From an uncultured Planctomycetales bacterium (GTDB lineage Bacteria > Omnitrophota > Gorgyraeia > Zapsychrales > Fredricksoniimonadaceae): 64,000 bases of DNA. Location of the stretch: contig CAZNDZ010000001.1 of NCBI GenBank assembly GCA_964572155.1, positions 518,518 through 582,517 on the forward strand. Direction: 5' to 3'. This document shows positions 1 through 64,000 of the stretch, piece after piece. Positions within the stretch are counted from its first letter, which is position 1. Every line of letters starts with the position of its first letter. The translations under genes and the position numbers were made by a program. Under the pieces are notes generated by a model that worked only from the letters and a program-made list of their open reading frames with translations, did not search any database and had not been told where the DNA came from.

Positions 1-1
1 T

Positions 2-394
2 TATCCCAACAATATCATGGTCAATGTGCATGTGTCGTGGGCAGATCCTAAGAAGGTGCGCCAGATCACGGTTGTTGGGGATAAGAAAATGTTGGCGTGG
101 GATGATCTGGATCCCGACGGTCCCATCAAGCTCTACGATAAACACGTTGAGAAAACCAATGTGTATTATGAAACCTATGGCGAGTTTCAATTGCTCTCGC
201 GCGAAGGCAGCATCACGATTCCAAAGATTGGTTTTAATGAACCATTAAAAGCGCAGGCGCAATATTTTGCCGATTGCATTGAGAAAAACGCAGATCCTGT
301 TTTATCAAATGCCCGTCGAGCCTATGATGTGGTTAATACCTTATGTGCGATCAGTGAATCGATGAATCAAAAGGGGGCGATGGTAAAGCTATGA
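2..394 (+). CDS. Gfo/Idh/MocA-family sugar-nucleotide oxidoreductase (WbpB-like), C-terminal part; the 5' end lies upstream of the window
   Basis: The reading frame is open from the window edge. The translation matches the C-terminal alpha/beta domain of Gfo/Idh/MocA dehydrogenases. It is followed by an acetyltransferase and a GT2, typical of a sugar-modification cluster. Confidence 0.55.
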
Positions 395-849
395 GTTTTA
401 AAGCCCATGAAAAAGCCTTAGTATCTCCCAATGCCACAATAGGTGATCGCACCCGTGTTTGGGCTTTTGCCAATATTTTAGAGGGCGCTGTCATTGGCCA
501 AGATTGCAATATTTGTGATGGTTGCTTTATCGAAAAAGGTGCTGTGATAGGCAATCATGTGACCTTGAAAAACCACGTCTGTGTTTGGGATGGGGTGACC
601 TTAGAAGATAATGTCTTCGTCGGTGCAGGGGCTACATTTATCAATGACCGCAACCCTAAGAGCGGTCGCACAGATGCATGGGTTTTAGAGAAAACCTTAG
701 TTAAAAAGGGTGCATCGATCGGTGCTAATGCCACCATCATGTGTGGCATTACGATTGGCGAAGGCGCTGTTGTTGGCGCAGGTAGTGTCGTCACCAAAAA
801 TGTGGCAGCCCATACGACGGTGGTTGGAAATCCTGCCAAAAAGATATGA
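391..849 (+). CDS. Hexapeptide-repeat (left-handed beta-helix) N-acetyltransferase, WbpD/WxcM-like
   Basis: Repeated [LIV]-G-x-x-x-x hexapeptide pattern throughout (for example '[23 protein letters not shown]' and '[13 protein letters not shown]'). The start overlaps the upstream stop by 4 nt. Confidence 0.7.
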
Positions 850-1583
850 ACCCCAAAATTTTAGTCTGTCCCATTGCGTATAACGAGAAAATAAAGATTA
901 AGAATGTCATTGAGCGATTTTTAGATTGTCGCGCTTATGGGAAGGTTGATTATTTGGTCATGGATGATGGTTCCGACGATGGAACTAGTGATGTCATCGC
1001 ATCTTACGCATCCAAAGGGGTGATGACCAAACGCCACGCACAACGTAGCGGTGTTGGCGCGGCCATTCGCACCGCGATCTTTTATGCGCGGGACAATGGC
1101 TATGATATCATCGTGATCATGGCGGGCAATGATAAGGATAATCCTCAAGAAATCCCCGCCTTGCTTGAACCGATCGTCGATCAGGGTTTTGATATTATCC
1201 AAGGGTCGCGTTATTTGAATAAAGATGGTTCCGGCGGAGATATGCCTTTTTACCGCAAGCTCGCAACGCGCATGCATCCATATGTTTTTACGCTGTTGAC
1301 AGGAACTAAGGTGACAGACACGACCAATGGTTTTCGTGCTATGCGTTTGACGATGTTTAGTGATGCCCGCATTAATTTGGCACAAGAATGGCTCAATACC
1401 TACGAACTTGAACCATATATTTTATGGAAAGCAGCGACGTTAAAATTAAAGTTTAAAGAAGTTGGCGTCACAAAGATTTATCCGCCCAAGAAATTAGGCG
1501 GCTATACCAAGATGATCCCCATCCTTAGTTGGTGGAGCATCCTTAAACCGTTGTTTTATTTAAAGCTAGGAATAAAAAAATGA
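846..1583 (+). CDS. Family-2 glycosyltransferase (dolichyl-phosphate mannose/glucose synthase-like)
   Basis: '[12 protein letters not shown]' DxD-type motif and a GT-A fold signature. A C-terminal hydrophobic segment is present. Confidence 0.7.
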
Positions 1584-2293
1584 AATTATCAGGGAAGAAT
1601 CCTGTCTTAGAGCGCATCAAGAGTAATCCTAAATCCATCCGTCGATTATTCATCGAAGAGGGGCATGCCGAATACGAGTATGTGCAAAAGAAATGTCATC
1701 AACATGGCATTCCCATCATGATTGTGCCGTATACCAAGATTCAGAAGATGGCTAATAGCACCAGCACTCAAGGAATTTTGGCGGAGATTGAAGATTTTGT
1801 GTATGCAGACTTTAACGATCTTTTGCAGGTTGCCTTAACAAAGAATCGCATTCTAATTTTCTTAGACAATATCACCGATCCACAAAACTTAGGCGGCATT
1901 GTCCGTTCTGCAGGCGCGCTTGGTGTTTTTGATTTGGTTATCCCGACGACCGAGGCTGTTGGTGTGACCGAGGCGGTGTTGCGTGTTGCCTGTGGCGGTG
2001 AGAATTTCTTAAGCATTGCCAAGGTTTCTAATTTAGCCAATGCGATTACAAAGGCCAAGGATGCAGGTTTTTGGATTGCAGGCACGTCGATTGTGGATGC
2101 AAAGTCTTTATATGATGTAAAATTTGAAAGTCCTTTGGGCTTAGTTTTTGGTTCAGAAGCAAAAGGTATCCGTGATGTGGTTCGCAAGAAACTTGATTGT
2201 GAAGTTATGATTCCCATGAAAGAAAGGATGTCACTCAATGTCTCGCACGCGCTTGCGATCTTCTGCGTTGAAGCCCTCCGTCAACGCGCTTAA
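1580..2293 (+). CDS. SpoU/TrmH-family RNA 2'-O-methyltransferase, RlmB-like with an N-terminal substrate-binding domain
   Basis: Motifs 'LDNITDPQNLGGIVRSAGALG', 'LVFGSEAKGI' and 'IPMKERMSLNVSHALAIF' are canonical SPOUT motifs I-III. Confidence 0.75.
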   Translation: MKLSGKNPVLERIKSNPKSIRRLFIEEGHAEYEYVQKKCHQHGIPIMIVPYTKIQKMANSTSTQGILAEIEDFVYADFNDLLQVALTKNRILIFLDNITDPQNLGGIVRSAGALGVFDLVIPTTEAVGVTEAVLRVACGGENFLSIAKVSNLANAITKAKDAGFWIAGTSIVDAKSLYDVKFESPLGLVFGSEAKGIRDVVRKKLDCEVMIPMKERMSLNVSHALAIFCVEALRQRA

Positions 2294-2846
2294 TTTCTTT
2301 GCTGAAGCTGGCTTGCTAAAACGCGTTAAACGCAGCGGCTGGTGGGTGGCGGGCATTGAAAACCCAGAATCCGTCGCTGAACATTGTTTTCGTTGCGCGG
2401 TCATTGCTTTTTATATTGCTATCAAAGAAGATGTGGATCCTTACAAAGCGGTTGTGATGGCTTTGTTTAATGACATTCACGAAGCACGCATCAATGATTT
2501 GCACAAAATGGGGCATTACTACATTGAATTTCGTGATGCTGAGAAAAAAGTATTCGAAGATCAGATCAAATTGCTTGATGAAAAAGTAACGCGTGAACTT
2601 AGATCGTTGCGTAAGAACTATGATGATCAAAAGACCAAAGAGAGCATTGTCACGCGTGATGCGGACATCTTAGAATGTTTGCTTCAAGCCAAAGAATATG
2701 TGGATAACGGGTATCCTGTTGCTAAAACATTTTTTAATCGCGCACCGTCGTATTTAAAAACTAAAACCGCTAAGGTATTATGGGCTCAGGTTAAAACATG
2801 GGACAGTCACACGTGGTGGCAGCATGTGGTCAAATTCGAACGTTAA
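2238..2846 (+). CDS. HD-domain phosphohydrolase (YfbR-like 5'-deoxynucleotidase family)
   Basis: The 'AEHCFRCAVIA ... H ... D' HD motif aligns with YfbR-type proteins. The real start is probably downstream of 2238, for example TTG 2268, because the ORF-track start overlaps the previous gene by 55 nt. Confidence 0.65.
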   Translation: MSRTRLRSSALKPSVNALNFFAEAGLLKRVKRSGWWVAGIENPESVAEHCFRCAVIAFYIAIKEDVDPYKAVVMALFNDIHEARINDLHKMGHYYIEFRDAEKKVFEDQIKLLDEKVTRELRSLRKNYDDQKTKESIVTRDADILECLLQAKEYVDNGYPVAKTFFNRAPSYLKTKTAKVLWAQVKTWDSHTWWQHVVKFER

Positions 2847-3598
2847 TCCCTAAGGCATTATTTGCGCTGCTGCTGATATCCTGCCTTGGTGGTTGTGTTA
2901 CCTACAATGCAGCGACTGGCCGTAATGAAATGATCTTTGTGTCCACCTCAACCGAGGTGAACATGGGCAATCAACTAGATCGAGAACTCTCCTCTAAAAA
3001 TAAAATTTTAAAAGACACCCCTGCCTCAAAACGCTTAGAGCGCATTGGCCAACGTGTTGCGCGCATTTCCGACCGTCAAGATTATGCTTATCATTTTCAT
3101 TTGGTTGAATCCAAAGATGTCAATGCCTTTACAACCCCCGGCGGGCACATTTATTTTTATACGGGATTATTCGATAAGTTAACAACAGATGATCAAATTG
3201 CAGCGGTCATTGCTCACGAGATTGGGCATTGCTCTGCTAAGCATACCATTAAAAAATTTCAGGCAGCGATGGGGTATGGGGTTGTGCGCAATGTGGCGTT
3301 GCAAGTATTGTCTATGAAAGTTCCTGGCGCAACCAATATTGCTTCTCTTGGATCGGATGGCATTATGCAATTGGCCATGACCTCGTATGGCCGTCAAGAT
3401 GAGTACGAAGCAGACCGGTTAGGAATTAAATATCTATATTTGTCCGGTTACGATTTAAATGCTATGATACAAGTGTTTCATGTGCTTGAAGCAAGTGATA
3501 AGTCTAAGGTGCCATTGATTTTACGGACGCACCCGTTTGTCAAAGACCGCATCGCGGCATTGGGTAAAGCAATCGAGGATGTTAAATCTAAATATTAG
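2798..3598 (+). CDS. M48-family zinc metalloprotease lipoprotein (LoiP/YcaL/BepA-like)
   Basis: 'HEIGH' zincin motif. A signal peptide with a lipobox-like 'CLGGC'. The true start is probably GTG 2813/2816, since the track start overlaps the HD gene. Confidence 0.75.
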   Translation: MGQSHVVAACGQIRTLIPKALFALLLISCLGGCVTYNAATGRNEMIFVSTSTEVNMGNQLDRELSSKNKILKDTPASKRLERIGQRVARISDRQDYAYHFHLVESKDVNAFTTPGGHIYFYTGLFDKLTTDDQIAAVIAHEIGHCSAKHTIKKFQAAMGYGVVRNVALQVLSMKVPGATNIASLGSDGIMQLAMTSYGRQDEYEADRLGIKYLYLSGYDLNAMIQVFHVLEASDKSKVPLILRTHPFVKDRIAALGKAIEDVKSKY

Positions 3599-3601
3599 CG
3601 T

Positions 3602-5194
3602 ATGAAGAAAAAATTAGATTACTTAGAGCAAGCACTCACCGAATCCAAAGAGATCTTCAAGATCGTCTTCGAAAATTCCCCTGAAGCAATCACTGTAACT
3701 GATAAAGAAGAACGCATTGTCGCTTGGAATCCCATGGCGGAAAAGCTCCTTGGGATGGACAAGACCGATTTATTTAATAAGAGCGTCAAAGAATTATACC
3801 CTATCGACGAGTGGCAGCGCATGCGGGGTCTTAATATCCGCAAGACCGGTTGGTTGTCTGACATTCAAACCAAGGTTATTCGCAAAGATGGTTCCCTGCT
3901 TGATGTCAGCGCGTCGATCACGGTGCTCAAAGATACCCGTGGCCAAATCATGGGCGCGATTGGTATTTTAAGAGACCTTTCCCGTCAGAAAGTTTTTGAA
4001 GAACAATTATTAGCCGCCAAGTTAGCGGCGGAAGAAGCTAATCAAGCCAAGAGTGTTTTCCTTGCCAAAATGTCTCATGAGGTGCGCACCCCTATGAATG
4101 CGATCATTGGGATGATGGATTTAACACTCGATACACCGTTGACCGAAGAACAAAAAGATAATATCCGCGTTGCCAAAGATGCGGCGGATAATTTGTTAAG
4201 TTTGATTAATGATATTTTGGATCTTTCACGTGCACAGGCAGGTAAGGTTGTCATCGAAGAAATTGAGATCAACGTTACGGATATTGTTAAAAATGTATGT
4301 AAAGCGTTGTCGGTCATTGCCCGCAATAAGAACATTGATTTAGTTTGGGAGATTGATCCAAAATTACCGCGTTTGATGATGGGCGATCCAGTGCGCTTGC
4401 GTCAGGTGCTCGTTAATATCATCAGCAATGCTGTGAAATTTACTAATAAGGGCAGGGTCACGGTCAATGTGAAGGTTGAGTCATTGCGTGAAAAAGATTG
4501 CATGGTATGTTTTGAGATCATCGATCAAGGGATTGGTATCCCAGCTAAGAATTTGCCCAATATTTTTGATGTGTTTACCGAAGCGCATAATACAACCGCC
4601 CGTCGCTATGGTGGGACAGGTTTAGGGTTGGCCATTTGTAAGAAGTTGGTTGAAATGATGCGCGGTTCTATCGTTGTTGAAAGTGCTGAGGGTGCTGGCA
4701 GTACATTTCGATTTAAGATCATTTTCTTGGTTAATCCAGAGATGCTGCGCAAGCATGCACATAATATTCGCAATGAACTCGAAAATATTGGTGTCTTACC
4801 TGAGACATTACGCAACTTACGCATCTTATTAGCAGAAGATGATCCTGTAAATCAACGCATTGCCATGAAGACATTAGAAAAGTTTGGCTGGAAAGCCACC
4901 GCCGTAGGTGATGGGCAGGAAGTGTTGGATTTGTTAGCCAAACAAGCCTTTGATGTGATTTTGATGGATGATTCTATGCCCAAATTAAGCGGGATCGAAA
5001 CAACCCATGTTATCCGTCGGGAAGAAAAGCAAACGGGCATGCACATTCCCATCATTGCCATGACAGCAAACGCGATGGCCGGTGATAGGGAACGTTATAT
5101 TGCCGAAGGCATGGACGGGTATGTATCAAAACCATTTGATCGGAGTGTGCTGTATAACGAGATTGTGAATTTAGTCGCGCAACAACAAAGTTAA
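3602..5194 (+). CDS. Hybrid sensor histidine kinase (PAS, HisKA, HATPase, C-terminal receiver)
   Basis: PAS-like N-terminus. H-box 'MSHEVRTPMNAI'. N/G boxes 'ISNAVKFT' and 'GGTGLGLAICKKLVE'. Receiver with 'LLAEDD' and 'DSMPKLSG'. Confidence 0.85.
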   Translation: MKKKLDYLEQALTESKEIFKIVFENSPEAITVTDKEERIVAWNPMAEKLLGMDKTDLFNKSVKELYPIDEWQRMRGLNIRKTGWLSDIQTKVIRKDGSLLDVSASITVLKDTRGQIMGAIGILRDLSRQKVFEEQLLAAKLAAEEANQAKSVFLAKMSHEVRTPMNAIIGMMDLTLDTPLTEEQKDNIRVAKDAADNLLSLINDILDLSRAQAGKVVIEEIEINVTDIVKNVCKALSVIARNKNIDLVWEIDPKLPRLMMGDPVRLRQVLVNIISNAVKFTNKGRVTVNVKVESLREKDCMVCFEIIDQGIGIPAKNLPNIFDVFTEAHNTTARRYGGTGLGLAICKKLVEMMRGSIVVESAEGAGSTFRFKIIFLVNPEMLRKHAHNIRNELENIGVLPETLRNLRILLAEDDPVNQRIAMKTLEKFGWKATAVGDGQEVLDLLAKQAFDVILMDDSMPKLSGIETTHVIRREEKQTGMHIPIIAMTANAMAGDRERYIAEGMDGYVSKPFDRSVLYNEIVNLVAQQQS

Positions 5195-5210
5195 TTTAAC
5201 ATGTAAGGGA

Positions 5211-5573
5211 GTGGTAATGGAAACAGAAATCATTGATTTGCCAGAAGTTTTAGAACGCGTACAAGACGATAAAGAGCTCTTAGTTGAGCTGTTTGATATT
5301 TATCAAAATGACTTTGTGAAGAAACGTCAGTCGTTGGGTGATGCCATTGCCGCCAATGACATTGTTAAAATCAAAGAAGTGGCGCATTCCATGAAGGGCG
5401 CGTCGGGTAATATTTCCGCAAAGAAAATCTATGGTTCTTGTTTGGCATTGGAACAATTAGCTAAGTCTAATACTACGACGGGAATGATGGATTTGGTTAA
5501 AGAAATTGATGCCCAATTTGAACAAGTCAAAGTTAGAACAGCCCAATTAGCCAAGGAGTGGGGCGGGGGATGA
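5211..5573 (+). CDS. Hpt (histidine phosphotransfer) domain protein
   Basis: 'HSMKGASGNISAKKI' is the conserved Hpt phospho-histidine helix. It lies directly downstream of the hybrid kinase. Confidence 0.7.
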   Translation: MVMETEIIDLPEVLERVQDDKELLVELFDIYQNDFVKKRQSLGDAIAANDIVKIKEVAHSMKGASGNISAKKIYGSCLALEQLAKSNTTTGMMDLVKEIDAQFEQVKVRTAQLAKEWGGG

Positions 5574-7108
5574 TCGCCTACCTTGGATTTATCCTAATTG
5601 CTTTATGTGCATATTTTAATGCGTTAAGCCTGCCGTTTGTTCATGATGAAATTGTTTTAATCCTCAAGAATCCAAACATCGCTCATTTTAGCGATATGTT
5701 CCGTGTATTTTTTGCTCCCTCAGGTTTGCCCTTTGAGGGAAATACTTATTATCGCCCCGTCTTAGAATTACTTTACCGCATTGAATATTTCTTCTATGGG
5801 TTTAATCCGTTGGGTTGGCATGCTTTTAATATTGTGCTGCATGGCATCAACGGGGCATTGGTCATGCGTTTGATACAAGCGTTGGGATTCAACCGTGGTG
5901 TTGCATTAGCTGTTGCCATTTTATTTGTTGTGCATCCCATACAGACAGAATCGGTGGCATGTGTCGCGGGCGTATCCAATGTGCTCATGGCGTTCTTTGT
6001 ATTGTTAAGTTTAATTGCTTATTTAAAAGATCGTACGATATCGTCGGTGTTCTATCTGGTTGTTGCATTGATGACCAAGGAGCAAGCGATCATGATAGTG
6101 CCGCTTTTTCTATTAATGGATTGGTATCGCGGCAAGAAACACGCTGTTCGTTTGGGTGTTTTTGCTAGTGTTGTGGTGATTTTTCTGATCATTCGTCAAA
6201 ATTTGACCGGATCACATGTCTTGGCAGATATCTTTGCCTCTCCCGGTGAGCTAAAATTGCGGGTATTGTCCATTGCTAAAGTTTTGTTAACCAATATTCG
6301 ATTGCTGATCTTACCCTATGATTTGCATTATTACCGTTCAACCGACATTTTAGCGACGTATTGGTCATGGTGGGCAGGCCTAGGCATTGCCCTCTTAGTT
6401 CTAATCCGTTTTAATTTGCGTTTTGTTTGGTTTGGGGTAGCATTCTTTTTCTTAGCGTTATTACCGGTGTTAAACATTGTCCCCATGGTGAATGAATATG
6501 CGCTCATCTTAAGCATGGAGCACTTTTTATATGTGCCGATGATAGGTATTATGTTGGTTTTAGTGTGCACCATTGCCCACTTTTGTCGCAAACATACGGA
6601 ACAAATTTTCTTAATCTTCGTTACATGTTTCTTCTTTATCACGTTGACACAAAATGAGTTTTGGCGCAGTGAAATCATTTTGTTTGAACGCACGGTTGCA
6701 TATGAGCCAGAGTTTGGCAGGGGGCATTATCTTTTAGCGCGGGCCTACTATTTTGATAATCACTACGTGGATGCAAATGAGCATTTTGCGAAATCTTATG
6801 CTATTATGGATGGGTATTCTCGTAAGGCCGTCGGCGCTCAAGCTAAGGCATTTTATGATCGTTACAAAAAAGACATTTTGTTTGATTGGGCGCATAGTTA
6901 TGAGGCCATGGGCTATTGGAATTTAGCAGAACGTAAATATCGCCAAGCCATTGATATTGATCCCAACGATCCTCGATTATGGGATAACTTAGGCGTTGTT
7001 TATGTGCAGACAGGGAAATCAAATGAATCCATCGAATATTTTGAAAAAGCATTGATGGTTGACCCAAATTTCAAGCTTGCCCAAGAACATTTAAAACAAA
7101 TAAAGTAA
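5558..7108 (+). CDS. Polytopic membrane protein with C-terminal TPR repeats (DUF1736/TMTC- or PMT-like putative glycosyltransferase)
   Basis: Contains 'YYRPVLELLYRIEYFFYGFNPLGWHAFNIVLHGINGALV' (YRP ... H-x-x-N-x-x-LH signature) and about 10 transmembrane segments. A TPR-like helical C-terminus carries 'WNLAERKYRQAIDIDPNDPRLWDNLGVVYVQTG'. Confidence 0.65.
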   Translation: MGRGMIAYLGFILIALCAYFNALSLPFVHDEIVLILKNPNIAHFSDMFRVFFAPSGLPFEGNTYYRPVLELLYRIEYFFYGFNPLGWHAFNIVLHGINGALVMRLIQALGFNRGVALAVAILFVVHPIQTESVACVAGVSNVLMAFFVLLSLIAYLKDRTISSVFYLVVALMTKEQAIMIVPLFLLMDWYRGKKHAVRLGVFASVVVIFLIIRQNLTGSHVLADIFASPGELKLRVLSIAKVLLTNIRLLILPYDLHYYRSTDILATYWSWWAGLGIALLVLIRFNLRFVWFGVAFFFLALLPVLNIVPMVNEYALILSMEHFLYVPMIGIMLVLVCTIAHFCRKHTEQIFLIFVTCFFFITLTQNEFWRSEIILFERTVAYEPEFGRGHYLLARAYYFDNHYVDANEHFAKSYAIMDGYSRKAVGAQAKAFYDRYKKDILFDWAHSYEAMGYWNLAERKYRQAIDIDPNDPRLWDNLGVVYVQTGKSNESIEYFEKALMVDPNFKLAQEHLKQIK

Positions 7109-7118
7109 GGAAACGCGT

Positions 7119-7763
7119 ATGTTGTGGATGATTGGGGCCATTGTGGCCGTTTTATTATTGATTGCGTTTATGATTTATAAGTTACCCGCAGACCAAGCGG
7201 CGAAACGCAAAAAGGAAAAGAAAGTCGCGCTACCAACCGACCCTGATGCCAAAGATTGGAAAGAAATTGCCATTCGCTGGGAGAAGAAAAATAATGCCTT
7301 GTTGGGTGATGTTGAGAAAATGGCGATGAATGAAAAGAAGTTGCTTAAAGACATTGAAGCACAGAAAGAACATGTAAGTGCGATGATCGATAAGATGGCT
7401 TTGGAAAAGAGTTGGCGTGAAAAAGAACAGGGTGGTTTAGAAAAAGCGCGTCATCATGAAAAAGAGTTAAGAGAGCAAATCATGCGCACCGAGAAAGATT
7501 TAGAGAAAGAACATTCGCTGCGTCTGCAATTTGAACGAGAATTACAAGAGCTAAGAATAAAGTTTGATCAAACTCAAGAAGAGAAGCGTCAAGCAACAGT
7601 TAATGCATCGTCGTTGTCAACAACGGTTAAGCAATTGCAGTCGCAAGTCAAAGATTTGACCAAGGTCAACGAAGAGTTGAAGCAGCGTCGTGAAGATGTC
7701 CAATGGGTCGCAAAATCAGAATACGATGAGTTGTTGCGCAAATATAAGGCTTTAGAGAAATAA
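7119..7763 (+). CDS. Membrane-anchored coiled-coil protein, function unknown
   Basis: One N-terminal TM helix followed by charged heptad-rich sequence (K/E/R/Q-rich). No recognisable catalytic motif. Confidence 0.45.
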   Translation: MLWMIGAIVAVLLLIAFMIYKLPADQAAKRKKEKKVALPTDPDAKDWKEIAIRWEKKNNALLGDVEKMAMNEKKLLKDIEAQKEHVSAMIDKMALEKSWREKEQGGLEKARHHEKELREQIMRTEKDLEKEHSLRLQFERELQELRIKFDQTQEEKRQATVNASSLSTTVKQLQSQVKDLTKVNEELKQRREDVQWVAKSEYDELLRKYKALEK

Positions 7764-8884
7764 TGTTTTCAAAGCGCACACAATGGGATCAAGCCTTAAA
7801 TGACCTGCATCAAACGCTAGAAGTGTTACGTAGCAGCGGCGCCGATGTGATTGATGCGACGGAATCAAATCCTACCCGTTGTGGTTTTGTTTATCCTACA
7901 CCGTGGCTGTCAGCGTTGGCATCCCCTGAAAATTTAACCTATGACCCGCAAGCTGCGGGTTTGGCCAGCACACGAGCGGCAGTTGGAAAATTTTGTGATT
8001 TTGATCCAACCAAGATTCTTTTAACAGCAAGCACCTCGGAATCATATTCGTTCTTATTTCGTTTATTGCTAGATCCCGACGATCATGTGTTAATCCCAGC
8101 GCCAAGTTATCCGCTATTTCAATTTTTATTAGAATTAAACGATGCTACCTATGATTATTACCCTCTTAAATATGACGGCACATGGACCATTGATTTTGAT
8201 GTTTTAGAAAACTTAGTTGGGCCGCGTACCAAGGCAATTGTGTTGGTCAATCCCAATAACCCTACGGGTTCTTATCTGAAAGAAGAAGAGCTGTTTTTGT
8301 TAAATATGTTTTGTAAGAAACATCATCTCGCCATTATTAGCGACGAAGTGTTTATGGATTACCGTTTGCAGGAAGGTAATTTTGTCTCGCTTAAAAATAA
8401 TGTGGATGTTTTAACATTTGTCTTAAGTGGTCTCTCTAAGACCTTGGCGTTGCCGCAAATGAAATTAGGCTGGATCTTAACCAGCGGCCCCGAGGCACAT
8501 GTGAAAGAAGCTTTGACGCGTCTTGAAATTATTGCCGATACCTATTTATCAGTCAATACACCCGTGCAACATGCAGCAGAAATGTGGCTGGGTCAAGCAG
8601 CTTTGATACAAGATCAGATCAAGGATAGGGTAAGGGTAAATTTAGCGACGATCAAGGCGTCAGGTTTAAATGTGTTAGATGTTGAGGGTGGGTGGTATGC
8701 GATCATTGCTATGCCAAATGTTCAAGAGGAAACCCTTGTTTTGGATCTGTTAAAACAGCATCAAATCCTCGTGCACCCAGGCTTCTTTTTTGATTTTCCA
8801 GAGAGCGGTTATGTGGTGGTAAGTTTATTGCCGAGTGTCGTGCATTTTGATAAGATGGTAAAAATCTTAAGGAGTTATTCATGA
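7763..8884 (+). CDS. PLP-dependent aminotransferase, class I/II
   Basis: 'LVNPNNPTGS' and 'SGLSKTLALPQMKLGW' (PLP-lysine region) are typical of fold-type I aspartate/alanine aminotransferases. Confidence 0.7.
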   Translation: MFSKRTQWDQALNDLHQTLEVLRSSGADVIDATESNPTRCGFVYPTPWLSALASPENLTYDPQAAGLASTRAAVGKFCDFDPTKILLTASTSESYSFLFRLLLDPDDHVLIPAPSYPLFQFLLELNDATYDYYPLKYDGTWTIDFDVLENLVGPRTKAIVLVNPNNPTGSYLKEEELFLLNMFCKKHHLAIISDEVFMDYRLQEGNFVSLKNNVDVLTFVLSGLSKTLALPQMKLGWILTSGPEAHVKEALTRLEIIADTYLSVNTPVQHAAEMWLGQAALIQDQIKDRVRVNLATIKASGLNVLDVEGGWYAIIAMPNVQEETLVLDLLKQHQILVHPGFFFDFPESGYVVVSLLPSVVHFDKMVKILRSYS

Positions 8885-9357
8885 AGCGACCAAATTGGGA
8901 TGAATATTTTTTGAAGTTAGCGATGTTGGCATCTGAACGTGCCACTTGCCCACGCATGCATTGCGGTTGTGTTCTCGTGAAGAACAAGAGTGTTATTTCA
9001 ACGGGATATAATGGTTCAATCCCAGGGGATGAACATTGTGAAGATGCAGGGTGTTTGATTGTTGATAATCATTGCGTGCGCACCGTACATGCTGAGATGA
9101 ATGCCTTGATCCAAGCTGCCCGTCGTGGCAATGCCGTTGAAGGGGCTAGTGCCTATATCACCAATATGCCTTGCACCACCTGTGCCAAGGCTTTGATCAC
9201 CGCTGGTGTTAAGCGTGTTATCATTTTCTCAGAATTTCATGACACCATGGCCGAAGATTTCTTCGCGAAAGCAAAAGTTGATATTGAGCGTATTGTGATG
9301 CCGCAAACCGCTATTCAGTACGATTTGAAAAACTATTCTTCTGCTAGGAAAGCATAA
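8881..9357 (+). CDS. Deoxycytidylate (dCMP) deaminase / ComEB-family cytidine-deoxycytidylate deaminase
   Basis: 'HAEMNAL' (H-A-E zinc motif) and 'PCTTCAKAL' (PC-x-x-C). Confidence 0.75.
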   Translation: MKRPNWDEYFLKLAMLASERATCPRMHCGCVLVKNKSVISTGYNGSIPGDEHCEDAGCLIVDNHCVRTVHAEMNALIQAARRGNAVEGASAYITNMPCTTCAKALITAGVKRVIIFSEFHDTMAEDFFAKAKVDIERIVMPQTAIQYDLKNYSSARKA

Positions 9358-9360
9358 ATC

Positions 9361-9753
9361 ATGTCCGCGATTAAAGTCTTATTAGCTGACGATGAACCAA
9401 GCATTTTAGAAATCATGGCACGCAAGATCGAAGATGCGGGCTATGGCGTGATTGCGGTTAATAATGGTAAAACAGCTTGGGAAAAGATTCAAAGCGAAGA
9501 GCCTGATGTCATCATCTTAGATGTGACCATGCCTGAGATGGATGGTTGGGAAGTGCTAAAACGCGTACGCAGTAATCCCGCACCGAAAAAATGGCAGCCT
9601 ATCATCATGGTGTCCGCTCTCGACGAGACGAATCATTTAAAACAAGGTTTTGATTTAAGCGCGGATCATTATATTGCTAAGCCTTGTCGCATTGAAGATG
9701 TGATCAAGGCCATTCGCTTGATGGTTTCCTTAATTCCGATGCGTTATGTTTAA
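9361..9753 (+). CDS. Single-domain response regulator (CheY-like receiver)
   Basis: 'VLLADDEPSIL ... DVIILDVTMPEMDGWEV ... MVSAL' carries the receiver acidic pocket and phospho-Asp. Confidence 0.8.
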   Translation: MSAIKVLLADDEPSILEIMARKIEDAGYGVIAVNNGKTAWEKIQSEEPDVIILDVTMPEMDGWEVLKRVRSNPAPKKWQPIIMVSALDETNHLKQGFDLSADHYIAKPCRIEDVIKAIRLMVSLIPMRYV

Positions 9754-10573
9754 AATTCAAAGCACCCACATCATGTTACTTGTTGCCTCACTCATCATTG
9801 TTGTTGCCCTGTGGAAGGTGATCCGCTATTTAGAGAGTGACGGCGTCTTTTTTCCTGTGAAGACCATCACCCAAACACCCGCCGCATTGAAGTTGGAATT
9901 TGAAGATGTGTATATCGATACGCCAGATGGCAAGCGCATCAATGCATGGTTTGTGCATGGTCAGACGGGTGGCGCAACCATCCTATATGCCCATGGCAAC
10001 GGTGGTAACATGAGCGATCGATTGATGAAGGTGAAGTTCTTTCATGACCTAGGTTTCTCAGTCATGCTTTTTGATTATCGAGGTTATGGCAATAGTACGG
10101 GTTTCCCTTCAGAAGAAGGTATTTATACCGACGGGTTAGCTGCTTACGATTATTTAGTCACCCGCAAAGTCATTGATAAAAATCGCATCATTCTCTATGG
10201 CGGTTCTTTAGGTGGCATTGTTGCTGTTGATACGGCCTCTAAACGCCCATGTGCTGCCTTGATTGTTGATTCGAGCATCACATCAGCGAAGGAAGTTGCC
10301 AAAGCCTATTATCCGTATTTGCCGGCGTTTATGACGCGCCTTAAATTTGATTCCATCACGAAGATCAAGGCCATTAAAGCACCAAAGTTGATTATCCATA
10401 GTCCCGCTGATCACACCATTCCATATGCGATGGGTGTAAAACTATTTGAGGCGGCCGGTGAGCCAAAGGTATTTATTAAAGCCACCGGCGATCACGACGA
10501 GCTGCAAATGGCACGTAGTGAAAAAACCATGGCTGAATTTAGATTATTTTTAGAGAAGTTAAATTTATTATGA
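9746..10573 (+). CDS. Membrane-anchored alpha/beta-hydrolase (esterase/peptidase S9-like)
   Basis: N-terminal TM segment, 'HGNGGN' oxyanion region and 'GGSLGG' nucleophile elbow. It overlaps the response-regulator stop, which suggests co-transcription. Confidence 0.7.
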   Translation: MFKIQSTHIMLLVASLIIVVALWKVIRYLESDGVFFPVKTITQTPAALKLEFEDVYIDTPDGKRINAWFVHGQTGGATILYAHGNGGNMSDRLMKVKFFHDLGFSVMLFDYRGYGNSTGFPSEEGIYTDGLAAYDYLVTRKVIDKNRIILYGGSLGGIVAVDTASKRPCAALIVDSSITSAKEVAKAYYPYLPAFMTRLKFDSITKIKAIKAPKLIIHSPADHTIPYAMGVKLFEAAGEPKVFIKATGDHDELQMARSEKTMAEFRLFLEKLNLL

Positions 10574-11340
10574 TGATCCTAAGTTTTCAAAACCCCTTTG
10601 TTAAAAAACTTGTTGCCTTGCGTGATGCCAAACATCGTCGGGAAGAGCAATTGACCATCATTGATGGCTTGCGCGAAGTCACACGTGCCATCGATGCAGG
10701 TGTAACAATTGAGCACATGGTGTATTGCCCAGATTTGTTGAAAGAGAAACTAGATTTTAAAACCAGGTATGATTTAGTCGAAGTGTCTCAAGGAGTTTTT
10801 GAGAAGGTTAGTTTTGGTGATCGCAAAGATGGTGTGCTTGCGGTCGCCCGTTATCCGTCTAAGACATTGGCTGATCTAAAATTACCTAAGAATCCTTTGG
10901 TCGTCATTTTAGAAGCAGTTGAAAAACCAGGTAATTTAGGCGCCATCATGCGTACGTGCGATAGTGCAGGCGTTGATGCGCTGTTGATTGCCGATCTAAA
11001 GACCGACATTTATAATCCCAATGTCATTCGCGCTAGTGTATCGACGGTGTTTAGTTTGCCTGTTGTGGGCGCGAGCAATGACGATATTGCCACATTTTTA
11101 AAGGCCCACCAGATTAAAACAATTGGCGCTGTGGTTGGGGCAAAGACAACCTATACCCAAGCCAATTTAAAAGGCCCGCTTGGGATCGTGCTTGGCAGTG
11201 AAGATGAAGGCTTAAGTGATTTTTGGCAAAAGCATTGTGATGTCAATGTCAAGATTCCCATGCGTGGTTTAGCAGATTCACTCAATGTCTCTGTAACCGC
11301 TGCCGTCTTGATTTTCGAAGCCATAAGGCAGCGACAATAA
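10570..11340 (+). CDS. SpoU/TrmH-family RNA 2'-O-methyltransferase (second copy in the window)
   Basis: 'LEAVEKPGNLGAIMRTCDSAG', 'IVLGSEDEGL' and 'IPMRGLADSLNVSVTAAVLIF' are SPOUT motifs. Confidence 0.75.
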   Translation: MMILSFQNPFVKKLVALRDAKHRREEQLTIIDGLREVTRAIDAGVTIEHMVYCPDLLKEKLDFKTRYDLVEVSQGVFEKVSFGDRKDGVLAVARYPSKTLADLKLPKNPLVVILEAVEKPGNLGAIMRTCDSAGVDALLIADLKTDIYNPNVIRASVSTVFSLPVVGASNDDIATFLKAHQIKTIGAVVGAKTTYTQANLKGPLGIVLGSEDEGLSDFWQKHCDVNVKIPMRGLADSLNVSVTAAVLIFEAIRQRQ

Positions 11341-11341
11341 T

Positions 11342-12055
11342 ATGCGCCTGCAAGTATTTCTCTCCCACAATGGGGTTTGTTCCCGTCGAGATGCCATGGA
11401 TTTAATTAAGGATGGCCGTGTTAAACTCAATGGTAAAACTATTTTAGAGCCATCTGTCGATGTCACAGGCCAAGAGAAGATTACGGTCGACGGTCAGCTT
11501 ATTGTATCTAAACAATACACCTATGTGATGCTCCATAAGCCGGAAGGCTACACGACAACCAAGGACGATCCTTATGCGAAGAAGACTGTTATGGAATTGT
11601 TGCCCTCCAGCATGCGTCACTTGTCGCCGGTAGGACGTTTGGACCGTGACACCGAAGGATTATTGTTGTTTACCAATGACGGCGCATGGGCTCAAGCGTT
11701 AACACATCCTAAATTTCATTTAGATAAAACCTATGTCGCGCGCCTTAAAGGTGAATTAAAGGCAGAGAACAAGAAAATATTAGAGGCCGGCATAATCATG
11801 GAGGGCCGCAAAACCGCTCCTTGCCGAATCGCTGATGTTCGCTATAATAACGGGGAAACAACACTTAGCATCACCATCCACGAAGGTCGCAAACGCCAAG
11901 TTAGGACCATGTTTTATTTAGTCGGTCACAAGGTCTTATATTTAAAACGCGTGGCGGTTGGTAAGTTGGGATTAAATGATTTAGCTCTAGGTAAATGGCG
12001 CGAATTAACATTAGCAGAAGTAAAACAATTAAAACGGGAGAATAAAATCCAATGA
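11342..12055 (+). CDS. Pseudouridine synthase, RsuA/RluB family, with N-terminal S4 domain
   Basis: S4-like 'RLQVFLSHNGVCSRRDAMDLIKDGRVKLNGK' and the catalytic 'VGRLDRDTEGLLLFTNDG'. Confidence 0.8.
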   Translation: MRLQVFLSHNGVCSRRDAMDLIKDGRVKLNGKTILEPSVDVTGQEKITVDGQLIVSKQYTYVMLHKPEGYTTTKDDPYAKKTVMELLPSSMRHLSPVGRLDRDTEGLLLFTNDGAWAQALTHPKFHLDKTYVARLKGELKAENKKILEAGIIMEGRKTAPCRIADVRYNNGETTLSITIHEGRKRQVRTMFYLVGHKVLYLKRVAVGKLGLNDLALGKWRELTLAEVKQLKRENKIQ

Positions 12056-13170
12056 AACAAGTTTCATATGTCATCGTTGCTATTGTTGCTTGTCTGGTGT
12101 GTACACCTCTATTTGCAGGTGGGAAAGTCACTGTTTCTAGTTGGGATGCCATCAAACAACAACAGAAGCCAAATAACAATCTTCCATCAGCGTATGATGC
12201 GCCATATCGTCAGCCGCTTTCAACGTTAGCATGGGAAGATGGTGCGTGTATTACCCGCGACGGGTTGACGCTTTATACACAATATATCCCGATGGATTTA
12301 TTTAAAGGTACCGTTGAAGATAGAAAAGCTAATCCCAATCTTTTTCGTTACAAACGAGGACCAAGCATAGGACAAGATTTATCTGCACCTGCTGGTAGCG
12401 GTATTAAAACCGATTGGATGCATTCCGATATTGCATATAGTACGCGCACGAGTGTCAATGATGCCTTTGGGTCATGGACATTAAGCAATGCACGAAAACA
12501 ATTATTTAACGATGCCGCGCCGCAAGGAATCTTAAATCAGCAAGACCCAACCAAGTTTGATATTTTTGTGTATACCGACGAGGACACAGATCGTGTTTAT
12601 TATGCACCTAAGATAAGGATCTTGCGCAATGTTGGGCGAGAGTTAGCCGCTGGCAGTGAACACGTATTATCTTTTGCCATTAGTCCTGCACAATATTTTG
12701 ATGAGAATCCACATGTTGAGCGTTATGACGACAACGATCCTAACAAATTGGTTTTATTCTTTGATAGCAAGAATCGAAGTGCTTCACTAGATATATTTTT
12801 TACAACCAGTACAGACAACGGTAAAACATGGGCCATGATTGCACCCGTAGCAAGTGTTAATACGCCTACAACAGAGCATCAGCCGCATTTATATTTTGAT
12901 GGAACCAAGTGGTGGTTGTATTTATCCGCATTGAATCCTGCGGACGGTAAACTGGCCATCTATCGTTATGCCCAAGGAGAATCAGGAGACTGGGATTCAT
13001 GGATAAATAAAGAATTGGTCATCAGCGCCGGTACATCTTTAGGGGTAGGTGAGCCTACTTTAACACATCATGGCGATATTTCTTTTGTCGTCATTACAAG
13101 AAACACGATCAAACCCACGGGAGTCGATAAATATGATGCAGATCCGTGGTATATGAGAAAGAAAGACTAA
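12052..13170 (+). CDS. Secreted protein with BNR/Asp-box-like motif (sialidase/GH-like beta-propeller), function unknown
   Basis: N-terminal signal peptide. 'TSTDNGKTW' matches the S-x-D-x-G-x-T-W Asp-box. The call as a beta-propeller is tentative. Confidence 0.4.
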   Translation: MKQVSYVIVAIVACLVCTPLFAGGKVTVSSWDAIKQQQKPNNNLPSAYDAPYRQPLSTLAWEDGACITRDGLTLYTQYIPMDLFKGTVEDRKANPNLFRYKRGPSIGQDLSAPAGSGIKTDWMHSDIAYSTRTSVNDAFGSWTLSNARKQLFNDAAPQGILNQQDPTKFDIFVYTDEDTDRVYYAPKIRILRNVGRELAAGSEHVLSFAISPAQYFDENPHVERYDDNDPNKLVLFFDSKNRSASLDIFFTTSTDNGKTWAMIAPVASVNTPTTEHQPHLYFDGTKWWLYLSALNPADGKLAIYRYAQGESGDWDSWINKELVISAGTSLGVGEPTLTHHGDISFVVITRNTIKPTGVDKYDADPWYMRKKD

Positions 13171-13171
13171 C

Positions 13172-15109
13172 ATGATCACGGTAACAAATTTATGTAAAAA
13201 CTTCGACGAGCGCATGTTGCTCGATAATGTGTCTTTGAGTATTTTTCCCAATGAACGCATTGGTTTGACGGGGCCTAATGGGGCGGGGAAGTCGACGTTG
13301 TTTGGGATTATTTTAAAAACGATCGAGCCAACTTCTGGCCAAGTACAAATTCAAAAGGGCATTAAGATTGGGTATATGGCGCAGGAAGCAAAATATGCCT
13401 CCGACCGCACGGTGTTGGAAGAAGTGTCCTCGGGTGATGATGAGATTCGTGCATTATTGACGGAGAAACACAAGCTAGAAGATGACAATAAAGCAGATAG
13501 CCCACGTTATGGGGATTTGCTGGAACTCTTAGAACAAAAAGGTATTTATGATTTAGAGCATAAGGCTGAAAAGATTTTAAGTGGTCTTGGGTTTAAGGAA
13601 AAAGAATTCCATAAGCCCATCAATCAGTTATCCGGCGGTTGGCAAATGCGTACGCAATTAGCTAAGCTCTTGACCTATCAATATGACTTGATTTTACTCG
13701 ACGAGCCAACCAACTACCTTGATTTGGAAGCAACCATTTGGCTCAAAGGGTATTTGGCAGAATATAATGGCACGTTCATCATTATTTCCCACGATAAAAC
13801 TTTCTTAAATGATGTTACCAATTACACAATCATCTTAGAAGATGCCAAGATGACCAAGATCAAAGGTAATTACGAGGAATATGAAGAAGCCAAAGAAATT
13901 CGTAATCGCACGATGGAAAAACAACAAAAAGTGATCGACGCAAAACGTCAGCAATTAGAGCGTTTTACCGAACGTTTTCATGCTCAGCCCAATCGTGCAG
14001 CGGCTGTACGTAATAAACGCAAAATGTTAGATAAGCTCGAAGACTTTGATATCCGTCAGGAAAAACATTCCATCCGTGACTTTGATTTTCCTGCCACCAT
14101 TGAGAGTGGTTATACCGTCTTAACCATGAGCAAGATTTGCAAATCATATCCCGATAAGAAAATTTATGACAACTTAGATTTTGAAATCACCAAGGGGCAG
14201 AAACTATGTCTGGTTGGGCCAAATGGTGCAGGTAAATCAACTTTATTGAAAATGATCGCAGGTGTTTTGCCATTTGATAGCGGCACACGCAAATTAGGCC
14301 ATCAGGTGGAACTAGGGTATTTCTCTCAAACACGTTTAGATGTTTTAAATCCTAATCGCACCGCGTTAGAAGAATTGTTGTCGGCAACCACCCGCAGTGT
14401 GCCTCAAGCACAAGCGCGTACGTTGCTTGGCGTTTTTAACTTTCGAGGCGACGATGTTTTTAAACCCGTCAATGTTTTATCTGGGGGCGAGAAAAGCCGT
14501 TTGATCTTGGCTAAATTGTTAATCAATCCGCCTAACTTTATTTGCTTAGACGAACCAACAACACATTTGGACATCGATGGGGTTGAAGCCTTGACGTCAT
14601 GTTTTAAAAATTATCAAGGTACGTTGTGTTTTATCAGCCACGATCTATTCTTTGTAAACCAAATTGCCGATCATATTGTGGAAGTCAATGACGGGCAGTT
14701 AAAGAATTATCATGGTAACTTGGATTATTATTTAGAAAAGAAGGCAGGTATCACCGCCGCGCATGCAAGCAATGAAGCCGCCGCTAAGGCCATGGCTGCA
14801 TCAAACATGCAAAAAGCTAAACAAAAAGATGATTTGCCTGCGCATTTAAAAGAAGCCCAAGAAAAACATAAAGCGGCTATGCGTCGTCTCGAAGACATTA
14901 AAAAAGAAACCAAGGCTCTGGAAAAAGAGCAACAAGACTTGGAAACCGAGAGCTATGTGAAGTCTCGTTATTTAAGTGATACGTTTGGTCGCGATCAACA
15001 GATGATGAAAGAATATGGTGTGCGTTTAAAAGAAATTCAATCACGCCAGCGGGACATTGCCGTTACCATTGATCGTTTACAAGAAGAAAAACAAAGGATC
15101 AGCAAATGA
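13172..15109 (+). CDS. ABC-F family ATPase (tandem ABC domains, no TMD) with long charged C-terminal coiled-coil tail
   Basis: Two Walker A motifs ('GPNGAGKST' twice) and two signature motifs ('LSGGWQMR', 'LSGGEKSR'). The inter-domain linker is typical of Uup/EttA/YheS-like proteins. Confidence 0.85.
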   Translation: MITVTNLCKNFDERMLLDNVSLSIFPNERIGLTGPNGAGKSTLFGIILKTIEPTSGQVQIQKGIKIGYMAQEAKYASDRTVLEEVSSGDDEIRALLTEKHKLEDDNKADSPRYGDLLELLEQKGIYDLEHKAEKILSGLGFKEKEFHKPINQLSGGWQMRTQLAKLLTYQYDLILLDEPTNYLDLEATIWLKGYLAEYNGTFIIISHDKTFLNDVTNYTIILEDAKMTKIKGNYEEYEEAKEIRNRTMEKQQKVIDAKRQQLERFTERFHAQPNRAAAVRNKRKMLDKLEDFDIRQEKHSIRDFDFPATIESGYTVLTMSKICKSYPDKKIYDNLDFEITKGQKLCLVGPNGAGKSTLLKMIAGVLPFDSGTRKLGHQVELGYFSQTRLDVLNPNRTALEELLSATTRSVPQAQARTLLGVFNFRGDDVFKPVNVLSGGEKSRLILAKLLINPPNFICLDEPTTHLDIDGVEALTSCFKNYQGTLCFISHDLFFVNQIADHIVEVNDGQLKNYHGNLDYYLEKKAGITAAHASNEAAAKAMAASNMQKAKQKDDLPAHLKEAQEKHKAAMRRLEDIKKETKALEKEQQDLETESYVKSRYLSDTFGRDQQMMKEYGVRLKEIQSRQRDIAVTIDRLQEEKQRISK

Positions 15110-15486
15110 GATGGTTGATATTTGTGTTATTGCTTTTTTGCAATGGTTGCACAAAAATTCAAATGTTGCCTTATTTAGATCAAGTGATGGTGCTTCAAGA
15201 TTTTGGTCAAGATAAGAAAGCGCAAGAAGACTTGGTTAAAAAAGTCAACGCAGGTTTTGACCGCATGAAACAAGCCATTGCCGACGGAAAAATGGGACAA
15301 TATAAGACACAAAACGACATTCAAAAAGCCTTTGGCCCGCCGATCATCTTAGAACATGTGGTCGAAGAAGGTAAGATTTACGTGCAAGCCTTATACCGCT
15401 ATGCCATTCAAAAAAACAGCCCAGGCAAGGTGCATATTTATTATGATGCCCGAGGCAATGTGGTTAAATGGGAGAGCCTACCATGA
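15106..15486 (+). CDS. Small lipoprotein, unknown function
   Basis: Signal peptide with lipobox 'LLLFCNGC'. No other motif. Confidence 0.4.
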   Translation: MRWLIFVLLLFCNGCTKIQMLPYLDQVMVLQDFGQDKKAQEDLVKKVNAGFDRMKQAIADGKMGQYKTQNDIQKAFGPPIILEHVVEEGKIYVQALYRYAIQKNSPGKVHIYYDARGNVVKWESLP

Positions 15487-16493
15487 TTTGGATCCTTTCT
15501 GCGCTGATGGTGGTTATTACAATCGGGGTTGTGGCGTATATGAAGGTCATGCAGTATAAAGCCATTGCTCAGATGGATGTGCGCAAAAAGGAAATTGATG
15601 AAACAGTAAAATCATTGAGCTTGCAACTAGAGAAGTACCAGCAATTGTTGCGTCAAATCGAAGAAGACCGCAACCGCAAATACGGTAATTTAGAAACAGA
15701 GTTAAAGAACACCTCCGCCGCCACACTGCGTCTTCAAGAAAGCACCAATCACTTAAATAATATTTTGGGTAATGTAAAGTTGCGCGGTCAATGGGGCGAA
15801 CGCATGGCCGAAGACATTATCCAATACGCTGGTTTGATTGAGAATATCAATTACACCAAGCAATTAGCTAACACATCGTCGACAAAGCCAGACTTTACGT
15901 TTCTTCTGCCAAGCCAGCATAAGATCAATATGGATGTGAAATTTCCATTGGATAATTATTTGCACATGGTCAATGCTGCGGTGATAGAACAAAAAGAAAT
16001 GTATCAAAAGGAATTTATCCGAAATGTTAAAGAGCGCATCAAGGAAATACAGAACCGCGATTATATCAATGCTTCGGAGAAGACCTTAGATTTCGTTCTG
16101 CTGTTTATCCCCAATGAACAAGTGTTTGGTTTCATCCAAGAAAAAATGCCTGAGCTTATGGATTTGGCCTTAAAGCAAAAAGTGGTCTTATGTTCGCCCT
16201 TTACCTTGTATGCGATGTTAAGCGTGATCCGTCAGGCGCATGAGAATTTTCGATATGAAAAAGATTTAAAAGAGATCATTGGTTTGATTGAACAATTCTC
16301 TAAATATTATGCCGCCTTTAAAGTCCGTTTTGAAACCATGGGTGATGCGATCACCAAGCTCAACACCCAATACCAAGACATCTTAGATAAGAATTTTAAG
16401 CAGTTAGACGGCAAGATTAAAAGCATTGATGAATATAAAAAAGGCCAACTTCCTCTAGTAGAGAATAAGGCGCTCGATGTTCCATCAGCATAA
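15468..16493 (+). CDS. rmuC: DNA recombination protein RmuC
   Basis: N-terminal TM segment, long coiled-coil and the conserved C-terminal RmuC region ('FVLLFIPNEQVF', 'CSPFTLYAML'). Confidence 0.7.
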   Translation: MGEPTMIWILSALMVVITIGVVAYMKVMQYKAIAQMDVRKKEIDETVKSLSLQLEKYQQLLRQIEEDRNRKYGNLETELKNTSAATLRLQESTNHLNNILGNVKLRGQWGERMAEDIIQYAGLIENINYTKQLANTSSTKPDFTFLLPSQHKINMDVKFPLDNYLHMVNAAVIEQKEMYQKEFIRNVKERIKEIQNRDYINASEKTLDFVLLFIPNEQVFGFIQEKMPELMDLALKQKVVLCSPFTLYAMLSVIRQAHENFRYEKDLKEIIGLIEQFSKYYAAFKVRFETMGDAITKLNTQYQDILDKNFKQLDGKIKSIDEYKKGQLPLVENKALDVPSA

Positions 16494-17166
16494 GGGCTTA
16501 GTTAGTTTTATTTCAGATGCGTCGATGGATTTTACCCCGACGGACTTTGATGCCCCTTTATCTATTTCCCAACAAATATATTTAAAAGAACAAACCGGAC
16601 ATAACATTCCCCACGTATTTTGGCGCAAACAAGTTCATGGTGATGGCATTCTGATTGTCAAAGGCGATGCGACGTCCTGCCGCGATCAAAATGATGCCGA
16701 TGCGTATATTACCAACAGAAAGCATGTTCCTATCGCGATACGCACGGCGGATTGTGTGCCGGTCTTTATTTATGATGCAGCCAAGAAAGTCATTGGCCTC
16801 GCTCATGCTGGATGGAAAGGGACGCATCAAGAAATCGCCAAGAAGACCATCCTTGCCATGCAAGAACACTATGATTGCAGGTGGCATGACCTATGGGTTT
16901 ATTTAGGGCCTGCGATCCATGCATGTTGCTACAAAGTCGGGCATGAATTCAAAGCGTATTTTCCACAAGATGTCATTGATAATGACGACGGAACAATTAG
17001 CGTTGATATCATTCAAGCGAATCTCCGTCAAATTAGGCAACTTGGTTTAAACCCATTGCAAATTTCGGACAGCGGTGAATGCACGTGTTGCAACCGCAAC
17101 TATTTTTCTTTTAGACGAGATAAAGAGAAAGCAGGGCGCATGATTTCCCTGATGATGCTTCTATGA
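16477..17166 (+). CDS. pgeF: Peptidoglycan editing factor PgeF / YfiH (DUF152 laccase-domain protein)
   Basis: 'QVHGDGILIV ... DADAYIT ... IRTADCVPVFIYD ... GLAHAGWKGT' is the characteristic His/Cys/His catalytic arrangement. Confidence 0.8.
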   Translation: MFHQHKGLVSFISDASMDFTPTDFDAPLSISQQIYLKEQTGHNIPHVFWRKQVHGDGILIVKGDATSCRDQNDADAYITNRKHVPIAIRTADCVPVFIYDAAKKVIGLAHAGWKGTHQEIAKKTILAMQEHYDCRWHDLWVYLGPAIHACCYKVGHEFKAYFPQDVIDNDDGTISVDIIQANLRQIRQLGLNPLQISDSGECTCCNRNYFSFRRDKEKAGRMISLMMLL

Positions 17167-17483
17167 AAAATGAATACATTGTTATTTATGTTACCGCCAA
17201 AGACAAGCGTCAAGCAACAACGATCGCAACAGCCTTATTGAAAGACCGCCTCATTGCCTGCGCGAATGTTGTGCCACAAATTACATCGATCTATACATGG
17301 AAAGGCAAGATCGAGCAATCCAAAGAAGTACTACTCATATTAAAAACTAAAAAAACTTCGTTTCATGCTGTTGCCAAGAAGGTAAAATCAATGCATAGCT
17401 ATGAAGTTCCAGAGATCATTGCGCTGCCTATTGTTGCTGGTGAGAAATTTTACTTAAGTTGGTTAAAGGAGAGTGTATGTTAA
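17163..17483 (+). CDS. cutA: Divalent-cation tolerance protein CutA
   Basis: About 105 aa. 'IACANVVPQITSIYTWKGKIEQSKEVLLILKT' matches the CutA1 core. Confidence 0.7.
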   Translation: MKNEYIVIYVTAKDKRQATTIATALLKDRLIACANVVPQITSIYTWKGKIEQSKEVLLILKTKKTSFHAVAKKVKSMHSYEVPEIIALPIVAGEKFYLSWLKESVC

Positions 17484-17980
17484 AGTTTTTGGTTGTGATG
17501 ATGGTAGCAATGATGCCTGTATCCGCGTTTGCCATGGCTGAACGTCAGCCTAAACAGGATCCTATGATCGGTACCGTAGCACCGGAATTTGTCCTAGATA
17601 CAATTTATAATGGTACAAAGAAACTGTCTGAGGCGCGTGCGGGTAAGAAGGCGGTTTTGTTCTTCTGGGCCACGTGGTGTCCACATTGTCATGAACAAAT
17701 AACACGTTTAAATAATAGTGTTGAATCTTTAAAGCGTCGTGGATACTCCGTCATCTTGGTTGATTTGGGAGAATCTATTGGGCAGGTGAAAGCTTTCTTG
17801 CAGTTTAACACGATCTTCTTAGATTCTTTTGTCGATCCAGACAATAGCTTGCAGGATCTATATCAAATCCAAGGTGTCCCAACCATCTTTTATCTAGATG
17901 AAAAGGGCGTTGTTGTTTCTGTTGATCATGAATTTGGTGGCAATGTCGACAGCATTTATAACGTCGAGAGAAAGAATTAA
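17459..17980 (+). CDS. TlpA/ResA-like periplasmic thiol-disulfide oxidoreductase (thioredoxin fold)
   Basis: Signal peptide and 'FWATWCPHC' CxxC active site. The likely start is ATG 17477. Confidence 0.75.
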   Translation: MVKGECMLKFLVVMMVAMMPVSAFAMAERQPKQDPMIGTVAPEFVLDTIYNGTKKLSEARAGKKAVLFFWATWCPHCHEQITRLNNSVESLKRRGYSVILVDLGESIGQVKAFLQFNTIFLDSFVDPDNSLQDLYQIQGVPTIFYLDEKGVVVSVDHEFGGNVDSIYNVERKN

Positions 17981-19446
17981 CGGTAAACGATCTTATTCTT
18001 TAAATCGGGTTGTACGTTAGCTTCCAGTTTTAACTTGTTAACGAACATCCCGATTTTTTCATTACGCTTTTGAGCGCTCACCATTTGTTTGAAGTCTTCA
18101 CGGTCAATATCAAATTTCTTTTCATCAATGGCTTCCTTGCTGCTTAAATAGGCAATGGCAGGCCCTTGTGAGGTTTCAATCACACCGCTTAATTTATTCG
18201 CATCATTTAACGCATAGCTATCTTGTTGGAATTCAGCAATTAAGCCCGGTGCATTGATGTATTCGCCACGGCTAAACGCGGTTGTTTCATCCAATTTCAA
18301 GTTAAGCTCTGTTGCAATGCTCTTGAAATCTTTGCTCTTGATGCGTTCTTTGATCGTCGACAAACTAGCAGCAGCTTTGGCTTTGGCTAATTCATACGCT
18401 TTGGCATTGGTAGCAACAGTTTTAACTTTTGCGATGATGGTTGTAAATTCTGGGGTCGCGCTGGCGCGTTTTTCTTTGATGCGAATGACCTGCCAGCCAT
18501 CGGGTGCTTCCATTGGGGAGCTTGATTCATTTTGTTTCATGGCAAAGATTTTATCGACAAATTCAGGTGACCAAGCAAAGGTCAATAGGGGTTGTTCTTG
18601 CGAAAAGAATCCGCTTGTTTGAAGTGTTTGACCATGTTTGGTTGCGATGGTAGCAAAATCAGCCTTAGGTGTTAGTTCATGACTGATGGCTGCGGCAGCA
18701 TCCTTGATGGCTTGCTTTTTCTTATCATCGGCTTTTTCTGGGTATAACAAATGGACATATTCAACATTAACCATGGGTGGTTCACGGAATGATTCTTTGT
18801 TGGCATCATAGTATTTTTTTGCATCGTCGTCAGAAATCGTGATCGAGCTTAAGAAATCCGTCGGTGAGATGAGGGCATAACTTAACTTGATCTTTTCGTT
18901 ACGCTTGATGTATTCGGCTTTAAGTTCGGCATCGGTAAATGTCACATTTCCGCCAACATTGTCGAGCAATTTACGGATGATCAAAGAACGTCTTGCGCCT
19001 GCTTCAAACTCTTTGACCTTACGATCAAAAATCCCAGCATTTTCAACAATGCGTTCATAAACATTTTGATCAAATTTGCCGTTGGTTTGGAAGAAAGGCA
19101 TAGTAGCAATGTATTCGACTACTTCCTTGTCGCTAACGGTGATATTTTGACGTTTGGCTTCACGTGACAAAATGATGCGGGTCCAAGCTTCGCGTTCAAA
19201 ATCAATGGATTGTCCCATCTTAAAGAAGCGATCTCCGTAGGAAATGATGGCTTGGTCACGGCTATCAAGATAAGCACGTTCAAATTCACGCAAGTTAACG
19301 GACTTGCCGTACACTTTGCCTGCGGTATTGATATTGTTATCTAAACGGTAGGCGGTACCAAAAACACCAAATGACAGGATGATGATGACCGCGACAACCC
19401 ATAAAATTTTTCGTGAAACACCTTTGTGGCGTAAAATGCTTAGCAT
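17977..19446 (-). CDS. Periplasmic chaperone / peptidyl-prolyl isomerase, PpiD-like (SurA-N domain, membrane-anchored)
   Basis: N-terminal TM anchor followed by SurA-N-like chaperone region and a parvulin-like segment. One of only two minus-strand genes. Confidence 0.6.
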   Translation of the reverse strand: MLSILRHKGVSRKILWVVAVIIILSFGVFGTAYRLDNNINTAGKVYGKSVNLREFERAYLDSRDQAIISYGDRFFKMGQSIDFEREAWTRIILSREAKRQNITVSDKEVVEYIATMPFFQTNGKFDQNVYERIVENAGIFDRKVKEFEAGARRSLIIRKLLDNVGGNVTFTDAELKAEYIKRNEKIKLSYALISPTDFLSSITISDDDAKKYYDANKESFREPPMVNVEYVHLLYPEKADDKKKQAIKDAAAAISHELTPKADFATIATKHGQTLQTSGFFSQEQPLLTFAWSPEFVDKIFAMKQNESSSPMEAPDGWQVIRIKEKRASATPEFTTIIAKVKTVATNAKAYELAKAKAAASLSTIKERIKSKDFKSIATELNLKLDETTAFSRGEYINAPGLIAEFQQDSYALNDANKLSGVIETSQGPAIAYLSSKEAIDEKKFDIDREDFKQMVSAQKRNEKIGMFVNKLKLEANVQPDLKNKIVYR

Positions 19447-19574
19447 AAAAGTTCCTTCAGTTTAAGTTGCATGTTAAAGAATTGTGCAATTATAAGGGAA
19501 GCGGGCCGCTTTGACAAGGGCTTGTTTGAAAAATGCCCATTTGCCTATATTTATATAATGTGGTATCTTTTGGG

Positions 19575-22500
19575 ATGGTTCGAAAGCTGTTTTCCCTAAT
19601 ACTATGTGTGCTTTTAATGCAAAGTCCGCAACTCCATGCAGATCAGCTGGTCCTTCCTGCCGGTCAGGCAGGTTTACCGCTGCCTGGAACCATGGTGCAT
19701 TTAAGTCCTTCGGTCAATCCTCCAATCCTTAAAGGTATGAAGGTTTTTAAGGATAATCCGTTCCGTTTTGATTTTATTATGGAACATGGCCAAGACAATG
19801 TTCAAGCCAATACCTTGGTTAAATATTTCTTAGCTGCTTTAACCACACCCGAACAAGACATGTGGGTTAATTTAAGTCCCTATGAAAAAGATCGCATTGT
19901 GCCAGACGGTTTTGGTCAAACTCAAATGGGTCGCGACCTTTTGGCGCAAGATTACATCTTAAAACAAATCACCGCGTCGCTGATTTATCCTGAAGATGCT
20001 GTAGGTAAAGAATTCTGGCGCCGTGTATATGCCACAAGCGCGAATAAGAATATCCCAATCAATACATTTAATAAAGTTTGGATTGTCCCCAATAAGGCTG
20101 TAGTTTACGAGAATGCTAAAGCAGGTACAGCCTATGTTGTTGAATCCTCGCTTAAAGTTTTAACAGAACAAGATTACTTAGCCAATCAACGTAATAAGTC
20201 TGAAGAAAACAATAATCAAATCATCAAAGATGTGGTCATTCCACAATTAACCAAAGAAATCAACGAAGGCGCCAATTTTGCCCAATTGCGTCAAGTCTAC
20301 AATGCCTTGATCTTAGCAACATGGTATAAGAAGAAAATCAAAAACAGCATCCTATCCAAAGTTTATGCTGATCAAAATCGGATAGCCGGCGTCAATATAG
20401 ATGATCCAGAAGAAAAACAAAAGATCTACGCACGTTACTTAGAAGCATTTAAAAAAGGCGCGTATAACTATATTAAAGAAGACACAGACACGCTTGGCGT
20501 GTCTGGACCTAGAAAGTATTTTTCTGGCGGTATGAAGATGGATATGACGATGATGCAAGTTGTTAATAATGCTCAAGTTAAACCCCTCGATCAAGCCATG
20601 GTAATTAAGGTAAAGCTAGAAGTGGCTTCTTTATTGATGAGAGTTGCTTTGGGTTTAAGTGAACAAGAGATGAGTTTTGTTAATTATATCAAATCGCTAG
20701 ATCTAAAAAATGGCAGTGACATCTTGGCTATTGGGGCAACACCAGAAAAAGAATTTCGATATGGCAAGCAACAGGTGCGTGTCGAGTTATTATTTGCTGC
20801 GCTCGATCATCATGTGACGTTATTTCAGCCATATTGGAATGCATGGGATACGGTGCTGGATCAATCTCCTTGGAAGAAGGTTAGAAAGATCGATTATTTC
20901 AAAGAAAAGTTTACCAGCGAGAGCAAAATCGCAAAACGTTCTCAAGATGTTGTTGTCATGATGGCGGTAATGTCGGCATTTACAACAAGCATTCCTTATG
21001 AGAAAAAGCTCGACCTGATGCAAGCCGCGTTGGATGCGTTAAAAGACGATGGTTATTTGATGTTGGGTTGGTACAACTGGGGTACATATCAAAATGGTGA
21101 TATTTCAGGAGAACGAGAAGAGTTTGATAGAACAAATCGAGTGATTGAGGCATTTAAACAAAAAGGCTATGTTTTTAATTTAGATAAAGAAGGTAGCAAT
21201 ACGGCGCATCGATGGCATGTGTATAAAGTAACAAAACCCGATTCAGCCATGGCAACACCTGCAGAAGAGGCGGCTAAGAAGCGTCAGCAGGAAATGGAAG
21301 AGATGGCGGTGAAGGTAGCGACAGAGATGCGAGATGAATGGGGCGCATATCTGCGTAAGAAGAATGATTCCAATTTGAACTATCGCATTGAGAAAGCCTT
21401 GATTGATCCTGTCAAAGGCATCGTTTCGAATTATCTATTAAAGAAAATAGGGCGTCCTCAAGCGATCAGAGAATTGTATGATTTAGGTATTAATAGGCGA
21501 TTATCAAATTCTATGTTGGATTGGGCTGGGAATTTATTTTATCGTGCCATTGATGTTCAAAATAAAACGCTAACGTTACAGGAACAGGTTGTACCATTCA
21601 CATTTGATCAAATGGGTTTAGGGATTAATAAAACAGAGGCAAGGGCTATAACGGCCGTTTATACCGAATATTTAAATTTAAGTGAAGGTCAAAGTGTTGA
21701 GGTGGAGCGATATTTAGTAGGTGATAGGGATTGGCCTTATTATGATTTAAATGAACAGAAGTTATTAGATTCCATATGGATGGATGTGAAGTATAAAATG
21801 TCTGACGATGCATTTGGAGAATTCTATAAAAAAGAAATGATAACAGATATCAAAAAGCCAGAGACCGTGGCTTTTCTTAAGGCACAAGGATATTCTGATA
21901 AACAAATTAACGAGATGGCCAAAGATGCAGGCGTCTTATGGAAGCGTTGGGAATTAATTGCGGCGGAAAGTAAAGAAAAGGATAGAGCGCAAGTGGCGCA
22001 AGATTGGTTAAAACGTTTAGATGGCATGGTGTTTGAGGGGAAGAATGGCAAAAAGTATCAGATGATTAATAGTCATTCGGCCTTATACCCCGAGGAGTAT
22101 TTTATTTTGAATGAAATGGATGCGGATAACAACATCGTCCAACATAATGCAGGGTATTTTAATATCACCATCAAGGATCAGCTGATTATCCTTCATGGTT
22201 TTGCGATGCACCGCATTGAAGATCGTAAGCAATCTATTTTAAGTCAGATATTACAAATATTCCCCCAAGGGTATGACATTGAGTTTGAAGATATGACCAA
22301 TCTTCCGACGTTGAGAGATATGTTGCAGGGGATGTTGAATCAAAATTTTGAAGGCAAATTGAAGCAACGTTTAGAATTGTATGCATCGCAAAGTCCTTTG
22401 CTTTCTGAGAAATCGCTCGATGACGTCGTGATGTCCAAAGAAGAACATCAGGCATTGATGAAATTGTTGGTTGATTATCGCGATTTATCAAAACAGCCAA

Positions 22501-22889
22501 AAGCAAACTTGAAAAGCCTTGAAACAATTGCCATGGAAGGTTTCTCTGGAAAAATTCTCGGTGGTGGAGGCATAAATAGCCCAGTTCGCATAGAATTCAA
22601 AAAAATCAATGACCTTGATGTTGTAAGCCTTTATGTGAAACGTACTAAAGATTCAGCCCAACAGGTTGAAACGCCACTACAACGCGGGGGTATTGATTTT
22701 AATGCGGATAAGATGCAATTAGAGGCGCAGCATGATGATGGGGGCATTGATTTTCAACTGGATCCGGCTCAAATAAAGCAATTTCAGGATGTTGAAGGGT
22801 TTACACCCAATATTTTAAGCATGCAACCCATTCCTGCTGGCCAAGATGGCATCAATGTGGTTAAGACGTTCTTAGGGATGACCCTTTAA
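19575..22889 (+). CDS. Giant secreted protein, paralog 1 (unrecognised family)
   Basis: Signal peptide 'MVRKLFSLILCVLLMQSPQLHA'. The N-terminal module from about nt 19650 to 20520 is paralogous to the N-terminus of the 40556 gene. The C-terminal roughly 65 aa, with 'GGIDF' twice and 'DPAQIKQFQDVEGFTPNIL', is paralogous to that gene's C-terminus. Start chosen at ATG 19575 because the conserved upstream element ends there. Confidence 0.8.
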   Translation: MVRKLFSLILCVLLMQSPQLHADQLVLPAGQAGLPLPGTMVHLSPSVNPPILKGMKVFKDNPFRFDFIMEHGQDNVQANTLVKYFLAALTTPEQDMWVNLSPYEKDRIVPDGFGQTQMGRDLLAQDYILKQITASLIYPEDAVGKEFWRRVYATSANKNIPINTFNKVWIVPNKAVVYENAKAGTAYVVESSLKVLTEQDYLANQRNKSEENNNQIIKDVVIPQLTKEINEGANFAQLRQVYNALILATWYKKKIKNSILSKVYADQNRIAGVNIDDPEEKQKIYARYLEAFKKGAYNYIKEDTDTLGVSGPRKYFSGGMKMDMTMMQVVNNAQVKPLDQAMVIKVKLEVASLLMRVALGLSEQEMSFVNYIKSLDLKNGSDILAIGATPEKEFRYGKQQVRVELLFAALDHHVTLFQPYWNAWDTVLDQSPWKKVRKIDYFKEKFTSESKIAKRSQDVVVMMAVMSAFTTSIPYEKKLDLMQAALDALKDDGYLMLGWYNWGTYQNGDISGEREEFDRTNRVIEAFKQKGYVFNLDKEGSNTAHRWHVYKVTKPDSAMATPAEEAAKKRQQEMEEMAVKVATEMRDEWGAYLRKKNDSNLNYRIEKALIDPVKGIVSNYLLKKIGRPQAIRELYDLGINRRLSNSMLDWAGNLFYRAIDVQNKTLTLQEQVVPFTFDQMGLGINKTEARAITAVYTEYLNLSEGQSVEVERYLVGDRDWPYYDLNEQKLLDSIWMDVKYKMSDDAFGEFYKKEMITDIKKPETVAFLKAQGYSDKQINEMAKDAGVLWKRWELIAAESKEKDRAQVAQDWLKRLDGMVFEGKNGKKYQMINSHSALYPEEYFILNEMDADNNIVQHNAGYFNITIKDQLIILHGFAMHRIEDRKQSILSQILQIFPQGYDIEFEDMTNLPTLRDMLQGMLNQNFEGKLKQRLELYASQSPLLSEKSLDDVVMSKEEHQALMKLLVDYRDLSKQPKANLKSLETIAMEGFSGKILGGGGINSPVRIEFKKINDLDVVSLYVKRTKDSAQQVETPLQRGGIDFNADKMQLEAQHDDGGIDFQLDPAQIKQFQDVEGFTPNILSMQPIPAGQDGINVVKTFLGMTL

Positions 22890-22921
22890 GAATATGCCTT
22901 TACAATTCAAGCCTTAATATA

Positions 22922-22927
22922 TATAAT
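22922..22927 (+). promoter_or_regulatory. Candidate -10 element (TATAAT) upstream of hisG
   Basis: Exact TATAAT 56 nt upstream of the hisG ATG. No convincing -35 box. Confidence 0.3.
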
Positions 22928-22954
22928 GCGCGCTACTAAAAACTTTGATTGGGA

Positions 22955-22974
22955 CCTGCCTGCCGGCAGGCAGG
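22955..22974. repeat. Perfect 20-bp palindrome CCTGCCTGCCGGCAGGCAGG in the hisG 5' region
   Basis: Read directly from the sequence; it is its own reverse complement. It lies 10 nt upstream of the hisG ATG. Related 17-mers, CCTGCCGGTCAGGCAGG, occur at 19656-19672 and 40643-40659. Confidence 0.9.
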
Positions 22975-22983
22975 ATAAAGAAT

Positions 22984-23871
22984 ATGTCTAACACGAAAAC
23001 AAAATTAAAATTAGGTTTACCAAAGGGAAGCTTGCAAGATGCCACCGTAGCCCTGTTTGAAAAAGCAGGTTTTAAAGTGGTTGTTTCTTCCCGTTCATAC
23101 TTTCCACAAATTGATGACGTGGAAATCGAACCTGTATTGTTACGCGCCCAAGAAATGTCTCGCTACGTCGAGGATGAGACTTTGGACTGCGGTATTACAG
23201 GCAATGATTGGATCCTAGAAAATCATTCTGATGTTGTGCGTTTAAGTGAACTCATGTATTCAAAGGCCACAACCAATAAAGTCCGTTGGGTCTTGGCTGT
23301 TCCTGAAAGCTCTTCGATCAAATCTGTCAAAGATTTGCAAGGCAAGAAAATAGCGACGGAAGTTGTCAATGTTGCCAAACAATATTTAGCCAAACATAAA
23401 GTGAAAGCAGATGTGGAATTCTCTTGGGGTGCAACTGAAGCGAAAGTTGCTTCTGGTTTGGTTGATGCGATTGTGGAATTAACCGAAACAGGATCGTCGC
23501 TGCGTGCCAATAAATTGCGCATCGTAGACACCTTGTGTGAATCAACCACCCAATTTATCGCCAATAAAAAAGCGGCGAAAGATCCTTGGAAAGCCAAGAA
23601 GATGGAACAAGTGATCATGTTGTTACATGGTGCGTTGGCTGCGAACAATATGGTTGGTTTGAAGATGAATGTCGCCGAGAAGAATTTAAACAGTGTTTTA
23701 AAGACGCTGACAGCATTACGCAATCCAACCATTGCTCCTTTAACCAAAGAAGGTTGGGTGGCGTTGGAAACTGTGATTGATGAAGGTACGGTGCGTCAGA
23801 TTATCCCTGCATTGAAAGACGCTGGGGCTGAAGGCATCATTGAATATTCACTAAATAAGTTAATTTACTAA
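22984..23871 (+). CDS. hisG: ATP phosphoribosyltransferase, long form (HisG)
   Basis: '[11 protein letters not shown]', '[31 protein letters not shown]' and the C-terminal regulatory domain. Start set at ATG 22984 ('[17 protein letters not shown]'). Confidence 0.85.
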
Positions 23872-23884
23872 AGAAAGGGTTCAA

Positions 23885-23986
23885 ATGCCTTGCGGTAAGA
23901 AAAGAAAGCGCATTAAGATCCGTACGCACAAGCGTAAGAAATTACGTAAAGCGTTACGCCATCTCAAGAAACGCGCCACACGCTAA
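23885..23986 (+). CDS. Tiny highly basic protein (33 aa: MPCGKKRKRIKIRTHKRKKLRKALRHLKKRATR), possibly a bS22-like small ribosomal protein
   Basis: An ATG preceded by AAGGG. Twenty of 33 residues are K/R. The pattern 'KKRKR ... HKRKKLRK' resembles tiny ribosomal proteins of the bS22/mS38 type. A terminator-like hairpin follows. Confidence 0.35.
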   Translation: MPCGKKRKRIKIRTHKRKKLRKALRHLKKRATR

Positions 23987-23997
23987 AATCTAGCTTA

Positions 23998-24040
23998 GTC
24001 CGTCGTGGTTTTAGGATAATGTCCTTTGATCACGACGGAC
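23998..24040 (+). terminator. Stem-loop (10-bp stem GTCCGTCGTG/CACGACGGAC, 23-nt loop), putative terminator of the hisG-small-ORF transcript
   Basis: Perfect inverted repeat read from the sequence, followed by a T-rich stretch 'CCCGTTTATTTA'. Confidence 0.4.
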
Positions 24041-24064
24041 AACCCGTTTATTTAAGGGATAAAG

Positions 24065-25045
24065 ATGTTTAAAATTGTTGTTTCAGTCATGGCTTTTGCA
24101 TATGCCTGTGCGCTTAGCTTGTATGCGGGTGATGAATACAAGGAAACGCAATCCAAGGCATTGGCGCATTTTATCATGGCTGAGATTCATGATTTTAATG
24201 GCAATAGCTCCCAAGCTATCGCGGAATATGAACGTTCTGCGTCCATTGATAAGAATCAACCCCTGCCACATTTACGTTTGGCATCCTATTATGCCCGTCT
24301 AGGATTGCTTGAAAAAGCCCAAGAACAATTAAGAGCAGTCACAAGTGTTGATCCCAATAACCCCCAAGCCCATTATTTATTAGCCTTGGTTTATTCGACA
24401 CAAAAAAAGTTTGATCTAGCCGCTAAAGAATATGAAAAGATTCTAAGCCAAAAGATAGACAATTCCCCTGAGAATTTAGAAATCCACACCAATTTAGCGC
24501 AGTTGTATTTCTCACAGAATAAATTTGCCAAAGCCATTGAGGAGTTTCAACAAATTGTTTTGCAAGAACCTGAAAACATTTCCGCGTTGTATTTGATGGG
24601 CTCATCGTATTTAGAAATCAATGATCCTGCGAATGCCAAAGAGCAATTTAGAAAAGTGTTGAAGTTAGAACCGAATAATGATCAAGCGCTTAATTCTTTG
24701 GCGTATGTGTATGCATTATTAGGTGAAAATTTAGATGATGCTTTGGCTATGGCTAAAAAAGCCATTGATATCGATGGGAGCAATGGCGCTTATTATGATA
24801 CGCTAGGTTGGGTCTTGCATAAAAAGGGCATGCATGCCGATAGTTTGATCGCATTACAAAAAGCTGAAGTTTACATTCAAGATCCTGAATTATATGACCA
24901 CATGGGCGATGTTTATAAAACAGTTGCGCAATATCCATTGGCTAGAAAATATTGGCGAAAATCATTAGATTTAGATCCGCAACAACCTCATGTGCAAGAA
25001 AAGCTAAACGGTTTAGAAAAAATCCAAGCGCTCAAAGAGCAATAA
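24065..25045 (+). CDS. Secreted TPR-repeat protein
   Basis: Signal peptide followed by several 34-aa TPR units ('AHYLLALVYSTQKKFDLAAKEYEKIL', 'ALNSLAYVYALLGENLDDALAMAKKAIDID'). Confidence 0.7.
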   Translation: MFKIVVSVMAFAYACALSLYAGDEYKETQSKALAHFIMAEIHDFNGNSSQAIAEYERSASIDKNQPLPHLRLASYYARLGLLEKAQEQLRAVTSVDPNNPQAHYLLALVYSTQKKFDLAAKEYEKILSQKIDNSPENLEIHTNLAQLYFSQNKFAKAIEEFQQIVLQEPENISALYLMGSSYLEINDPANAKEQFRKVLKLEPNNDQALNSLAYVYALLGENLDDALAMAKKAIDIDGSNGAYYDTLGWVLHKKGMHADSLIALQKAEVYIQDPELYDHMGDVYKTVAQYPLARKYWRKSLDLDPQQPHVQEKLNGLEKIQALKEQ

Positions 25046-25049
25046 TCCC

Positions 25050-25910
25050 ATGATGCGTTTGACGTTAAAATCCCCAGCCAAATTAAATTTAGTCCTTGAT
25101 GTTTTAGGTAAACGCCCAGATGGCTTTCATGAATTGCGCACCATCTTTGAACGCATTGATTTATCTGACACTATCATTTTAACCAAGCGCACTGATGCAA
25201 AGATTAAAGTTATCTGCACGCACCCGCATGTACCCAAAAGCCCAAAGAATCTGGTTGTAAAAGTTGCACAAAAGTTACAGTCAGATTTTGGGATTAAAAC
25301 AGGGGTAACGATTGAAATCAAGAAGCATATACCTGTGGCCGCAGGTTTAGCTGGAGGTTCAAGCAACGGGGCAACGGTTTTGATGGGCCTAAACCGCTTG
25401 TGGGATTTGAAGTTATCGCAAAAACAATTGCTAGATTATGCGGCCGCCATTGGCTCGGATGTGTCATTTTTTATCTACAATACACCCTATGCCCTAGGCA
25501 CAGGGCGCGGTGAGCAAATCAAGGTGCTTCCCATACGTACAAAATTATGGCATGTACTTGTTACCCCTAAGGTTAAGATGCTAACCCGCGATGTCTTTGG
25601 GGTAGGTAAAAACAGTTTGACATCAATTAAGGATAATGTTAATATTTTGCTTCCCTTTTTGAGGGTAAATAAGCTTGACCAGATTGGGCCTGCTTTGTCC
25701 AATAGTCTGGAGCCGGCCATTTTGTCTTTGAGGCCAGATTTTGCAGTTTTAAAAGCGAAATTATCAAACACCGGTGCTGTTGGTGTCTGTTTTTCAGGAA
25801 GCGGTCCGTCGGTGTATGCCCTTGCGCGCTCACGTCAGCATGCAGCGCAAATCAAGGCAAAGTTTGACCGTCGTTTCGCTCAAGTATATGTGGTTGCAAC
25901 ATTGATGTAA
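25050..25910 (+). CDS. ispE: 4-diphosphocytidyl-2-C-methyl-D-erythritol kinase (IspE)
   Basis: 'PAKLNLVLDVLGKRPDGFHEL' and the GHMP ATP-binding motif 'PVAAGLAGGSSNGA'. Confidence 0.8.
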   Translation: MMRLTLKSPAKLNLVLDVLGKRPDGFHELRTIFERIDLSDTIILTKRTDAKIKVICTHPHVPKSPKNLVVKVAQKLQSDFGIKTGVTIEIKKHIPVAAGLAGGSSNGATVLMGLNRLWDLKLSQKQLLDYAAAIGSDVSFFIYNTPYALGTGRGEQIKVLPIRTKLWHVLVTPKVKMLTRDVFGVGKNSLTSIKDNVNILLPFLRVNKLDQIGPALSNSLEPAILSLRPDFAVLKAKLSNTGAVGVCFSGSGPSVYALARSRQHAAQIKAKFDRRFAQVYVVATLM

Positions 25911-25915
25911 TTTAC

Positions 25916-25986
25916 TGCCCGGTGGTGTAAAGGTAGCACCCGAGAATTTGGATCTCGTTGTCAAGGTTCGAATCCTTGCTGGGCAA
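25916..25986 (+). tRNA. tRNA-Gln (anticodon TTG)
   Basis: Acceptor stem TGCCCGG/CTGGGCA. Anticodon stem CGAGA/TCTCG with loop ATTTGGA, so the anticodon is UUG. T-arm AAGGTTCGAATCCTT (GTTCGAATC). Confidence 0.8.
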
Positions 25987-26018
25987 TTTTAATTGCACAA
26001 TTTATTTGATAAGGGGTT

Positions 26019-27260
26019 ATGCCAGAAACGCGTGCCATCATTTTAGCAGCAGGCAAGGGAACAAGGCTTAAAAGCGAGCTCCCAAAAGTGTTGCATCACG
26101 TGTGCGGTAAACCAGTTTTAAGTTACATTGTTGATCTAGTCCGTTCTTTGAAAACATATGTTGTGGTTGGGTATGGCGCCCCTCAAGTGAAGGACACCAT
26201 TGGCTCAAGCGTTACCTACGTAACCCAAGACAAGTTGTTGGGTACAGGTGACGCTGTCCGTCGGGTGGAAGGGTTGCTAAAAGGGTTTTCTGGTAATGTG
26301 ATCGTCTTGTGTGGCGACACCCCGTTGCTCGAAAAATCTGTTGTATCACGTGTGATGGCGGTGCATCAAAAGAGCAATGCGAGCGCAACCATTTTGAGTG
26401 CGCGCGTCGACAATCCCCATGGCTATGGCCGCATGATGCGTGACCATAACGGCGATGTCGTCGGGATTAAAGAACAAAAAGATTTGGAAGCAGATGAGCA
26501 AAAGATCAATGAAATCAATGTCGGGGTTTATGGATTTAAAGCGAAAGATTTATTTGAAGCATTGCGTGGGATCAAGTTAAATGCGAAGAAAAAAGAATAT
26601 TACTTAACCGATGTGATTGCGATCTTGATTGCGAAGGGAAAAAAGATTTCATCCGTAGTGAGCGATGATCAGAATGTTGCCTTTGGTATCAATACGCGTC
26701 AAGATGTGGCGCAGGCAGAAGGGATCATGCGCGCAAGAATTTTAGATCAATTGATGACCGCGGGTGTTGGCATCGTTGATCCGTTAACCACGTATGTGGA
26801 TGCGGGAGCCAAGATTGGTGCAGATACGATCATTTACCCGTGCAGTTTTATCGGCGCTGATGTGGTGATCGGAAGTCATTGTAAGATTGGCCCGTGTGCA
26901 AGGATTCGCCCAGGCACACGTATTGCGGATCATAGTGAGATTGGAAATTTTGCGGAAGTATCACGCTCGACCATTGGTCGTCGCGTCATGCAAAAACATT
27001 TTTCGTTTGTTGGTGATACAACAATCGGTGATGATAGCAATATTGGCGCAGGTGTAGTGACAGCTAATTATGATGGTAAGCATAAGAATAAGACCGTCAT
27101 TGGCTCGAGCGCATTTATCGGTTCCGATGCCATCATCGTTGCACCGGTTAAGATTGGGAAGAAAGCCATTGTGGGAGCAGGTAGTGTGGTACGCAAAGAT
27201 GTTAAAGAACGTAGCGTGGTCGTCGGGGTTCCGGCGCGTATGATTAAGGAAAACGCATGA
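26019..27260 (+). CDS. glmU: Bifunctional UDP-GlcNAc pyrophosphorylase / GlcN-1-P acetyltransferase (GlmU)
   Basis: 'AIILAAGKGTRLKS' nucleotidyltransferase motif plus C-terminal hexapeptide repeats. Confidence 0.85.
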   Translation: MPETRAIILAAGKGTRLKSELPKVLHHVCGKPVLSYIVDLVRSLKTYVVVGYGAPQVKDTIGSSVTYVTQDKLLGTGDAVRRVEGLLKGFSGNVIVLCGDTPLLEKSVVSRVMAVHQKSNASATILSARVDNPHGYGRMMRDHNGDVVGIKEQKDLEADEQKINEINVGVYGFKAKDLFEALRGIKLNAKKKEYYLTDVIAILIAKGKKISSVVSDDQNVAFGINTRQDVAQAEGIMRARILDQLMTAGVGIVDPLTTYVDAGAKIGADTIIYPCSFIGADVVIGSHCKIGPCARIRPGTRIADHSEIGNFAEVSRSTIGRRVMQKHFSFVGDTTIGDDSNIGAGVVTANYDGKHKNKTVIGSSAFIGSDAIIVAPVKIGKKAIVGAGSVVRKDVKERSVVVGVPARMIKENA

Positions 27261-28210
27261 ACAAACATATTGCCGTTTTAGGTGGTAACGCGAATCCCGC
27301 GTTGACAAAAGAAATTTGTGATTGTCTAAAGATCAAGCAAACCGAAGTCTTGGTTGGCCAGTTTAGCGAAGGCGAAATTCGCGTGCATGTGAAGGAAAAT
27401 ATCCGTGGTAAAGACGTGTTCATCGTCCAACCAACATGCCCGCCTGTTAATGACAATTTGATGGAGCTGTTGATTATGATTGACGCGGTGCGCCGTGCAT
27501 CAGCAGATCGTATCACGGCGGTATTGCCATATTATGGTTATGCCAGACAAGATCGTAAAGATCAACCACGCGTACCGATCACCGCGAAATTAGTCGCGAA
27601 TTTGATTGTTGCCGCTGGTGCAAATCGCGTGTTAACCATGGATTTGCATGCGAATCAGGTTCAAGGGTTTTTTGATATTCCCGTTGACCATTTATACGCA
27701 ATCAATGTTCTTTCTGAATATATTAAAGAGAAGCAACTTAAAGATATTGTCATTGTCTCTCCTGATGTGGGCGGTATTAAGATGGCACGTGCTTATGCCA
27801 AGCGTTTAGGCGCAGCGCTCGCCATCGTCGATAAGCGCCGCATGTCAGCAGAAAAGACAGAAGTCATGCACATCTTAGGTGATGTGAAAGATAAAAATGT
27901 TGTCATGATTGACGACATCATCGCAACCGCAAGTTCGCTCGTTGAAGCGGCCAATGCACTTAAAGGTTTTGGTGCTAAGGGCATTTATGCGGCAGCGTCG
28001 CATGGTGTTTTATCCGGACCTGCGAAAGAACGCATTGCCAATTGCAAAGATTTATTAGAAGTGATCGTAACAAATAGTATACCGTTGGCCAATCCACAAG
28101 ATTGTCCAAAAATTAAACAGTTGTCCGTCGCACCGCTGTTAGCTGAAGCGATCGCGCGTACGCACAATGAAGAATCAATCAGCAGTTTGTTTGAAGAGAT
28201 TCGAAATTAA
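27257..28210 (+). CDS. prs: Ribose-phosphate pyrophosphokinase (Prs)
   Basis: 'VVSPDVGG', 'DKRR' and 'MIDDIIATASSL' PRPP-binding loop. Confidence 0.9.
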   Translation: MNKHIAVLGGNANPALTKEICDCLKIKQTEVLVGQFSEGEIRVHVKENIRGKDVFIVQPTCPPVNDNLMELLIMIDAVRRASADRITAVLPYYGYARQDRKDQPRVPITAKLVANLIVAAGANRVLTMDLHANQVQGFFDIPVDHLYAINVLSEYIKEKQLKDIVIVSPDVGGIKMARAYAKRLGAALAIVDKRRMSAEKTEVMHILGDVKDKNVVMIDDIIATASSLVEAANALKGFGAKGIYAAASHGVLSGPAKERIANCKDLLEVIVTNSIPLANPQDCPKIKQLSVAPLLAEAIARTHNEESISSLFEEIRN

Positions 28211-28230
28211 ACAAAAAGGGTGGTAATCGT

Positions 28231-28935
28231 ATGGAACAAATTAACTTCGACGTACAATTAAGAAAACAATCTGGGTCAGCTGCTGTTCGCAAATTGCGCC
28301 GCACAAATTTGATCCCTGCCATCATTTATGGTGGACAAGATAAACCAACCATGATTCAAGCAGACCGCAAGGCGTATGATCGTATTGCGCGTCAACATGC
28401 CGGTGAAAGTTTGATTTATCATTTAAACGTCATTGATGGTGATAAAAAAGTCGCAGATTTCCCTGCGATCATCAAAGATGTTCAATGGCATCCAGTTTCA
28501 GATCAAGTTTCCCATTTAGATTTCAACCGCATTTCCTTAGATAAGGAAATCGAAATCAAAGTTAAAATCGTTGTCCGTGGTGAATCCATCGGTGTTAAGA
28601 AAGACGGCGGTACCTTGGATCACTCGATCTGGGATTTGGACATTATCTGTTTACCAACTAATATTCCTCATCACATTGAAGTTGATATTTCAAATTTAGG
28701 CATTCATGACGCTATCCACGTTAAGGATTTAGTGTTGCCTAAGGGTGTTACAACCAAACACGACCCTGATTCTGTCGTCGTGTCTGTTGTTGGTTCTATG
28801 CGCGAAGAAGTTGCAACAGCCGAAGCTGAAGCTGGTGCTGCAGAACCAGAAGTTTTGAAGGAAAAGAAGAAGGAAGAAACAGCAGCGTCTGGTGATGCGA
28901 AAAAGGATGCTGGTAAGAAAGACGAAAAGAAATAA
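28231..28935 (+). CDS. rplY: Ribosomal protein bL25 / general stress protein Ctc, with K/E/A-rich C-terminal extension
   Basis: 'GSAAVRKLRRTNLIPAIIYG' matches the L25 N-terminus. Sits in the conserved prs-ctc-pth order. Confidence 0.8.
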   Translation: MEQINFDVQLRKQSGSAAVRKLRRTNLIPAIIYGGQDKPTMIQADRKAYDRIARQHAGESLIYHLNVIDGDKKVADFPAIIKDVQWHPVSDQVSHLDFNRISLDKEIEIKVKIVVRGESIGVKKDGGTLDHSIWDLDIICLPTNIPHHIEVDISNLGIHDAIHVKDLVLPKGVTTKHDPDSVVVSVVGSMREEVATAEAEAGAAEPEVLKEKKKEETAASGDAKKDAGKKDEKK

Positions 28936-28943
28936 GATAAATC

Positions 28944-29525
28944 ATGAAATTAATCGTTGGTCTAGGAAACCCCGGGAAAACGTATACGTATACCCGTCAC
29001 AATATCGGGTTTCTGGTGATCGAACGATTAGCAGAAATATATGGTGGTCGTTTTCAAAAAGCCTGTGATGGTTTAATCGCACGGGTCAATATCGAAGACC
29101 AACCGTGTTCTTTGTTAATGCCGCAAACGATGATGAATAATTCCGGAATATCGGTGAAATCCGCGATGGTAAAATTAGGCGTAGATATGAAGGATGTCTT
29201 AATCGTCTATGACGATATGAGCATCCATTTTGACACCTTAAGGATAAAACCCAGTGGTTCCGCCGGTGGTCATAACGGGATTAAATCGATCATCACACAC
29301 TTAGGTAGTAATGATTTTGCCCGTTTGCGTTTGGGGGTTGGTAAAAAACCTTTGAAAGCCGATGCGGCAGATTATGTTTTAGCAAATTTTACGTCAAGCG
29401 AGAAGAAATCTTTGCCTGACTTTATTAACAAAGCCTCCTTGGGCGCACTTAGCTGGGTGACGCGAGGGGTGGATGCAACCATGAATGAGTTTAACAGTAA
29501 CAGTAAACCAAAGGATCCTGCATGA
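28944..29525 (+). CDS. pth: Peptidyl-tRNA hydrolase (Pth)
   Basis: 'MKLIVGLGNPGKTYTYTRHNIGF' and 'GHNG' motifs. Confidence 0.85.
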   Translation: MKLIVGLGNPGKTYTYTRHNIGFLVIERLAEIYGGRFQKACDGLIARVNIEDQPCSLLMPQTMMNNSGISVKSAMVKLGVDMKDVLIVYDDMSIHFDTLRIKPSGSAGGHNGIKSIITHLGSNDFARLRLGVGKKPLKADAADYVLANFTSSEKKSLPDFINKASLGALSWVTRGVDATMNEFNSNSKPKDPA

Positions 29526-29827
29526 ATAAGTACGAATTCGTTTATATCGTCGACGCACACGCATCACAAAGCGTCAAAGATGACATTGCCAAACAAGTCA
29601 ATGAAGCGCTGGTAAAATCTGGCGTTAAAGTTGTTAATACACAAGTTTGGTTTGAACGTCAAAAAATGAGCTTCTCGATCAATAAAATCTGGGAAGGCAC
29701 ATATTACATGTTGAATTTAGAAGCGCCAGCCTCAGCGTTAACGAAATTGCATGGCTTGCTTCGCATCAATGAGCAAATTTTGCGCTTTTTGACCATCAAG
29801 GTGGAAAAAACAGTCGCATCAGTGTAG
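29522..29827 (+). CDS. rpsF: Ribosomal protein bS6
   Basis: 'YEFVYIV' start. Position upstream of ssb-rpsR-rplI. Confidence 0.75.
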   Translation: MNKYEFVYIVDAHASQSVKDDIAKQVNEALVKSGVKVVNTQVWFERQKMSFSINKIWEGTYYMLNLEAPASALTKLHGLLRINEQILRFLTIKVEKTVASV

Positions 29828-29841
29828 TAAAGGAGTAGAGT

Positions 29842-30273
29842 ATGGCAAGTTTGAACAAAGTTCTTTTGATAGGTAATTTGACCAAAGATCCAGAATTGCG
29901 CTACACACCAAATGGTACAGCAGTAACGAATTTACGTTTGGCGGTTAATCGCAAGTTTAAGGATCGCAGCGGTGAATTAAAAGAAGATACCTGTTTTGTG
30001 ACGGTGACCGCCTGGGATAAGCAAGCAGAAATTTGCAATCAGTATTTGCAAAAGGGACGCGCGGTTTTTGTCGAAGGTATTTTACAAAGCCGTTCTTGGG
30101 AAACAAAAGAAGGTGAAAAACGCAGCACGATCGATGTGCGCGCTGAACGCATACAGTTTTTAAATGGCACAGGTAAAGCAGATGGTGCAAATAATGCCGG
30201 TGCAGATAATAATAAAGATGTTGAACCTCAGGATGAAGTTATCACGCCTGAAGACATTGCTTGGGAGGAATAA
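29842..30273 (+). CDS. ssb: Single-stranded DNA-binding protein (Ssb)
   Basis: '[34 protein letters not shown]' OB fold. Acidic C-terminal tail. Confidence 0.85.
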
Positions 30274-30275
30274 AA

Positions 30276-30584
30276 ATGGAAGAACGTAGAGGTGGAAGAT
30301 TTGACAAGGGTGAACGTAAGCATGGTACTAAACGTGATGCCGAAGGCGGATTCCGTCGTGGTGGCAACAGTGCTCATCGCACACCACGTGTGAGTATCCC
30401 TAAAGGTACTGAAATTAGCTACAAGAATTTACCATTGTTACAAAAATGTTTAACAGAACGCGGTAAGTTATTATCTCGCCGTTTAACCAGTAGCTCTGCC
30501 AAACAACAACGTTTGCTTAGCATGGCGGTCAAGCGTGCAAGATTCTTAGGTTTATTACCGTCTGGTTCATCAACACACAAATAA
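30276..30584 (+). CDS. rpsR: Ribosomal protein bS18
   Basis: '[49 protein letters not shown]'. Start moved to ATG 30276, which has a GGAGG RBS; this is 15 nt inside the track call. Confidence 0.8.
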
Positions 30585-30602
30585 GCATCAGGGGAGTTTA
30601 TC

Positions 30603-31046
30603 ATGCAAGTTATTTTAATGGAAAATGTTGAAAATTTAGGCAAAGTCGGCGAAGTTGTAAAAGTCAAAGACGGTTATGCCCGTAATTTCTTGTTCCCTCG
30701 TGAAAAAGCGATGGAAGCAACTGCAGGTAACGTCAAACGCATTGAAAAAGAAAAAGTAAAACGTTTGGCGCAATACGAAGAAGATCGTAAAGCTGCTCAA
30801 AAACAAGCCGATGTATTAAGCAAGTTGTCTTTAACCATTGCCGTTGAAGTCAACGACCAAGAAAAGCTTTATGGTGCGATCTCTGAAGCTGAAATCGTCA
30901 AGGCGTTTGATGCTGAAGGTAAGAAAGTTGAAAAGAAAACATTGGTGATTGAAAAAGCCATTGAGGAATTAGGCATTTTTGAAGTTGGTGTAAAACTACA
31001 TCCAGAAGTGATTGCCAAAGTCCGTTTATGGGTAACCAAGAAGTAA
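30603..31046 (+). CDS. rplI: Ribosomal protein bL9
   Basis: 'MQVILMENVENLGKVGEVVKVKDGYARNFL'. Confidence 0.85.
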   Translation: MQVILMENVENLGKVGEVVKVKDGYARNFLFPREKAMEATAGNVKRIEKEKVKRLAQYEEDRKAAQKQADVLSKLSLTIAVEVNDQEKLYGAISEAEIVKAFDAEGKKVEKKTLVIEKAIEELGIFEVGVKLHPEVIAKVRLWVTKK

Positions 31047-32365
31047 GAATACCGCCCCAAAACATTGAAGCTGAAAAAGCGGTTTTGGGAGCAATGATGT
31101 TAAGCGATGAAGCTATCGGGACTGCCCTCGAGCACCTCGATAGCTTTTATTTTTATGAGACGCGCCATCAGAAATTATATGATGGTATCCGCGACTTATA
31201 CGCCGAACGCCGCCAAGTCGATTTAATCACCTTAACCGATTATTTAAAAAACAAAGGCATTTTTGAAGCCATTGGCGGCAAGAGTTACTTGATGGAAATC
31301 GCGGACTTTGTACCCACCGCCGCGAACGCCAAATATTACATTGATATCATCAAAGAAAAAGGCATTCAACGCCAATTGATCAAAAACTCGACGGAAATTA
31401 TTTCCAAGAGCTATGGTGTGGATGTCAATATTGATGAGTTGGTTGATACCGCCGAACAATTGATTTTTGAGATTGCAACTGCCAAACAAAAGCAACAAGC
31501 TGTGCCGGTTAAAGATTTAGTCAAAGCCGCCATTGAAAATATTGATAGTTTATACCAACGCAAGCAAGCCATCACCGGTGTTCCGACGGGATTTGTTGAT
31601 TTTGATAAGATGACCTCAGGGTTACAACGTTCTGATTTAATCATCATCGCTGGTCGTCCGTCGATGGGTAAAAGTGCGTTTGCCGTCACCATCGGGGAAA
31701 ATGCTGCGGTTGATCATAAAATCCCTGTCGCTATTTTTTCACTGGAAATGTCAAAAGAGCAGTTGGTCCAGCGTATGCTGTGTTCTCAAGCGATGGTGGA
31801 TGCCAATAAAGTGCGCACAGGCATGTTATCACCCTCCGATTGGCCACATTTGACCAAGGCTGCTGGTAAGTTGTCTAGTGTGCCCATCTTTATCGATGAT
31901 ACACCCGCCATCTCAGTTTTGGAGTTGCGTGCTAAAGCCCGACGTTTAAAAGCACAGCACAATATTGGCCTGATCATTGTCGACTACTTGCAGCTCATGA
32001 ATAGTTCCGCTAAGGGGGAAAGTCGCCAACAAGAAATCTCCGAAATCTCTAGAAGTTTAAAGGCTTTAGCGCGTGAACTCCGAGTTCCATTGATTGCGAT
32101 CAGTCAGTTGTCCCGTGCCGTTGAAAGTCGCCAAGATCATCGCCCGCAATTGTCTGATTTGCGTGAATCTGGGGCCATTGAACAGGATGCGGACGTGGTT
32201 GTTTTGCTCATGCGCGAAGAGTATTACGTACCAACAGAAGAAAACCGCGGCATTGCCGAGGCCATCATCGCCAAACAACGTAACGGCCCGACGGGATCGG
32301 TCAAAATGAAATTCTTTAAAGAATATATCAAATTTGTTAATTTAGAGTTATCGCACGCGCAATAA
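31028..32365 (+). CDS. dnaB: Replicative DNA helicase DnaB
   Basis: 'PQNIEAEKAVLGAMML', Walker A 'GRPSMGKSAF' and the RecA-like C-terminal domain. No intein is apparent. Confidence 0.9.
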   Translation: MGNQEVRIPPQNIEAEKAVLGAMMLSDEAIGTALEHLDSFYFYETRHQKLYDGIRDLYAERRQVDLITLTDYLKNKGIFEAIGGKSYLMEIADFVPTAANAKYYIDIIKEKGIQRQLIKNSTEIISKSYGVDVNIDELVDTAEQLIFEIATAKQKQQAVPVKDLVKAAIENIDSLYQRKQAITGVPTGFVDFDKMTSGLQRSDLIIIAGRPSMGKSAFAVTIGENAAVDHKIPVAIFSLEMSKEQLVQRMLCSQAMVDANKVRTGMLSPSDWPHLTKAAGKLSSVPIFIDDTPAISVLELRAKARRLKAQHNIGLIIVDYLQLMNSSAKGESRQQEISEISRSLKALARELRVPLIAISQLSRAVESRQDHRPQLSDLRESGAIEQDADVVVLLMREEYYVPTEENRGIAEAIIAKQRNGPTGSVKMKFFKEYIKFVNLELSHAQ

Positions 32366-32379
32366 TTTTTGTTTCTTAA

Positions 32380-32408
32380 TTGACAGGATAAACCCCAACA
32401 CATATAAT
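32380..32408 (+). promoter_or_regulatory. Consensus sigma70 promoter (TTGACA-17 nt-TATAAT) immediately upstream of bamA
   Basis: Exact TTGACA at 32380-32385, a 17-nt spacer and TATAAT at 32403-32408. The ATG lies at 32415, so the predicted TSS is at or within a few nt of the start codon. Confidence 0.55.
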
Positions 32409-32414
32409 CACACC

Positions 32415-34820
32415 ATGCCTAAAAAATCACTCACATCCCTATTCTTTTTATTGTCCATTCTCATTTTAGCAGACGTTAAAACCACGTTGGCCCAAGAAGT
32501 TGCAGCAGATGCAACTGTTGAAGCGCCCTCGATGGAATTGAAGCAAGAAAGTCCAGCAGCGGCGGTCACCATGCCCTCCGAAGCGGCCCCAACCGCAAAG
32601 ATGGTTAAGTCAATTGATATCGTTGGCAATAAGTCTATTGGTATCACCCAAATTTTAGCGAAGATCAAGACCCGCGTTGGTCAAGAATATGTTGAAAATA
32701 TCGTTAGTGATGATTTAAAGCGTTTATATAATACTGGCCATTTTTCTGATGTTCAAATTGACCATCAAGATTTAGATGGTGGTTACAAAGTGATTGTTAA
32801 GCTCAAAGAAAAGCCCATCATCGAAGAAGTCACTTTCTCAAAATTGCGTTACTACAATAAGAAATTTATCGAAAGCAAAATCAAGACCAAGAAAGATAAA
32901 TTCTTAGATAACAAAACCCTTAAAGATGACATCAACATCATCGAAGATTTGTACAAGAAGAAGGGTTTGACCCAAGTTAAAGTGGATGTGGAAACATTCA
33001 TGGATGAAACAACCAACAAGGCAACGTTGCATTTTATCATCCGCGAAGGTTTTCGCATGAAGATAAAGCGCATCAATGTCTATGGCAACACCGCTTACCG
33101 TGATGAAAAGATCATCAAGGCCATGAAATCCCGTCCAGCTTGGTTATTTAATTCTGGGTTCCTCAAAGAAGAAGATTTAGAAGAAGATATGAACAAGGTT
33201 CAAGCCTTTTACGAACAAAACGGATACATTGACGCTAAAGCTTCATATAAAGTAGATCCGTTGTATAAGGGATTGGTGAATGTCGATGTTAGCGTTGAAG
33301 AAGGCAAACGTTATTACGTAGGTGATTTGGCCCTCGATGGTAATGCCGTCTTGTCTGAGCTTGATATCAAGACTAAGATCAAGAATATGCGCGAAGGCAA
33401 TGTCTTTAGCCGTGAGAAATTACAAGATGACGTGGCTGCAGTACGAGATGCTTATTTTGATCGTGGGTATATTTCTGCAACGGTTGTTGATGCAACATCA
33501 TTTAATTCTGAATCTGGTCGCGTTGACGTGAAATTATCTGTCAAAGAAGGCAAGTTGGCCTACATTGATAAAATTAAGATTCAAGGTAATGCCACCACAC
33601 GTGACATTGTTATCCGTCGTGAGTTGCGCATGTATCCAGGGGATCAATTCGATGGTGCCAAATTACGTAAATCAAAAGATCGTTTGCGCAATTTAGGTTA
33701 TTTCGAAGATGTGGGTTATGACATCGAAGATACAACCCAAGAAGACCAAAAGGATTTAGTTGTCCAAGTTAAAGAAGCCAAAACAGGCAGCTTCTCGTTT
33801 GGTGGTGGGTATAGTACCGTTGACAAATTGGTCGGCTTTATCGAATTGGAACAAAAGAATTTCGATATTGCGAACTGGCCTTCCTTTACAGGTGGTGGTC
33901 AAGACTTACGTATCCGTGGTGAAGTTGGGTCTTCACGTCAAAATGCAGAGTTAAGCTTTACCGAACCATGGGTGTTTGATTATCCTGTATCTGCTGGCTT
34001 TGACTTGTTTGTCACCAGCTTAAAGAAAGACAGTTCCACAGGGTATGCCTATGACGAACGTCGTACGGGTGGTGATTTACGTTTAGGTAAAAGCTTTAAC
34101 GATAATTTTAATATTGGTGGTTATTATCGTTTAGAACAAATCAAAATCAACAACCTTGATTCCAATGTGTCTGCAGATTTAGCGGCGGAAGAAGGTACAA
34201 ATGTGGTCAGTTCTGTTGGTGTGTCGAGCACCAATGATTATCGCGACAGTCCAATTATACCAACAACAGGTTTCACATGGCGCAATAGTGCTGACTTAGC
34301 GGGTGGTGCATTTGGTGGCGATAAAGATTTCTATCGCTTACAAACACAAGGAAATTATTACGCACCATTTAGATTCGATGAATTGTTAACAGTTTTAGAA
34401 GTTAGCGGTAAGACAGGTATTGTAAAAGCGTATGATAGTACGGCGCGCGTGCCTATCTTTGAACGTTACTTCGCTGGTGGTGCTAATACCATCCGTGGTT
34501 ACAACGAACGTAAAGTAGGTCCTTTGGATTCAAATACAAATGATCCTATCGGTGGTGAAACCATCTTGGTGGGTAGTGCAGAATACACCGTGCCGATCAT
34601 AGAAGTCATCAAAGCTGCTGTATTCTTCGACGTGGGTAATGTTTGGTCGAAGGCAAGTGATTGGGGCAGTGGCGGGATGAAGTCTGGTACAGGTTTAGGC
34701 TTACGCGTTAAGACGCCGATTGGTCCGCTAAAATTAGATTATGGCGTGCCATTGAGTAAAGAAGAAGGCGAAGAAAAGAAGAGCGGCAAGTTCTATTTCA
34801 GTGTCAGTCGAGGATTTTAA
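32415..34820 (+). CDS. bamA: Outer membrane protein assembly factor BamA
   Basis: Signal peptide, low-complexity linker and POTRA repeats. C-terminal Omp85 beta-barrel ending in an aromatic residue ('SVSRGF'). Confidence 0.85.
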   Translation: MPKKSLTSLFFLLSILILADVKTTLAQEVAADATVEAPSMELKQESPAAAVTMPSEAAPTAKMVKSIDIVGNKSIGITQILAKIKTRVGQEYVENIVSDDLKRLYNTGHFSDVQIDHQDLDGGYKVIVKLKEKPIIEEVTFSKLRYYNKKFIESKIKTKKDKFLDNKTLKDDINIIEDLYKKKGLTQVKVDVETFMDETTNKATLHFIIREGFRMKIKRINVYGNTAYRDEKIIKAMKSRPAWLFNSGFLKEEDLEEDMNKVQAFYEQNGYIDAKASYKVDPLYKGLVNVDVSVEEGKRYYVGDLALDGNAVLSELDIKTKIKNMREGNVFSREKLQDDVAAVRDAYFDRGYISATVVDATSFNSESGRVDVKLSVKEGKLAYIDKIKIQGNATTRDIVIRRELRMYPGDQFDGAKLRKSKDRLRNLGYFEDVGYDIEDTTQEDQKDLVVQVKEAKTGSFSFGGGYSTVDKLVGFIELEQKNFDIANWPSFTGGGQDLRIRGEVGSSRQNAELSFTEPWVFDYPVSAGFDLFVTSLKKDSSTGYAYDERRTGGDLRLGKSFNDNFNIGGYYRLEQIKINNLDSNVSADLAAEEGTNVVSSVGVSSTNDYRDSPIIPTTGFTWRNSADLAGGAFGGDKDFYRLQTQGNYYAPFRFDELLTVLEVSGKTGIVKAYDSTARVPIFERYFAGGANTIRGYNERKVGPLDSNTNDPIGGETILVGSAEYTVPIIEVIKAAVFFDVGNVWSKASDWGSGGMKSGTGLGLRVKTPIGPLKLDYGVPLSKEEGEEKKSGKFYFSVSRGF

Positions 34821-34835
34821 ACATAGGAGGATAGT

Positions 34836-35339
34836 ATGAAAGTCGCACGTATTTTAAGTATCATGGTTGTAGGTTTAATGATCACCAGTGCAGCATTTGC
34901 TAAAGATATGAAAATCGGCTACGTTGATTTAAGCCGCTTATTTGATAATTACCAAAAGACAAAAGAATTCGATGCGCAATTGCAACGCCAAGGTGAATCA
35001 TTCACCAAGGATCGCGACGGCATGATTGCAAAGATCCGCGATGCCCAAGGCAAGTTGGCGTTACTCAAAGAAGATGAAAAGAACAAGTTAAACGATAGCA
35101 TTGAAAAACAAAAAGCCGATTTGATCGAATATGATAAACAAAAACGCACAGAATTGGCCAAGCAACGTGATGAAAAAGTCCGCGAGATCTTGCTTGAGAT
35201 TGAAAAGATCGTCAGCGACATGGCTAAAAGAGAAGGTTATGATTATATCTTAAATGACCGTGTTTTAGTGTATGGCGATCAAACACAAAATATTACTGAT
35301 AAAGTGTTAAAGATTTTAAACGATAGTTACAAAAAATAA
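34836..35339 (+). CDS. skp: Periplasmic chaperone Skp/OmpH
   Basis: Signal peptide plus coiled-coil. Position between bamA and lpxD. Confidence 0.75.
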   Translation: MKVARILSIMVVGLMITSAAFAKDMKIGYVDLSRLFDNYQKTKEFDAQLQRQGESFTKDRDGMIAKIRDAQGKLALLKEDEKNKLNDSIEKQKADLIEYDKQKRTELAKQRDEKVREILLEIEKIVSDMAKREGYDYILNDRVLVYGDQTQNITDKVLKILNDSYKK

Positions 35340-35344
35340 TATTT

Positions 35345-36373
35345 ATGCATACAACCGTTGCCGAAATTGCCAATCTTATAGGCGGCCAGATCGTCGGTGA
35401 TGGTAATGTGAAGATCCAAGCATGCGCAGGTATTCACGAAGCAAAAAACGGGCATTTGACGTTTATTATCAGTGAAAAATATTTGCCGCAAGCTTTAAAG
35501 ACAGAAGCTTCAGCAGTCATTATTCCCCGACAGATGTCCTTGCCGGGGAAAACTGTTATTAGGGTCGACAATCCATCACTAGCTTTTACGTTGGTCCTAA
35601 AAGATTTCCTTAAAGATATTCCAAGCTCTCATCCTGTAGGCATTCATCCAACAGCGGTGATTGATCCAAGCGCGCGCATTGGTCGTGATGTTGCCATGGG
35701 GCCTTATGTTGTCATTGACAAAGGGGCTGTCATCGGTGATCGGACGATTCTTTATGCCCATAGTTATATTGGCCCTCGAACACATGTTGGTGCGGATTGT
35801 TTATTTTACGCACATGTAAACATTCGTGAAGATATTCACATAGGTAATCGCGTCATCATCCAACAAGGCGCTGTTATCGGCAGCGATGGTTATGGCTATG
35901 TGATGATGGATGGTCGTCATGAAAAGATCCCGCAAATTGGAACAGTTGTTATTGAAGATGATGTGGAGATAGGTGCGAATGCGGCCATTGATCGTGCGCG
36001 TTTTGAGAAAACCATTATTGGTGAAGGCACTAAAATCGATAACTTGGTACATATTGCCCATAACGTCATTACAGGCAAGCATTGTTTAATCATTGCCCAA
36101 GCTGGTGTTTCTGGCAGCGCTCGCTTAGGAAATTATGTTATACTTGCAGGTCAAGTAGGGGTGGTTGGCCATTTGACCATTGGCGATGGTGCTATTGTGA
36201 CGGCACAATCGGGGGTAAGTAAATCAATTAAGGCGGGTGAACAAGTGTTTGGTTCACCGGCACAGCCTATAAAACAAGCATTTATCACCAACGCGCATAT
36301 CCAACGTCTGGATCATTATGCCAAGACGATCAAAGAATTAAAACAGCGTGTGGATGCCTTAGAAAAGCGGTAA
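35345..36373 (+). CDS. lpxD: UDP-3-O-acylglucosamine N-acyltransferase (LpxD)
   Basis: Hexapeptide repeats. N-terminal LpxD domain 'IAELIGGQIVGDGNVKI'. Confidence 0.85.
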   Translation: MHTTVAEIANLIGGQIVGDGNVKIQACAGIHEAKNGHLTFIISEKYLPQALKTEASAVIIPRQMSLPGKTVIRVDNPSLAFTLVLKDFLKDIPSSHPVGIHPTAVIDPSARIGRDVAMGPYVVIDKGAVIGDRTILYAHSYIGPRTHVGADCLFYAHVNIREDIHIGNRVIIQQGAVIGSDGYGYVMMDGRHEKIPQIGTVVIEDDVEIGANAAIDRARFEKTIIGEGTKIDNLVHIAHNVITGKHCLIIAQAGVSGSARLGNYVILAGQVGVVGHLTIGDGAIVTAQSGVSKSIKAGEQVFGSPAQPIKQAFITNAHIQRLDHYAKTIKELKQRVDALEKR

Positions 36374-37659
36374 TGAAACAAAAATCAATTAAGTCAGATG
36401 TAAAGCTTTCAGGAGTTGGTTTGCATTCTGGAAAGAATGCCACCGTCACCATAAAGCCCGCGGCACAAGATCAAGGCATTGTTTTTAAGCGCACGGATTT
36501 GGTTAAGGTTGTGTCGATCCCGTTGGTGCCCTCAAGTGTTTTGCGGGATGAGAATGTTACCCGCTGTACGGCCATTTGTGCTAATGGTGCCAGTGTTTAT
36601 ACGATCGAACATTTGTTGGCGGCGTTGCATGCGTTGGGCATTGATAATGTGACGGTTGAGATTGACGCCGAAGAAATGCCAGGGATGGACGGCAGTTCTT
36701 TAGAATTTGTTAAAGCCTTACAACGTGCAGGGATTGTTGAGCAAGATGCGCCAAAGCAATACATTACCGTCACGGTGCCAATCACCGTCAGCAAAGGTGA
36801 TGCATCAGTTACCATTTTACCCGCGGATGATTTTAAGGTATCATATACCTTAGATTACAATCATCCGGCTTTACCGTTACAAACATTTGAGATGCCTGTT
36901 AATGCGGCGTCATTTGAAAAAGATATAGCACCGGCGCGGACATTTTGTTTAAAAGAAGAGATCGATGTTATCCGCAGCAAAGGTTTGGGCAAAGGGGCCA
37001 ATGAGCAAAACACCTTGGTCATGACCACAGATGGGCCGGTGGGCAATACCTTGCGGTTTAAAGATGAGTGCGCGCGCCATAAAGCCTTGGATATCGTCGG
37101 AGATATATTTTTGTTGGGTTGCCCAGTACGTGGCCATGTGATTGGCAATAAAAGTGGGCATGCGTTAAATCGAAAGTTAGTTGAGAAAATCATGGAGCAG
37201 AATATGAGTACAAAAGTTTACGATATTAATGAGATCATGAAAATTTTGCCGCACCGTTATCCGTTTTTATTGGTTGATCGTGTGACAATCACCGAGCCGG
37301 GTAAAAAAGGTGTTGGGCTAAAGAATGTAACGATTAATGATGGTTTCTTCGCTGGTCATTTCCCTCAACGTCCGGTCATGCCAGGCGTTTTGATGGTGGA
37401 AGCTTTAGCACAAACCGCAGGTGTTGTTGTATTAACCAGCGGCGCGCACCCTGATAAAGTCGCATTGTTCATGTCGATCGAAGGTGTTAAATTTCGTAAA
37501 GTTGTATCCCCCGGTGATCAGCTAATGTTGGAAGTTGAAATCATCCGCGATCGTGAACGCACCTCTCAAGTTAAGGGTATAGGTAAGGTTGATGGGGAAG
37601 TTGTTGTTGAAGCAGAAATGTTATTCTCATACACCGATGTGGAGTATTTAAATAAATAA
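36373..37659 (+). CDS. lpxC-fabZ: Bifunctional LpxC (UDP-3-O-acyl-GlcNAc deacetylase) / FabZ fusion
   Basis: N-terminal 'VKLSGVGLHSGK' LpxC start. C-terminal 'ILPHRYPFLLVDRV ... DGFFAGHFPQRPVMPGVLMVEALAQ' FabZ hot-dog fold. Confidence 0.85.
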   Translation: MKQKSIKSDVKLSGVGLHSGKNATVTIKPAAQDQGIVFKRTDLVKVVSIPLVPSSVLRDENVTRCTAICANGASVYTIEHLLAALHALGIDNVTVEIDAEEMPGMDGSSLEFVKALQRAGIVEQDAPKQYITVTVPITVSKGDASVTILPADDFKVSYTLDYNHPALPLQTFEMPVNAASFEKDIAPARTFCLKEEIDVIRSKGLGKGANEQNTLVMTTDGPVGNTLRFKDECARHKALDIVGDIFLLGCPVRGHVIGNKSGHALNRKLVEKIMEQNMSTKVYDINEIMKILPHRYPFLLVDRVTITEPGKKGVGLKNVTINDGFFAGHFPQRPVMPGVLMVEALAQTAGVVVLTSGAHPDKVALFMSIEGVKFRKVVSPGDQLMLEVEIIRDRERTSQVKGIGKVDGEVVVEAEMLFSYTDVEYLNK

Positions 37660-37663
37660 TTTT

Positions 37664-38464
37664 ATGTCGAGCCAAACGCAATATATGCCAAATCAAATTC
37701 ATCCGACGGCGATTGTAAGTAAAGACGCTGTGTTGGGCAATAATGTTACGATCGGTCCCTATGCGGTCATCAATGGCCCAGTTGTTTTAGGGGACAATGT
37801 TGTTGTAGGCGCACATTGCGTGGTTGAAGGTTGGACCACGATTGGGCGTAATTCCCAGCTTTTTACCGGCGCTGTCATCGGTAGTCCGCCGCAAGATAAA
37901 AAGCATGACATGAATCATAAGGTGTATTTGAAGATCGGTGAGAATAATATCTTCCGTGAGTATGTGACGGTCAATCCAGGGACCATCGACGGTGGTGGAG
38001 AGACCATCATCGGGGATGGGAATTTATTCATGGCCTGTTGCCATGTGGCGCATGATTGTCATGTGGGTAGTCATTGCATTTTAGCAAACTATGTTGGTTT
38101 ATCAGGGCACGTGACGATCGAAGATCGTGCGGTCATCGGCGGGTTGTCTGGTATTCATCAACATGCACGCGTCGGCTTCTTGTCGATCATTGGCGGTTGT
38201 TCTAAAGTCAATCAAGATGTGCCGCCCTATTGCATGGTCGATGGTAATCCTGCGACGCTGCGTACTTTAAACGTGGTCGGATTAAAGCGTGCGGGTATTT
38301 CTTCGCAAACAAGTTTGGCGCTACGTCGGGCGATTAAGATTTTATTTACGTCGGGCTTAGCACGCACCAATGCGTTAGCTCAAGTAAAAGAACAAATGGC
38401 GGACATTCCAGAAGTTCAACGTTTAATCGGCTTTGTCGAAAACTCTAAACGTGGCATCTCCTAA
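37664..38464 (+). CDS. lpxA: UDP-GlcNAc acyltransferase (LpxA)
   Basis: 'IHPTAIVSKDAVLGNNVTIGPYAVI' hexapeptides plus the C-terminal alpha-helical domain. Confidence 0.85.
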   Translation: MSSQTQYMPNQIHPTAIVSKDAVLGNNVTIGPYAVINGPVVLGDNVVVGAHCVVEGWTTIGRNSQLFTGAVIGSPPQDKKHDMNHKVYLKIGENNIFREYVTVNPGTIDGGGETIIGDGNLFMACCHVAHDCHVGSHCILANYVGLSGHVTIEDRAVIGGLSGIHQHARVGFLSIIGGCSKVNQDVPPYCMVDGNPATLRTLNVVGLKRAGISSQTSLALRRAIKILFTSGLARTNALAQVKEQMADIPEVQRLIGFVENSKRGIS

Positions 38465-39266
38465 AAAAATAATTGGCTTAATTGCAGGGAACAATCAATT
38501 TCCTTTCCTCTTTGCCCGTGCTGCTAAAGATCAAGGCTATTGTGTGATTGCTGCAGGTGTTATTGGTGACACATCGCCGCTTCTCTTTTTCTTCGTCGAT
38601 AAATTAAAATATTTTAAAGTGGGCGAGTTAACCAAGCTTTTTGCTTATTTTCGCCAATTTGGCGTGAGTGAAGTGATCATGGCTGGCCAAGTTAATCCAG
38701 ATAATTTGTTTAACCCCAATGTTAAGTTGGATCCTGAGTTTCAAAGCCTTGCCGATGCCCTGCGTGATCGTAAGACCGACACCATCTTTGGTGCTGTGGC
38801 AGATCGTTTGGGAAAAGAAGGTATGACCTTGCTTGATTCGACGATGTTGCTAAAAAAATATTTGTCACCAAAAGGCACATTGACCAAACGGGGCCCAACA
38901 AAGTCAGAATTAGATGACATTGAATTTGGGTTTGGTCTAGCAAAATCCATGGGTGGGATCGATGTGGGTCAGACGGTGGTTGTTAAAGAAAAAGCCATTG
39001 TTGCCATTGAAGCCATGGAAGGCACCGATAAAGCCATTCTACGTGGTGGCGCCATCGCACATAGTGGTGCTGTGATTGTCAAAACATCTAAGCCCAAACA
39101 AGATAGTCGTTTTGATGTGCCAGTCATTGGCCCGCGCACCATTGACAATATGATCAAGATTCAAGCCGCATGCCTTTGCATTGAAGCCGGCAAAACCCTC
39201 ATCATAGACATCGATCAAGTCCTCAAGAAAGCCAACGATAACAACATCTGCATCGTCGCTGCTTAA
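38433..39266 (+). CDS. lpxI: UDP-2,3-diacylglucosamine hydrolase LpxI (DUF1009)
   Basis: 'IGLIAGNNQFPFLFARAAKDQG' and the C-terminal 'DVGQTVVVKEKAIVAIEAMEGTD' are LpxI-like. Sits directly after lpxA. Confidence 0.6.
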   Translation: MSKTLNVASPKKIIGLIAGNNQFPFLFARAAKDQGYCVIAAGVIGDTSPLLFFFVDKLKYFKVGELTKLFAYFRQFGVSEVIMAGQVNPDNLFNPNVKLDPEFQSLADALRDRKTDTIFGAVADRLGKEGMTLLDSTMLLKKYLSPKGTLTKRGPTKSELDDIEFGFGLAKSMGGIDVGQTVVVKEKAIVAIEAMEGTDKAILRGGAIAHSGAVIVKTSKPKQDSRFDVPVIGPRTIDNMIKIQAACLCIEAGKTLIIDIDQVLKKANDNNICIVAA

Positions 39267-40477
39267 GGCCGCAAATCCAAAAATGGTTTTTCAATTAAGG
39301 TGTATAAGAGTACGGAAAGCGCCATTGTCATTAAACCACTGATGAGACCAACATAAACAATGTCTGTGGCTTGGATGTGTTGACCATGATACCAGCGTTG
39401 TAGTGTGATAAAGATAACAATGGGTTGAATCAAGTAAGCCGCATATGAAATTTTGGCAATAGGGTACCAGATTTTTAAGTTTAAGAATTGCTGGATGTTT
39501 CTTCCAATCAAAGTTTTGGAGAATGAGAGCATAAATAGTGCGCATGCCCCCAAAGCAAACCAATATCGATAAGTGGCCATATAAAAATTTCCAAGCGGGA
39601 TTTCCCAGTCACCATAATTTATTCTTCCTAAGATCCAGCCTAGCGTCAATATGGATGCGAACAATAAAGTGTATGCCCATCGTTTTAAATTGATGAATTT
39701 AAAAAAGGATTCGTGTTGAACCAAATAAGCAACACAAACACCGAGAAGCAATGGGCCATAACGCGTGTGTAGTTTGTCGTAGAGCAAGTCATAGTATCTT
39801 AGGAAATGCGTTGTATCCGTCGGGTGAAGCGCTGGATGTATCATAAAATAAAATGTGTAACCGTTTTTGTATGTTAAAAATATGTTGATGAAGAAACCAA
39901 TAATCAGAAGAGTTGAAATGATTAGGTGAGGTTTAAGTTTTTTGCGATAGATGAATAAGATTAGAAAAGGACAGATGATGTAAAATTGCTCTTCAACAGC
40001 TAGAGACCAGCCCCATGGCATAAATTGATTTAAATCTGAAATGAAATTATTGATGAAAATGAGATTTGCCCATGCATTGTGGATATTCTGGGATGTGTTT
40101 TTTGTAAAAAAAGCCAAGGCGCAAAATATTACTATGATCACATAATATAAAGGAGCAATGCGCATGAAGCGGCGCAGCAAGAAACGTAGCACATTTAATG
40201 TTTGGGTGTGGTGTATTTCTTGAAGCAATAAATTGCCTATTAAGAATCCACTGATGAGAAAAAAGATGTCCACACCAAAATGTCCATGCAGAAACCAACG
40301 TAGATATGGAGCATTAAAGAGTTCTTTGGTTTCGTTTGGTGGGAGAAACTCAGCAAAGAGTAAAATAACGTGAAAGGCAAAGCTCCAGATAATGGCTAAT
40401 GCGCGCATGCCATCAATGTGGTTATAGCGCCCTTCATTGCGGATAAAGATGGATCTAATATTTGCTTGGATATTCAT
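39263..40477 (-). CDS. Acyltransferase family 3 (OafA/OatA-like integral membrane O-acyltransferase)
   Basis: 'IDGMRALAIIWSFAFHV' AT3 motif. Ten or more TM segments. Confidence 0.7.
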   Translation of the reverse strand: MNIQANIRSIFIRNEGRYNHIDGMRALAIIWSFAFHVILLFAEFLPPNETKELFNAPYLRWFLHGHFGVDIFFLISGFLIGNLLLQEIHHTQTLNVLRFLLRRFMRIAPLYYVIIVIFCALAFFTKNTSQNIHNAWANLIFINNFISDLNQFMPWGWSLAVEEQFYIICPFLILFIYRKKLKPHLIISTLLIIGFFINIFLTYKNGYTFYFMIHPALHPTDTTHFLRYYDLLYDKLHTRYGPLLLGVCVAYLVQHESFFKFINLKRWAYTLLFASILTLGWILGRINYGDWEIPLGNFYMATYRYWFALGACALFMLSFSKTLIGRNIQQFLNLKIWYPIAKISYAAYLIQPIVIFITLQRWYHGQHIQATDIVYVGLISGLMTMALSVLLYTLIEKPFLDLRP

Positions 40478-40555
40478 AATATTATTAAGTTTCGTCCTTG
40501 ATCCTCATTCTATCAAAAACTAGCGTTTATATAGATAATATGGTATCTTTTGTTC

Positions 40556-43500
40556 ATGCCTCAGAAGTTTTGGTCTTTAATTTTGATGATATGTTTATTG
40601 CCCATGCCGCAAGTCCATGCAGGAGAAAGTGTTATAAGCCTGCCTGCCGGTCAGGCAGGCCTGCCTGTGCCTGGGACCATGGTTCATTTAAGTGCGCCAA
40701 CTAACCCTGTTTTGCTTAAAGGGATAAAAGTTCATCAGGATAATCCATTCAAATTTGAATTCGTAATAGATAAAGGCACCGTAGAGACGCCATTGATGGC
40801 GTCTAATACAACGATCGAAAATGAATCTAAAAAATTAATCAAATATTTTCTTGCCGCGCTAACCATCCCTGAAAAAGATCTATGGGTTAACTTAAGTCCC
40901 TACGAAAAAGACCGCATTGTGCCTGAAAGTTTTGGCCAAACCCAAATGGGCCGCGACTTACTCGCCCAAGACTATATTTTAAAACAAATCACCGCAAGTT
41001 TGATTTATCCAGAAGACACGATTGGCAAAGAATTCTGGCGACGCGTCTATGAAGCCTCCGCAGACAAAAATACTTCGATCAACACCTTTAATAAAGTCTG
41101 GATTGTTCCTAATAAAGCCAAAGTGTATGAGAATGCAAACGCAGGCACAGCCTATGTTGTTGAATCTTCCCTAAAAGTTTTAACAGAACAAGATTACGTC
41201 GCCACAAACAAAAATACCGTACAGACGCGATTTATCGCGTCTCAATCAACCCAAAATATCATCAAAGACATTGTCATCCCGCAATTAACCAAAGAAGTCA
41301 ACGAAGGCGCCAATTTCGCGCAGCTGCGACAAGTCTACAATGCCTTAATCCTAGCAACGTGGTACAAGAAAAAAATCAAAGACAGCATTCTGGCACAAGC
41401 CTACGCCGACAAAAACAAAATCGCAGGCACCCAATATCAAGACAATTTAAACCCAGAACAAATTTATGCGCGTTATCTCGAAGCGTTTAAAAAAGGCGCG
41501 TTTAATTACATTAAAGAAACTGACATGTCAAATGGCATAACCGTTCCAAGAAAATATTTCTCCGGCGGGGCCAACCTTCAAGTTTCGCAGGCGATGACAG
41601 CATCAGACAAAGAGCCAGTAACGACGGGTCATGAGTTTGTGGTTGAAGCAAAGCTTGAATCACCATCCATGAAAGATTATCGTGAAAGGTTAAAAAATGA
41701 ATACTATCATGCGCTCTCCACAGGGCAAAAAGTTATTGATATCACCGCATATTTAGGGTCTGCGGCAGTAAAAGGATTATTTAATGATGGATTTGTGTTT
41801 GAGTTGGATGGTTTTAAGCCAGGAAATATCTCAAATGGGCTTGGTCATGGAAAAGTAGAAGATCGGATTATTATGGAAGATCAAGGAGATCAGCGTATTT
41901 TTAAGCGAATTCGTAAGAATGCTAAATATCCTGATGGAAATATTGTTGTCTATTCTATTTGGCATAAGACACAAAAGAAGGATGAGCACTCGAATGGCAT
42001 GGTATGGGAAAGAGATTATGCACCTTTTGAAGATCGGAGCATAGATATTGAAAATAAATCCCCGTTTAATTCAAAACAGCGTTTTTATGAAGATATTGAG
42101 CGGGAATATAAAGATTTTCCTGGGACTATTGGCATTGCTAAGTTAATTTTTGAAGTTAATAAATTGGAATACAATAAATCAAGAATTGGATCGCTTGTTG
42201 GAAAACGATTACGTCCAACAAATTCTGATGGAAGCAGCACGTTTTCATTGATTAAAGGAAAGATTAAGATACCTGTTTTAGGTACAACTGATGATCTGCA
42301 TACATGGGATCCGGTCATTGTTAGTGAACGCATGGATGAGAATAGCTACGAATTTACTGTCCAGTCAACAACGGATGGCATGGAGCCTATAGAGCGTACA
42401 TTTCGTATAGGGAAAAAGACAAAACAGATAATGTGGAGGGGGCGCGGTAAAACTATTTATGTCATTGAACCTGTTGATCGGGTACCTGTGCAAGTGATGC
42501 AACGTTTGATTGACGCAAGAAAGCCTTTTAATGTTACACGAACTCTTGAAGCATTGAAAGCTATTGAAGGGCAAAATATTGATGTTACTGAAGACACAGG
42601 ACAAATTAAAGTATTCTTTGGAAATGGTGAGTTTTATCGGTGGGCTGTGTTAGGCATGCGGCAAGCTGGTTGGAAGGTTAAGGTGCTGGGAGCTAAGCCT
42701 TCTAGGACAGGTGATTCAATTATTCTTTCAATGATATTAAATAAGCTTAGTGGGCAACATGTTATCAAAGTTTTTGAGTTTGGTAAGAAGGTTGCGATTT
42801 CAAAGCGTGGTTTTAAACATTTTGTGATGGAGCCTGTTAAGTTTAAAGACCTTAGACAGGCGATGAGTGTGAGCGGTTCATATTTGAAAAACGATCTAAA
42901 GTTATTGAGTTTTGATATGACAAATACGATAAGAATCGTTTTTGCCGATGGTAATATTCGATCGAATAAGTATTTAGTATCTTATTCAATTAAACGTTAT
43001 CAGGAAAGATTTGGAAAGAAGGTTGCAGTGGGCGCTGGGCGTGTATTTCATCATGTTCAATTTGATAAAGACGAAGTTGATGATGAAGAAAATAATGCAA
43101 TGTTAGCAGAAGATTTCCCTCATCCAGGAAATAAAACCAGAGTAAATGAATTGAAAGTTGAAGCGCATGATTGGCTTGTTAAATTGCTTCGACGAGAATA
43201 TGGTAATTCGGTTGCTTTTGAGACGTTGGTTGATTCGGCAAAAGATAAGAGTTTTTATTTGGGGAAATTGGGTGCAGGGAAAATTGTTTTGCCGATTTAT
43301 GCGGACAAAGATTATACGCGGCAATTGTTAGATTCTTCTTTCTCGAAGAAGGCTGATGAGCGGTCTGGTTGGGAAACATGGTTGACGAATGTGCGTATGC
43401 TTCATGGTAGCGTCTGGTTTAATTTTGTTTTGATTAAACGAGAGATGGTTGATGGGGTTGAGCAGAAAAGAAAGATTGTGCAGGAGTATGTTGTTAATCC

Positions 43501-46500
43501 GTATATCACAAGGGATGTTCTTTTAATCGATGGAAAGGATATTGATGTTTTAGAAATTGTTAAAGCTGAAAATTTTCCGTCGCGCATGTTAAGTGCGTTT
43601 ATGTTGCGCCCTAATGACTTTGAGAAATTAAAGCCAATGATGTTGGCGTTACAGGGAAGCTTTTTTGGTTTGACACATACAGCAGGTGAAGTTCTTTTTG
43701 CTGTACCTAATAAGTTATATCCTGAAAAGAATTTATTCCTGATTGATAAGTCTGCAGGGGTTGAAGATAAAACACAATGGCATGCGGTTATGAAGAAAGT
43801 TAATTTTCACGATCAAGTGGTAGATTTTACGTTTGGTGTTAGTAAAGATGATACGGTATTGCCAGATGTGAATTTTCAAGCAAGCCCTGCGCTTCAAGAG
43901 CTTTCTGTTAATATTCATGATAAGCAAAAGACCCTAGATGTCATGACCTTAGACAAACGATTGGCTGTTAGAGGATTAGAAAAATTTGCATTATTCGGCG
44001 GCAGTGCGCAGGATTTGATTAAAAGTGGGTTCACCCTTAAAGGGACATCTTTTGGGGAAGTGAATGCCGCTGGTGCCGTGAGCATAACCCCTTGGTCGGG
44101 CCATTCTTATGCAGTGCCAATATCTGGTTTAAAAGATAATGGTGGTCGCGTAGCGATCATTGATGAATATATCTATACGTACTCGCAAGGGAATAAAATC
44201 CGTTATGAATTTACAGCATCAACAATAAAAGATGGAGAAATGCCGTTTCTTCGAAAGTTTATAGCTAGTAAAAATGTTGGCGATAGTTCGTTTGAATCTT
44301 TTGATATTCAGCCAGATGAATCATTTGATGCGCAACAGGCATTAGAAGCAACGTTAAAGCATATTCAGCGTTTGAATGGCGTGAAAATTAAAGTTACGAG
44401 TGGTGAGAATCCACGTCTAAGGGTTATTAATAGAAAATTCGGATTATATTTTCATTCCATATATTTTCAAGGTTTGCAGCCAGGAACCTATGATATGAAA
44501 GTTCAACAAAAAGGAAGAACTGGGGAGTTTAAAGTAACAATGAAAGGAATGAGAGAAACATTGATATATAGGATCAATGCTGATGAACAGCTAAATTTAG
44601 AGACAAATATCAGACCATCTGGCGACGATATTGGTCAAAACGAGTTTGATAAGTTTATATTAGATTTTCGCTCAAAACATCCGAATGATTGGGTTCAAGC
44701 AATACGACAGGATGATCAAAAGCTGAGGGTATATTGGAAAAGCAGTGATGGGAATATTTATCGCACCATTGTAACGGAAGATTTTCTAAAGAGCCTTGGA
44801 TATAGGAATGTTAAATTCAAATTACTTGAAGAAGACAGCAAAGAATATGCTTTGGTTAAGGATGCGATAGACACGAAAACCATGTATGCAACAAAGCATT
44901 TTTTGAAAGTTCAAGCGCAAGATGAATTCCCGCAAGAATATCTACGAAATAAAGAAGGTCTGAAGCGAATTTATGCCGCAACACCTGCGGTTGTTGGGCT
45001 TTCTCAATTGATGTTCGAAGGAATAAAAGGCAAGGAAAGCAAAGAGGTCTTAAAATCTTTAGTTGGTCAAACATTGCCCATTACAGATAAACAAGGAAGA
45101 AGTATATTTGCGATCTTTCCTAATTTTAGCATCAATTTATCGGTCATAGGAACAATGGAAGCAGGTTGGCAGCCTACGGTTTCAAAAGTTGGGATTAATG
45201 AATTAGGATATTTTGAATTTACCATAAGGTCGACGAAGGAAGGCAAAGTGCCAGTAGAGAGAACATTTGAAATAGGACGATTCAAGAAGAAATTCACATG
45301 GAATAATCTCGACGTATTTGTCTATAACTTAATTTCTGTTGAACGTATTCGTCTCATCATTTTAAAGAGGGTCGTTAAGAAGAAGGGGCGATTCAATGCG
45401 CCCAAAGTGAGTGTTTTGTTAAATCAATTAAGGGGTGTTGATTTAGGTCCTTCTTTACCGGGGGGGCAATTAAACATTTATCTATCAACAAATAAACGGA
45501 TGGCATGGTATTTTGCATCAGAAGCGGGTCGGACGATGCGTATATTAGATGCGCGTGTTAGTGACGCTAATGATTCAGTGCTTATTACGACATTGATTGA
45601 GCATACGGTGGGATCGTATTCAATACGAGTGTATGAACTAGGCAAAGAATATGTAGTGGTCAAGAAAGGCTTAGAACACTACACATTTAATCCTGTTTCT
45701 TTTAATAATCAAAATCAAGCAATACGGTTTATTAAGCCTGCCATCATTGGTTTAGATAAGCCTTTAGCGCGCGATCCATTTCTTTCGAATGTTGTTCTTG
45801 AGTTTCCGGATGTCTTAGAAAAAGAGAAGGTAGTGGTGATCCACAATGGAGAATATTATTCACTATTTCCAAAAGAAGAAAAAATGTATGTAGATCGAAC
45901 ATTCTCAGAGGTCAGAAGGGTTTTACAAGAAAGGGCTGTTCGTGATTTTATACAAGGTGATGCGTATAACGCATTGCCACTTAATCGAAGGCTAGGTGCT
46001 TTTATTAAGTTTATTCGCTCAAATGAATACTTTCATGGTGTTGGAAATATGGGAAAGATTTGGAATGCTTTACAGAAACTTGAGGATGAAGAACTTGAAA
46101 ATGAATTAGATTGGGGAAAGATTGGTGGATATAGCATTTTGTATAAAGATTATGAGCGGTTGGTTTCTATTTTAGAGCAAAAAGAAGTTTCTGGGTTCAT
46201 CGAAGAAAAGATAGTCAAGGGTCATATAATCCCTAAGTTAAGCATCAAGTTTTTGCGACGACATTTATTACAAGAACATGCTACTTTTATGTCCCGCATT
46301 CCATTGATGGATTTATACTTAGCCATCCCAATGCAATACCGCAGTCATTTTGCAAGACCAGACGCCGCCATGCTCACAACGTCTGAATCGAATACCGGTG
46401 GGATCGATCTAACAGCCGATCAAATGAATCTCCAAACCAAATCCCAAGATCAACAATCCATGGCCTTTCATATGGATCCAGCTCAGTTGGCTCAGGTGCA

Positions 46501-46576
46501 AAATGCAGAAGGGTTTGAGCCGGTGATTGTTAGTGTTTTGCCGTTGACTGATCTGCATGCGTTTTTGACGCGTTAG
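40556..46576 (+). CDS. Giant secreted protein, paralog 2 (about 2000 aa) with internal about 170-aa repeats (unrecognised family)
   Basis: Signal peptide 'MPQKFWSLILMICLLPMPQVHA'. N-terminal about 300 aa and C-terminal about 65 aa are paralogous to the 19575 gene. At least three internal repeat copies are anchored by 'YEFT-x-x-ST-x-[DE]G-x-x-P-x-x-R-x-F'. Confidence 0.8.
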   Translation: MPQKFWSLILMICLLPMPQVHAGESVISLPAGQAGLPVPGTMVHLSAPTNPVLLKGIKVHQDNPFKFEFVIDKGTVETPLMASNTTIENESKKLIKYFLAALTIPEKDLWVNLSPYEKDRIVPESFGQTQMGRDLLAQDYILKQITASLIYPEDTIGKEFWRRVYEASADKNTSINTFNKVWIVPNKAKVYENANAGTAYVVESSLKVLTEQDYVATNKNTVQTRFIASQSTQNIIKDIVIPQLTKEVNEGANFAQLRQVYNALILATWYKKKIKDSILAQAYADKNKIAGTQYQDNLNPEQIYARYLEAFKKGAFNYIKETDMSNGITVPRKYFSGGANLQVSQAMTASDKEPVTTGHEFVVEAKLESPSMKDYRERLKNEYYHALSTGQKVIDITAYLGSAAVKGLFNDGFVFELDGFKPGNISNGLGHGKVEDRIIMEDQGDQRIFKRIRKNAKYPDGNIVVYSIWHKTQKKDEHSNGMVWERDYAPFEDRSIDIENKSPFNSKQRFYEDIEREYKDFPGTIGIAKLIFEVNKLEYNKSRIGSLVGKRLRPTNSDGSSTFSLIKGKIKIPVLGTTDDLHTWDPVIVSERMDENSYEFTVQSTTDGMEPIERTFRIGKKTKQIMWRGRGKTIYVIEPVDRVPVQVMQRLIDARKPFNVTRTLEALKAIEGQNIDVTEDTGQIKVFFGNGEFYRWAVLGMRQAGWKVKVLGAKPSRTGDSIILSMILNKLSGQHVIKVFEFGKKVAISKRGFKHFVMEPVKFKDLRQAMSVSGSYLKNDLKLLSFDMTNTIRIVFADGNIRSNKYLVSYSIKRYQERFGKKVAVGAGRVFHHVQFDKDEVDDEENNAMLAEDFPHPGNKTRVNELKVEAHDWLVKLLRREYGNSVAFETLVDSAKDKSFYLGKLGAGKIVLPIYADKDYTRQLLDSSFSKKADERSGWETWLTNVRMLHGSVWFNFVLIKREMVDGVEQKRKIVQEYVVNPYITRDVLLIDGKDIDVLEIVKAENFPSRMLSAFMLRPNDFEKLKPMMLALQGSFFGLTHTAGEVLFAVPNKLYPEKNLFLIDKSAGVEDKTQWHAVMKKVNFHDQVVDFTFGVSKDDTVLPDVNFQASPALQELSVNIHDKQKTLDVMTLDKRLAVRGLEKFALFGGSAQDLIKSGFTLKGTSFGEVNAAGAVSITPWSGHSYAVPISGLKDNGGRVAIIDEYIYTYSQGNKIRYEFTASTIKDGEMPFLRKFIASKNVGDSSFESFDIQPDESFDAQQALEATLKHIQRLNGVKIKVTSGENPRLRVINRKFGLYFHSIYFQGLQPGTYDMKVQQKGRTGEFKVTMKGMRETLIYRINADEQLNLETNIRPSGDDIGQNEFDKFILDFRSKHPNDWVQAIRQDDQKLRVYWKSSDGNIYRTIVTEDFLKSLGYRNVKFKLLEEDSKEYALVKDAIDTKTMYATKHFLKVQAQDEFPQEYLRNKEGLKRIYAATPAVVGLSQLMFEGIKGKESKEVLKSLVGQTLPITDKQGRSIFAIFPNFSINLSVIGTMEAGWQPTVSKVGINELGYFEFTIRSTKEGKVPVERTFEIGRFKKKFTWNNLDVFVYNLISVERIRLIILKRVVKKKGRFNAPKVSVLLNQLRGVDLGPSLPGGQLNIYLSTNKRMAWYFASEAGRTMRILDARVSDANDSVLITTLIEHTVGSYSIRVYELGKEYVVVKKGLEHYTFNPVSFNNQNQAIRFIKPAIIGLDKPLARDPFLSNVVLEFPDVLEKEKVVVIHNGEYYSLFPKEEKMYVDRTFSEVRRVLQERAVRDFIQGDAYNALPLNRRLGAFIKFIRSNEYFHGVGNMGKIWNALQKLEDEELENELDWGKIGGYSILYKDYERLVSILEQKEVSGFIEEKIVKGHIIPKLSIKFLRRHLLQEHATFMSRIPLMDLYLAIPMQYRSHFARPDAAMLTTSESNTGGIDLTADQMNLQTKSQDQQSMAFHMDPAQLAQVQNAEGFEPVIVSVLPLTDLHAFLTR

Positions 46577-46640
46577 CCTGCGTATACTTGACGAATACAA
46601 ATGAATATTGTATATTCATATTAAGTACAAGGGGGTTTTT

Positions 46641-46883
46641 ATGTCAAAGACGGTGACCATTCGTTTAAATGATGATGATTACAAACAAATTGCAAGTGCG
46701 GCACAGCAAGAACGTCGACCGATTTCAAATTTTATTACGCATACGGTGTTAGATGTTTTAGCTAGCATTAATGTGGTCGATGATGTTGAAATGCAGGAAA
46801 TTTTATCGGATGCGAGTTTGGTTAAGAAACTAAAACGTGGTCATGCGCAAGTAGCGACTAGAAAAGGAAAATTTGTTGAATAG
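46641..46883 (+). CDS. Ribbon-helix-helix (CopG/ParD-like) antitoxin
   Basis: 'MSKTVTIRLNDDDYKQIASAAQQERRPISNFITHTVL' is a beta-strand then helix-helix RHH signature. The ATG at 46641 follows an AAGGGGG RBS. It overlaps the toxin start. Confidence 0.6.
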   Translation: MSKTVTIRLNDDDYKQIASAAQQERRPISNFITHTVLDVLASINVVDDVEMQEILSDASLVKKLKRGHAQVATRKGKFVE

Positions 46884-47160
46884 TTTCCGTATATTTGAAA
46901 CGGAAGGTTTTCAAGAGGATTTAGACCAAATCTTGGGTAGTAAATTTGAAAAGGTTTATGAAAAGCTCAAATTATTTGTTTATCCGCAGTTGATGTCCCA
47001 ACCGTACTTTGGAAAAAATATTAAGAAATTAAAGAATTATAAACCAGACACATGGCGCTATCGCATTGCGGATATTAGGCTTTTCTATCAAATTGATGGG
47101 AAAGGAAAAGTTGTGCTTATGGCCGCAGCTGATTTACGAAAAGATGCATATAAGCATTAA
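46873..47160 (+). CDS. RelE/ParE-family type II toxin
   Basis: 'WRYRIADIRLFYQIDGKGKVVLMAAADLRKDAY' matches the RelE/ParE C-terminal core. A TTG start overlaps the antitoxin stop by 11 nt. Confidence 0.6.
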   Translation: MLNSFRIFETEGFQEDLDQILGSKFEKVYEKLKLFVYPQLMSQPYFGKNIKKLKNYKPDTWRYRIADIRLFYQIDGKGKVVLMAAADLRKDAYKH

Positions 47161-47181
47161 GATGGCTCCTGTCTTGAGCTG

Positions 47182-47210
47182 TTGACACCCGCCCTTTGTT
47201 TCCTTATAAT
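47182..47210 (+). promoter_or_regulatory. Consensus sigma70 promoter (TTGACA-17 nt-TATAAT) upstream of lysS
   Basis: Exact hexamers with a 17-nt spacer, read from the sequence. Confidence 0.5.
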
Positions 47211-47231
47211 ATTATATTCTAGATAATATAG

Positions 47232-47260
47232 CCCTAAACCACGTTGGGTTTAGGGTTTTT
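47232..47260 (+). terminator. Terminator-like hairpin (9-bp stem CCCTAAACC/GGTTTAGGG, 6-nt loop, then TTTTT) within the lysS leader
   Basis: Perfect inverted repeat followed by a T5 tract. It lies between the consensus promoter and the lysS RBS (AGGAAGG). Confidence 0.5.
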
Positions 47261-47287
47261 AACGGGTAATACTTAGGAAGGTTATGT

Positions 47288-48730
47288 ATGGAAACTAATG
47301 AAACTAAAGAAGTTAGGATAAAAAAATTAGACCGACTGCGTGCTAGTGGGATTGAGAGTTATGGGCATCAGTTTGTGACCACCCATGGGATTGGGGATAT
47401 ATTAAAGGATTTTAAAGAGGGTTTGCAAGTTGTGGTGGCTGGGCGTTTGATGGCGGATCGTGATCAGGGTAAGGTGCATTTTATGGATCTTATGGATCAA
47501 AGTGGGCGCATGCAGTTGTTTGCGAAACTCGATAATATGGGTGAAGCAGCTTTCAAGTTAATTGATGCATTGGATATTGGTGATATTTTAGGGATTGAAG
47601 GCGAAACATTTACAACCAAAACAGGTCAGCCATGTATTCGCATTAATAAATACCATGTGTTGGCTAAGTCCTTGCAAACATTGCCAGAAAAATGGCATGG
47701 CCTTAAAGACGTGGACATTCGTTACCGCCAACGTTATGTGGATATGATTGCTAATCCCGATGTTCGAGAAGTCTTTATTAAACGCAGCAAAATCATTTCA
47801 TTTATCCGTAAGTTTTTGGATTCACGTGGATTCTTAGAAGTTGAAACACCCATGCTTCAGCCGTTGGCGGGTGGTGCGCGTGGTAAACCTTTTGCCTCAA
47901 AGCATAATGCGCTAGATATGAATGTGTTTTTGCGCATTGCGCCAGAACTTTATTTGAAACGTTTACTCGTCGGTGGTTTGGAGAAGGTGTATGAGATGAA
48001 CCGTAATTTTAGAAATGAAGGTATCTCAACGCGCCATAATCCTGAGTTTACCATGCTCGAAGTCTACCAAGCTTACGGCAACTTTGAAGACATGATGAAA
48101 TTAACCGAAGATGTTGTTTCAGAAGCGGTTAAATCTGTGCATGGAAGCTATAAGATCACCTATCAAGGCAAAGACATTGATTTTACACCACCTTGGGAAC
48201 GTCGTTCTTTTGCAAAGGTGGTCAAAGAACATTTTGACATTAACCCTGAAGATACAGCGCAAGATATGTTAGAAAAAGTTAAAGCGCGTCGTAAGGGTGT
48301 AAAGGTTGATCGTTTGACAAAGTCAGCGATTATGAATATTGTCGAAGATGCCTTGGATGAAAATCCAACCGCTAATCCTGTTTTCATGTTGGATTATTTT
48401 ACATTCTTGTCGCCATTAGCCAAAGCTTCACCAAGCAATCCTGCCATTGCCGAGCGTTTTGAGTTTTTCATCGCAGGCATGGAAGTGGGCAATGCCTATT
48501 CTGAGTTAAATGATCCTCAAGAACAATTCAAACGTTTAACCGCGGATTTAGAAGATGATGTGGAAACAGGCAATCGCACCATTGACGAGGATTTCGTGAC
48601 AGCCTTGGAATACGGCATGCCACCAGCCGGTGGTTTGGGCATTGGGATTGATCGTTTGGTGATGCTCTTGACCGATTCACCGTCGATCCGTGATGTTATC
48701 TTATTTCCTCTTATGAAACCGGAGCAATAA
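47288..48730 (+). CDS. lysS: Lysyl-tRNA synthetase, class II (LysS)
   Basis: Anticodon-binding OB domain followed by class II motifs ('FRNEGISTRHNPEFTMLEVY' motif 2, 'GGLGIGIDRLVMLL' motif 3). Confidence 0.9.
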   Translation: METNETKEVRIKKLDRLRASGIESYGHQFVTTHGIGDILKDFKEGLQVVVAGRLMADRDQGKVHFMDLMDQSGRMQLFAKLDNMGEAAFKLIDALDIGDILGIEGETFTTKTGQPCIRINKYHVLAKSLQTLPEKWHGLKDVDIRYRQRYVDMIANPDVREVFIKRSKIISFIRKFLDSRGFLEVETPMLQPLAGGARGKPFASKHNALDMNVFLRIAPELYLKRLLVGGLEKVYEMNRNFRNEGISTRHNPEFTMLEVYQAYGNFEDMMKLTEDVVSEAVKSVHGSYKITYQGKDIDFTPPWERRSFAKVVKEHFDINPEDTAQDMLEKVKARRKGVKVDRLTKSAIMNIVEDALDENPTANPVFMLDYFTFLSPLAKASPSNPAIAERFEFFIAGMEVGNAYSELNDPQEQFKRLTADLEDDVETGNRTIDEDFVTALEYGMPPAGGLGIGIDRLVMLLTDSPSIRDVILFPLMKPEQ

Positions 48731-49929
48731 TGAATTTCTCCTTTTGGATGGCTTTGCGCTATTTAAATGCCAAGAAAGATAAGTTTTTAACCGTGATCAA
48801 TTTCATTGCCGTGGCAGGCATCGCCATTGGTGTGGCGGCGCTCATCATCGTCATTGGGGTCATGAGTGGTTTTGATCATGACTTGCGTGAAAAGATCGTT
48901 GGTGCTAATGCCCATGTCTTGGTTGAAAAAGAGACGGGTTTGAAGAATTATACTGATTTGTTTGGCCGCTTGAAAAAAATTGCAGGTGTGACAGGCGCAT
49001 CGCCCTATATTCATGCGAATGTTTTCTTGGAAGTCCCAGGCCGAGCAGAGAATCTGATTTTGCGTGGCGTTAGCCCCGCCACAGAAGCAGGTGTTACCCG
49101 CATTGATCAATATTTGTCTAAGGCTAAGGTTGCTGATTTAAAAGAAGATGAGGTGATCATCGGCAGTCAATTGGCCGCGTTTTATGGTTATAAGCCAGGT
49201 GATGAGTTGGTGGTCATTGCGCCAGCGTCGGGGGTTGCTGGTAAAGATTGGCGGTTTAAATTGAAAGTTGCGCAAGTGTTTAATTCTGGCATGTATGATT
49301 ATGACCGTAATTTAATCTTGGTGCATTTAGATAAAGCTCAAGAAATTGTACATATCAGCAAAGACATGGTGAGCGGCATTGGGTTAAAGTTAAAGAATCC
49401 AGATAATGCCCAAGCAGTCAAGAAAGCCATTTATGAAGCAGAGGGTTTTAGTTTTGTCGTGCGTACGTGGATGGAAAGCAGTGCAACGTTCTTTGCGGCC
49501 TTAGCCCTAGAGAAAGTTGCTATGTTTATCATTTTAACGCTCATTGTCTTGGTTGCATCGTTTAATATTGTAAGCACTTTAATTGTCACGGTAACAAGTA
49601 AGGTTAGGGACATAGGTATCTTAATGGCAATAGGCGCGTCTCGTGGAACAATTCAAATGATTTTTACGATTCAGGGACTGATTATTGGTTTCATGGGGGT
49701 ATTTTGGGGTTTCATTTTAGGTGTCGGTTTAAGCGTATTGCTTAAGAAATATCATTTTATCGAATTACCGCAGGATATTTATTACATTAAGCACATTCCT
49801 GTGTTAATCCAAGCCACTGATGTTGGATACATCGTCGGTGCTGCCATGATGATTGCGTATTTTGCAACCATTTATCCTGCATTTAAAGCCAGCCGTTTAG
49901 AGCCGGTAGAAGCGTTGAGGTACCAATGA
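48730..49929 (+). CDS. Lipoprotein-release ABC permease (LolC/LolE family, FtsX-like)
   Basis: N-terminal TM, large periplasmic domain and three C-terminal TM segments. Followed by a LolD-like ATPase. Confidence 0.8.
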   Translation: MNFSFWMALRYLNAKKDKFLTVINFIAVAGIAIGVAALIIVIGVMSGFDHDLREKIVGANAHVLVEKETGLKNYTDLFGRLKKIAGVTGASPYIHANVFLEVPGRAENLILRGVSPATEAGVTRIDQYLSKAKVADLKEDEVIIGSQLAAFYGYKPGDELVVIAPASGVAGKDWRFKLKVAQVFNSGMYDYDRNLILVHLDKAQEIVHISKDMVSGIGLKLKNPDNAQAVKKAIYEAEGFSFVVRTWMESSATFFAALALEKVAMFIILTLIVLVASFNIVSTLIVTVTSKVRDIGILMAIGASRGTIQMIFTIQGLIIGFMGVFWGFILGVGLSVLLKKYHFIELPQDIYYIKHIPVLIQATDVGYIVGAAMMIAYFATIYPAFKASRLEPVEALRYQ

Positions 49930-50600
49930 TAAAGGCTCAAAATGTTTCCAAAGCATATCGCCAAGCCGGTAATGTGCTGCGCGTATTAAAAGACGTGTCG
50001 ATCGATATTAACAGTGGCGAAATGATGGCGATTGTAGGCCCATCAGGTGCAGGTAAGTCCACATTGTTGCATATCTTAGGTGGTCTTGATAAACCCAACG
50101 AAGGCGTGGTTACCTTTGAGGGCCAAGATATTTACACCATGACGGATGAAAAGCGTTCTGCGTGGCGTAATGTGAAGGTTGGTTTTGTGTTTCAATCGTA
50201 TTATTTGATCCCAGAATTGACGGCGCTCGAGAATGTGATTTTGCCTGTCATGGTTAAAAATAATTCAAGAAAAACAAGCCAGATCGAAGATATGGGAGTA
50301 AAATTATTGGAAAGCGTTGGTTTATCCGCGCGCGTGACCCATCGTCCAAGCCAGCTATCTGGCGGGGAACAGCAACGGGTGGCTATAGCGCGTAGCTTGA
50401 TTAATCAACCTGCGGTCCTGTTTTGTGACGAGCCAACAGGTAATTTAGATTCTGCCTCTGGCCAAAAGGTTATGGATATTTTATTGAGTTTAAATGCGAC
50501 GCACCATCAAAGTGTGGTGATTGTGACGCATGATCAAAAAATAGCATCGCGTGTATCTCGCGTTGTGTACATTAAAGACGGGCAAATAATCAAGGAGTAA
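49926..50600 (+). CDS. lolD: Lipoprotein-release ABC ATPase LolD
   Basis: Walker A 'GPSGAGKST', signature 'LSGGEQQRVAIAR' and Walker B 'LFCDEPTGNLD'. Confidence 0.8.
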   Translation: MIKAQNVSKAYRQAGNVLRVLKDVSIDINSGEMMAIVGPSGAGKSTLLHILGGLDKPNEGVVTFEGQDIYTMTDEKRSAWRNVKVGFVFQSYYLIPELTALENVILPVMVKNNSRKTSQIEDMGVKLLESVGLSARVTHRPSQLSGGEQQRVAIARSLINQPAVLFCDEPTGNLDSASGQKVMDILLSLNATHHQSVVIVTHDQKIASRVSRVVYIKDGQIIKE

Positions 50601-50604
50601 ACCT

Positions 50605-51474
50605 GTGAAGATTTATTTTAATGGAAAATTAGTCGGTAAAAATGACGCCAAGGTGTCTGTGTTTGATCATGGGTTCCTTTATGGCGACGGTGGTTTTGAA
50701 GGCATTCGTGCGTATGACGGTGTTGTGTTTCGTTTAAAAGAACACATCGACCGCTTGTATGAAACACTGCACACGTTGTTAATCAATCCGCAAATGACCA
50801 AGAAGGAAATGATTGATGCGGTGGTGATGACACTCAAAGCCAATAAGATTAAGAACGGATATATCCGTTTGATTGTTAGCCGTGGCGACGGGGATTTAGG
50901 ACTAGATCCACGCAAATGCTTTGGTAAACCAAACGTGATCATCATTGCGGATAATATCACCCTGTACCCTGCGGCGTTGTATGAAAAGGGCATGGAGATC
51001 ATCACGGTTGCGACGACAAAAAATAATGTCAATGCGCTTAATCCACAATTAAAGTCGCTGAATTATTTGAATAATATTTTAGCCAAGATTGAAGCCACAC
51101 ATTGTGGGTATAACGAAGCGATCATGCTCGATCAAAACGGCTATATTGGTGAATGCACGGGTGACAATGTGTTTATCATCAAGAATGGTTTGTTGTCAAC
51201 GCCACATTTAGCAAGGCTCGAGGGGATTACTGCCCAAGCCATCTTGGATTTAGCAGAAGGCATGAAGGTTAAAACGCATAAAGGTTTTATCACACGCCAT
51301 GAATTGTATAACGCGCAAGAATGTTTCTTAACAGGGACAGCGGCGGAGTTAATACCAATTGTTAAGGTTGATGGTCGTACCATTGGCACAGGTAAACCTG
51401 GTGTTTTGACGGCCAAGCTACTCAAAGCATTTCGTGCTTTAGCAAAAAAAGATGGGGTTAAGTATGCAGTGTGA
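50605..51474 (+). CDS. Class IV (fold-type IV) aminotransferase, branched-chain or D-amino-acid aminotransferase
   Basis: 'FDHGFLYGDGGFEGIRAY' and 'ECFLTGTAAELIPIVKVDGRTIG'. GTG start. Confidence 0.75.
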   Translation: MKIYFNGKLVGKNDAKVSVFDHGFLYGDGGFEGIRAYDGVVFRLKEHIDRLYETLHTLLINPQMTKKEMIDAVVMTLKANKIKNGYIRLIVSRGDGDLGLDPRKCFGKPNVIIIADNITLYPAALYEKGMEIITVATTKNNVNALNPQLKSLNYLNNILAKIEATHCGYNEAIMLDQNGYIGECTGDNVFIIKNGLLSTPHLARLEGITAQAILDLAEGMKVKTHKGFITRHELYNAQECFLTGTAAELIPIVKVDGRTIGTGKPGVLTAKLLKAFRALAKKDGVKYAV

Positions 51475-52015
51475 TATTTGCAGCAAAAAGAAAGCTACCG
51501 TGCATTTAACCGAAATTGTCGACGAACAAATGTCGGAGATGCATTTGTGTGAAGAATGCGCACGCAATAAGAGCGCCCAAATGGAACAGCAATTTGGTTT
51601 GGGTGATTTATTAGCAGGTTTGTCAGCCGACGTGGGCAAAGGACCAGTGAAGGCCGATGATAAAACAGCGCTTAAGTGTTCAAGTTGCGGACTTAATTAT
51701 GAAGATTTCCGTAAATTTGGGAGATTGGGTTGTGGTCAATGTTACAGCTCATTTAAGGAACATTTATCGGGGCTGTTGCGCAAAATCCATGGCTCAAATC
51801 GTCATTTAGGTAAGACGCCCTTTGGCATTCAAGCAAACAACGAGAAGGAAGCGCCGGTGGTGTCTGCCAGTTTACCAGCGCCAGAACCTGTGACTTTGCT
51901 TGCTTCTGAAAACATTGATGATTTAAAAAAACAATTGCACGCGGCAATCGTTGCGGAAGATTTCGAGAAGGCAGCAAAATTGCGCGATAAGATACGTCGG
52001 ATGGAGAAGTCATGA
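51464..52015 (+). CDS. mcsA: Protein-arginine kinase activator McsA (zinc-ribbon plus UVR domain)
   Basis: Two CxxC pairs ('CDICSKKK ... CEECAR', 'CSSCGLNY ... CGQCY'). C-terminal UVR motif 'LKKQLHAAIVAEDFEKAAKLRDKIRRME'. Confidence 0.7.
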   Translation: MQCDICSKKKATVHLTEIVDEQMSEMHLCEECARNKSAQMEQQFGLGDLLAGLSADVGKGPVKADDKTALKCSSCGLNYEDFRKFGRLGCGQCYSSFKEHLSGLLRKIHGSNRHLGKTPFGIQANNEKEAPVVSASLPAPEPVTLLASENIDDLKKQLHAAIVAEDFEKAAKLRDKIRRMEKS

Positions 52016-53070
52016 AAATTGAAGAATTATTAAATCATACAGGCGAATGGTTGCGGGGCACAGGTCCTTCGGCGCATATCGTCATGAGCTCACGCATCCG
52101 CTTGGCACGTAATCTAGCTCAAGCGAATTTCACGAATAAAGCAGGCAAGAAGGATCTGGAAGCAGTCTTTACGACCGTCGAGAAAGCAGTCAATAAGATT
52201 GGGTTATTTAAAGGTGCGACATTGTTTCGCATGGGAGATTTAGATCAGGTGGATCGTCAGATGCTTGTTGAGCGTCATTTGATGAGCCATGAGCATGCAT
52301 CAAATCCCGACGGTAAAGGTTTGTTGATTTCGGGTGAAGAAGTCATATCGATCATGGTCAATGAAGAAGATCATCTGCGTATCCAAGTCATGCGTTCGGG
52401 ATTAAATTTGACCGAAGGTTGGGACATGATCAATGCCATGGATGATGCCTTATCAAAGGAATTAGAATTTGCATTTACCCCAGCATGGGGCTATTTAACC
52501 GCTTGTCCGACGAACACAGGCACAGCGATGCGCGGCAGCGTCATGGTGCATTTACCAGCACTTGTTATGACCAAGCAAATCAATAAGGTATTATCAGCCA
52601 TTTCAAAATTGTCGTTTGCCAGCCGTGGTTTTTATGGTGAAGGCACGCAAGCGTCGGGAAATTTTTATCAAATATCTAATCAAGTGGCGTTAGGGCACAG
52701 TGAAGAAGATATCATTCAAAACATTAATGGCTTGATCCGTCAGGTCATTGAGCAAGAAGAGCAAGCGCGACAAGCGTTGTTGGTTCAAAATAAACCCATG
52801 CTCGAAGATAAAATTTGTCGTTCTTGGGGTGTGCTAAAAACAGCACGCATCATTTCGAGTCAGGAAGCCATCGAATTATTCTCGATGGTGCGCTTGGGCG
52901 TCGATATGGGGATTCTAAAAGATGTTGCCCATAAAGCCATCAATGAAATGTTTATCATGATACAACCTGCCCACTTACAAAAAGTGGAAGGAAAAAAACT
53001 CAATGCGTTCGAGCGTGATACCAAGCGCGCTGCTGTTATTCGTCAAAAGTTAGGTCAGTCGCTTATCTAG
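52012..53070 (+). CDS. mcsB: Protein-arginine kinase McsB (ATP:guanido phosphotransferase)
   Basis: 'LTACPTNTGTAMRGSVMVHLPAL' is the phosphagen-kinase active-site loop (CPTN-GTG-R). Confidence 0.85.
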   Translation: MKIEELLNHTGEWLRGTGPSAHIVMSSRIRLARNLAQANFTNKAGKKDLEAVFTTVEKAVNKIGLFKGATLFRMGDLDQVDRQMLVERHLMSHEHASNPDGKGLLISGEEVISIMVNEEDHLRIQVMRSGLNLTEGWDMINAMDDALSKELEFAFTPAWGYLTACPTNTGTAMRGSVMVHLPALVMTKQINKVLSAISKLSFASRGFYGEGTQASGNFYQISNQVALGHSEEDIIQNINGLIRQVIEQEEQARQALLVQNKPMLEDKICRSWGVLKTARIISSQEAIELFSMVRLGVDMGILKDVAHKAINEMFIMIQPAHLQKVEGKKLNAFERDTKRAAVIRQKLGQSLI

Positions 53071-53118
53071 GGTCTGACACGGTATTGTATTTATAATAGT
53101 TTAACCAGGAGGCAGAAA

Positions 53119-55578
53119 ATGTTTAATCGATTCACTGAGCGAGCACGTAAGGTGATTGTATATGCCAAAGAAGAAGCCCGTCGTTTTAATCATGATTATA
53201 TTGGCACTGAACATTTACTGTTAGGTTTGATCCGCGAAGGCGAAGGTGTTGCTGCCGCTGTTTTGCAAAAGTTAGGCTTAGATTTAGAAACCATTCGTTT
53301 GGAAGTTGAAAAGCTAGTGCAGCCAGGCCCACAAACGCAAGTGATGGGCGATATCCCATTTACCCCACGTTCTAAGAAAGCTTTAGAATTGTCAGCGGAA
53401 GAAGCGCGTGCCTTGGGTCATAATTATATTGGCACCGAGCATTTGCTGTTAGGTTTAGTTAAAGAAGGCGAAGGCATGGCCTATCGCGTTTTACTAAACT
53501 TAGGTTTAGATTTAGGAAAGTTGCGTAACGAAGTCATGGAATTATTAGGTTCAGGTATTCCAGGCTATGGCCAACAACAGCAGCAGCAACAACAAGAAGC
53601 ACAAAAGTCTGGTAAAACACCGGCGATAGATGCGTATGGCCGTAATTTAAATAAACTCGCGCGCGACGGAAAATTAGATCCAGTGATTGGCCGTAAAACA
53701 GAAATTGAACGCGTGGTGCAAATCTTATCACGTCGTACAAAAAATAATCCTGTGTTACTTGGTGAAGCGGGTATTGGTAAGACCGCAATCGTCGAAGGTT
53801 TAGCCCAACAAATTGTTTCCGGTGATGTTCCTGAAATTTTGCGTGAAAAAATCATCGTGGTTCTTGATCTTGCCATGATGATTGCAGGTACTAAATACCG
53901 TGGTCAATTTGAAGAACGTATCAAGGCTGTCATGGATGAACTTAAGCGTTCTGGTAAAATCGTGTTATTTATCGACGAGATTCATACACTTGTTGGTGCA
54001 GGTGCTGCTGAAGGTGCAATTGATGCGGCTAATATCTTAAAGCCAGCACTCGCCCGTGGTGAAATCCAATGCATCGGTGCAACAACGCTCGATGAATACC
54101 GCAAGAACATTGAAAAAGATGCGGCATTAGAGCGTCGTTTCCAAACAATCTTGGTTGAACCGCCATCCGTTGATGAAACCATTCAGATCCTCAAAGGTTT
54201 GCGCGATAAATATGAAGCTCATCACCGTGTGAAGTTTTCGGATGAATCGTTAGAAGCTGCGGCAAAATTATCAGATCGATATATTTCCAACCGGTTTTTA
54301 CCAGATAAGGCTGTTGATATCTTAGACGAAGCAGGTGCCCGTGCGCGCTTACAAGCCATGGTCGTGCCGGATAATATCAAAGAGCTCGAGGCAAACATTG
54401 AGAATTTACGCAAAGAAAAAGAATCATTCATTAAGATTCAAGATTTTGAACGTGCTGCAAAGATGCGCGATCAAGAGCGTGATGTGCGTGATGAATTAGA
54501 ACGCAAACGCAGTGAATGGTTGCAAAAGCGCGATGATGTGTCTTTGACCATCACCGATGATGATATTGCTCGCGTTATTTCCCAATGGACAAAAATTCCA
54601 CTCATTCGCTTAGAGCAAAAAGAAAGCGAACGTCTTTTGAAGATGGAAGCCAAGATGAAAGAAAATGTCATTGGCCAAGACGAAGCCGTGTCGGCGATTT
54701 CCCGCGCAGTGCGTCGTTCCCGCGCAGGGATCAAGAATCCTCGTCGACCAATTGGTTCATTTATTTTCTTAGGACCTACCGGCGTTGGTAAGACATTGTT
54801 GGCGCGCATCTTGTCTGAATTCATGTTTGGTGATGAGAATGCCTTGATCCAAATTGATATGTCAGAGTATATGGACAAATTCAATGTATCCCGTTTGATT
54901 GGTGCGCCTCCAGGTTATGTGGGTTATGAAGAAGGTGGGCAATTAACCGAGAAAGTCCGTCGTCGTCCATATTCCGTCATCTTGCTTGATGAAATTGAAA
55001 AAGCACATCCAGATGTGTTTAATTTGCTGTTGCAAGTCTTTGAAGATGGTCAATTAACCGACAGTCTCGGTCGTCGCGTTGATTTTCGTAACACGATCAT
55101 CATCATGACCTCTAATGTGGGTGCTGAGACAGTGCGTAATAGCGGCACGTTGGGATTTGTGGCGCAAAAAGAAGATGGCACATATAACGGCATGCGCGAT
55201 CGCTTGCTTGGTGAAGTCAAGAAAGCATTCAAACCTGAATTCATCAACCGCATCGATGACATCATTGTCTTTAGACCATTGTCGAAGGAACATTTGCAAG
55301 AAATCGTTAAATTAGAAGTGCAAAAAGTTGTAACGCGTTTGAAAGATCGCGGCATCGATATCACCTTAACACCAGAAGCCTTAAACTTCTTAATTGATAA
55401 AGGCTATGATCCATTGTTTGGTGCCAGACCTTTACGTCGGGTGATTCAACGTTACATCGAAGATACGTTGTCCGAAGAAATCATTGCTGGGCGTTTTAAA
55501 GAAGGTACCAAGTTAAACGTTGTGCGCAAGGGTGATGAAACCTTGTCATTTGAACCGATGGAACCTGTAGTAGGTTAA
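53119..55578 (+). CDS. clpC: ATP-dependent Clp protease ATPase subunit ClpC (Clp-N repeats, two AAA+ modules, UVR linker)
   Basis: Duplicated Clp-N ('[10 protein letters not shown]' twice). Walker A motifs 'GEAGIGKT' and 'GPTGVGKT'. UVR motif '[12 protein letters not shown]'. A poly-Q linker lies after the N-domain. Confidence 0.9.
53572..53595 (+). repeat. (CAA/CAG)8 trinucleotide microsatellite encoding Q8 in the ClpC N-domain/D1 linker
   Basis: caacaacagcagcagcaacaacaa read in the clpC frame. Confidence 0.9.
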
Positions 55579-55587
55579 TCGAGGGAC

Positions 55588-56373
55588 ATGTTCACATACG
55601 TTTTTAAAACTGGCCAGTTGGCTTTGGGGTGGGTGCGCTATGTTGGGCAGCTGAGCATTTTATGGGCTCAGGTGTGGGCATGCATGTTCACCCCTCCATT
55701 TAAAGGTGTGCGTTCGCTAACGCAATCCCACCGCATTGGCTTGGGAAGTTTTGTGATTTCTGGTTTGGTGGCTTTTTTTGTTGGCATGATCATCGCGCTC
55801 CAAATGGCCTATCAAATGATGCAGCTCTCCGCTGAGATGTACATCCCCAATATCATCGCTGTTTCCCTAACACGTGAATTAGTGCCTGTTCTAACGGCGC
55901 TCATTGTTGCTGGTCGCGTCGGTGCAGGTATAGCCGCTGAAATAGGTTCTATGACAGTGACGGAACAGGTCGATGCGATGCGTGCCTTTGCTGTTAATCC
56001 TGTACGCTATCTGGTTGTGCCGCGATTCTTAGGTTTAGTTGCCATGTTGCCGATCTTAACCGTGATCTCTGACTTAATTGGGATTTGTGGCGGTTATATC
56101 ATTTGTGTTTTTAAACTACATATTGGCCATGCCATGTTCTGGAAGATGACATTCTTGTCATTGACCCAAAAAGATATTGTCACAGGTTTGATTAAAACAT
56201 TGTTCTTTGGCATGATCATTGCCATCGTCGGTTGTCATCAAGGATTGAATGTAAAAGGCGGAGCAGAAGGTGTGGGCAAAGCAACCACGACAGCGGTTGT
56301 GAGGTCATTTATATTTATTATCATGATGGATTGTTTTATTACCTTTGTTTTTTATTTTCTTTTAAATACTTAA
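55588..56373 (+). CDS. mlaE: Mla phospholipid-transport ABC permease MlaE
   Basis: Polytopic permease with the EQ-x-D-A motif region ('TEQVDAMRAFAVNP'). Confidence 0.8.
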   Translation: MFTYVFKTGQLALGWVRYVGQLSILWAQVWACMFTPPFKGVRSLTQSHRIGLGSFVISGLVAFFVGMIIALQMAYQMMQLSAEMYIPNIIAVSLTRELVPVLTALIVAGRVGAGIAAEIGSMTVTEQVDAMRAFAVNPVRYLVVPRFLGLVAMLPILTVISDLIGICGGYIICVFKLHIGHAMFWKMTFLSLTQKDIVTGLIKTLFFGMIIAIVGCHQGLNVKGGAEGVGKATTTAVVRSFIFIIMMDCFITFVFYFLLNT

Positions 56374-56374
56374 T

Positions 56375-57160
56375 ATGATCGAAATTCATAATTTATATAA
56401 GTCTTTTGGTCCACAGATGATTTTAAACAATTTGAATCTCACGGTGCGTCGAGGTGAGACCAAGGTTGTGATCGGTCGCTCTGGTGTTGGTAAAAGCGTT
56501 TTACTTAAAAGCATTGTGGGTTTGATGCGCCCTGAAAGCGGTTCGATTAAGATCAATGGAGTTGAGGTAACAGATTTGAATGAACGTGAATATAACAAAT
56601 TGCGCATGGAAATCGGCATGGTTTTTCAAGGTGGCGCCCTATTTGATTCCTTATCCGTCGGTGAGAATGTGGCTTTTGTGTTAGATGAGTTTATGAACCT
56701 TGAAGCAAAAACAGTGAAAGAACGAGTGCGCGATGCGTTGGGGATGGTGGGTTTGAAGGACGTGGAGCATTTGATGCCATCTCAACTATCTGGTGGGATG
56801 AAAAAGCGGGTGAGTTTAGCGCGTGTCTTGTGCATGGAGCCCCAAATCATTTTGTATGATGAACCAACCTCCGAGGTTGATCCCATCACGGCGGTTGCGA
56901 TCAATAATTTGATCCGTGAATTGCGCGACAAGTTAAAAGTCACGTCAATTGTTGTGACGCACGATATGAATTCCGCATATCAGATTGCAGATTCAATTGC
57001 CATGTTTTATAAGGGTGCGGTTATTGCCGACGGAACACCAGATGAAATACGTAACAGCAAGAATCCAGTGGTGCACCAGTTTATCAATGGGTTGCACGAA
57101 GGTCCTATTACAGACGATGAACAATTAGTTTTTGGTCATATCAAACAGGAGAGCTTATGA
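56375..57160 (+). CDS. mlaF: Mla ABC ATPase MlaF
   Basis: Walker A 'GRSGVGKS', signature 'LSGGMKKRVSLAR' and Walker B 'ILYDEPTS'. Confidence 0.85.
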   Translation: MIEIHNLYKSFGPQMILNNLNLTVRRGETKVVIGRSGVGKSVLLKSIVGLMRPESGSIKINGVEVTDLNEREYNKLRMEIGMVFQGGALFDSLSVGENVAFVLDEFMNLEAKTVKERVRDALGMVGLKDVEHLMPSQLSGGMKKRVSLARVLCMEPQIILYDEPTSEVDPITAVAINNLIRELRDKLKVTSIVVTHDMNSAYQIADSIAMFYKGAVIADGTPDEIRNSKNPVVHQFINGLHEGPITDDEQLVFGHIKQESL

Positions 57161-57846
57161 CCCGTGAAAGTCATTTGGAGTTAAAGGTCGGGAGTTTTGT
57201 ATTGGCAGGTGTTTTGGTGCTGTCGTTTTTTGTCAGCTCGATCAGTAATTTTTCATTTGTCGATAAGGGATGGCCCATGCAAGCCGTGTTTACGTTTGCC
57301 AATGGGATCAAAGACGCGGCGCCTGTCCGTCTTGCGGGGATTGAGGTTGGCATTGTCAAAGGCATCAAGGTGTATACCGATGAACAAGACAAGCGCATCA
57401 AGGTTCGGATTAATCTTTGGATCAAAGAAGGTATAAATATCCCTGTTGACTCAAAAGTCATTATCAATCAATTAGGGTTGTTGGGTGAAAAGTATGTCGA
57501 GATTTTCCCTGGAGTATCGACGGAATATGTCAAAGTTAACACAGACATTTTGGGAAAAGATCCCGTGCCTGTTGAACGTGTGACCGAACAAGTCAATGAA
57601 TTGGCAGATAAGATTTCTCTGACAATTGACAAGGTTAATAGTGATCTATTGTCCCCAGCCAATCGCGATGCGGTTGCAGGGGCGCTTAAGGGTATTAATG
57701 AGTTGATTGCAAAAGTAAATCGTGGGGAAGGGACTGTTGGTCGTTTATTTAATGATGATTCGATTTATCGCAATTTGGAAGAATTAACAGCAGATTTGAA
57801 ACTTAATCCATGGAAATTATTGTATCGACCAAGGAATATAAAGTAG
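57157..57846 (+). CDS. mlaD: MCE-domain protein MlaD
   Basis: N-terminal TM followed by an MCE domain ('VRLAGIEVGIVKGIKV'). Confidence 0.75.
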   Translation: MTRESHLELKVGSFVLAGVLVLSFFVSSISNFSFVDKGWPMQAVFTFANGIKDAAPVRLAGIEVGIVKGIKVYTDEQDKRIKVRINLWIKEGINIPVDSKVIINQLGLLGEKYVEIFPGVSTEYVKVNTDILGKDPVPVERVTEQVNELADKISLTIDKVNSDLLSPANRDAVAGALKGINELIAKVNRGEGTVGRLFNDDSIYRNLEELTADLKLNPWKLLYRPRNIK

Positions 57847-57849
57847 CAC

Positions 57850-59220
57850 ATGAAAGCAAAAACAATTTTTGTCTGTCAAGAATGTGGTAGTCAGTCTCCT
57901 CGTTGGGTTGGAAAATGTCCGGCCTGTGAGAGTTGGAATACCTATGCCGAGGAGCAAACCGTAGAGCGACCTGCCGCAAAATCAACGCGTGGTCAGATTG
58001 CACAAAATGCGTCGAGTGAAGTGATGCTCTTGGAAAATGTGAGCACGGTTGATCATACGCGTTCGGTCACAGGCATTGTTGAGTTTGATCGTGTCATGGG
58101 CGGGGGCATTGTGCCTGCCAGTGTCACCTTGATTGGCGGCGATCCAGGTATTGGAAAGTCAACCATTGTCATGCAAGCCGGATGTGCCTTGGCTTTGTCA
58201 GGTTTGAAGGTCTTATATGTTAGCGGCGAGGAATCGATACAACAGGCAAAGATTAGGGCCGATCGTGTCTCTAAGGCGGTTAAAGGAAACTTTTTTATCG
58301 TAAGCGCCATTGATGTCGGCGAGATTGCTGTGCGTATTCATGAATTAAAGCCGCAGGTGGTTATCATTGATTCGATTCAGGTGATGAGTTTGGCAGAAAT
58401 CACGTCGAGCCCAGGCAGTGTATCGCAAGTAAGAGAATCAGCGGCGGTGTTGACGCATTTGGCCAAACAAAATGGCTTTGCTTTATTTTTGATTGGGCAT
58501 GTGACCAAAGAGGGCATGCTTGCAGGACCAAGGGTTTTAGAGCACATGGTTGATACAGTTTTATATTTTGAAGGTGAGCGTTACTCAACATATCGCATTT
58601 TACGGGCTACCAAGAATCGTTTTGGTTCAACCAATGAGATTGGCGTTTTTGAAATGACGGCAGGTGGTTTGCAGGAAGTATCAAATCCGTCCGAGATTTT
58701 CTTAGCAGAGCGGCCATTGGATGCGTCAGGTTCTGTGGTTGTACCAATCCTCGAGGGGACACGGCCATTTTTAGTTGAGGTGCAAGGGTTGGTGTCGCGC
58801 AGTGCTTTTGGCATGGTACGTCAGAAAGCTCAAGGGTTTGATGCGAATCGTTTGGCCTTGCTGGTTGCGGTATTAGAAAAACGATTGGGCATGAATTTGG
58901 GTGATAAAGATATCTTCGTCAATGTCGTCGGTGGTATGCGCATAGCTGATCCTGCGGCGGATTTATCGGTGTGTTTAGCAGTTGCATCAGCATTATTAGA
59001 TAAAGCTGTTAGCCCTGATATTGTGGTGTTGGGCGAAGTTGGATTGTCGGCGGAAGTGCGTAGCGTTTCACAAATCATCACACGCATCAATGAAGCAGAA
59101 AAGTTAGGATTCAAGCGTTGCATTGTTCCTAAAAATAATTTAAGCAAAGCAGATATTAAACCAAAGCATATCAAATTGATCCCTGTGACGTCAGTGCGAG
59201 AAGCGTTGGATAAACTGTAA
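57850..59220 (+). CDS. radA: DNA repair protein RadA/Sms
   Basis: N-terminal C4 zinc finger 'CQECGSQSPRWVGKCPAC', Walker A 'GDPGIGKST', 'KNRFG' motif and a Lon-like C-terminal domain. Confidence 0.9.
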   Translation: MKAKTIFVCQECGSQSPRWVGKCPACESWNTYAEEQTVERPAAKSTRGQIAQNASSEVMLLENVSTVDHTRSVTGIVEFDRVMGGGIVPASVTLIGGDPGIGKSTIVMQAGCALALSGLKVLYVSGEESIQQAKIRADRVSKAVKGNFFIVSAIDVGEIAVRIHELKPQVVIIDSIQVMSLAEITSSPGSVSQVRESAAVLTHLAKQNGFALFLIGHVTKEGMLAGPRVLEHMVDTVLYFEGERYSTYRILRATKNRFGSTNEIGVFEMTAGGLQEVSNPSEIFLAERPLDASGSVVVPILEGTRPFLVEVQGLVSRSAFGMVRQKAQGFDANRLALLVAVLEKRLGMNLGDKDIFVNVVGGMRIADPAADLSVCLAVASALLDKAVSPDIVVLGEVGLSAEVRSVSQIITRINEAEKLGFKRCIVPKNNLSKADIKPKHIKLIPVTSVREALDKL

Positions 59221-59284
59221 GGCCTGCCGCTCTCTGCGGCATGCACGGTATCATATTTGTAATAGAATAACCAGGAGCTAATAA

Positions 59285-60280
59285 ATGACATTATCATTCA
59301 TTCGGATTTTCTTTGTGTTGATCAGTGGGGTTGTTGGTTTTCAGGTAGCATCGATTGTTAACGTTGATTCCACCATGGGTTTTGGAGGCGGGATGATTGG
59401 GGCAGGTTTATTGATTGCCATGGAAATGACCTTAAAGCAGGTTTCTGTACGTGGTTTATCGAGCATGGTTTTTGGGCTTGTTTTAGGGATAGGGATGGCA
59501 AAGTTGATTGCGGATATTTTATCCTTATTGCCAATCGACGAAGTGCTAAAACCCATCTTGCGCGTCATCTTAACCTTGATCTTTGCGTATTTAGGTGCGG
59601 TCATGGCCATGCGCGGTAAAGACGAATTTAATTTGATCATTCCTTATGTGCGCTTTAAACGCCAAGATTTAAAAGAAGGGGTTGTGTTGTTAGATACAAG
59701 TGCCATCATCGACGGACGTATTGCGGATATCTTTAAGACGGGATTTTTAGATGGTAGATTGGTTGTGCCCCGTTTTGTTTTACATGAAATGCAAGCGTTG
59801 GCTGATTCTGCCGATGACACCAAGCGTCAACGGGGCCGTCGTGGTTTAGAATTACTTAAAAATATGCAAAAAGATTCTGCCGCGGATATCCGTATTCATG
59901 AAGATGATTTAAACGGCTCAGAACCTGTTGATTTAAAACTTGTCAAGTTGTGCCGTTTGATGGAAGCACGCATTTGCACCACGGATTTTAATTTAAGCCG
60001 CATGGCATCCATTCAAGGCATTGAGATTTTAAATATCCATGATTTAGTCAATGCGGTCAAACCCATGGTGTTTGCAGGGGAAGAATTAGAAGTGCGTCTG
60101 CTTAAAGAAGGTAAAGATCCAACCCAAGCTGTTGGTTACTTAGAAGATGGAACCATGGTTGTTGTAACCGATGCGCGTAAGTTGATTGGTCAAAATGTGA
60201 AGGTTGCCATCACATCGGCGTTACAAACACAGGCAGGGCGCATGATTTTTGCCAAGTTAGCAGGATCTGTTGCCCCATGA
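59285..60280 (+). CDS. PIN/TRAM-domain protein, YacL-like (membrane-anchored)
   Basis: N-terminal TM helices. PIN domain 'VLLDTSAIIDGRI'. C-terminal TRAM-like beta domain. Position after radA matches Firmicute yacL. Confidence 0.65.
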   Translation: MTLSFIRIFFVLISGVVGFQVASIVNVDSTMGFGGGMIGAGLLIAMEMTLKQVSVRGLSSMVFGLVLGIGMAKLIADILSLLPIDEVLKPILRVILTLIFAYLGAVMAMRGKDEFNLIIPYVRFKRQDLKEGVVLLDTSAIIDGRIADIFKTGFLDGRLVVPRFVLHEMQALADSADDTKRQRGRRGLELLKNMQKDSAADIRIHEDDLNGSEPVDLKLVKLCRLMEARICTTDFNLSRMASIQGIEILNIHDLVNAVKPMVFAGEELEVRLLKEGKDPTQAVGYLEDGTMVVVTDARKLIGQNVKVAITSALQTQAGRMIFAKLAGSVAP

Positions 60281-60942
60281 AATGTGCAATGATCATTGTG
60301 GCCGCAGGTAGTGGCACGCGTTTTAAGTCCAAAACCCCTAAACCGTTTGTCCTTTTGCGAAAAAAGCCCCTCATCGTTCATAGCTTGACTGTTTTTGAAC
60401 GCTGCATTAATATTGATAGCATTGTTATCGTCGGTCATGGGGATTATTTAGCCAAATTTAAGGCCATAGCCAAAAGGTTTAAAAAAGTAACCGCTGTTGT
60501 CAAAGGCGGCGCTACCCGTGCTGATTCAGTAAAACAAGGTTTAAAAGCCATTGATCAGACCTGCGATATTGTTTGTGTTCATGATGCCGCAAGGCCTTTG
60601 GTTAATTTGGACATGATGGCGCGTATTTTTGATGCGCTAAAGAAATCACCGGCGGTGATCACAGCTGTACCTGCCAAAGCAACGATCAAGGAAGTGAGCC
60701 TTAAAACCATGAATGTGGTGCGTACCTTGCCACGAGCAACATTGTGGGAAGTGCAAACGCCCCAAGGGTTTTCGCGTGTGATGTTAGAAAAAGCACATGC
60801 GCGGGCGACGCGATTTGAAGCCACCGATGATGCCATGTTGCTTGAGCATTTAGGGGTGAAGGTCAAGGTTGTGATGGGTGATTATCGTAATATCAAAATC
60901 ACCACACCAGAAGATTTATTGATGGCAGATGTCTTAATTTAG
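60277..60942 (+). CDS. ispD: 2-C-methyl-D-erythritol 4-phosphate cytidylyltransferase (IspD)
   Basis: 'AMIIVAAGSGTRF' and 'VCVHDAARPL'. Confidence 0.85.
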   Translation: MKCAMIIVAAGSGTRFKSKTPKPFVLLRKKPLIVHSLTVFERCINIDSIVIVGHGDYLAKFKAIAKRFKKVTAVVKGGATRADSVKQGLKAIDQTCDIVCVHDAARPLVNLDMMARIFDALKKSPAVITAVPAKATIKEVSLKTMNVVRTLPRATLWEVQTPQGFSRVMLEKAHARATRFEATDDAMLLEHLGVKVKVVMGDYRNIKITTPEDLLMADVLI

Positions 60943-60954
60943 GAGATGTAACTT

Positions 60955-61434
60955 ATGCAGTATCGCAGCGGGATTGGTTATGATGTGCATCGATTAGTGA
61001 CGGGCCGCAAGCTCATGTTGGGTGGCATTGAAGTGCCTCATACGCATGGCCTTGAGGGGCATTCCGATGCGGATGTTGTGTTGCATGCGATCTGCGATGC
61101 GCTTTTAGGAGCCGCAGCCTTGGGCGACATTGGGGAGCATTATCCTAATACAGATCCTAAATATAAAAATATTTCATCATCGCTGTTGCTTAAGACAACA
61201 AATCAAAAAGTCAATGATTTAGGCTATAAGGTGTCTAATGTTGACGTGATGATCTTGGCGCAAGAGCCAAAATTACAAGAATATAAAGCGAAGATGCGTT
61301 TTCATATTGCTTTTGAATTAGCGGTTGATGAGACTCAGGTGAATATCAAAGCAACAACGAATGAAGGTTTAGGTTTTATTGGAGCTAAAGAAGGAATTGC
61401 CGCCTATGCGGTGGCAACGATCATTAAGGGGTAG
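60955..61434 (+). CDS. ispF: 2-C-methyl-D-erythritol 2,4-cyclodiphosphate synthase (IspF)
   Basis: 'IGYDVHRL' and '[17 protein letters not shown]'. Confidence 0.85.
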
Positions 61435-61438
61435 AAGC

Positions 61439-62086
61439 ATGTTTGATGCAATCAAGACAATTAAAGAACGCGATCCAGCCGCTAAGAGCATTCTGGAAGT
61501 GGTGTTGTTGTATCCAGGGTTTCACGCGCAAATCGTGTATCGCATTTCCAATAAATTATGGCAATGGAAAATTCCCATTGTTCCTCGCTGGTTGTCACAA
61601 TTGGGTCGTTTTTGGACGGGCATTGAGATTCACCCAGGAGCAACGATTGGTAAGAATTTATTCATCGACCATGGCATGGGCGTTGTCATCGGCGAGACAG
61701 CCATCATCGGTGACAATGTGCTGTTGTATCAAGGTGTGACCTTAGGCGGAACAGGTAAAGAATGCGGCAAACGCCACCCGACGGTGGGTAACAATGTGGT
61801 CATCGGGGCGGGTGCTAAGGTGCTTGGTAACATTACAGTAGGGGACAATTCTTACGTAGGTGCAAACGCCGTGGTCATTAAAAATGTGCCTGCCAATGCG
61901 ACGGTGGTTGGAATTCCAGCCCGCATCACCAAGCAAGAAGGCCGTAAGATTGACATGGAATTAGATCACGCGCATGTCAGCGACCCTGTTATGGACAATA
62001 TGAGCAAATTGCTTGAACGCATCAAGGCCATCGAACTTAAAAGCGGTGTTATCAATAAGAGCAACGACGACGATTTTGTCATATAA
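61439..62086 (+). CDS. cysE: Serine O-acetyltransferase (CysE)
   Basis: SATase N-terminal helices plus hexapeptide repeats ('[31 protein letters not shown]'). Start set at ATG 61439 rather than the overlapping track start. Confidence 0.8.
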
Positions 62087-62090
62087 CGTA

Positions 62091-62112
62091 GAGACGCGAT
62101 TCATCGCGTCTC
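62091..62112 (+). promoter_or_regulatory. Intergenic hairpin (8-bp stem GAGACGCG/CGCGTCTC, 6-nt loop) between cysE and cysS
   Basis: Perfect inverted repeat read from the sequence. It ends 3 nt before ATG 62116 and 18 nt before the alternative start ATG 62131. Confidence 0.35.
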
Positions 62113-62115
62113 CTA

Positions 62116-63537
62116 ATGAAAGATGTTTTAATGTCGATCAAGATTTATAATTCCTTGTCTCAGAAAAAAGAAGAGTTTGTACCGATCAATGGCAACACCG
62201 TCAACATGTACACCTGCGGGGTTACTGTCTATGATCAATGTCACATTGGTCATGCCCGCAGCCTTTACGTCTTTGATGTGATCCGTCGCTATTTAAAATT
62301 CCGCGGCTATGATGTGCATTTTGTGCGCAATATCACCGACGTTGATGACAAAATCATCAATAAAGCCATTGAAACAAAACGTGAATCCAAAGATGTCAGC
62401 GAAGAGCAAATTAAACTCTATTATGATGATATGAAAAGCCTAGGCGTTACCCCAGGCGATGTAGAACCCAAGGCGACCGACAATATCCCTGAAATGATTG
62501 CGCATATTCAAGGCTTGATAGCTAAGAAACATGCGTATCCGTCAACTGATGGGGATGTGTATTTTGATGTGCGTTCTTTTCCAACCTACGGCCAGTTGTC
62601 TGGTCAGAGCATTGATCAAATGCTCGAGGGTGTACGCATTGAAAAAGATTCTAAGAAAAAAGATCCTCTCGATTTTGCGTTATGGAAATCAGCCAAGCCA
62701 GGCGAGCCATATTGGGACAGCCCATGGGGCAAAGGTCGTCCGGGCTGGCATATTGAATGTTCCTGCATGAGCATGAAACATTTGCATACACAAACACTCG
62801 ACATTCATGCGGGAGGCCGTGATTTAATTTTCCCTCATCATGAGAATGAAGTGGCTCAGTCTGAAGCGCTCACGGGTAAGATATTTGCAAAATATTGGAT
62901 TCATCATGGATTGCTCACCATCAACAGTCAAAAGATGTCAAAATCCTTAGGCAATTTTATCACCATCAAAGATGCGTTGGCAAAATACAGCGTCGATGAG
63001 GTTAAGCTATTTTTCTTATTCTCGCATTATCGCAGCAGCATCGATTTTAGCGAAGCCAAAATGGTTGAAGCCAATAAAGCTTTAGCCAAGTTTGATGTGC
63101 TGTTTTACCGTGCAGCCCAAATCTTAGATGGCAAGCAAGTCGAGCCTGTGCAAGCAGGATTTATTTCAAAATATAAGCATGAATTTATCGAGGCGATGGA
63201 CGATGATTTTAATACACCAAAGGCTTTGGCAGCGTTGTTCTGTTTGATCAATGATACCAATACTTATATTGATCAAAATAGTACCGATCCCAATTACTTG
63301 GGTGTGATTTACCATGCGGTTGATATCCTCGAGAATTTTGGCCGTAACATTTTAGGTTTATTTGCTAACGAAAAAGAATTGGTGTTAACCCCAGATTTAC
63401 AAGTTTTACTCGACGAACGCGTTAGTGCACGGCAATTGAAGAATTTCAAACGTTCCGATGAATTGCGTGACCTATTAAAGACCAAGGGTGTTTTGGTGGA
63501 AGATTCCAAGAGTGGTCAAACCTGGAGATGGATTTGA
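62116..63537 (+). CDS. cysS: Cysteinyl-tRNA synthetase (CysS)
   Basis: Class I 'CGVTVYDQCHIGHARS' (HIGH) and 'KMSKS'. The start could be ATG 62131 ('MSIKIYNSL') by alignment with the usual CysS N-terminus. Confidence 0.88.
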   Translation: MKDVLMSIKIYNSLSQKKEEFVPINGNTVNMYTCGVTVYDQCHIGHARSLYVFDVIRRYLKFRGYDVHFVRNITDVDDKIINKAIETKRESKDVSEEQIKLYYDDMKSLGVTPGDVEPKATDNIPEMIAHIQGLIAKKHAYPSTDGDVYFDVRSFPTYGQLSGQSIDQMLEGVRIEKDSKKKDPLDFALWKSAKPGEPYWDSPWGKGRPGWHIECSCMSMKHLHTQTLDIHAGGRDLIFPHHENEVAQSEALTGKIFAKYWIHHGLLTINSQKMSKSLGNFITIKDALAKYSVDEVKLFFLFSHYRSSIDFSEAKMVEANKALAKFDVLFYRAAQILDGKQVEPVQAGFISKYKHEFIEAMDDDFNTPKALAALFCLINDTNTYIDQNSTDPNYLGVIYHAVDILENFGRNILGLFANEKELVLTPDLQVLLDERVSARQLKNFKRSDELRDLLKTKGVLVEDSKSGQTWRWI

Positions 63538-64000
63538 TGAGAGGCAAGTTTATCACCTTAGAAGGTGCGGAAGGTGCGGGTAAAAGTACGCAGTCGGCGT
63601 TGATCATGGATTATTTTAAGAAGCGCAAAATTCCAGCTGTTTTGTTGCGTGAACCTGGTGGCGTTAAGATTAGCGAAAAGATCCGCGCTTTGTTGCTCGA
63701 CGTCAATAATGCCAAAATGTCCGATGAATGTGAAACCTTGTTGTATATGGCCGCACGGGCACAGTTGGTCAAAGAAGTGTTGATGCCAACGTTGAAAAAG
63801 GGAACACATGTCATTTGTGATCGTTTCTTAGATTCGACCGTAGCATATCAAGGTGCTGGCAATGGCGTTGATACAAAGACCATTGAGAACATTGGATTGT
63901 TTGCAACAGAAGGGCTAAAGCCAGATTTGACCTTGCTTTTTGATATTGATGTGAGCAAAGGTTTGTCACGCACCAATGCACAAAAAGATCGGATTGAACA
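63537..64000 (+). CDS. tmk: Thymidylate kinase (Tmk), 3' end beyond the window
   Basis: 'FITLEGAEGAGKSTQ' P-loop and 'DRF ... DS' lid region. The start overlaps the cysS stop (TGATGA). Confidence 0.8.
   Translation, partial: MRGKFITLEGAEGAGKSTQSALIMDYFKKRKIPAVLLREPGGVKISEKIRALLLDVNNAKMSDECETLLYMAARAQLVKEVLMPTLKKGTHVICDRFLDSTVAYQGAGNGVDTKTIENIGLFATEGLKPDLTLLFDIDVSKGLSRTNAQKDRIE

Follow-up and report, generated by a model that had tools for sequence, protein, structure and literature searches.

In MARTX toxins, constant ends frame a variable string of unrelated effectors, and a protease cuts at short inter-domain sites. These toxins have no Sec signal, use type I secretion, possess glycine-rich RTX-type repeat ends and are cut after Leu by their own cysteine protease. 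In polymorphic toxins (CdiA/TpsA, Rhs, LXG, MIX), a conserved trafficking part is joined to swapped payloads, with many paralogs and many orphan payloads; one end, the N-terminal trunk, is conserved, the toxin is located at the extreme C-terminus and an immunity gene lies adjacent. Flagellin possesses conserved N- and C-terminal ends around a hypervariable or enzyme-bearing centre. For the known substrates of type II secretion systems (T2SS), we know of no common sequence module. In the phylum Omnitrophota, giant proteins ('Archaeovorins', 'multi-enzyme metabolic clusters') have been reported in two preprints (bioRxiv 10.1101/2023.11.21.568195, 10.64898/2026.06.07.730766). According to the accessible text of both, these giants are 10,000 aa or longer, contain many TM helices together with C39/S8 peptidase and SecA-like domains, are linked to type II/type IV secretion loci and are suspected of being cleaved into pieces.

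Here, we analysed a 64-kb stretch of DNA (the window) from a diderm organism, as indicated by the BamA, Skp, LpxA/C/D/I, Lol and Mla encoded in it. An earlier note had drawn attention to one of its genes, encoding a presumed secreted protein with conserved ends and a swapped centre. This protein, W1, and its paralog 2 in the same window belong to a very large, undescribed family that was seen only in the nanobacterial phylum Omnitrophota. The centre of these proteins is built from cassettes delimited by the short mark D-x-A-M.

Like MARTX toxins, the family places unrelated central units between constant ends, which is a functional analogy only; unlike them, it has a Sec signal peptide, globular novel ends and D-x-A-M junctions, and neither W1 nor paralog 2 showed a repeat-model match or a Pfam match to Peptidase C80. 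With polymorphic toxins it shares the joining of a conserved part to fast-swapped payloads, the many paralogs and the many orphan payloads. Its two ends are both constant, however, with the payload between them, and neither a conserved small downstream gene nor another conserved downstream neighbour was found. The TPS, RHS and PAAR models of Pfam and NCBIfam had no match in the two proteins. The constant termini and variable middle resemble those of flagellin and are compatible with a model of joined ends and a looped-out centre; however, there is no model similarity, a Sec signal peptide is present, and the N-terminal (N) module is globular alpha/beta rather than coiled-coil. In common with type II secretion exoproteins, the family consists of large folded multi-domain proteins with a (rule-based) Sec signal peptide, and the gene of one lineage stands last in a gsp-like operon, but a 300-aa module is common to all members and most of the genes are unlinked to gsp. 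In comparison with the giants as described in the accessible preprint text, the family belongs to the same phylum and, like them, carries methyltransferase, HATPase_c, GNAT, HAD, NUDIX, GGDEF, PPDK, GT1 and HEAT domains behind a signal peptide, whereas W1 and paralog 2 have 1118 and 2008 aa, respectively, and no C39/S8 or SecA-like Pfam match. Cytoplasm-type enzymes behind a signal peptide are a property of the family, which in W1 is only hinted at, for one cassette (c1). The accessible text of bioRxiv 10.1101/2023.11.21.568195 and 10.64898/2026.06.07.730766 makes no mention of the N module, the C-terminal (C) module or D-x-A-M. New here are the D-x-A-M-delimited cassettes, the signals embedded in them, the linkage to T2SS operons and an upstream element.

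Two paralogs with related ends and unrelated centres

The ORF at 19533..22889 (+) was confirmed to encode 1118 aa, in line with the product of about 1100 aa proposed earlier, and a second ORF encoding paralog 2 (W2) was confirmed downstream. BLASTP aligned aa 15-367 of W1 with aa 3-374 of paralog 2 (63 % identity, E 3e-146) and the last ~62 aa of both proteins (40 % identity, E 3e-10), with no significant match between these two regions. This bears out the earlier suggestion that the architecture is duplicated in the 2008-aa gene. Because the paralogs align from Met15 and both are preceded by the same 18-mer, the true start of W1 is probably ATG 19575 and not 19533. The main features of the two genes are as follows.

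19555..19572 (+): upstream element ATAATGTGGTATCTTTTG, ending 2 nt before ATG 19575
19575..19640 (+): probable W1 start and predicted Sec-type signal peptide MVRKLFSLILCVLLMQSPQLHA; the alignment with relatives begins here, predicted cleavage before DQ
19641..20531 (+): N module of W1 (aa 37-333), LPAGQAGLPLPGTMVHLSP ... WVNLSPYEKDRIVP..FGQTQMGRDLLAQDY.LKQITASL ... FNKVWIVP ... PRKYFSGG
22659..22889 (+): C module of W1 (aa 1043-1118) and stop, GGIDFNADKMQLEAQHDDGGIDFQLDPAQIKQFQDVEGFTPNILSMQPIPAGQDGINVVKTFLGMTL; 40 % identical to paralog 2
40535..40552 (+): the same upstream element before paralog 2, ATAATATGGTATCTTTTG
40550..46576 (+): paralog 2, 2008 aa as listed; probable start ATG 40556

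Paralog 2 comprises an N module (aa 1-340), a centre (aa 341-1940) and a C module (aa 1941-2008). Its centre contains an internal duplication, aa 514-772 versus aa 1469-1725, with 28 % identity (E 2e-36). The family accounts for ~15 % of the window.

The centre of W1 had been described as visibly AT-rich, which was not borne out: its GC content is 39.1 %, compared with 40.1 % in the N module, 44.7 % in the C module and 42.2 % in the window. Only paralog 2 shows a modest drop, from 41.5 to 37.8 %.

Searches of Pfam, NCBIfam (both at E<=1), PHROGs, PADLOC and PDB sequences returned no match for W1 or paralog 2. Profile and fold searches of the two ends matched no known family, so that the earlier view of the N module as unassignable stands, as does the statement that the ends do not resemble T9SS CTD, PEP-CTERM, autotransporter or RHS/polymorphic-toxin signatures. 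Neither paralog has a Pfam or NCBIfam match at E<=1 to a T9SS CTD. An exosortase substrate of the PEP-CTERM type was rejected on the lack of an NCBIfam match and on a C-terminus (...GF.P.I..I.P..DL..FLG..) without a TM helix. For autotransporters and TpsA there is likewise no Pfam or NCBIfam match, and the N module is predicted to be alpha/beta, not a beta-helix; RHS and other polymorphic toxins were rejected on the absence of a model match, the internal payload and the lack of a conserved downstream neighbour.

Layout of the family and its terminal modules

The layout of W1 was found in more than 4,000 database proteins and in at least 590 loci, all from Omnitrophota-type MAGs; one MAG contributes at least 9 loci, and a single 1.34-Mb contig encodes at least 8 proteins. 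Members begin with a Sec signal peptide with (A/V)-x-A, followed by the motif LPxPGxMVxLSP and by an N module of ~300 aa with KYFSGG at its end; then come a centre that varies from 250 to over 2,700 aa and, last, a C module of 65 aa. Their length ranges from 0.6 to more than 3 kaa, usually with no TM helices beyond the signal peptide. KYFSGG is present in all 120 best hits, and 121 of 122 examined members possess both the KYFSGG end and GGI[DN] 50-105 aa from the C-terminus. W1 has the signal peptide, LPxPGxMVxLSP and KYFSGG-ending N module, the GGID...FLG C-terminus and the [DNS]-x-A-[MQ] punctuation of what we call the 'type A' cassette-carrier family, a class defined in the present analysis.

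A signal peptide had been claimed for W1, and the rule-based prediction agrees. Across the family, a K/R n-region and a hydrophobic core were recognised by the same type of rule in 100 of 107 members, and the last Ala of the (A/V)-x-A consensus lies five residues before LPxPG.

The N-terminal strings quoted earlier are all present in W1. Its N module is 47-74 % identical to those of the 120 best hits, with a mean column identity of 58 %, and contains a dense 45-residue run of invariant polar residues (D, N, S, E, R, K, Q, Y, T) from D109 to P153. The alignment holds no conserved Cys or His, and neither a protease fold nor a catalytic Cys or His is recognisable. The AF2 model of the homolog P0048 shows an alpha/beta fold (pLDDT 70-93 over residues 10-260), and the module gave no match in Pfam, NCBIfam, PDB or fold searches.

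The C module has the consensus GGIDL…IKF.DPAML.QLQ..GF.PVI..IQP..DL..FLG and was modelled by AF2 as a beta-beta-alpha-beta-alpha unit (pLDDT 57-85). Both GGIDF motifs reported in W1 exist, but only the first, at aa 1052, is the family-invariant motif; the second is located where the family consensus has 'G..IKF'. With an HMM of this module, 70 ORFs of the fetched loci were matched, and each match lay in an N-module gene or downstream of one.

A sister subfamily can encode the N module and the GGID-ending cargo in two neighbouring genes, in which case the cargo ORF lacks a signal peptide; fused versions exist as well. This subfamily keeps the ends while its D.AM sites are few. It also includes L087, a standalone N-module gene of 284 aa followed by unrelated genes; L087 lacks the N-terminal third of the module and may be a remnant.

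The centre consists of exchangeable cassettes

The centre of W1 had been thought to be devoid of recognisable motifs. Short junctions split it into three cassettes (aa 354-572, 573-818 and 819-1042).

20589..20600 (+): DQAM (aa 353-356), first cassette boundary, with a weaker NNAQ at aa 345
20592..21248 (+): cassette c1 (aa 354-572), orphan domain with homologous cassettes in other members
21240..21251 (+): DSAM (aa 570-573), punctuation from the motif scan
21249..21986 (+): cassette c2 (aa 573-818), orphan with few relatives
21981..21992 (+): DRAQ (aa 817-820), punctuation from the motif scan
21987..22658 (+): cassette c3 (aa 819-1042), orphan with no relative beyond a fragment
22650..22661 (+): DSAQ (aa 1040-1043), punctuation 12 aa before the C module

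Homologues of c1 occur in P0001 (two copies), P0005, P0123, P0125 and P0126 at positions other than that in W1, and those of P0001 and P0005 start at a D/N-Q-A-x motif. Cassette c1 is possibly derived from a class I methyltransferase fold; its matches to SAM methyltransferases are sub-threshold only (Pfam E 0.15, PDB profile E 0.2-1.8). Among 1.84 billion representatives, the only relatives of c2 are P0124 and part of P0122 (a family member of 2021 aa), besides a weak match to P0018. An exhaustive search of the same representatives with c3 returned only a near-identical fragment of 198 aa (P0121), and a weak local match was seen in P0011. Overall, the centre of W1 has only 7 relatives in this set; the ones inspected are large and multi-domain.

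Unrelated centres are attached to the closest N modules (74 % identity). The ends remain constant while members exchange their central units, which, together with the nearly universal borders, upholds the earlier idea of a cassette-type family. Recognisable cassettes in other members include kinases, GNAT, PLD, NUDIX, methyltransferases, M23, GH26 and HEAT domains; some centres are made of TPR and HEAT repeats, and many units are of cytoplasm type (PGK, guanylate kinase, PPDK, sigma-70 region 4, response regulators, GGDEF). This payload content is typical of effector repertoires.

D-x-A-M punctuation

D.AM was observed 263 times, compared with 11.0±3.0 expected; family ORFs contain it 1.49 times per 1000 aa, and the remaining ORFs of their loci 0.088 times. 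In 113 of 121 members, no more than 40 aa separate KYFSGG from the first [DNS]-x-A-[MQ], and in 85 of 121 the last one precedes GGID by at most 25 aa; the mean spacing is 220 aa. W1 has such sites at aa 345, 353, 570, 817 and 1040, and paralog 2 has SQAM at 346, NNAM at 848 and DAAM at 1938. Selection on the motif acts at the peptide level, not on the DNA; synonymous codon positions are free and the flanking DNA is not conserved. At the fourth position M interchanges with Q, which fits side-chain recognition.

In units matched by the Pfam models of PGK, guanylate kinase and NUDIX, the motif is found 14-36 aa ahead of the model start. Hydrophobic, signal-peptide-like N-termini follow 22 of 449 sites, several with clear Tat (M..SRRxFLxxGA), Sec (..AxA) or lipobox (LVGC) features, and some of these signals are complete. 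D-x-A-M also occurs inside the folded C module; since it lies there approximately at the start of a predicted helix, it could be a structural capping motif and not a cleavage site.

Upstream element and gene neighbourhood

The 18-mer common to both paralogs, ATAAT[GA]TGGTATCTTTTG, has two matches in the whole window, both directly before a family gene. Elements of the TATA../..ATACTT type were found within 30 nt of the start in 36 of 69 family genes versus 23 of 483 control ORFs, and SD-like sequences in 7 of 69 versus 139 of 483. The element is a putative promoter or short leader common to family genes.

Both window copies lie in envelope-biogenesis surroundings (ppiD; bamA-lpx-lol), and no gsp-like operon is present within the 64 kb. 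In P0004 and four other loci (at least five genomes), the family gene directly follows a gsp-like type II secretion operon with the order gspE-gspF-Peptidase_MA_2-gspG-pseudopilins-gspK-pilMN. Most family genes, both window copies included, do not adjoin secretion genes. As for the earlier description of a secreted or surface protein, the signal peptide and the type II secretion operon linkage in relatives support it; beyond these, the location of W1 and its family outside the cytoplasm is inferred from sequence.

Proposed mechanism and alternative explanations

We propose, with a probability of about 0.5, that W1 is an exported cassette carrier with constant ends and a swappable payload, recognised by a conserved machine and possibly processed at D-x-A|M. 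The pre-protein would cross the inner membrane via Sec, and the signal peptide would be removed after (A/V)-x-A. A conserved machine of the envelope would recognise the constant N and C modules; the most plausible candidate is the type II secretion/pseudopilus apparatus, whose genes adjoin those of one family lineage. This machine may pass the protein across the outer membrane or hold it there. The payload would be the central cassettes, elsewhere enzymes, repeat scaffolds and regulators and in W1 three orphan domains, and these may act outside the cell, on or in a host or prey. The D-x-A-M junctions would be read as peptide, most likely by a protease cutting D-x-A|M, which would make the carrier a polyprotein. 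By analogy, the family would work like MARTX toxins or polymorphic effectors, but from unrelated parts.

This proposal is supported by the universal layout, the canonical signal peptide, the diderm envelope, the gsp-like operons that precede family genes in five loci, the swapped centres, the D-x-A-M punctuation, the effector-like payload, the split N-module and cargo genes (a Rosetta stone relationship) and the common upstream element. A recognition or anchor role of the N module is a guess, given the lack of conserved Cys or His residues and a fold for which the searches gave no match. Several observations speak against the carrier model. Most family genes are unlinked to secretion genes, the split sister-type cargo ORF has no signal peptide and D-x-A-M occurs inside the folded C module; moreover, cytoplasm-type, nucleotide-dependent cassettes have no obvious extracellular use unless they are delivered into another cell.

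The best-placed alternative, which we nevertheless regard as unlikely, is a surface coat or display scaffold, in which the ends anchor to the outer membrane or LPS or polymerise, in the manner of flagellin or S-layer protein ends, and the centre is displayed as an adhesin or enzyme array, with neither delivery nor cleavage. Conserved ends around a hypervariable centre, the signal peptide, the many paralogs per genome, the envelope-biogenesis surroundings of both window copies and the HEAT/TPR repeat centres all fit such a scaffold. However, exposed coat proteins are usually far less conserved than these N modules, cytoplasm-type enzymes and regulators are poor surface cargo, and no SLH, S-layer, flagellin or autotransporter model was matched. 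The scaffold also leaves the D-x-A-M punctuation and the embedded complete signal peptides unexplained.

A second alternative, improbable in our estimate, is polyprotein expression, in which a translational fusion of independent proteins is cut at D-x-A|M in the cytoplasm or co-translationally. Cytoplasmic enzymes would stay inside, whereas any unit that has a Sec, Tat or lipoprotein signal would be exported; the first and last products, or else a protease and its cofactor, would be all that the N and C modules are. The motif at unit boundaries is followed by native-looking N-termini, including Tat, Sec and lipobox types, and its position shortly before the PGK, guanylate kinase and NUDIX models fits whole-protein units. 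Recognisable cassettes are mostly cytoplasm-type enzymes, split and fused versions of the layout exist, and cleavage of giant Omnitrophota proteins is already suspected in the accessible text of bioRxiv 10.1101/2023.11.21.568195. Yet only very fast cutting would keep the N-terminal Sec signal of the precursor from pulling the entire chain out of the cytoplasm, signal-like segments follow only a small minority of the sites, and the sister subfamily keeps the ends with few D.AM sites. Cytoplasmic cutting also gives no reason why specific N and C modules always frame the string, and the N module shows no recognisable protease fold or catalytic Cys or His.

That the N module is a functional periplasmic or envelope enzyme or binding protein, with the centre and tail as fast-evolving accessories and no payload logic, is very improbable. 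The invariant polar run D109-P153, typical of an active or binding site, and the standalone L087 speak for it; against it stand the oddity of dozens of paralogs per genome with the same 'enzyme', a C module and punctuation as universal as the N module, and the missing N-terminal third of L087.

Starting from the exported cassette carrier, a phylum-wide grammar can be imagined, in which the ends mark export and hand-over while cleavage at D-x-A|M frees whole captured proteins, and the Sec, Tat or lipoprotein signals that some of these possess would be read by the recipient host or prey cell. We consider this extension speculative and rather unlikely to hold as a whole.

Implications for Omnitrophota

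Omnitrophota are ubiquitous, uncultured nanobacteria with a presumed dependence on hosts or prey, and their giant multi-enzyme proteins are an open puzzle. Thousands of genes of the present family are spread across the phylum. Two profile-searchable modules identify the whole family repertoire in any genome, the four-residue mark predicts unit boundaries and candidate cleavage sites, and the common upstream element together with the type II secretion linkage suggests a regulon and an export route. The accessible text of bioRxiv 10.1101/2023.11.21.568195 states explicitly that cleavage-site information is missing for the giants. If the grammar is true, it would represent a bacterial polyprotein-based effector delivery system, and the same punctuation could provide the missing cleavage map for the Omnitrophota giants of 10,000-150,000 aa. 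If the payload idea is true, the cassettes would be a catalogue of the molecules that these bacteria deploy on their hosts, most of them orphan folds.

Two paralogs with conserved ends and exchanged centres

The analysis centred on two genes of the window:

19533-22889, + strand: W1, the window protein, ORF of 1118 aa
40550-46576, + strand: W2, its paralog, ORF of 2008 aa

Both ORFs were confirmed. The earlier note had proposed that the two proteins share conserved ends around a swapped centre, and this was upheld by BLASTP, which aligned the first ~370 aa at 63% identity (E 3e-146) and the last ~62 aa at 40% (E 3e-10), with no significant match in between. Its description of the W1 centre as AT-rich and free of motifs was not borne out. 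The GC content is 40.1% in the N-terminal (N) module, 39.1% in the centre and 44.7% in the C-terminal (C) module, with 42.2% for the window, and only W2 shows a modest fall, from 41.5 to 37.8%. Furthermore, the centre consists of cassettes punctuated by the tetrapeptide D-x-A-M. Of the two GGIDF motifs claimed for the C-terminus of W1, only the first is the family motif; the second falls where the consensus has G..IKF. The true start of W1 is probably the ATG at 19575 (Met15) and not 19533, since the paralogs and all relatives align from Met15 and both genes are directly preceded by a common 18-mer, ATAAT[GA]TGGTATCTTTTG (19555-19572 and 40535-40552), which occurs nowhere else in the window.

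The window is the ordinary chromosomal backbone of a diderm. W1 lies between ppiD and hisG, and W2 is found in the order bamA-skp-lpxD-lpxC/fabZ-lpxA-lpxI-acyltransferase-W2-lysS-lolC/D, followed by clpC, mlaEFD, radA and cysS. Elsewhere, the 1.5 kb from pth to dnaB (29526-31027) hold no ORF of at least 150 aa, no tRNA and no Rfam match.

A large family restricted to one phylum

A homology search with W1 recovered at least 4,292 database proteins among 8,000 candidates scored. The best 120 of these are 627-1949 aa long and share 47-74% identity with W1, confined to its first ~30%; all organism-named members among them are 'Candidatus Omnitrophica'. Using one genome per GTDB species, at least 590 stretches were confirmed. 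The best 80 of them belong to MAGs titled Omnitrophota or Omnitrophica, or to third-party MAGs labelled 'uncultured Planctomycetales', with up to nine or more family loci in a single MAG. One 1.34-Mb contig carries at least eight members. A phage or mobile-element origin was rejected, as 2.9 million viral contigs yielded only 3 loci. The family is universal in layout and restricted to one phylum.

A public 198-aa fragment, P0121, agrees at every residue with the final ~125 aa of the W1 centre and differs once in the C module (VVKAFLG vs VVKTFLG). This near-identity indicates that a strain very close to the window organism has already been sampled; the database searches returned no full-length version.

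Constant N and C modules

A signal peptide with a K/R n-region and a hydrophobic core was recognized in 100 of the 107 members with a full N-terminus. Its consensus, P-(P/L)-(A/V)-Q-A followed by (Q/D)-(E/D)-(F/L)-x-LPxPG, corresponds to a canonical signal peptidase I site. The N module extends from LPxPGxMVxLSP to PRKYFSGG, with the KYFSGG end in 120/120 matches, a mean column identity of 58% and a very dense invariant polar run near WVNLSPYEKDRIVP..FG.TEMGRDLLA.DY.LKQ.TASL.YPE. No Cys or His is invariant in it. The C module occupies ~65 aa at the extreme C-terminus (GGIDLt..kmnLq.qN.G..IKFh.DPAmL.QLQnApGFvPVIInIQPm.dL..FLGl). Both borders are present in 121 of the 122 proteins examined, and in the fetched loci the C-module HMM matched only N-module ORFs, fragments directly downstream of them or ORFs cut by the locus end.

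Neither end belongs to any described family, and no known homolog or fold corresponds to them. Full-length W1 and W2 gave no match in Pfam, NCBIfam, PHROGs or PADLOC, and W1, W2 and the N-module profile gave none among PDB sequences, in agreement with the first reading of the ends. An AF2 prediction of the N module alone from 21 sequences was of low confidence (pLDDT 47). The model of P0048, the shortest member (627 aa; 69 full-length rows), reached pLDDT 70-93 over residues 10-260, where the predicted alpha/beta fold combines long helices with two beta-hairpins, of which one is long; the C module is predicted as beta-beta-alpha-beta-alpha (pLDDT 57-85).

Close relatives of W1 and W2 carry a short P-[AS]-G-Q-[AD]-G insertion directly after the signal peptide (LPAGQAGLP), and the same type is found inside the C module (IPAGQDG, LPSGQAG, LPQGAAG). 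The positions concerned are aa 26-32 and 1101-1106 of W1 and the C-termini of P0007, P0002, P0072 and P0122. The occurrence of one insertion type at both ends hints at a functional coupling of the N and C termini.

D-x-A-M marks the borders of whole protein units

The motif is strongly enriched between the two constant modules.

Occurrence of the punctuation motif (counts from KYFSGG to GGID in 121 proteins)
D.AM: 263 observed; 11.0 ± 3.0 in shuffles
[DNS].A[MQ]: 449 observed; 91 in shuffles
First [DNS].A[MQ] site at most 40 aa past KYFSGG: 113/121
Last [DNS].A[MQ] site at most 25 aa ahead of GGID: 85/121
Mean motif spacing: 220 aa, about one domain
D.AM per 1000 aa: 1.49 in family ORFs; 0.088 in other ORFs of the same loci

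Being 17-fold rarer in the other ORFs of the same loci, D-x-A-M was rejected as a genome-wide feature. Asp codon usage at the motif equals the background, Ala leans somewhat to GCG and GCC, and the flanking DNA is not conserved. Because synonymous positions and flanks are thus unconstrained, a DNA recombination or cassette-insertion site was rejected, and selection acts on the peptide. The fourth position is M in 76% and Q in 23% of the sites. Met and Gln have side chains of similar shape, and their alternation argues for side-chain recognition rather than a relic start codon.

In members with identifiable enzymes, 14-36 aa separate the motif from the start of the Pfam model of PGK, guanylate kinase and NUDIX units, so that it forms the N-terminal boundary of whole protein units. 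At 22 sites it is followed by a hydrophobic, signal-peptide-like N-terminus. By eye, several of these are clear, comprising Sec-type signals ending in AxA, twin-arginine types (AM-TSRRSLLLGAGFL in the relative P0002) and one lipobox. With complete signal peptides embedded in this way, whole pre-proteins seem to have been captured.

Embedded Sec, twin-arginine or lipoprotein-type signals directly past D/N/S-x-A-M (family members, aa position)
P0002: ~650 and ~1000
P0003: ~1270
P0018: 766
P0020: 304
P0043: 370
P0058: 362
P0088: 359
P0090: 754
P0096: 861

Natural splits of family genes at the motif were also considered and rejected, as the breaks resemble random frameshifts. In the predicted C-module fold, D-x-A-M recurs at about the start of a helix, so the motif may have a structural role.

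Cassettes of W1 and the duplication in W2

The motif divides W1 as follows:

aa 15-36: signal peptide
aa 37-333: N module, then NNAQ/DQAM
aa 354-572: cassette c1, then DSAM
aa 573-818: cassette c2, then DRAQ
aa 819-1042: cassette c3, then DSAQ
aa 1043-1118: C module

A word-index homology search with the W1 centre gave no match, and relatives emerged only from exhaustive phmmer against 1.84 billion representatives, which returned seven proteins. P0001 (1707 aa), P0123 (2012 aa), P0125 (1200 aa) and P0126 (3378 aa) match c1; P0122 (2021 aa) and the short fragment P0124 match c2; and c3 has no relative in this set beyond the short, near-identical P0121. Among the large multi-domain matches, P0001, P0122 and P0123 belong to the family, the N module of P0125 is divergent, and P0126 shows neither family end in the parts examined. 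Copies of c1 are found at other positions, two in P0001 and one in P0005. Each begins with D/N-Q-A-x, and the second P0001 copy ends in DHAQ, just as c1 itself ends in DSAM. This is independent confirmation that mobile units are bounded by the motif. In Pfam, c1-c3 gave only sub-threshold noise; for c1, scores below threshold hint at a class I methyltransferase fold (Pfam E 0.15, PDB profile E 0.2-1.8). The W1 centre is thus truly orphan yet structured.

W2 has only three punctuation sites, and in its centre a ~260-aa unit is duplicated (28% identity, E 2e-36):

42089-42865: W2 aa 514-772, first copy
44954-45724: W2 aa 1469-1725, second copy

A sister subfamily with fused and split cargo

Besides the family of W1 and W2 (type A), we found a sister subfamily, type B, at four fetched loci:

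L083, 8001-13326
L088, 10001-12269
L086, 566-9850
L087, 10001-10855

Its N module (FWVNLRPD...RSYFSGG) has 33% identity (E 3e-30) and also ends in YFSGG, while its C module shares only GGID, followed by a ~100-aa tail of different sequence. YFSGG and GGID are the invariant border elements. Type B occurs as a fused 3094-aa protein, as a lone truncated N module, and in split form, where an N-module gene that includes a signal peptide adjoins a cargo gene without one, encoding a 1426-aa PPDK-like protein or a 411-aa protein. The 411-aa split coincides with a G8 homopolymer in the two Gly codons of YFSGG and may reflect an error or slippage. The pairing of fused and split forms is Rosetta-stone evidence for joint action of the N module and the cargo.

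Upstream element and genomic neighbours

Family genes share an upstream layout of TTG.. or TGGCA near -40, a TATA-rich box and (C)ATACTT/GGTATCTT ~10 nt ahead of the ATG. Of the family genes, 36/69 have a TATA../..ATACTT-type element no more than 30 nt from the start, vs 23/483 control ORFs, and Shine-Dalgarno-like sequences are depleted (7/69 vs 139/483). The shared element is seen upstream of W1 and W2 (19555-19572 and 40535-40552) and of family genes in loci L004, L008, L010, L014, L015, L017, L021, L026, L028, L036, L044-L046, L058, L081 and others. Being shared while Shine-Dalgarno sequences are mostly absent, it points to a promoter type that the family genes have in common, with a very short leader, and to a regulon of the family. 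A sigma-54 reading of TGGCA was rejected by eye, as the -12 GC is absent.

Across 80 loci, no conserved neighbour gene (immunity protein, chaperone or protease) was found, except in a type II secretion (T2SS) lineage. Here, the member P0004 directly follows gspE-gspF-Peptidase_MA_2-gspG-pseudopilins-gspK-pilMN-x-TPR, a synteny shared by four further loci whose MAGs bear different names. In this gsp-like operon (L081 1-7968; also L061, L030, L079 and L005), the Peptidase_MA_2 (zincin) gene sits between gspF and gspG, and the operon closes with the family member, in the place that a secretin gene would take in pilMNOPQ-type operons.

Possible function of the family

Based on the observed architecture, cassette exchange and punctuation motif, we propose a route that reaches beyond them. 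Judging from the signal peptides, the proteins would be exported by Sec, and the constant modules would then hand them over to a conserved envelope machine, T2SS being the one candidate that the genomes support. The payload may function outside the cell or in a host, and processing may occur between A and M of D-x-A-M.

With the same signal peptide and constant ends, the family could instead form a surface coat or display scaffold, which we consider unlikely. Cytoplasm-type enzymes are awkward as exported cargo, a weakness of the export reading that a cytoplasmic polyprotein strategy would avoid; given the signal peptides, we regard this strategy as distinctly doubtful. An enzymatic N module with accessory appendages is highly improbable.

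MARTX toxins and polymorphic effectors are the closest functional analogies to the proposed export of a payload, although every testable defining feature of those families is absent here. The closest biological relatives are the giant multi-enzyme proteins of Omnitrophota, whose odd domain content is the same. Published work suspects that these giants are cleaved and gives no cleavage sites (bioRxiv 10.1101/2023.11.21.568195). In the passages covered, neither this preprint nor a second one on the giants (bioRxiv 10.64898/2026.06.07.730766) nor the other Omnitrophota papers mention the modules or the motif.

Combined, the duplicated architecture noticed in the window is real. It represents locally a large Omnitrophota family that is undescribed and follows a definable grammar. 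The proposed principle, in which trafficking parts stay constant and the payload is swapped, is of a known kind; the parts themselves and the punctuation motif are new.

Follow-up and report, generated by a model that had tools for sequence, protein, structure and literature searches.

A putative core promoter abutting the start codons of two paralogous large secreted-protein genes of an Omnitrophota bacterium

The window, a 64-kb stretch of DNA, derives from a bacterium of the Omnitrophota, an uncultured phylum known for giant secreted proteins. It contains two paralogous genes on the plus strand, paralog 1 (19575..22889, 1104 aa) and paralog 2 (40556..46576, 2006 aa). Paralog 1 carries a Sec-type signal peptide and consists of a conserved N-terminal domain of ~340 aa, a variable remainder and a conserved C-terminal segment of ~60 aa. 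Searches of the paralog proteins against Pfam and NCBIfam returned no match, and when the N-terminal domain was modelled with AlphaFold (mean pLDDT 72.6), no PDB structure matched its fold significantly. The two are members of a large family, with over 1000 secreted proteins that have the N-terminal domain in common and many paralogs in each genome. In a search of 5.8 billion proteins, no homolog of this domain exceeded 66% identity. A single syntenic ortholog of paralog 2 was found (locus L036, with the neighboring LpxI 84% identical); footprinting with close orthologs was therefore not feasible.

Both genes follow divergently oriented neighbors, from which they are separated by just 128 nt (paralog 1) and 78 nt (paralog 2) of intergenic DNA, so that their promoters must sit within these gaps. 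The start codons proposed in the first-pass annotation, ATG 19575 and ATG 40556, are supported by the alignment of the two proteins from M1 onward. The reading frame of paralog 2 is closed by a TAG at 40532, which limits the possible starts to TTG 40550 and ATG 40556. For paralog 1, the longer open reading frame begins at 19533, upstream of the -35 (19541) and -10 (19564) elements inferred below, and would thus be excluded from a transcript made from that promoter. With the start codons fixed at 19575 and 40556, the starts given in the open reading frame track are wrong, 19533 by being 14 codons and 40550 by being 2 codons too early.

The dodecamer TGGTATCTTTTG occurs exactly twice in the 64 kb, in each case 2-3 nt 5' of one of these ATGs. 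At site 1, the order is TTTATATAAT (19550-19559), g, TGGTATCTTTTG (19561-19572), gg and ATG (19575-19577); at site 2, it is TTTATATAGATAAT (40526-40539), a, TGGTATCTTTTG (40541-40552), ttc and ATG (40556-40558). The element noted at first pass is thus real in both copies, with the second one starting at 40526, one base before the 40527 given there. The distances reported from the TATAAT (site 1) and GATAAT (site 2) hexamers to the ATG, 15 and 16 nt, were reproduced, as was the lack of a Shine-Dalgarno (SD) core between hexamer and ATG at both sites. Further copies of the dodecamer adjoining start codons had been thought worth searching for; within the 64-kb window the two known copies were recovered and no others adjoin starts. 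Allowing up to two mismatches, 10 occurrences were found in the window against 8.6 expected by chance, none of them adjoining a start. With two exact copies and near-matches at chance level, a genome-wide motif was rejected within the window.

Identity between the two paralogs is 49% at four-fold degenerate, neutral sites and 56% in the codons of the signal peptide, as compared to 12/12 in the dodecamer, or 17/18 with the preceding ATAAT included. Under neutrality, such a run directly before the ATG would be an event of about 1e-4, and the element is therefore conserved beyond neutral expectation. Upstream of about -40, the alignment of the two intergenic regions is lost. Two further candidates were rejected: a cis-regulatory RNA leader, for which none of the curated Rfam families matched at the element (the only match in the window being a tRNA at 25916-25986), and an invertible, phase-variable promoter, for which flanking inverted repeats are absent around paralog 1, those in the surroundings of paralog 2 being only chance pairs of 10-11 nt that lie within coding sequence.

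Read as a promoter, the region upstream of paralog 1 comprises a -35-like hexamer TTGCCT (19541..19546), located 17 nt upstream of TATCTT and at the same offset as T(T/G)G in the family, followed by an AT-rich 17-nt spacer (19547..19563), which includes the TATAAT at 19554-19559. Within this spacer lies the putative extension of the -10 element, of the TRTG type (TGTG, 19559-19562) and with TGn at 19561-19563. The first copy of the dodecamer (19561..19572) then corresponds to TGn, the hexamer TATCTT (19564-19569) and the first three nucleotides of the discriminator. Upstream of paralog 2, also on the plus strand, the -35 position holds TAGCGT (40521..40526), again 17 nt from TATCTT. The 17-nt spacer (40527..40543) contains the family motif TATATAGATAAT (40528-40539), which includes GATAAT (40534-40539), and an extension with TATG (40539-40542) and TGn (40541-40543). 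The second dodecamer (40541..40552) is composed of TGn, TATCTT (40544-40549) and TTG. In both copies, TATCTT has the A at position 2 and the T at position 6 expected of a -10 hexamer and is directly preceded by TGG, placing TG at -15/-14. It ends 5 nt before the ATG of paralog 1 and 6 nt before that of paralog 2, which places the A of the latter at the canonical +1. In paralog 1, the spacer is 5 nt long and GGG precedes the ATG, so that transcription could start 1-3 nt upstream of, or within, this ATG.

Judged by the rules for E. coli, the two promoters are weak. TTGnnn at 17±1 nt is present at paralog 1, which scores 8/12 and is recovered by the composite promoter test, and is lacking at paralog 2, where TAGCGT has 2/6 matches and no T(T/G)G; a simple consensus scan with a threshold of 9/12 called neither of them. 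Since the -35 element of paralog 2 is essentially absent, its promoter would have to depend on the TGn extension; a TGn or TRTG extension can make up for a poor -35. On the minus strand, TTGTCA and TATAAT with a 17-nt spacer (19489..19517) serve the SurA-like gene at 17977-19446, so that the 128-nt intergenic region accommodates two promoters placed back to back, that of the SurA-like gene and that of paralog 1.

The layout is not confined to the two paralogs. The bamA gene in the window has TTGACA, 17 nt, TATAAT, 6 nt and ATG at 32415, and the same promoter-to-start layout precedes non-family genes in loci L065, L001 and L056; the latter, drawn from a control set of ~30-50 genes with uncertain starts, serve as qualitative examples and yield no leaderless fraction. 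Genes led by SD sites (AGGAG) coexist in the same window.

The family was surveyed at 152 non-redundant homologous loci, the start codons of which were inferred rather than annotated. A composite filter, requiring T(T/G)G 16-18 nt upstream of a -10 hexamer, detected the layout ahead of an in-frame start at 102 of them: 49 of the 76 from genome assemblies and 53 of the other 76, which are non-redundant metagenome loci that played no part in motif derivation. It is seen at 4.1% of random ATG triplets. In the 102 positives, the spacing between -35 and -10 is exactly 17 nt in 81; the hexamer, with invariant A2 and T6, is CATACT, TATACT or TATCTT; and the start, which is ATG in 94, follows after 5-10 nt with a mode of 6, corresponding to 12 bp from the first T of the hexamer. 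Many members have spacers of 8-10 nt, which would give leaders of 1-4 nt rather than of strictly zero. A single positive has an SD core within 20 nt of the start. TG at -15/-14 is found in 33/102 (32%), against ~6% expected from composition, and T at -6, which the filter does not demand, in 90/102.

Motif discovery by expectation maximization, blind to start codons, yielded [T/G]n[T/C]ATA[C/T]TT[A/T], with the TATCTT of the window aligning with TATACT/CATACT; ATACTT is 24-fold and ATAGAT 16-fold enriched upstream of family genes. When 43 promoters were aligned on the -10 element, with neither T(T/G)G nor ATG as an anchor, virtually every one showed T(T/G)G at 16-18 nt upstream, and the ATG peaked 6 nt downstream. 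In the syntenic ortholog L036, the promoter reads TGGCAA, 17 nt, TAGACT, 6 nt and ATG; compared to paralog 2, inner bases of the hexamer have changed, with A2, T6 and the geometry retained. Loci L144 and L155 keep TATACT despite a leader of 17-24 nt with GGAGAGG/AGGAG, so that the hexamer tracks transcription and not the start codon. Among 80 metagenome loci, no transcript-like contig beginning at the ATG was found.

The anatomy, conservation and geometry of the element are properties of the DNA as described above. From these we infer, with a probability of about 0.65, that it is an ordinary bacterial core promoter abutting the ATG, and that the mRNA is leaderless or nearly so. Each gene's element would be recognized by the housekeeping (sigma-70-type) RNA polymerase via a -35-like hexamer, the 17-nt AT-rich spacer, a TGn/TRTG-type extended -10, TATCTT and a discriminator of 5-6 nt. 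As the A of the ATG would occupy the usual position of the transcription start, the 5' end of the mRNA is predicted to coincide with the AUG or to precede it by 1-3 nt, and the leaderless message would be translated without an SD interaction. The dodecamer would be identical in the paralogs because it represents TGn, the -10 and the start of the discriminator, in an architecture that has probably been passed down within this Omnitrophota gene family and maintained by selection. The shared promoter suggested at first pass thereby finds its counterpart in a homologous region whose conservation extends from the ATG back to about -40. The near-leaderless translation proposed alongside it is the most likely mode as well, given the lack of an SD and a distance of 11-12 bp from the first T of the hexamer to the ATG.

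Three other readings were weighed against the core promoter. The element might have no function, its identity being a remnant of duplication or of gene conversion at the 5' ends and its match to the promoter consensus a coincidence, in line with the paralogy itself and with similarity that starts ~40 nt upstream of the ATG. Against such descent, 12/12 in the dodecamer contrasts with the 49% and 56% given above for neutral sites and signal-peptide codons; moreover, the exact dodecamer recurs in another genome before a homolog of 58% protein identity (L006) and with 10/12 matches in L014, and the architecture is present in about two thirds of the 152 loci at 50-65% protein identity. Ancestry alone is thus strongly disfavoured and, in our estimate, very improbable. 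The actual -10 might be the upstream hexamer, TATAAT (19554-19559) or GATAAT (40534-40539), as had been assumed at first pass, with transcription from about 19566 and 40546 and the dodecamer forming a leader of ~9-10 nt without an SD; or the promoters might be in tandem. TATAAT is a perfect consensus hexamer, it and GATAAT lie 10 nt upstream of TATCTT, the closest promoter relatives, L014 and L036, have a -10-like GATTAT at the equivalent position, and -10-like hexamers are frequent in the AT-rich spacer at offsets -10, -7 and -5. However, that at -10 occurs in just 9/43 family promoters, compared to 43/43 with T(T/G)G at 16-18 nt from the downstream hexamer; in L006, which has the exact dodecamer, it is missing. 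TATAAT and GATAAT sit inside the 17-nt spacer, and neither has a TTG-type -35 at 16-18 nt or a preceding TG of its own. A 9-nt leader lacking an SD would also fall outside both known routes of initiation, in a genome that uses AGGAG sites elsewhere. We consider a -10 at this position unlikely, and the dodecamer, which includes TATCTT and TGn, is probably not the leader or regulator site it had been taken for.

The third reading concerns family-specific regulation, either on top of a housekeeping promoter or instead of it, by an alternative or group-2 sigma factor or by a transcription factor recognizing TATATAGATA ... TATACTT and co-regulating the paralogs. Three features go beyond a generic promoter, namely T(-6), C at position 5 of the hexamer and the floating spacer motif TATATAGATA, and they are conserved more strongly than such a promoter would need, with T(-6) in 90/102 and TATATAGAT enriched 15-19-fold in the spacer. 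Together with a conservation exceeding that of the signal peptide, they could be the signature of a regulon comprising, in each genome, dozens of large, secreted and rapidly evolving paralogs, a signature read by a group-2 sigma factor of its own or by a regulator bound to the promoter. If so, a variable surface or secreted repertoire would be expressed in a coordinated or mutually exclusive manner from leaderless transcripts. The family consensus CTATACTT(A/T) further resembles the extended -10 of E. coli sigma-S, TCTATACTTAA (PMC3367168). Yet the elements of the window carry a G instead of a C at -13 and TATCTT in place of TATACT, C(-13) is present in just 16/102 family promoters, the spacer motif floats by 4-7 nt relative to the hexamer, CATACT and TATACT also act as -10 at non-family genes (L001, L034), and no candidate factor was identified. 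An inverted-repeat operator, AAGTATA...TATACTT, can be seen in L011, L027 and L025, but as a general feature it was rejected, with a mean best length of 3.77 in 43 promoters compared to 3.83 in partner-permuted controls. A regulator site common to both genes, as first suspected, is neither needed nor shown, and we regard dedicated regulation as quite improbable. Three known promoter classes were rejected on their defining bases. A sigma-S-type promoter (TCTATACTTAA) calls for C(-13) and TATACT-T, in place of which the window has G(-13) and TATCTT. The sigma-A promoter of the Bacteroidota consists of -7 TAnnTTTG and -33 TTTG; TATCTTTTG corresponds to TA-nnn-TTTG, which is one base too long, and the host belongs to the Omnitrophota. 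A sigma-54 promoter has the form TGGCAC-N5-TTGC, with the GG and GC elements 12 nt apart; TGGCA is absent from the copies in the window, and family members with TGGCA are without TTGC at the required distance, as exemplified by TGGCACGAAGTATAT in L011.

A core promoter set against the start codon reveals no new mechanism. It does provide what is seemingly the first sequence-level view of promoter architecture and of probable leaderless expression in the Omnitrophota; our literature search found no report on promoter structure or leaderless genes in this phylum. The same start rule could correct starts across the family of more than 1000 proteins, and T(T/G)Gc, 17 nt, (TG)n, TATACT-T, ~6 nt, ATG can be used as a search pattern for gene finders and in metatranscriptomes.

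Among known systems, extended -10 (TGn) and -16 TRTG promoters of E. coli and Gram-positive bacteria, reportedly the subject of work by Voskuil and Chambliss in 1998, likewise have T(G/A)TG-n directly before the hexamer (here TGTGg and TATGg), with the single mismatch between our two copies at the R position; unlike in those promoters, TG in the correct register is found in just a third of the family, and the extension is putative here. RpoS is not known from the Omnitrophota. The sigma-S extended -10 TCTATACTTAA (PMC3367168) shares with the family consensus, (C)TATACTT(A/T), the C at position 5 and T(-6), and differs from the window copies in their G(-13) and TATCTT and from most of the family in the rarity of C(-13) (16/102). 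The closest parallel in geometry is the signature of leaderless genes, TANNNT some 12 bp ahead of the start (PMC3160421), which was experimentally validated in Deinococcus (PMC12340547). In these TA-led genes of the Actinobacteria and Deinococcus-Thermus (PMC3160421, PMC12340547), as here, the first T of TANNNT lies ~12 bp before the start (11 and 12 bp in our paralogs), an SD is lacking, the start is ATG, the -35 is found at 17±1 nt where present, and the arrangement is conserved across orthologs. In contrast to the degenerate TAnnnT of those high-GC phyla, the putative -10 element described here is AT-rich and more specific (TATACT, CATACT or TATCTT, then T); it belongs to one large paralog family of the Omnitrophota, with SD-led genes alongside. 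The leaderless arrangement as such is thus familiar from elsewhere, and what is apparently new is its probable presence in this phylum and in this gene family.

The regions immediately 5' of the two paralogs (paralog 1, 19575-22889, +, 1104 aa; paralog 2, 40556-46576, +, 2006 aa) share the element that the first-pass annotation had described, and the sequence agrees with that description at both sites: TTTATATAAT (19550-19559), g, the dodecamer TGGTATCTTTTG (19561-19572), gg and ATG 19575 for paralog 1, and TTTATATAGATAAT (40526-40539), a, the same dodecamer (40541-40552), ttc and ATG 40556 for paralog 2. The exact dodecamer occurs only twice in the 64 kb, both times at a paralog start; near-matches with up to two mismatches (10, with 8.6 expected) are at chance level, and none adjoins a start codon. 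As the paralogs are only 49% identical at four-fold degenerate sites and 56% in their signal-peptide codons, the 12/12 identity of the dodecamer directly before the ATG is not a remnant of neutral similarity. The likeness of the two upstream regions fades about 40 nt 5' of the ATG. We read the element as a sigma-70-type extended -10 promoter set against the start codon, which would yield a leaderless or nearly leaderless mRNA (probability roughly 0.65).

Genes of the window lie nearly all on the plus strand and are tightly packed, whereas each paralog is preceded by a minus-strand gene: paralog 1 by that of a SurA-like PPIase (17977-19446, -), paralog 2 by an acyltransferase-3 gene (39263-40477, -). 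The intergenic DNA measures 128 and 78 nt, respectively, and each paralog therefore needs its own promoter within this gap; the near-consensus promoter of the SurA-like gene (TTGTCA, 17 nt, TATAAT) lies on the minus strand at 19517-19489. For paralog 1, the -35 TTGCCT (19541-19546) is followed by a 17-nt spacer ending in TGTG-g, the -10 TATCTT (19564-19569), the discriminator TTGGG and ATG 19575; for paralog 2, a poor -35, TAGCGT (40521-40526), is followed by a 17-nt spacer that carries TATATAGATAAT and ends in TATG-g, the -10 TATCTT (40544-40549), the discriminator TTGTTC and ATG 40556. The dodecamer would comprise the TGn of the extended -10, the -10 hexamer and the first three discriminator bases, which would explain why it is the best-conserved block. 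TRTG-type -16 motifs are known from Gram-positive promoters, and this reading would also explain why the single G/A mismatch just 5' of the dodecamer falls at the R of such a motif. The first T of the hexamer lies 11 bp (paralog 1) or 12 bp (paralog 2) from the start codon. In paralog 2, the 6 nt after the hexamer would place the A of ATG 40556 at the canonical +1; in paralog 1, where 5 nt follow the hexamer and GGG precedes the ATG, the transcript may begin at the A of the start codon or 1-3 nt upstream. This geometry supports the near-leaderless expression proposed earlier, with the transcription start site and translation mode of both paralogs as predictions from sequence, and start codons 19575 and 40556 are retained.

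For comparison, 80 homologous loci from genome assemblies and 80 from metagenomes were used. In another genome, the exact dodecamer also precedes a homolog whose protein is 58% identical (L006, ...ATGTGGTATCTTTTGaatataATG), and a further locus (L014) carries TTATATAGATTATATGGTATCTTTATTGCATG, nearly identical to the paralog-2 sequence. Within 50 nt of the starts, ATACTT was enriched 24-fold and ATAGAT/TATATA 16-17-fold; an expectation-maximisation motif search without start-codon anchoring yielded [T/G]n[T/C]ATA[C/T]TT[A/T], its alignment pairing GG-TATCTT-TT of the window with TATACT/CATACT of the family. When 43 promoters were aligned on the hexamer, with -35 and ATG positions left out of the alignment, T(T/G)G(c) was found 16-18 nt 5' in essentially all, and the ATG peaked 6 nt 3'. 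A composite promoter, for which T[TG]G had to lie 16-18 nt upstream of a hexamer with A at position 2 and T at position 6 and an in-frame ATG or GTG had to follow after 3-11 nt, was present in 49/76 genome loci and 53/76 non-redundant metagenome loci, none of the latter used in deriving the motif; at random ATG triplets its frequency was 4.1%. The proposal that the paralogs share a promoter is upheld. Among the 102 positives, the -35 to -10 spacing was exactly 17 nt in 81, TG stood at -15/-14 in 33, and the commonest hexamers were CATACT (29), TATACT (24), CATATT (9), TATATT (6) and TATCTT (4). Hexamer and start were separated by 6 nt in 30 and by 8-9 nt in 42, and a single case had a Shine-Dalgarno (SD) core no more than 20 nt from the start, in agreement with the reported absence of SD sequences.

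The syntenic ortholog of paralog 2 (L036; neighbouring LpxI 84% identical) has TGGCAA, 17 nt, TAGACT, 6 nt and ATG, so that relative to TATCTT the inner hexamer bases have changed while A2, T6 and every distance are retained. In two family members (L144 and L155, about 25 nt upstream of the gene start) TATACT is retained, but a leader of 17-24 nt with a strong SD (GGAGAGG/AGGAG) has been acquired before the ATG; they would represent natural switching between leaderless and SD-led initiation inside one gene family. Both observations tie the hexamer to transcription, not to translation.

In the first-pass annotation, TATAAT (19554-19559) and GATAAT (40534-40539) were taken as the -10 hexamers and the dodecamer as a leader or possible regulator site; both assignments are probably incorrect. 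The two hexamers fall inside the 17-nt spacer of the TATCTT promoter. Neither has a TTG-type -35 at 16-18 nt or a TG extension, a -10-like hexamer at that offset was found in only 9/43 family promoters, and L006 has the dodecamer without one. The SD-less leader of about 9 nt that they would produce would suit neither known initiation route, in a genome that clearly uses SD sites elsewhere (AGGAGG before clpC 53119, AGGAG before 59285). GATTAT is nevertheless retained at this position in L014 and L036, and TATAAT and GATAAT may possibly act as secondary promoters. Returning to the TATCTT promoter, its layout extends beyond the family: bamA (32370-34820; TIGR03303, E = 4e-170), here an essential housekeeping gene, has TTGACA, 17 nt, TATAAT, 6 nt and ATG 32415 and is also predicted to be leaderless, and non-family genes show the same layout in L065 (TTGACT, 17 nt, TATATT, 6 nt, ATG), L001 (TTGAAA, 17 nt, CATACT, 7 nt, ATG) and L056. 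In this phylum the layout therefore appears to be a general mode of gene expression, used mainly by the family. Beyond a generic promoter, the family has T at -6 (90/102), C at hexamer position 5 and a floating spacer motif, TATATAGATA; a dedicated sigma factor or regulator reading these promoters is a minority possibility. An inverted-repeat operator and an inverton were tested and rejected, as was a known RNA element, the sole Rfam match in the window being a tRNA gene (25916-25986).

The paralog proteins are 63% identical over their first ~340 residues (BLASTP) and share a C-terminal segment of ~60 residues. Family members (19575-20630 and 40556-41680 in the window; L001-L160) combine a signal peptide with a conserved N-terminal domain, a highly variable middle and the conserved ~60-aa C-terminal segment, and the N-termini of the paralogs look like Sec-type signal peptides (MVRKLFSLILCVLLMQSPQLHA, then DQ). 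Searches of Pfam and NCBIfam with the paralogs gave no match, nor did a fold comparison of the AlphaFold model of the N-terminal domain (pLDDT 72.6) with the PDB. The N-terminal domain (~330-340 aa) retrieved 1166 proteins, those with a named source almost all from Candidatus Omnitrophota/Omnitrophica and often many from a single genome. This assigns the window to an Omnitrophota bacterium, and the family appears restricted to this phylum. It also evolves fast: the N-terminal domain of L036 is 58% identical versus 84% for the adjacent LpxI. In L036 (1604-2501) the family gene directly follows lpxI after 69 nt, whereas in the window the minus-strand acyltransferase-3 gene separates them; the degraded -35 of paralog 2 (TAGCGT versus TGGCAA) would fit an insertion beside its promoter.

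Both paralogs have a GC-rich hairpin, CTGCC-N5-GGCAG, 82-88 nt into the coding sequence (19657-19672, 40640-40659), sharing the exact 16-mer CTGCCGGTCAGGCAGG (0.14 such matches expected by chance). L006 has a hairpin with another loop at the equivalent position (+85; 2586-2600), and the hisG leader just 3' of paralog 1 contains a perfect palindrome of related sequence, CCTGCCTGCCGGCAGGCAGG (22955-22976). Folding predicts local stems, but z-scores for the region as a whole are not significant. The 711-nt gap after paralog 2 contains two small overlapping ORFs (46608-47160) that by eye look like a candidate ribbon-helix-helix antitoxin (MSKTVTIRLNDDDYKQI...) and a RelE/ParE-type toxin. A second gene pair, clpC-like (53119) and PIN/TRAM YacL-like (59285), shares a promoter and leader (53078-53118, 59244-59284; CACGGTATnnTATTTRTAATAG, ~8 nt, AACCAGGAG; none expected by chance). 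The genes around them (a McsB-like kinase, 52012; RadA, 57850) recall the ctsR-clpC-radA-yacL cluster of Gram-positive bacteria, though the element common to the pair is no CtsR box.

No literature on Omnitrophota promoters or leaderless genes was found. The consensus of the family is similar to the extended -10 of E. coli sigma-S promoters, TCTATACTTAA (PMC3367168), but the discriminating C(-13) occurs in only 16/102 family promoters and is absent from the window copies. A promoter abutting the start codon is of an already known kind: the hexamer of the leaderless signature was confirmed by experiment to be a true -10 in Deinococcus (PMC12340547), and both paralogs, at 11 and 12 bp, match the TANNNT located ~12 bp upstream of the start in bacterial leaderless genes (PMC3160421).

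Follow-up and report, generated by a model that had tools for sequence, protein, structure and literature searches.

A position-locked C-terminal module paired with a conserved N-domain in a large family of predicted exported proteins of Omnitrophota

The C-terminal module common to two large proteins encoded in the window (the whole 64-kb stretch of DNA analyzed) is not an independent tag, but rather one end of a two-part conserved frame. The proteins of this family share one layout: a Sec signal peptide, an N-terminal domain of ∼320 aa (N-domain), a linker, one or more cargo units, a last D-x-A-M/Q motif and the C-terminal module (C-module). The N-domain and the C-module evolve in a linked manner, and the cargo between them turns over. 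This frame of C-module, N-domain and D-x-A-M motif is absent from Pfam, NCBIfam and the literature searched, i.e., it is undescribed, and the bracketing of cargo units by a protein-level D-x-A-M/Q motif is new here. We favor, with a probability of ∼0.45, the reading of a Sec-exported cargo carrier that has two invariant handles, the tail being one of them, and that may be processed at D-x-A|M.

Two paralogs with common ends and unrelated centers

Mechanical ORF calling gave two + strand ORFs, 19533..22889 (1118 aa) and 40550..46576 (2008 aa), and these are the only carriers of the C-module in the window. The likely true starts are ATG 19575 for the first gene (G1, 19575..22889, 1104 aa) and ATG 40556 for the second (G2, 40556..46576, 2006 aa), rather than the mechanical starts at 19533 and at TTG 40550. 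ATG 19575 was chosen because the homologues open with an M-[KR]-rich stretch followed by a signal peptide. The exact 12-mer TGGTATCTTTTG (+ strand) is present only upstream of G1 (19561..19572, 2 nt 5′ of the likely start codon) and of G2 (40541..40552, 3 nt 5′ of the likely start codon), with a chance expectation of 0.47. It looks like a −10 element, and if so the G1 leader would be very short or absent. Boxes ATAYTW, CTTG[TA]T and TGGCARA are enriched upstream of family gene starts in other genomes.

Both + strand genes start with a predicted Sec signal peptide, MVRKLFSLILCVLLMQSPQLHA in G1 (19575..19640), with putative cleavage before DQ as judged from the sequence, and MPQKFWSLILMICLLPMPQVHA in G2 (40556..40621), where sequence and family pattern point to cleavage before GE. 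The conserved N-domain follows at 19641..20531 in G1 (HMM E 1e-173) and at 40622..41569 in G2 (HMM E 5e-171), ending in both with PRKYFSGG; the N-terminal BLASTP HSP between the two proteins has 233/372 identities (63%, E 3e-146). The N-side linker of G1 (20565..20600) carries the separator motifs NNAQ and DQAM, and G2 has a separator-like SQAM at 41585..41596. The variable cargo of G1 (20601..22649), with internal separators DSAM (21240-21251) and DRAQ (21981-21992), is not related to that of G2 and has weak matches to the cargo of two other members only. The G2 cargo (41597..46360, ∼1,590 aa) is internally repetitive, with one internal separator, NNAM (43091-43102). BLASTP found no significant match between the N- and C-terminal HSPs, which bears out the view of an earlier note on this DNA that the centers differ while the C-termini are conserved.

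The same note had proposed a C-terminal module common to both proteins, and this was confirmed: the C-terminal HSP has 25/62 identities (40%, E 3e-10), and the modules of G1 (22650..22886, + strand) and G2 (46361..46573, + strand) score 77.6 and 81.4 bits, respectively, against the leave-out profile, i.e., the family profile built without G1 and G2. Chance similarity or low complexity as the source of the shared tail was rejected on the BLASTP and module comparisons. The motifs already singled out, GGID[FL] and DPAQ...EGF, are correct and lie at conserved positions of the family, but the conserved unit begins slightly earlier than had been assigned, at D-x-A-[MQ] (DSAQ from nt 22650 in G1, DAAM from nt 46361 in G2). 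The G1 module contains DSAQ (22650-22661), GGIDF (22686-22700), a second GGIDF (22740-22754) at the consensus position G-x-I-K-F, DPAQ (22761-22772), EGFTP (22794-22808), a PAGQDG insertion and FLG (22869-22877). The G2 module contains DAAM (46361-46372), GGIDL (46397-46411), DPAQ (46475-46486), EGFEP (46508-46522) and FLT (46562-46570). PAGQAG insertions were seen in a few cases at N- and C-termini.

A large family with linked ends and exchanged cargo

In an exhaustive profile search, 4,386 cluster representatives matched the C-module at E ≤ 1e-3, and 1,690 at E ≤ 1e-10. The module was located 0–23 aa from the C-terminus in 150 of the 150 matches listed. More than 4,292 homologues of the N-domain were found, and 119 of the best 120 end in a GGI[DN] module, the remaining one in GGVD. 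The 78 genome loci analyzed are almost all labeled Omnitrophota or generic PVC MAGs (the exceptions are one Alphaproteobacteria and two "bacterium"), with 9–12 or more copies per genome and at least 12 in one MAG. This is a very large family that so far appears to be specific to Omnitrophota. The earlier note had counted confinement of the motif to these two proteins, or its match to a known globular domain, against a targeting role; the module has many copies in related genomes, and no such match was found.

In all complete members of the family, the conserved LPxPGxMVxLSP is preceded by an n-region, an h-region and an A-x-A-type site, suggesting, from these signal peptides, that the family proteins are exported. 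The N-domain ends in PRKYFSGG, and the linker behind it contains one to three D-x-A-M/Q motifs. Cargo units, one or more per protein with D-x-A-M between them, span ∼190 to >3,000 aa and are mutually unrelated. The C-module (∼60–70 aa) lies 0–41 aa from the stop codon, with a tail of median 7 aa behind it, and its consensus reads GGID[LF]-x(4)-M-x-L-x(3)-N-x-G-x-x-I-K-F-H-L-D-P-A-M-L-x-Q-L-Q-N-A-P-G-F-x-P-V-I-I-N-I-Q-P-x-x-D-L-x-x-F-L-G-L. Searches with the full G1 and G2 proteins gave no Pfam or NCBIfam match to the N-domain or the C-module; neither the N-domain nor the C-module profile had a PDB-sequence or fold match; and six isolated tails matched nothing in Pfam or NCBIfam, known signal models included, even at E ≤ 10. 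The motif that the earlier note did not recognize is thus also unmatched in these libraries (Pfam, NCBIfam and PDB sequences), and full-text searching of the literature found no description of the family.

Both ends were present together in 63 of the ORFs scanned. ORFs with the C-module only were almost all cut by contig ends or frameshifts; about four appear truly to lack the N-domain, and in ∼90% or more of the intact genes the C-module occurs together with the same N-domain. Identities of the N-domain and of the C-module are correlated (Spearman 0.67, Mantel 0/200), a correlation that could come from shared descent alone. Homologous cargo was detected in 31 of 8,646 pairs, and when the N-domains were ≥80% identical (88 pairs) the cargo was common to two. 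Such figures are those of a polymorphic effector carrier, in the sense of a conserved scaffold with exchanged, unrelated payloads. In several genomes, members located in the same synteny, between the lpx cluster and lysS-lolCD, carry unrelated cargo. The cargo domains are mostly of cytoplasmic-type enzymes and regulators (methyltransferases, PRTases, GGDEF, kinases, PGK, PPDK, GT, HEAT and sigma70_r4; also FHA and DnaJ).

These data bear on the logic of a C-terminal tag, as had been suggested from G1 and G2 by analogy with T9SS CTDs, LPXTG and PEP-CTERM. The position-locked module on unrelated centers stands; the free-standing tag is not supported. A free-standing sorting or anchoring signal, with a dedicated machine that reads the last ∼60 aa and the N-domain as a separate matter, would fit the terminal position of the module (0–23 aa from the end, median tail 7 aa) and the fact that copies within one genome conserve no more than the core positions (40% identity between G1 and G2), as expected of a motif-reading receptor. 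A few carriers also appear to be N-less: one (L033 8603-10198) has a prepilin-like N-terminus, FTIIELVIVISVLA, and another (L010 1992-2801) a DnaJ domain; if real, they would favor a more autonomous tag. We nevertheless consider such a signal unlikely, given the near-constant pairing of the module with one N-domain, the co-variation of both ends, the lack of a TM helix or basic tail, the absence of a predicted Ig-like beta-sandwich and the lack of a match to any known signal HMM. The best-looking N-less case, P0219, which has its own signal peptide, was rejected as a clean carrier: it lies on a 1.4-kb contig that is probably an assembly chimera, and its N-terminus resembles a Bacteroidota-type M43 peptidase.

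The genomic neighborhood also speaks against a dedicated sorting machine encoded nearby. Pfam annotation of the entire window revealed housekeeping genes only. The co-occurring sortase, peptidase or translocon gene that the earlier note proposed to look for, or a T9SS gene, is absent from the window, and none recurs near the 78 related loci. The genes looked for include SprA, PorV and PorU of the T9SS, none of which is in the window, and exosortase and rhombosortase, seen neither in the window nor recurrently at the 78 loci. Neighbor clustering at these loci gave generic genes only, with no conserved partner; the recurrent neighbors are response regulators, ABC-F and ABC ATPases and integrases. 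A recurrent small downstream (immunity-like) gene was not found near the 78 loci.

The separator motif, the predicted structure of the C-module and the role of the ends

When the G2 C-module was modeled alone with AlphaFold (pTM 0.29), its first half was coil (pLDDT 52–60), and its second half was predicted as helix, extended strand and helix (pLDDT 76–88). In a full-length model of a homologue (P0046), the N-domain (pLDDT 80–92) was alpha/beta with long helices and no barrel, and the C-module ranged from 43 to 76: the first half gained beta-structure (E595 and E604-608, pLDDT 72–76), and the second half fell to 43–53. AlphaFold did not predict an Ig-like sandwich for the module. The maximal 19-mer Kyte-Doolittle value of module plus tail had a median of 1.03, reaching ≥1.6 in 5 of 253 cases; neither a TM helix nor a basic tail was found there, and the tails (0–41 aa) are polar.

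In some members, the linker after the N-domain holds a copy of the first half of the module, as in P0226 (GGMDL..NLG..ELQT..HIDPAQL) and P0132 (E 2e-4). These copies suggest that the cargo was inserted where the N-domain once ran into the module. Individual N-linkers match the C-module at E 2e-4 to 3e-3, and the profile-profile comparison gave only a 7-column GG-h-D-h match with a probability of 29%. The idea that the N-linker is a full duplicate of the C-module is therefore supported in part, at its GG-h-D-h start alone.

These results are relevant to a proposed structural pairing of module and N-domain, in which the module would either fold back on its own N-domain or donate the PGFxPVIINIQP strand to that of another subunit, so that the conserved ends would build a common core or polymer displaying the variable centers. 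Such an architecture would resemble flagellin, or the donor-strand exchange of pili. Consistent with it are the co-occurrence of both ends almost without exception and their co-variation, a module that is not compact in isolation yet has a confidently predicted proline-bracketed extended strand, the beta-structure gained in the full-length model, and the linker copies in P0226 and P0132. The drop of the second half to pLDDT 43–53 in the same full-length model, and a profile match of seven columns at 29% probability, argue against it, and we regard a partner role as doubtful.

The D-x-A-M/Q motif is under selection at the protein level. D-x-A-[MQ] is present 5–20 aa ahead of GGID in 166 of 234 members (background 0.12 per 40 aa), and 133 of 141 members have [DNES]-x-A-[MQ] no more than 70 aa behind FSGG. 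Inside the cargo we counted 106 copies vs. 9.3 expected, and none in the N-domains. The density per 1000 aa was 2.07 in family ORFs vs. 0.092 in non-family ORFs of the same loci, a 22-fold difference, with Q replacing M at about a quarter of the sites. In 28 of 201 members (14%), vs. 4% of control windows, a signal-peptide-like segment comes after the motif at native spacing; these segments, TAT and lipobox types among them, look like signal peptides (Sec, TAT or lipoprotein) that have been retained. Around D-x-A-M, neither a nucleotide-level nor a Shine-Dalgarno signal was detected: a Shine-Dalgarno core precedes 13% of the motif Met codons, vs. 11% of Met codons elsewhere inside genes and 44% of true gene starts. 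We rejected the idea that the motif is an internal start, or a ribosome-binding site that happens to be translated, because there is no nucleotide conservation and the Ala codons show an even distribution at their third position.

In the reading that we favor, the N-domain and the C-module would act after Sec export as two handles that give diverse cargo a common fate: the cargo may cross the outer membrane, become attached to it, or be delivered to a host or prey cell. In this proposal, the C-module is neither an enzyme nor an autonomous domain and would dock via the proline-bracketed beta-strand PGFxPVIINIQP and the flanking short helices. We infer that proteolysis at D-x-A|M may free the cargo units, each of which would begin with the Met that apparently once initiated a captured gene. 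Candidate machinery for reading the handles was found neither in the window nor recurrently near the 78 related loci, which counts against this reading, as do the Q at about a quarter of the motif sites, the C-module pLDDT of 43–76 in the full-length model and the few apparently N-less carriers.

A broader version is a phylum-wide delivery of polyproteins made of captured genes: whole ORFs, complete with initiator Met and in some cases with a Sec, TAT or lipoprotein signal peptide of their own, would be placed between D-x-A|M sites of a Sec-exported carrier, which would leave the cell by means of its two conserved handles, and the cargo would be released in the host or prey. In the victim, kinases, methyltransferases, PRTases, GGDEF, sigma and DnaJ domains and SNF2 helicases would meet their cofactors, and some cargo might be sent on to the envelope of the victim by the signal peptides that it has kept. 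We hold this version to be quite unlikely as a whole.

That the conserved ends are mainly DNA homology arms for cassette exchange, with no role of the tail as protein, is very improbable: the turnover of cargo at syntenic sites and within ends that stay fixed, orphan C-module ORFs directly behind complete members (L012 8147-10198 and L040 9761-10204) and tyrosine recombinase genes near members in eight assemblies would suit it, but the C-modules of G1 and G2 are 55% identical as DNA, too low for homologous recombination between them, amino acids are conserved while synonymous positions are free (as in the flanking D-x-A-M motif), and the invariance of certain G, F and P residues indicates a protein-level constraint on the module.

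The Omnitrophota are a widespread group of ultra-small bacteria, most of them uncultured, for which predation or parasitism is suspected; the giant proteins that they export are unexplained. The family comprises thousands of mid-sized proteins, predicted to be exported and numbering at least 9–12 per genome, with common end-pieces, a separator and an ever-changing payload. Whatever their function, the N-domain, the C-module and the D-x-A-M motif merit family models. Should the end-pieces serve as handles for export or delivery, they would (i) represent a new post-Sec protein routing in diderm bacteria; (ii) provide a simple sequence signature by which all effectors or surface proteins of this kind could be listed for any Omnitrophota genome; and (iii) give a testable account of signal peptides on cytoplasmic-type enzymes in Omnitrophota. 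If the captured-gene version were true, a new secretion or effector logic, maybe linked to the giant proteins, would lie behind the predatory or parasitic lifestyle.

Comparison with known systems

T9SS CTDs (Por_Secre_tail/TIGR04183 and type B TIGR04131) are likewise locked to the C-terminus of Sec-exported proteins, whose functional parts are very diverse, and occur in many copies per genome. However, the T9SS CTD is a seven-strand Ig-like sandwich of 80–100 aa found in Bacteroidota, whereas the module has 60–65 aa with a predicted helix-strand-helix, belongs to another phylum and is bound to one N-domain. The T9SS CTD models matched neither the full proteins at E ≤ 1 nor the six isolated tails at E ≤ 10. 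Proteins with T9SS CTD or sortase-type tags have only a signal peptide in common at their N-termini. LPXTG, PEP-CTERM, PGF-CTERM and GlyGly-CTERM signals also occupy the extreme C-terminus of many exported paralogs, but sortase and exosortase signals have a TM helix and a basic cluster, and the module has neither. No NCBIfam model of sortase, exosortase or archaeosortase signals matched it. The C-module contains a PGF tripeptide, as in the PGF-CTERM name.

T1SS/RTX substrates lack a Sec signal peptide, in contrast to G1, G2 and the complete homologues, which start with one. Tandem GGxGxDxUx nonapeptides are absent (GGID[LF] occurs singly), and no HemolysinCabind match was obtained. A T5SS autotransporter ends in a beta-barrel of ∼250–300 aa, whereas the conserved C-terminal part of the family has 60–65 aa.

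Flagellin likewise has conserved, co-evolving ends and a free or enzymatic center, but it is exported by a T3SS and is not homologous; the family would use Sec, and its N-terminal part is a 320-aa alpha/beta domain rather than a helix. Polymorphic toxins (CdiA-CT of CDI, Rhs and MafB) share payload exchange, orphan fragments and many paralogs; their payload, however, is at the C-terminal tip and comes with an immunity gene, whereas in the family the payload is central and the C-terminus conserved.

MARTX toxins also have conserved N- and C-terminal ends around an array of unrelated effectors, with flexible linkers and proteolytic release, and their payload domains often need cytoplasmic cofactors. 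They differ in lacking a Sec signal peptide, in using a T1SS, and in their glycine-rich repeats and own cysteine protease domain, none of which was found in the family. The family has no homology to MARTX, and its processing at D-x-A|M is putative.

A further comparison is with the Omnitrophota giant proteins (Archaeovorins). The paper on these proteins does not describe the N-domain, the C-module or the D-x-A-M frame (10.1101/2023.11.21.568195). Archaeovorins exceed 30,000 aa and contain SecA-like domains as well as many TM segments. Their export is predicted, and cleavage into smaller pieces has been proposed; the domains of their exported regions are HEAT, GT, PPDK, NUDIX, GGDEF, HAD and glycolytic enzymes (10.1101/2023.11.21.568195). 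The giants belong to the same phylum, and share with the family cargo the same unusual set of cytoplasmic-type domains.

Conserved ends of the G1 and G2 proteins

The paralogous proteins G1 (19533..22889, + strand, 1118 aa) and G2 (40550..46576, + strand, 2008 aa) were compared by BLASTP. The first ~370 residues shared 63% identity (E 3e-146) and the last 62 residues 40% identity (E 3e-10), and no alignment was obtained between the centres, as the earlier note had claimed in proposing a shared C-terminus on proteins with different centres. When 58 other proteins, and neither G1 nor G2, were used to build a C-module profile, G1 scored 77.6 bits against it and G2 81.4 bits. The profile and BLASTP scores therefore establish that the likeness of the two tails is real and far above chance. 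The motifs read by eye at both C-termini are found where they had been placed, but the conserved unit starts slightly further upstream than proposed, at DSAQ in G1 (nt 22650, + strand) and at DAAM in G2 (nt 46361, + strand). The second GGIDF of G1 occupies the family consensus position G-x-I-K-F.

Separator motifs of the D-x-A-M/Q type occur in G1 after the N-domain (NNAQ and DQAM), within the variable centre, or cargo (DSAM and DRAQ), and before the module (DSAQ); those of G2 are SQAM, NNAM and DAAM. The G2 cargo (window 41597-46360) is internally repetitive, with FTVQSTTDGMEPIERTFRIGKK (~residue 600) resembling FTIRSTKEGKVPVERTFEIGRF (~residue 1560), and two separate regions of it match the same part of the homologous protein P0136. 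In G1, G2 and P0007 (LPAGQAGLPxPG), a P-A-G-Q-A/D-G motif comes after the signal peptide, and two of these three members also carry a C-terminal copy; a PxGQAG insertion precedes DLxxFLGL within the C-module of G1 and about eight other members (sites at window 19641-19700 and 22824-22845 in G1 and 40640-40680 in G2; also in P0007, P0043 and P0018).

The identical 12-mer TGGTATCTTTTG lies 2-3 nt before the likely ATG of both paralogs (window 19561-19572 and 40541-40552). Promoter-like boxes abutting the start codons, CCCTTGTTTTT-N17-CATACTT or GGTGGCAAA-N~18-TATACTT, are common to family genes across genomes (upstream of members in loci L002, L012, L020, L022, L047, L051, L008, L013, L023, L035 and others), and ATAYTW was present at 27 of 48 family starts vs. 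2/41 and 16/275 in controls. The boxes thus suggest that family transcripts are leaderless and co-regulated, with true starts at 19575 (G1) and 40556 (G2).

Extent of the family and its genomic setting

No Pfam or NCBIfam model matched full-length G1 or G2, or the isolated tails even at E ≤ 10, in keeping with a motif that the first reading had not recognised. A homology search with G1 returned >4,292 proteins (627-1,949 aa), the named ones being 'Candidatus Omnitrophica'; the matches align over the N-terminal ~30% of the query only, and their centres hold a wide mix of Pfam domains. The same GGI[DN] C-terminal module was present in 119 of the 120 best G1 homologues, with GGVD in the remaining one, and nine of the best matches lie on one 1.34-Mb contig. 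An exhaustive HMM search of 1.84 billion cluster representatives with a 60-sequence module profile found 4,386 proteins at E ≤ 1e-3 (1,690 at E ≤ 1e-10); the module ended 0-23 aa from the C-terminus in 150/150 of the matches listed. Among species-representative genomes, scanning confirmed 170 sites; of these, 78 loci were retained, nearly all of which bear an Omnitrophota or generic PVC MAG label (one is given as Alphaproteobacteria, two only as 'bacterium'). Many genomes yielded several loci each, and one MAG held at least 12 copies. The G1/G2 tail marks more than a private paralog feature: it belongs to a family that is very large and unmodelled, has so far turned up in Omnitrophota alone, is not described in the literature searched and has an unusual polyprotein-like organisation.

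The surrounding DNA is ordinary diderm housekeeping DNA (SurA/PpiD-like PPIase, hisG, lpx cluster, bamA, skp, lysS, lolCD, clpC, mla and tRNA synthetases). The co-occurring sortase, peptidase or translocon gene envisaged in the earlier note did not emerge, as no sortase, secretion or dedicated peptidase gene was found in the 64-kb window. The slot between the lpx cluster (lpxC-fabZ/lpxA/lpxI) and lysS-lolCD, which holds G2 here, is a conserved site for one to three family members, with unrelated centres, in several Omnitrophota genomes (window 36373-48730, L049, L069, L020, L022, L033 and L059). The divergent neighbour of G1 is a SurA_N/Rotamase_2 PPIase (window 17980-19446, - strand). A Rotamase_2 PPIase is conserved in secretion loci near Omnitrophota giant genes (West-Roberts et al., 10.1101/2023.11.21.568195), and the correspondence may be coincidence. 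Tyrosine recombinase genes (Phage_integrase, E 1e-34) lie ≤6 kb from family genes in eight assemblies (L047 2105-3277, L026 4283-5422, L021 3-1046, L030 2233-3234, L042 2424-3425 and five others), and may either take part in exchanging cargo or be no more than mobile elements.

A two-part frame with exchangeable cargo and separator motifs

ORFs in all six frames of the window and the 78 loci were searched with N-domain and C-module HMMs. Both parts were present in 63 ORFs. Among the 27 ORFs with the C-module only, 19 run off the contig 5′ end, one borders a contig end and masked sequence, and in three a frameshift or stop separates the C-module from an adjoining N-domain ORF, so that only about four are apparently truly N-less. 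A typical signal peptide and, after it, the conserved LPxPGxMVxLSP open every complete member. Among 132 complete members, pairwise identities of the N-domain and the C-module were correlated (Spearman 0.67, a value reached in 0/200 Mantel permutations), and homologous cargo was found in only 31 of 8,646 pairs; even where N-domains were ≥80% identical, cargo was shared in only 2 of 88 pairs. From the pairing and co-variation of the ends and the turnover of cargo in the same slot, we conclude that the two ends travel jointly as a frame and that the centre is replaced between them.

Several unusual carriers were also seen. C-module-only ORFs lie directly behind complete members or cargo-like ORFs (L012 8147-10198, L040 9761-10204, L010 1992-2801), in L012 and L010 separated from the preceding ORF by one in-frame stop codon. 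Such ORFs could be orphan cassettes that have been displaced, or extensions reached by read-through. A 531-aa ORF (L033 8603-10198), flanked by a porin-like gene and a further family member, has a prepilin-type N-terminus (NLA|FTIIELVIVISVLA; Pfam N_methyl below threshold), cargo, DAAM and a canonical C-module, and no N-domain. In the 176-aa mini-member P0200, a signal peptide and only ~95 aa from the start of the N-domain are joined through a 16-aa DKAQ-containing linker to a full C-module; P0200 either arose by deletion or represents a form that lacks cargo. On the 1,381-bp contig of P0219 (L079), a 377-aa gene that seems complete encodes a signal peptide of its own together with a C-module and lacks the N-domain; as its N-terminal ~110 aa resemble an M43 peptidase of Bacteroidota type, it is probably an assembly chimera.

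An almost invariant PRKYFSGG closes the N-domain, and one to three copies of [DNS]-x-A-[MQ] follow within 70 aa in 133 of 141 members. Of 234 members, 166 also have the motif 5-20 aa before GGID (background 0.12 per 40 aa). Strict D-x-A-M occurred 106 times within cargo vs. 9.3 expected from shuffles and was never found inside N-domains; its density per 1000 aa was 2.07 in family ORFs vs. 0.092 in the other ORFs of these loci, and its spacing in long members (350-1,100 aa) is about one protein's size. D-x-A-M is selected at the protein level. A nucleotide-level signal was ruled out, since flanking and synonymous positions show no constraint and a Shine-Dalgarno core precedes 13% of the D-x-A-M Met codons, vs. 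11% of other internal Met codons and 44% of real gene starts in the window.

A signal-peptide-like segment (charged n-region, h-region, A-x-A-type site) begins the first cargo unit in 28 of 201 members, at native spacing after the motif Met, vs. 4% of control windows, and some openings are clearly of TAT type (SRRxF) or have a lipobox. Such segments right after the motif Met suggest that this Met is the initiator of a gene captured whole. Internal examples are in L033 11070-16508, where the pattern occurs three times along one protein, and in P0009, P0020, P0043, P0088, P0249, L060 and L069 (TAT-type SRREF and SRRGFF; one lipobox, LVGC). In a few members a recognisable duplicate of the C-module's first half lies in the post-FSGG linker (P0132, E 2e-4; P0226, GGMDL..ELQT..HIDPAQL), and profile comparison supports only its GG-h-D-h start.

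Proposed fate of the cargo and comparison with known systems

These proteins have a Sec-signal-bearing frame made of two co-evolving conserved ends, and within it a swappable, often multi-unit cargo whose units are set apart by a dedicated peptide motif. We favour, at slightly less than even odds (about 0.45), a reading in which the ends would serve as handles routing varied cargo to a shared fate after Sec export, the C-module would act in docking and have no activity of its own, and D-x-A|M would be candidate processing sites. The idea of a sorting tag is partly supported: the tail is a conserved C-terminal handle, with a putative role in targeting. The cargo includes methyltransferases, PRTases, kinases, GGDEF, PGK, PPDK, GT, HEAT, sigma70_r4, FHA and DnaJ domains, and a SNF2-like helicase was identified by eye in P0150; the predicted extracellular parts of Omnitrophota giant proteins have a similar repertoire (10.1101/2023.11.21.568195). 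Speculatively, cargo ending in another cell's cytoplasm would make this repertoire easier to understand.

A truly autonomous sorting tag read at the C-terminus, as first proposed, accords with the position lock of the module and with rare N-less carriers such as the prepilin-like ORF of L033 (8603-10198). The conserved handle stands, but it is not free-standing, being half of a two-part frame with a paired, co-varying N-domain, and we consider such a tag unlikely. It appears equally doubtful that the module pairs structurally with the N-domain, perhaps through one subunit donating a strand to another. That the conserved ends are merely DNA homology arms is very improbable, given that the DNA of the two window modules is no more than 55% identical.

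AlphaFold2 predicted, for the short complete member P0046 (656 aa, 66-sequence alignment), an alpha/beta N-domain (pLDDT 80-92), disordered cargo and a C-module of pLDDT 43-76. The isolated G2 module (88 sequences, pTM 0.29) was predicted as coil in its first half (pLDDT 52-60) and as helix (PAQLAQVQ), extended strand (GFEPVIVSVLP) and helix (DLHAFL) in its second (pLDDT 76-88). Beyond the module the proteins continue for a median of 7 aa, and no TM-grade hydrophobic stretch was found in module or tail.

The likeness in logic to T9SS CTDs and sortase-type signals is the position lock only; their defining features (HMM match, fold, TM helix with basic tail, independence of the N-terminus) were tested and not found. 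A T1SS/RTX signal is ruled out by the Sec-type signal peptide and the lack of nonapeptide repeats, and an autotransporter signal by the size of the module. No homology was found to MARTX toxins, flagellin or polymorphic toxin systems. MARTX toxins and flagellin, with conserved ends and a variable centre, are closest in architecture, and polymorphic toxin systems are closest in dynamics, although the family places its conserved and variable parts differently.
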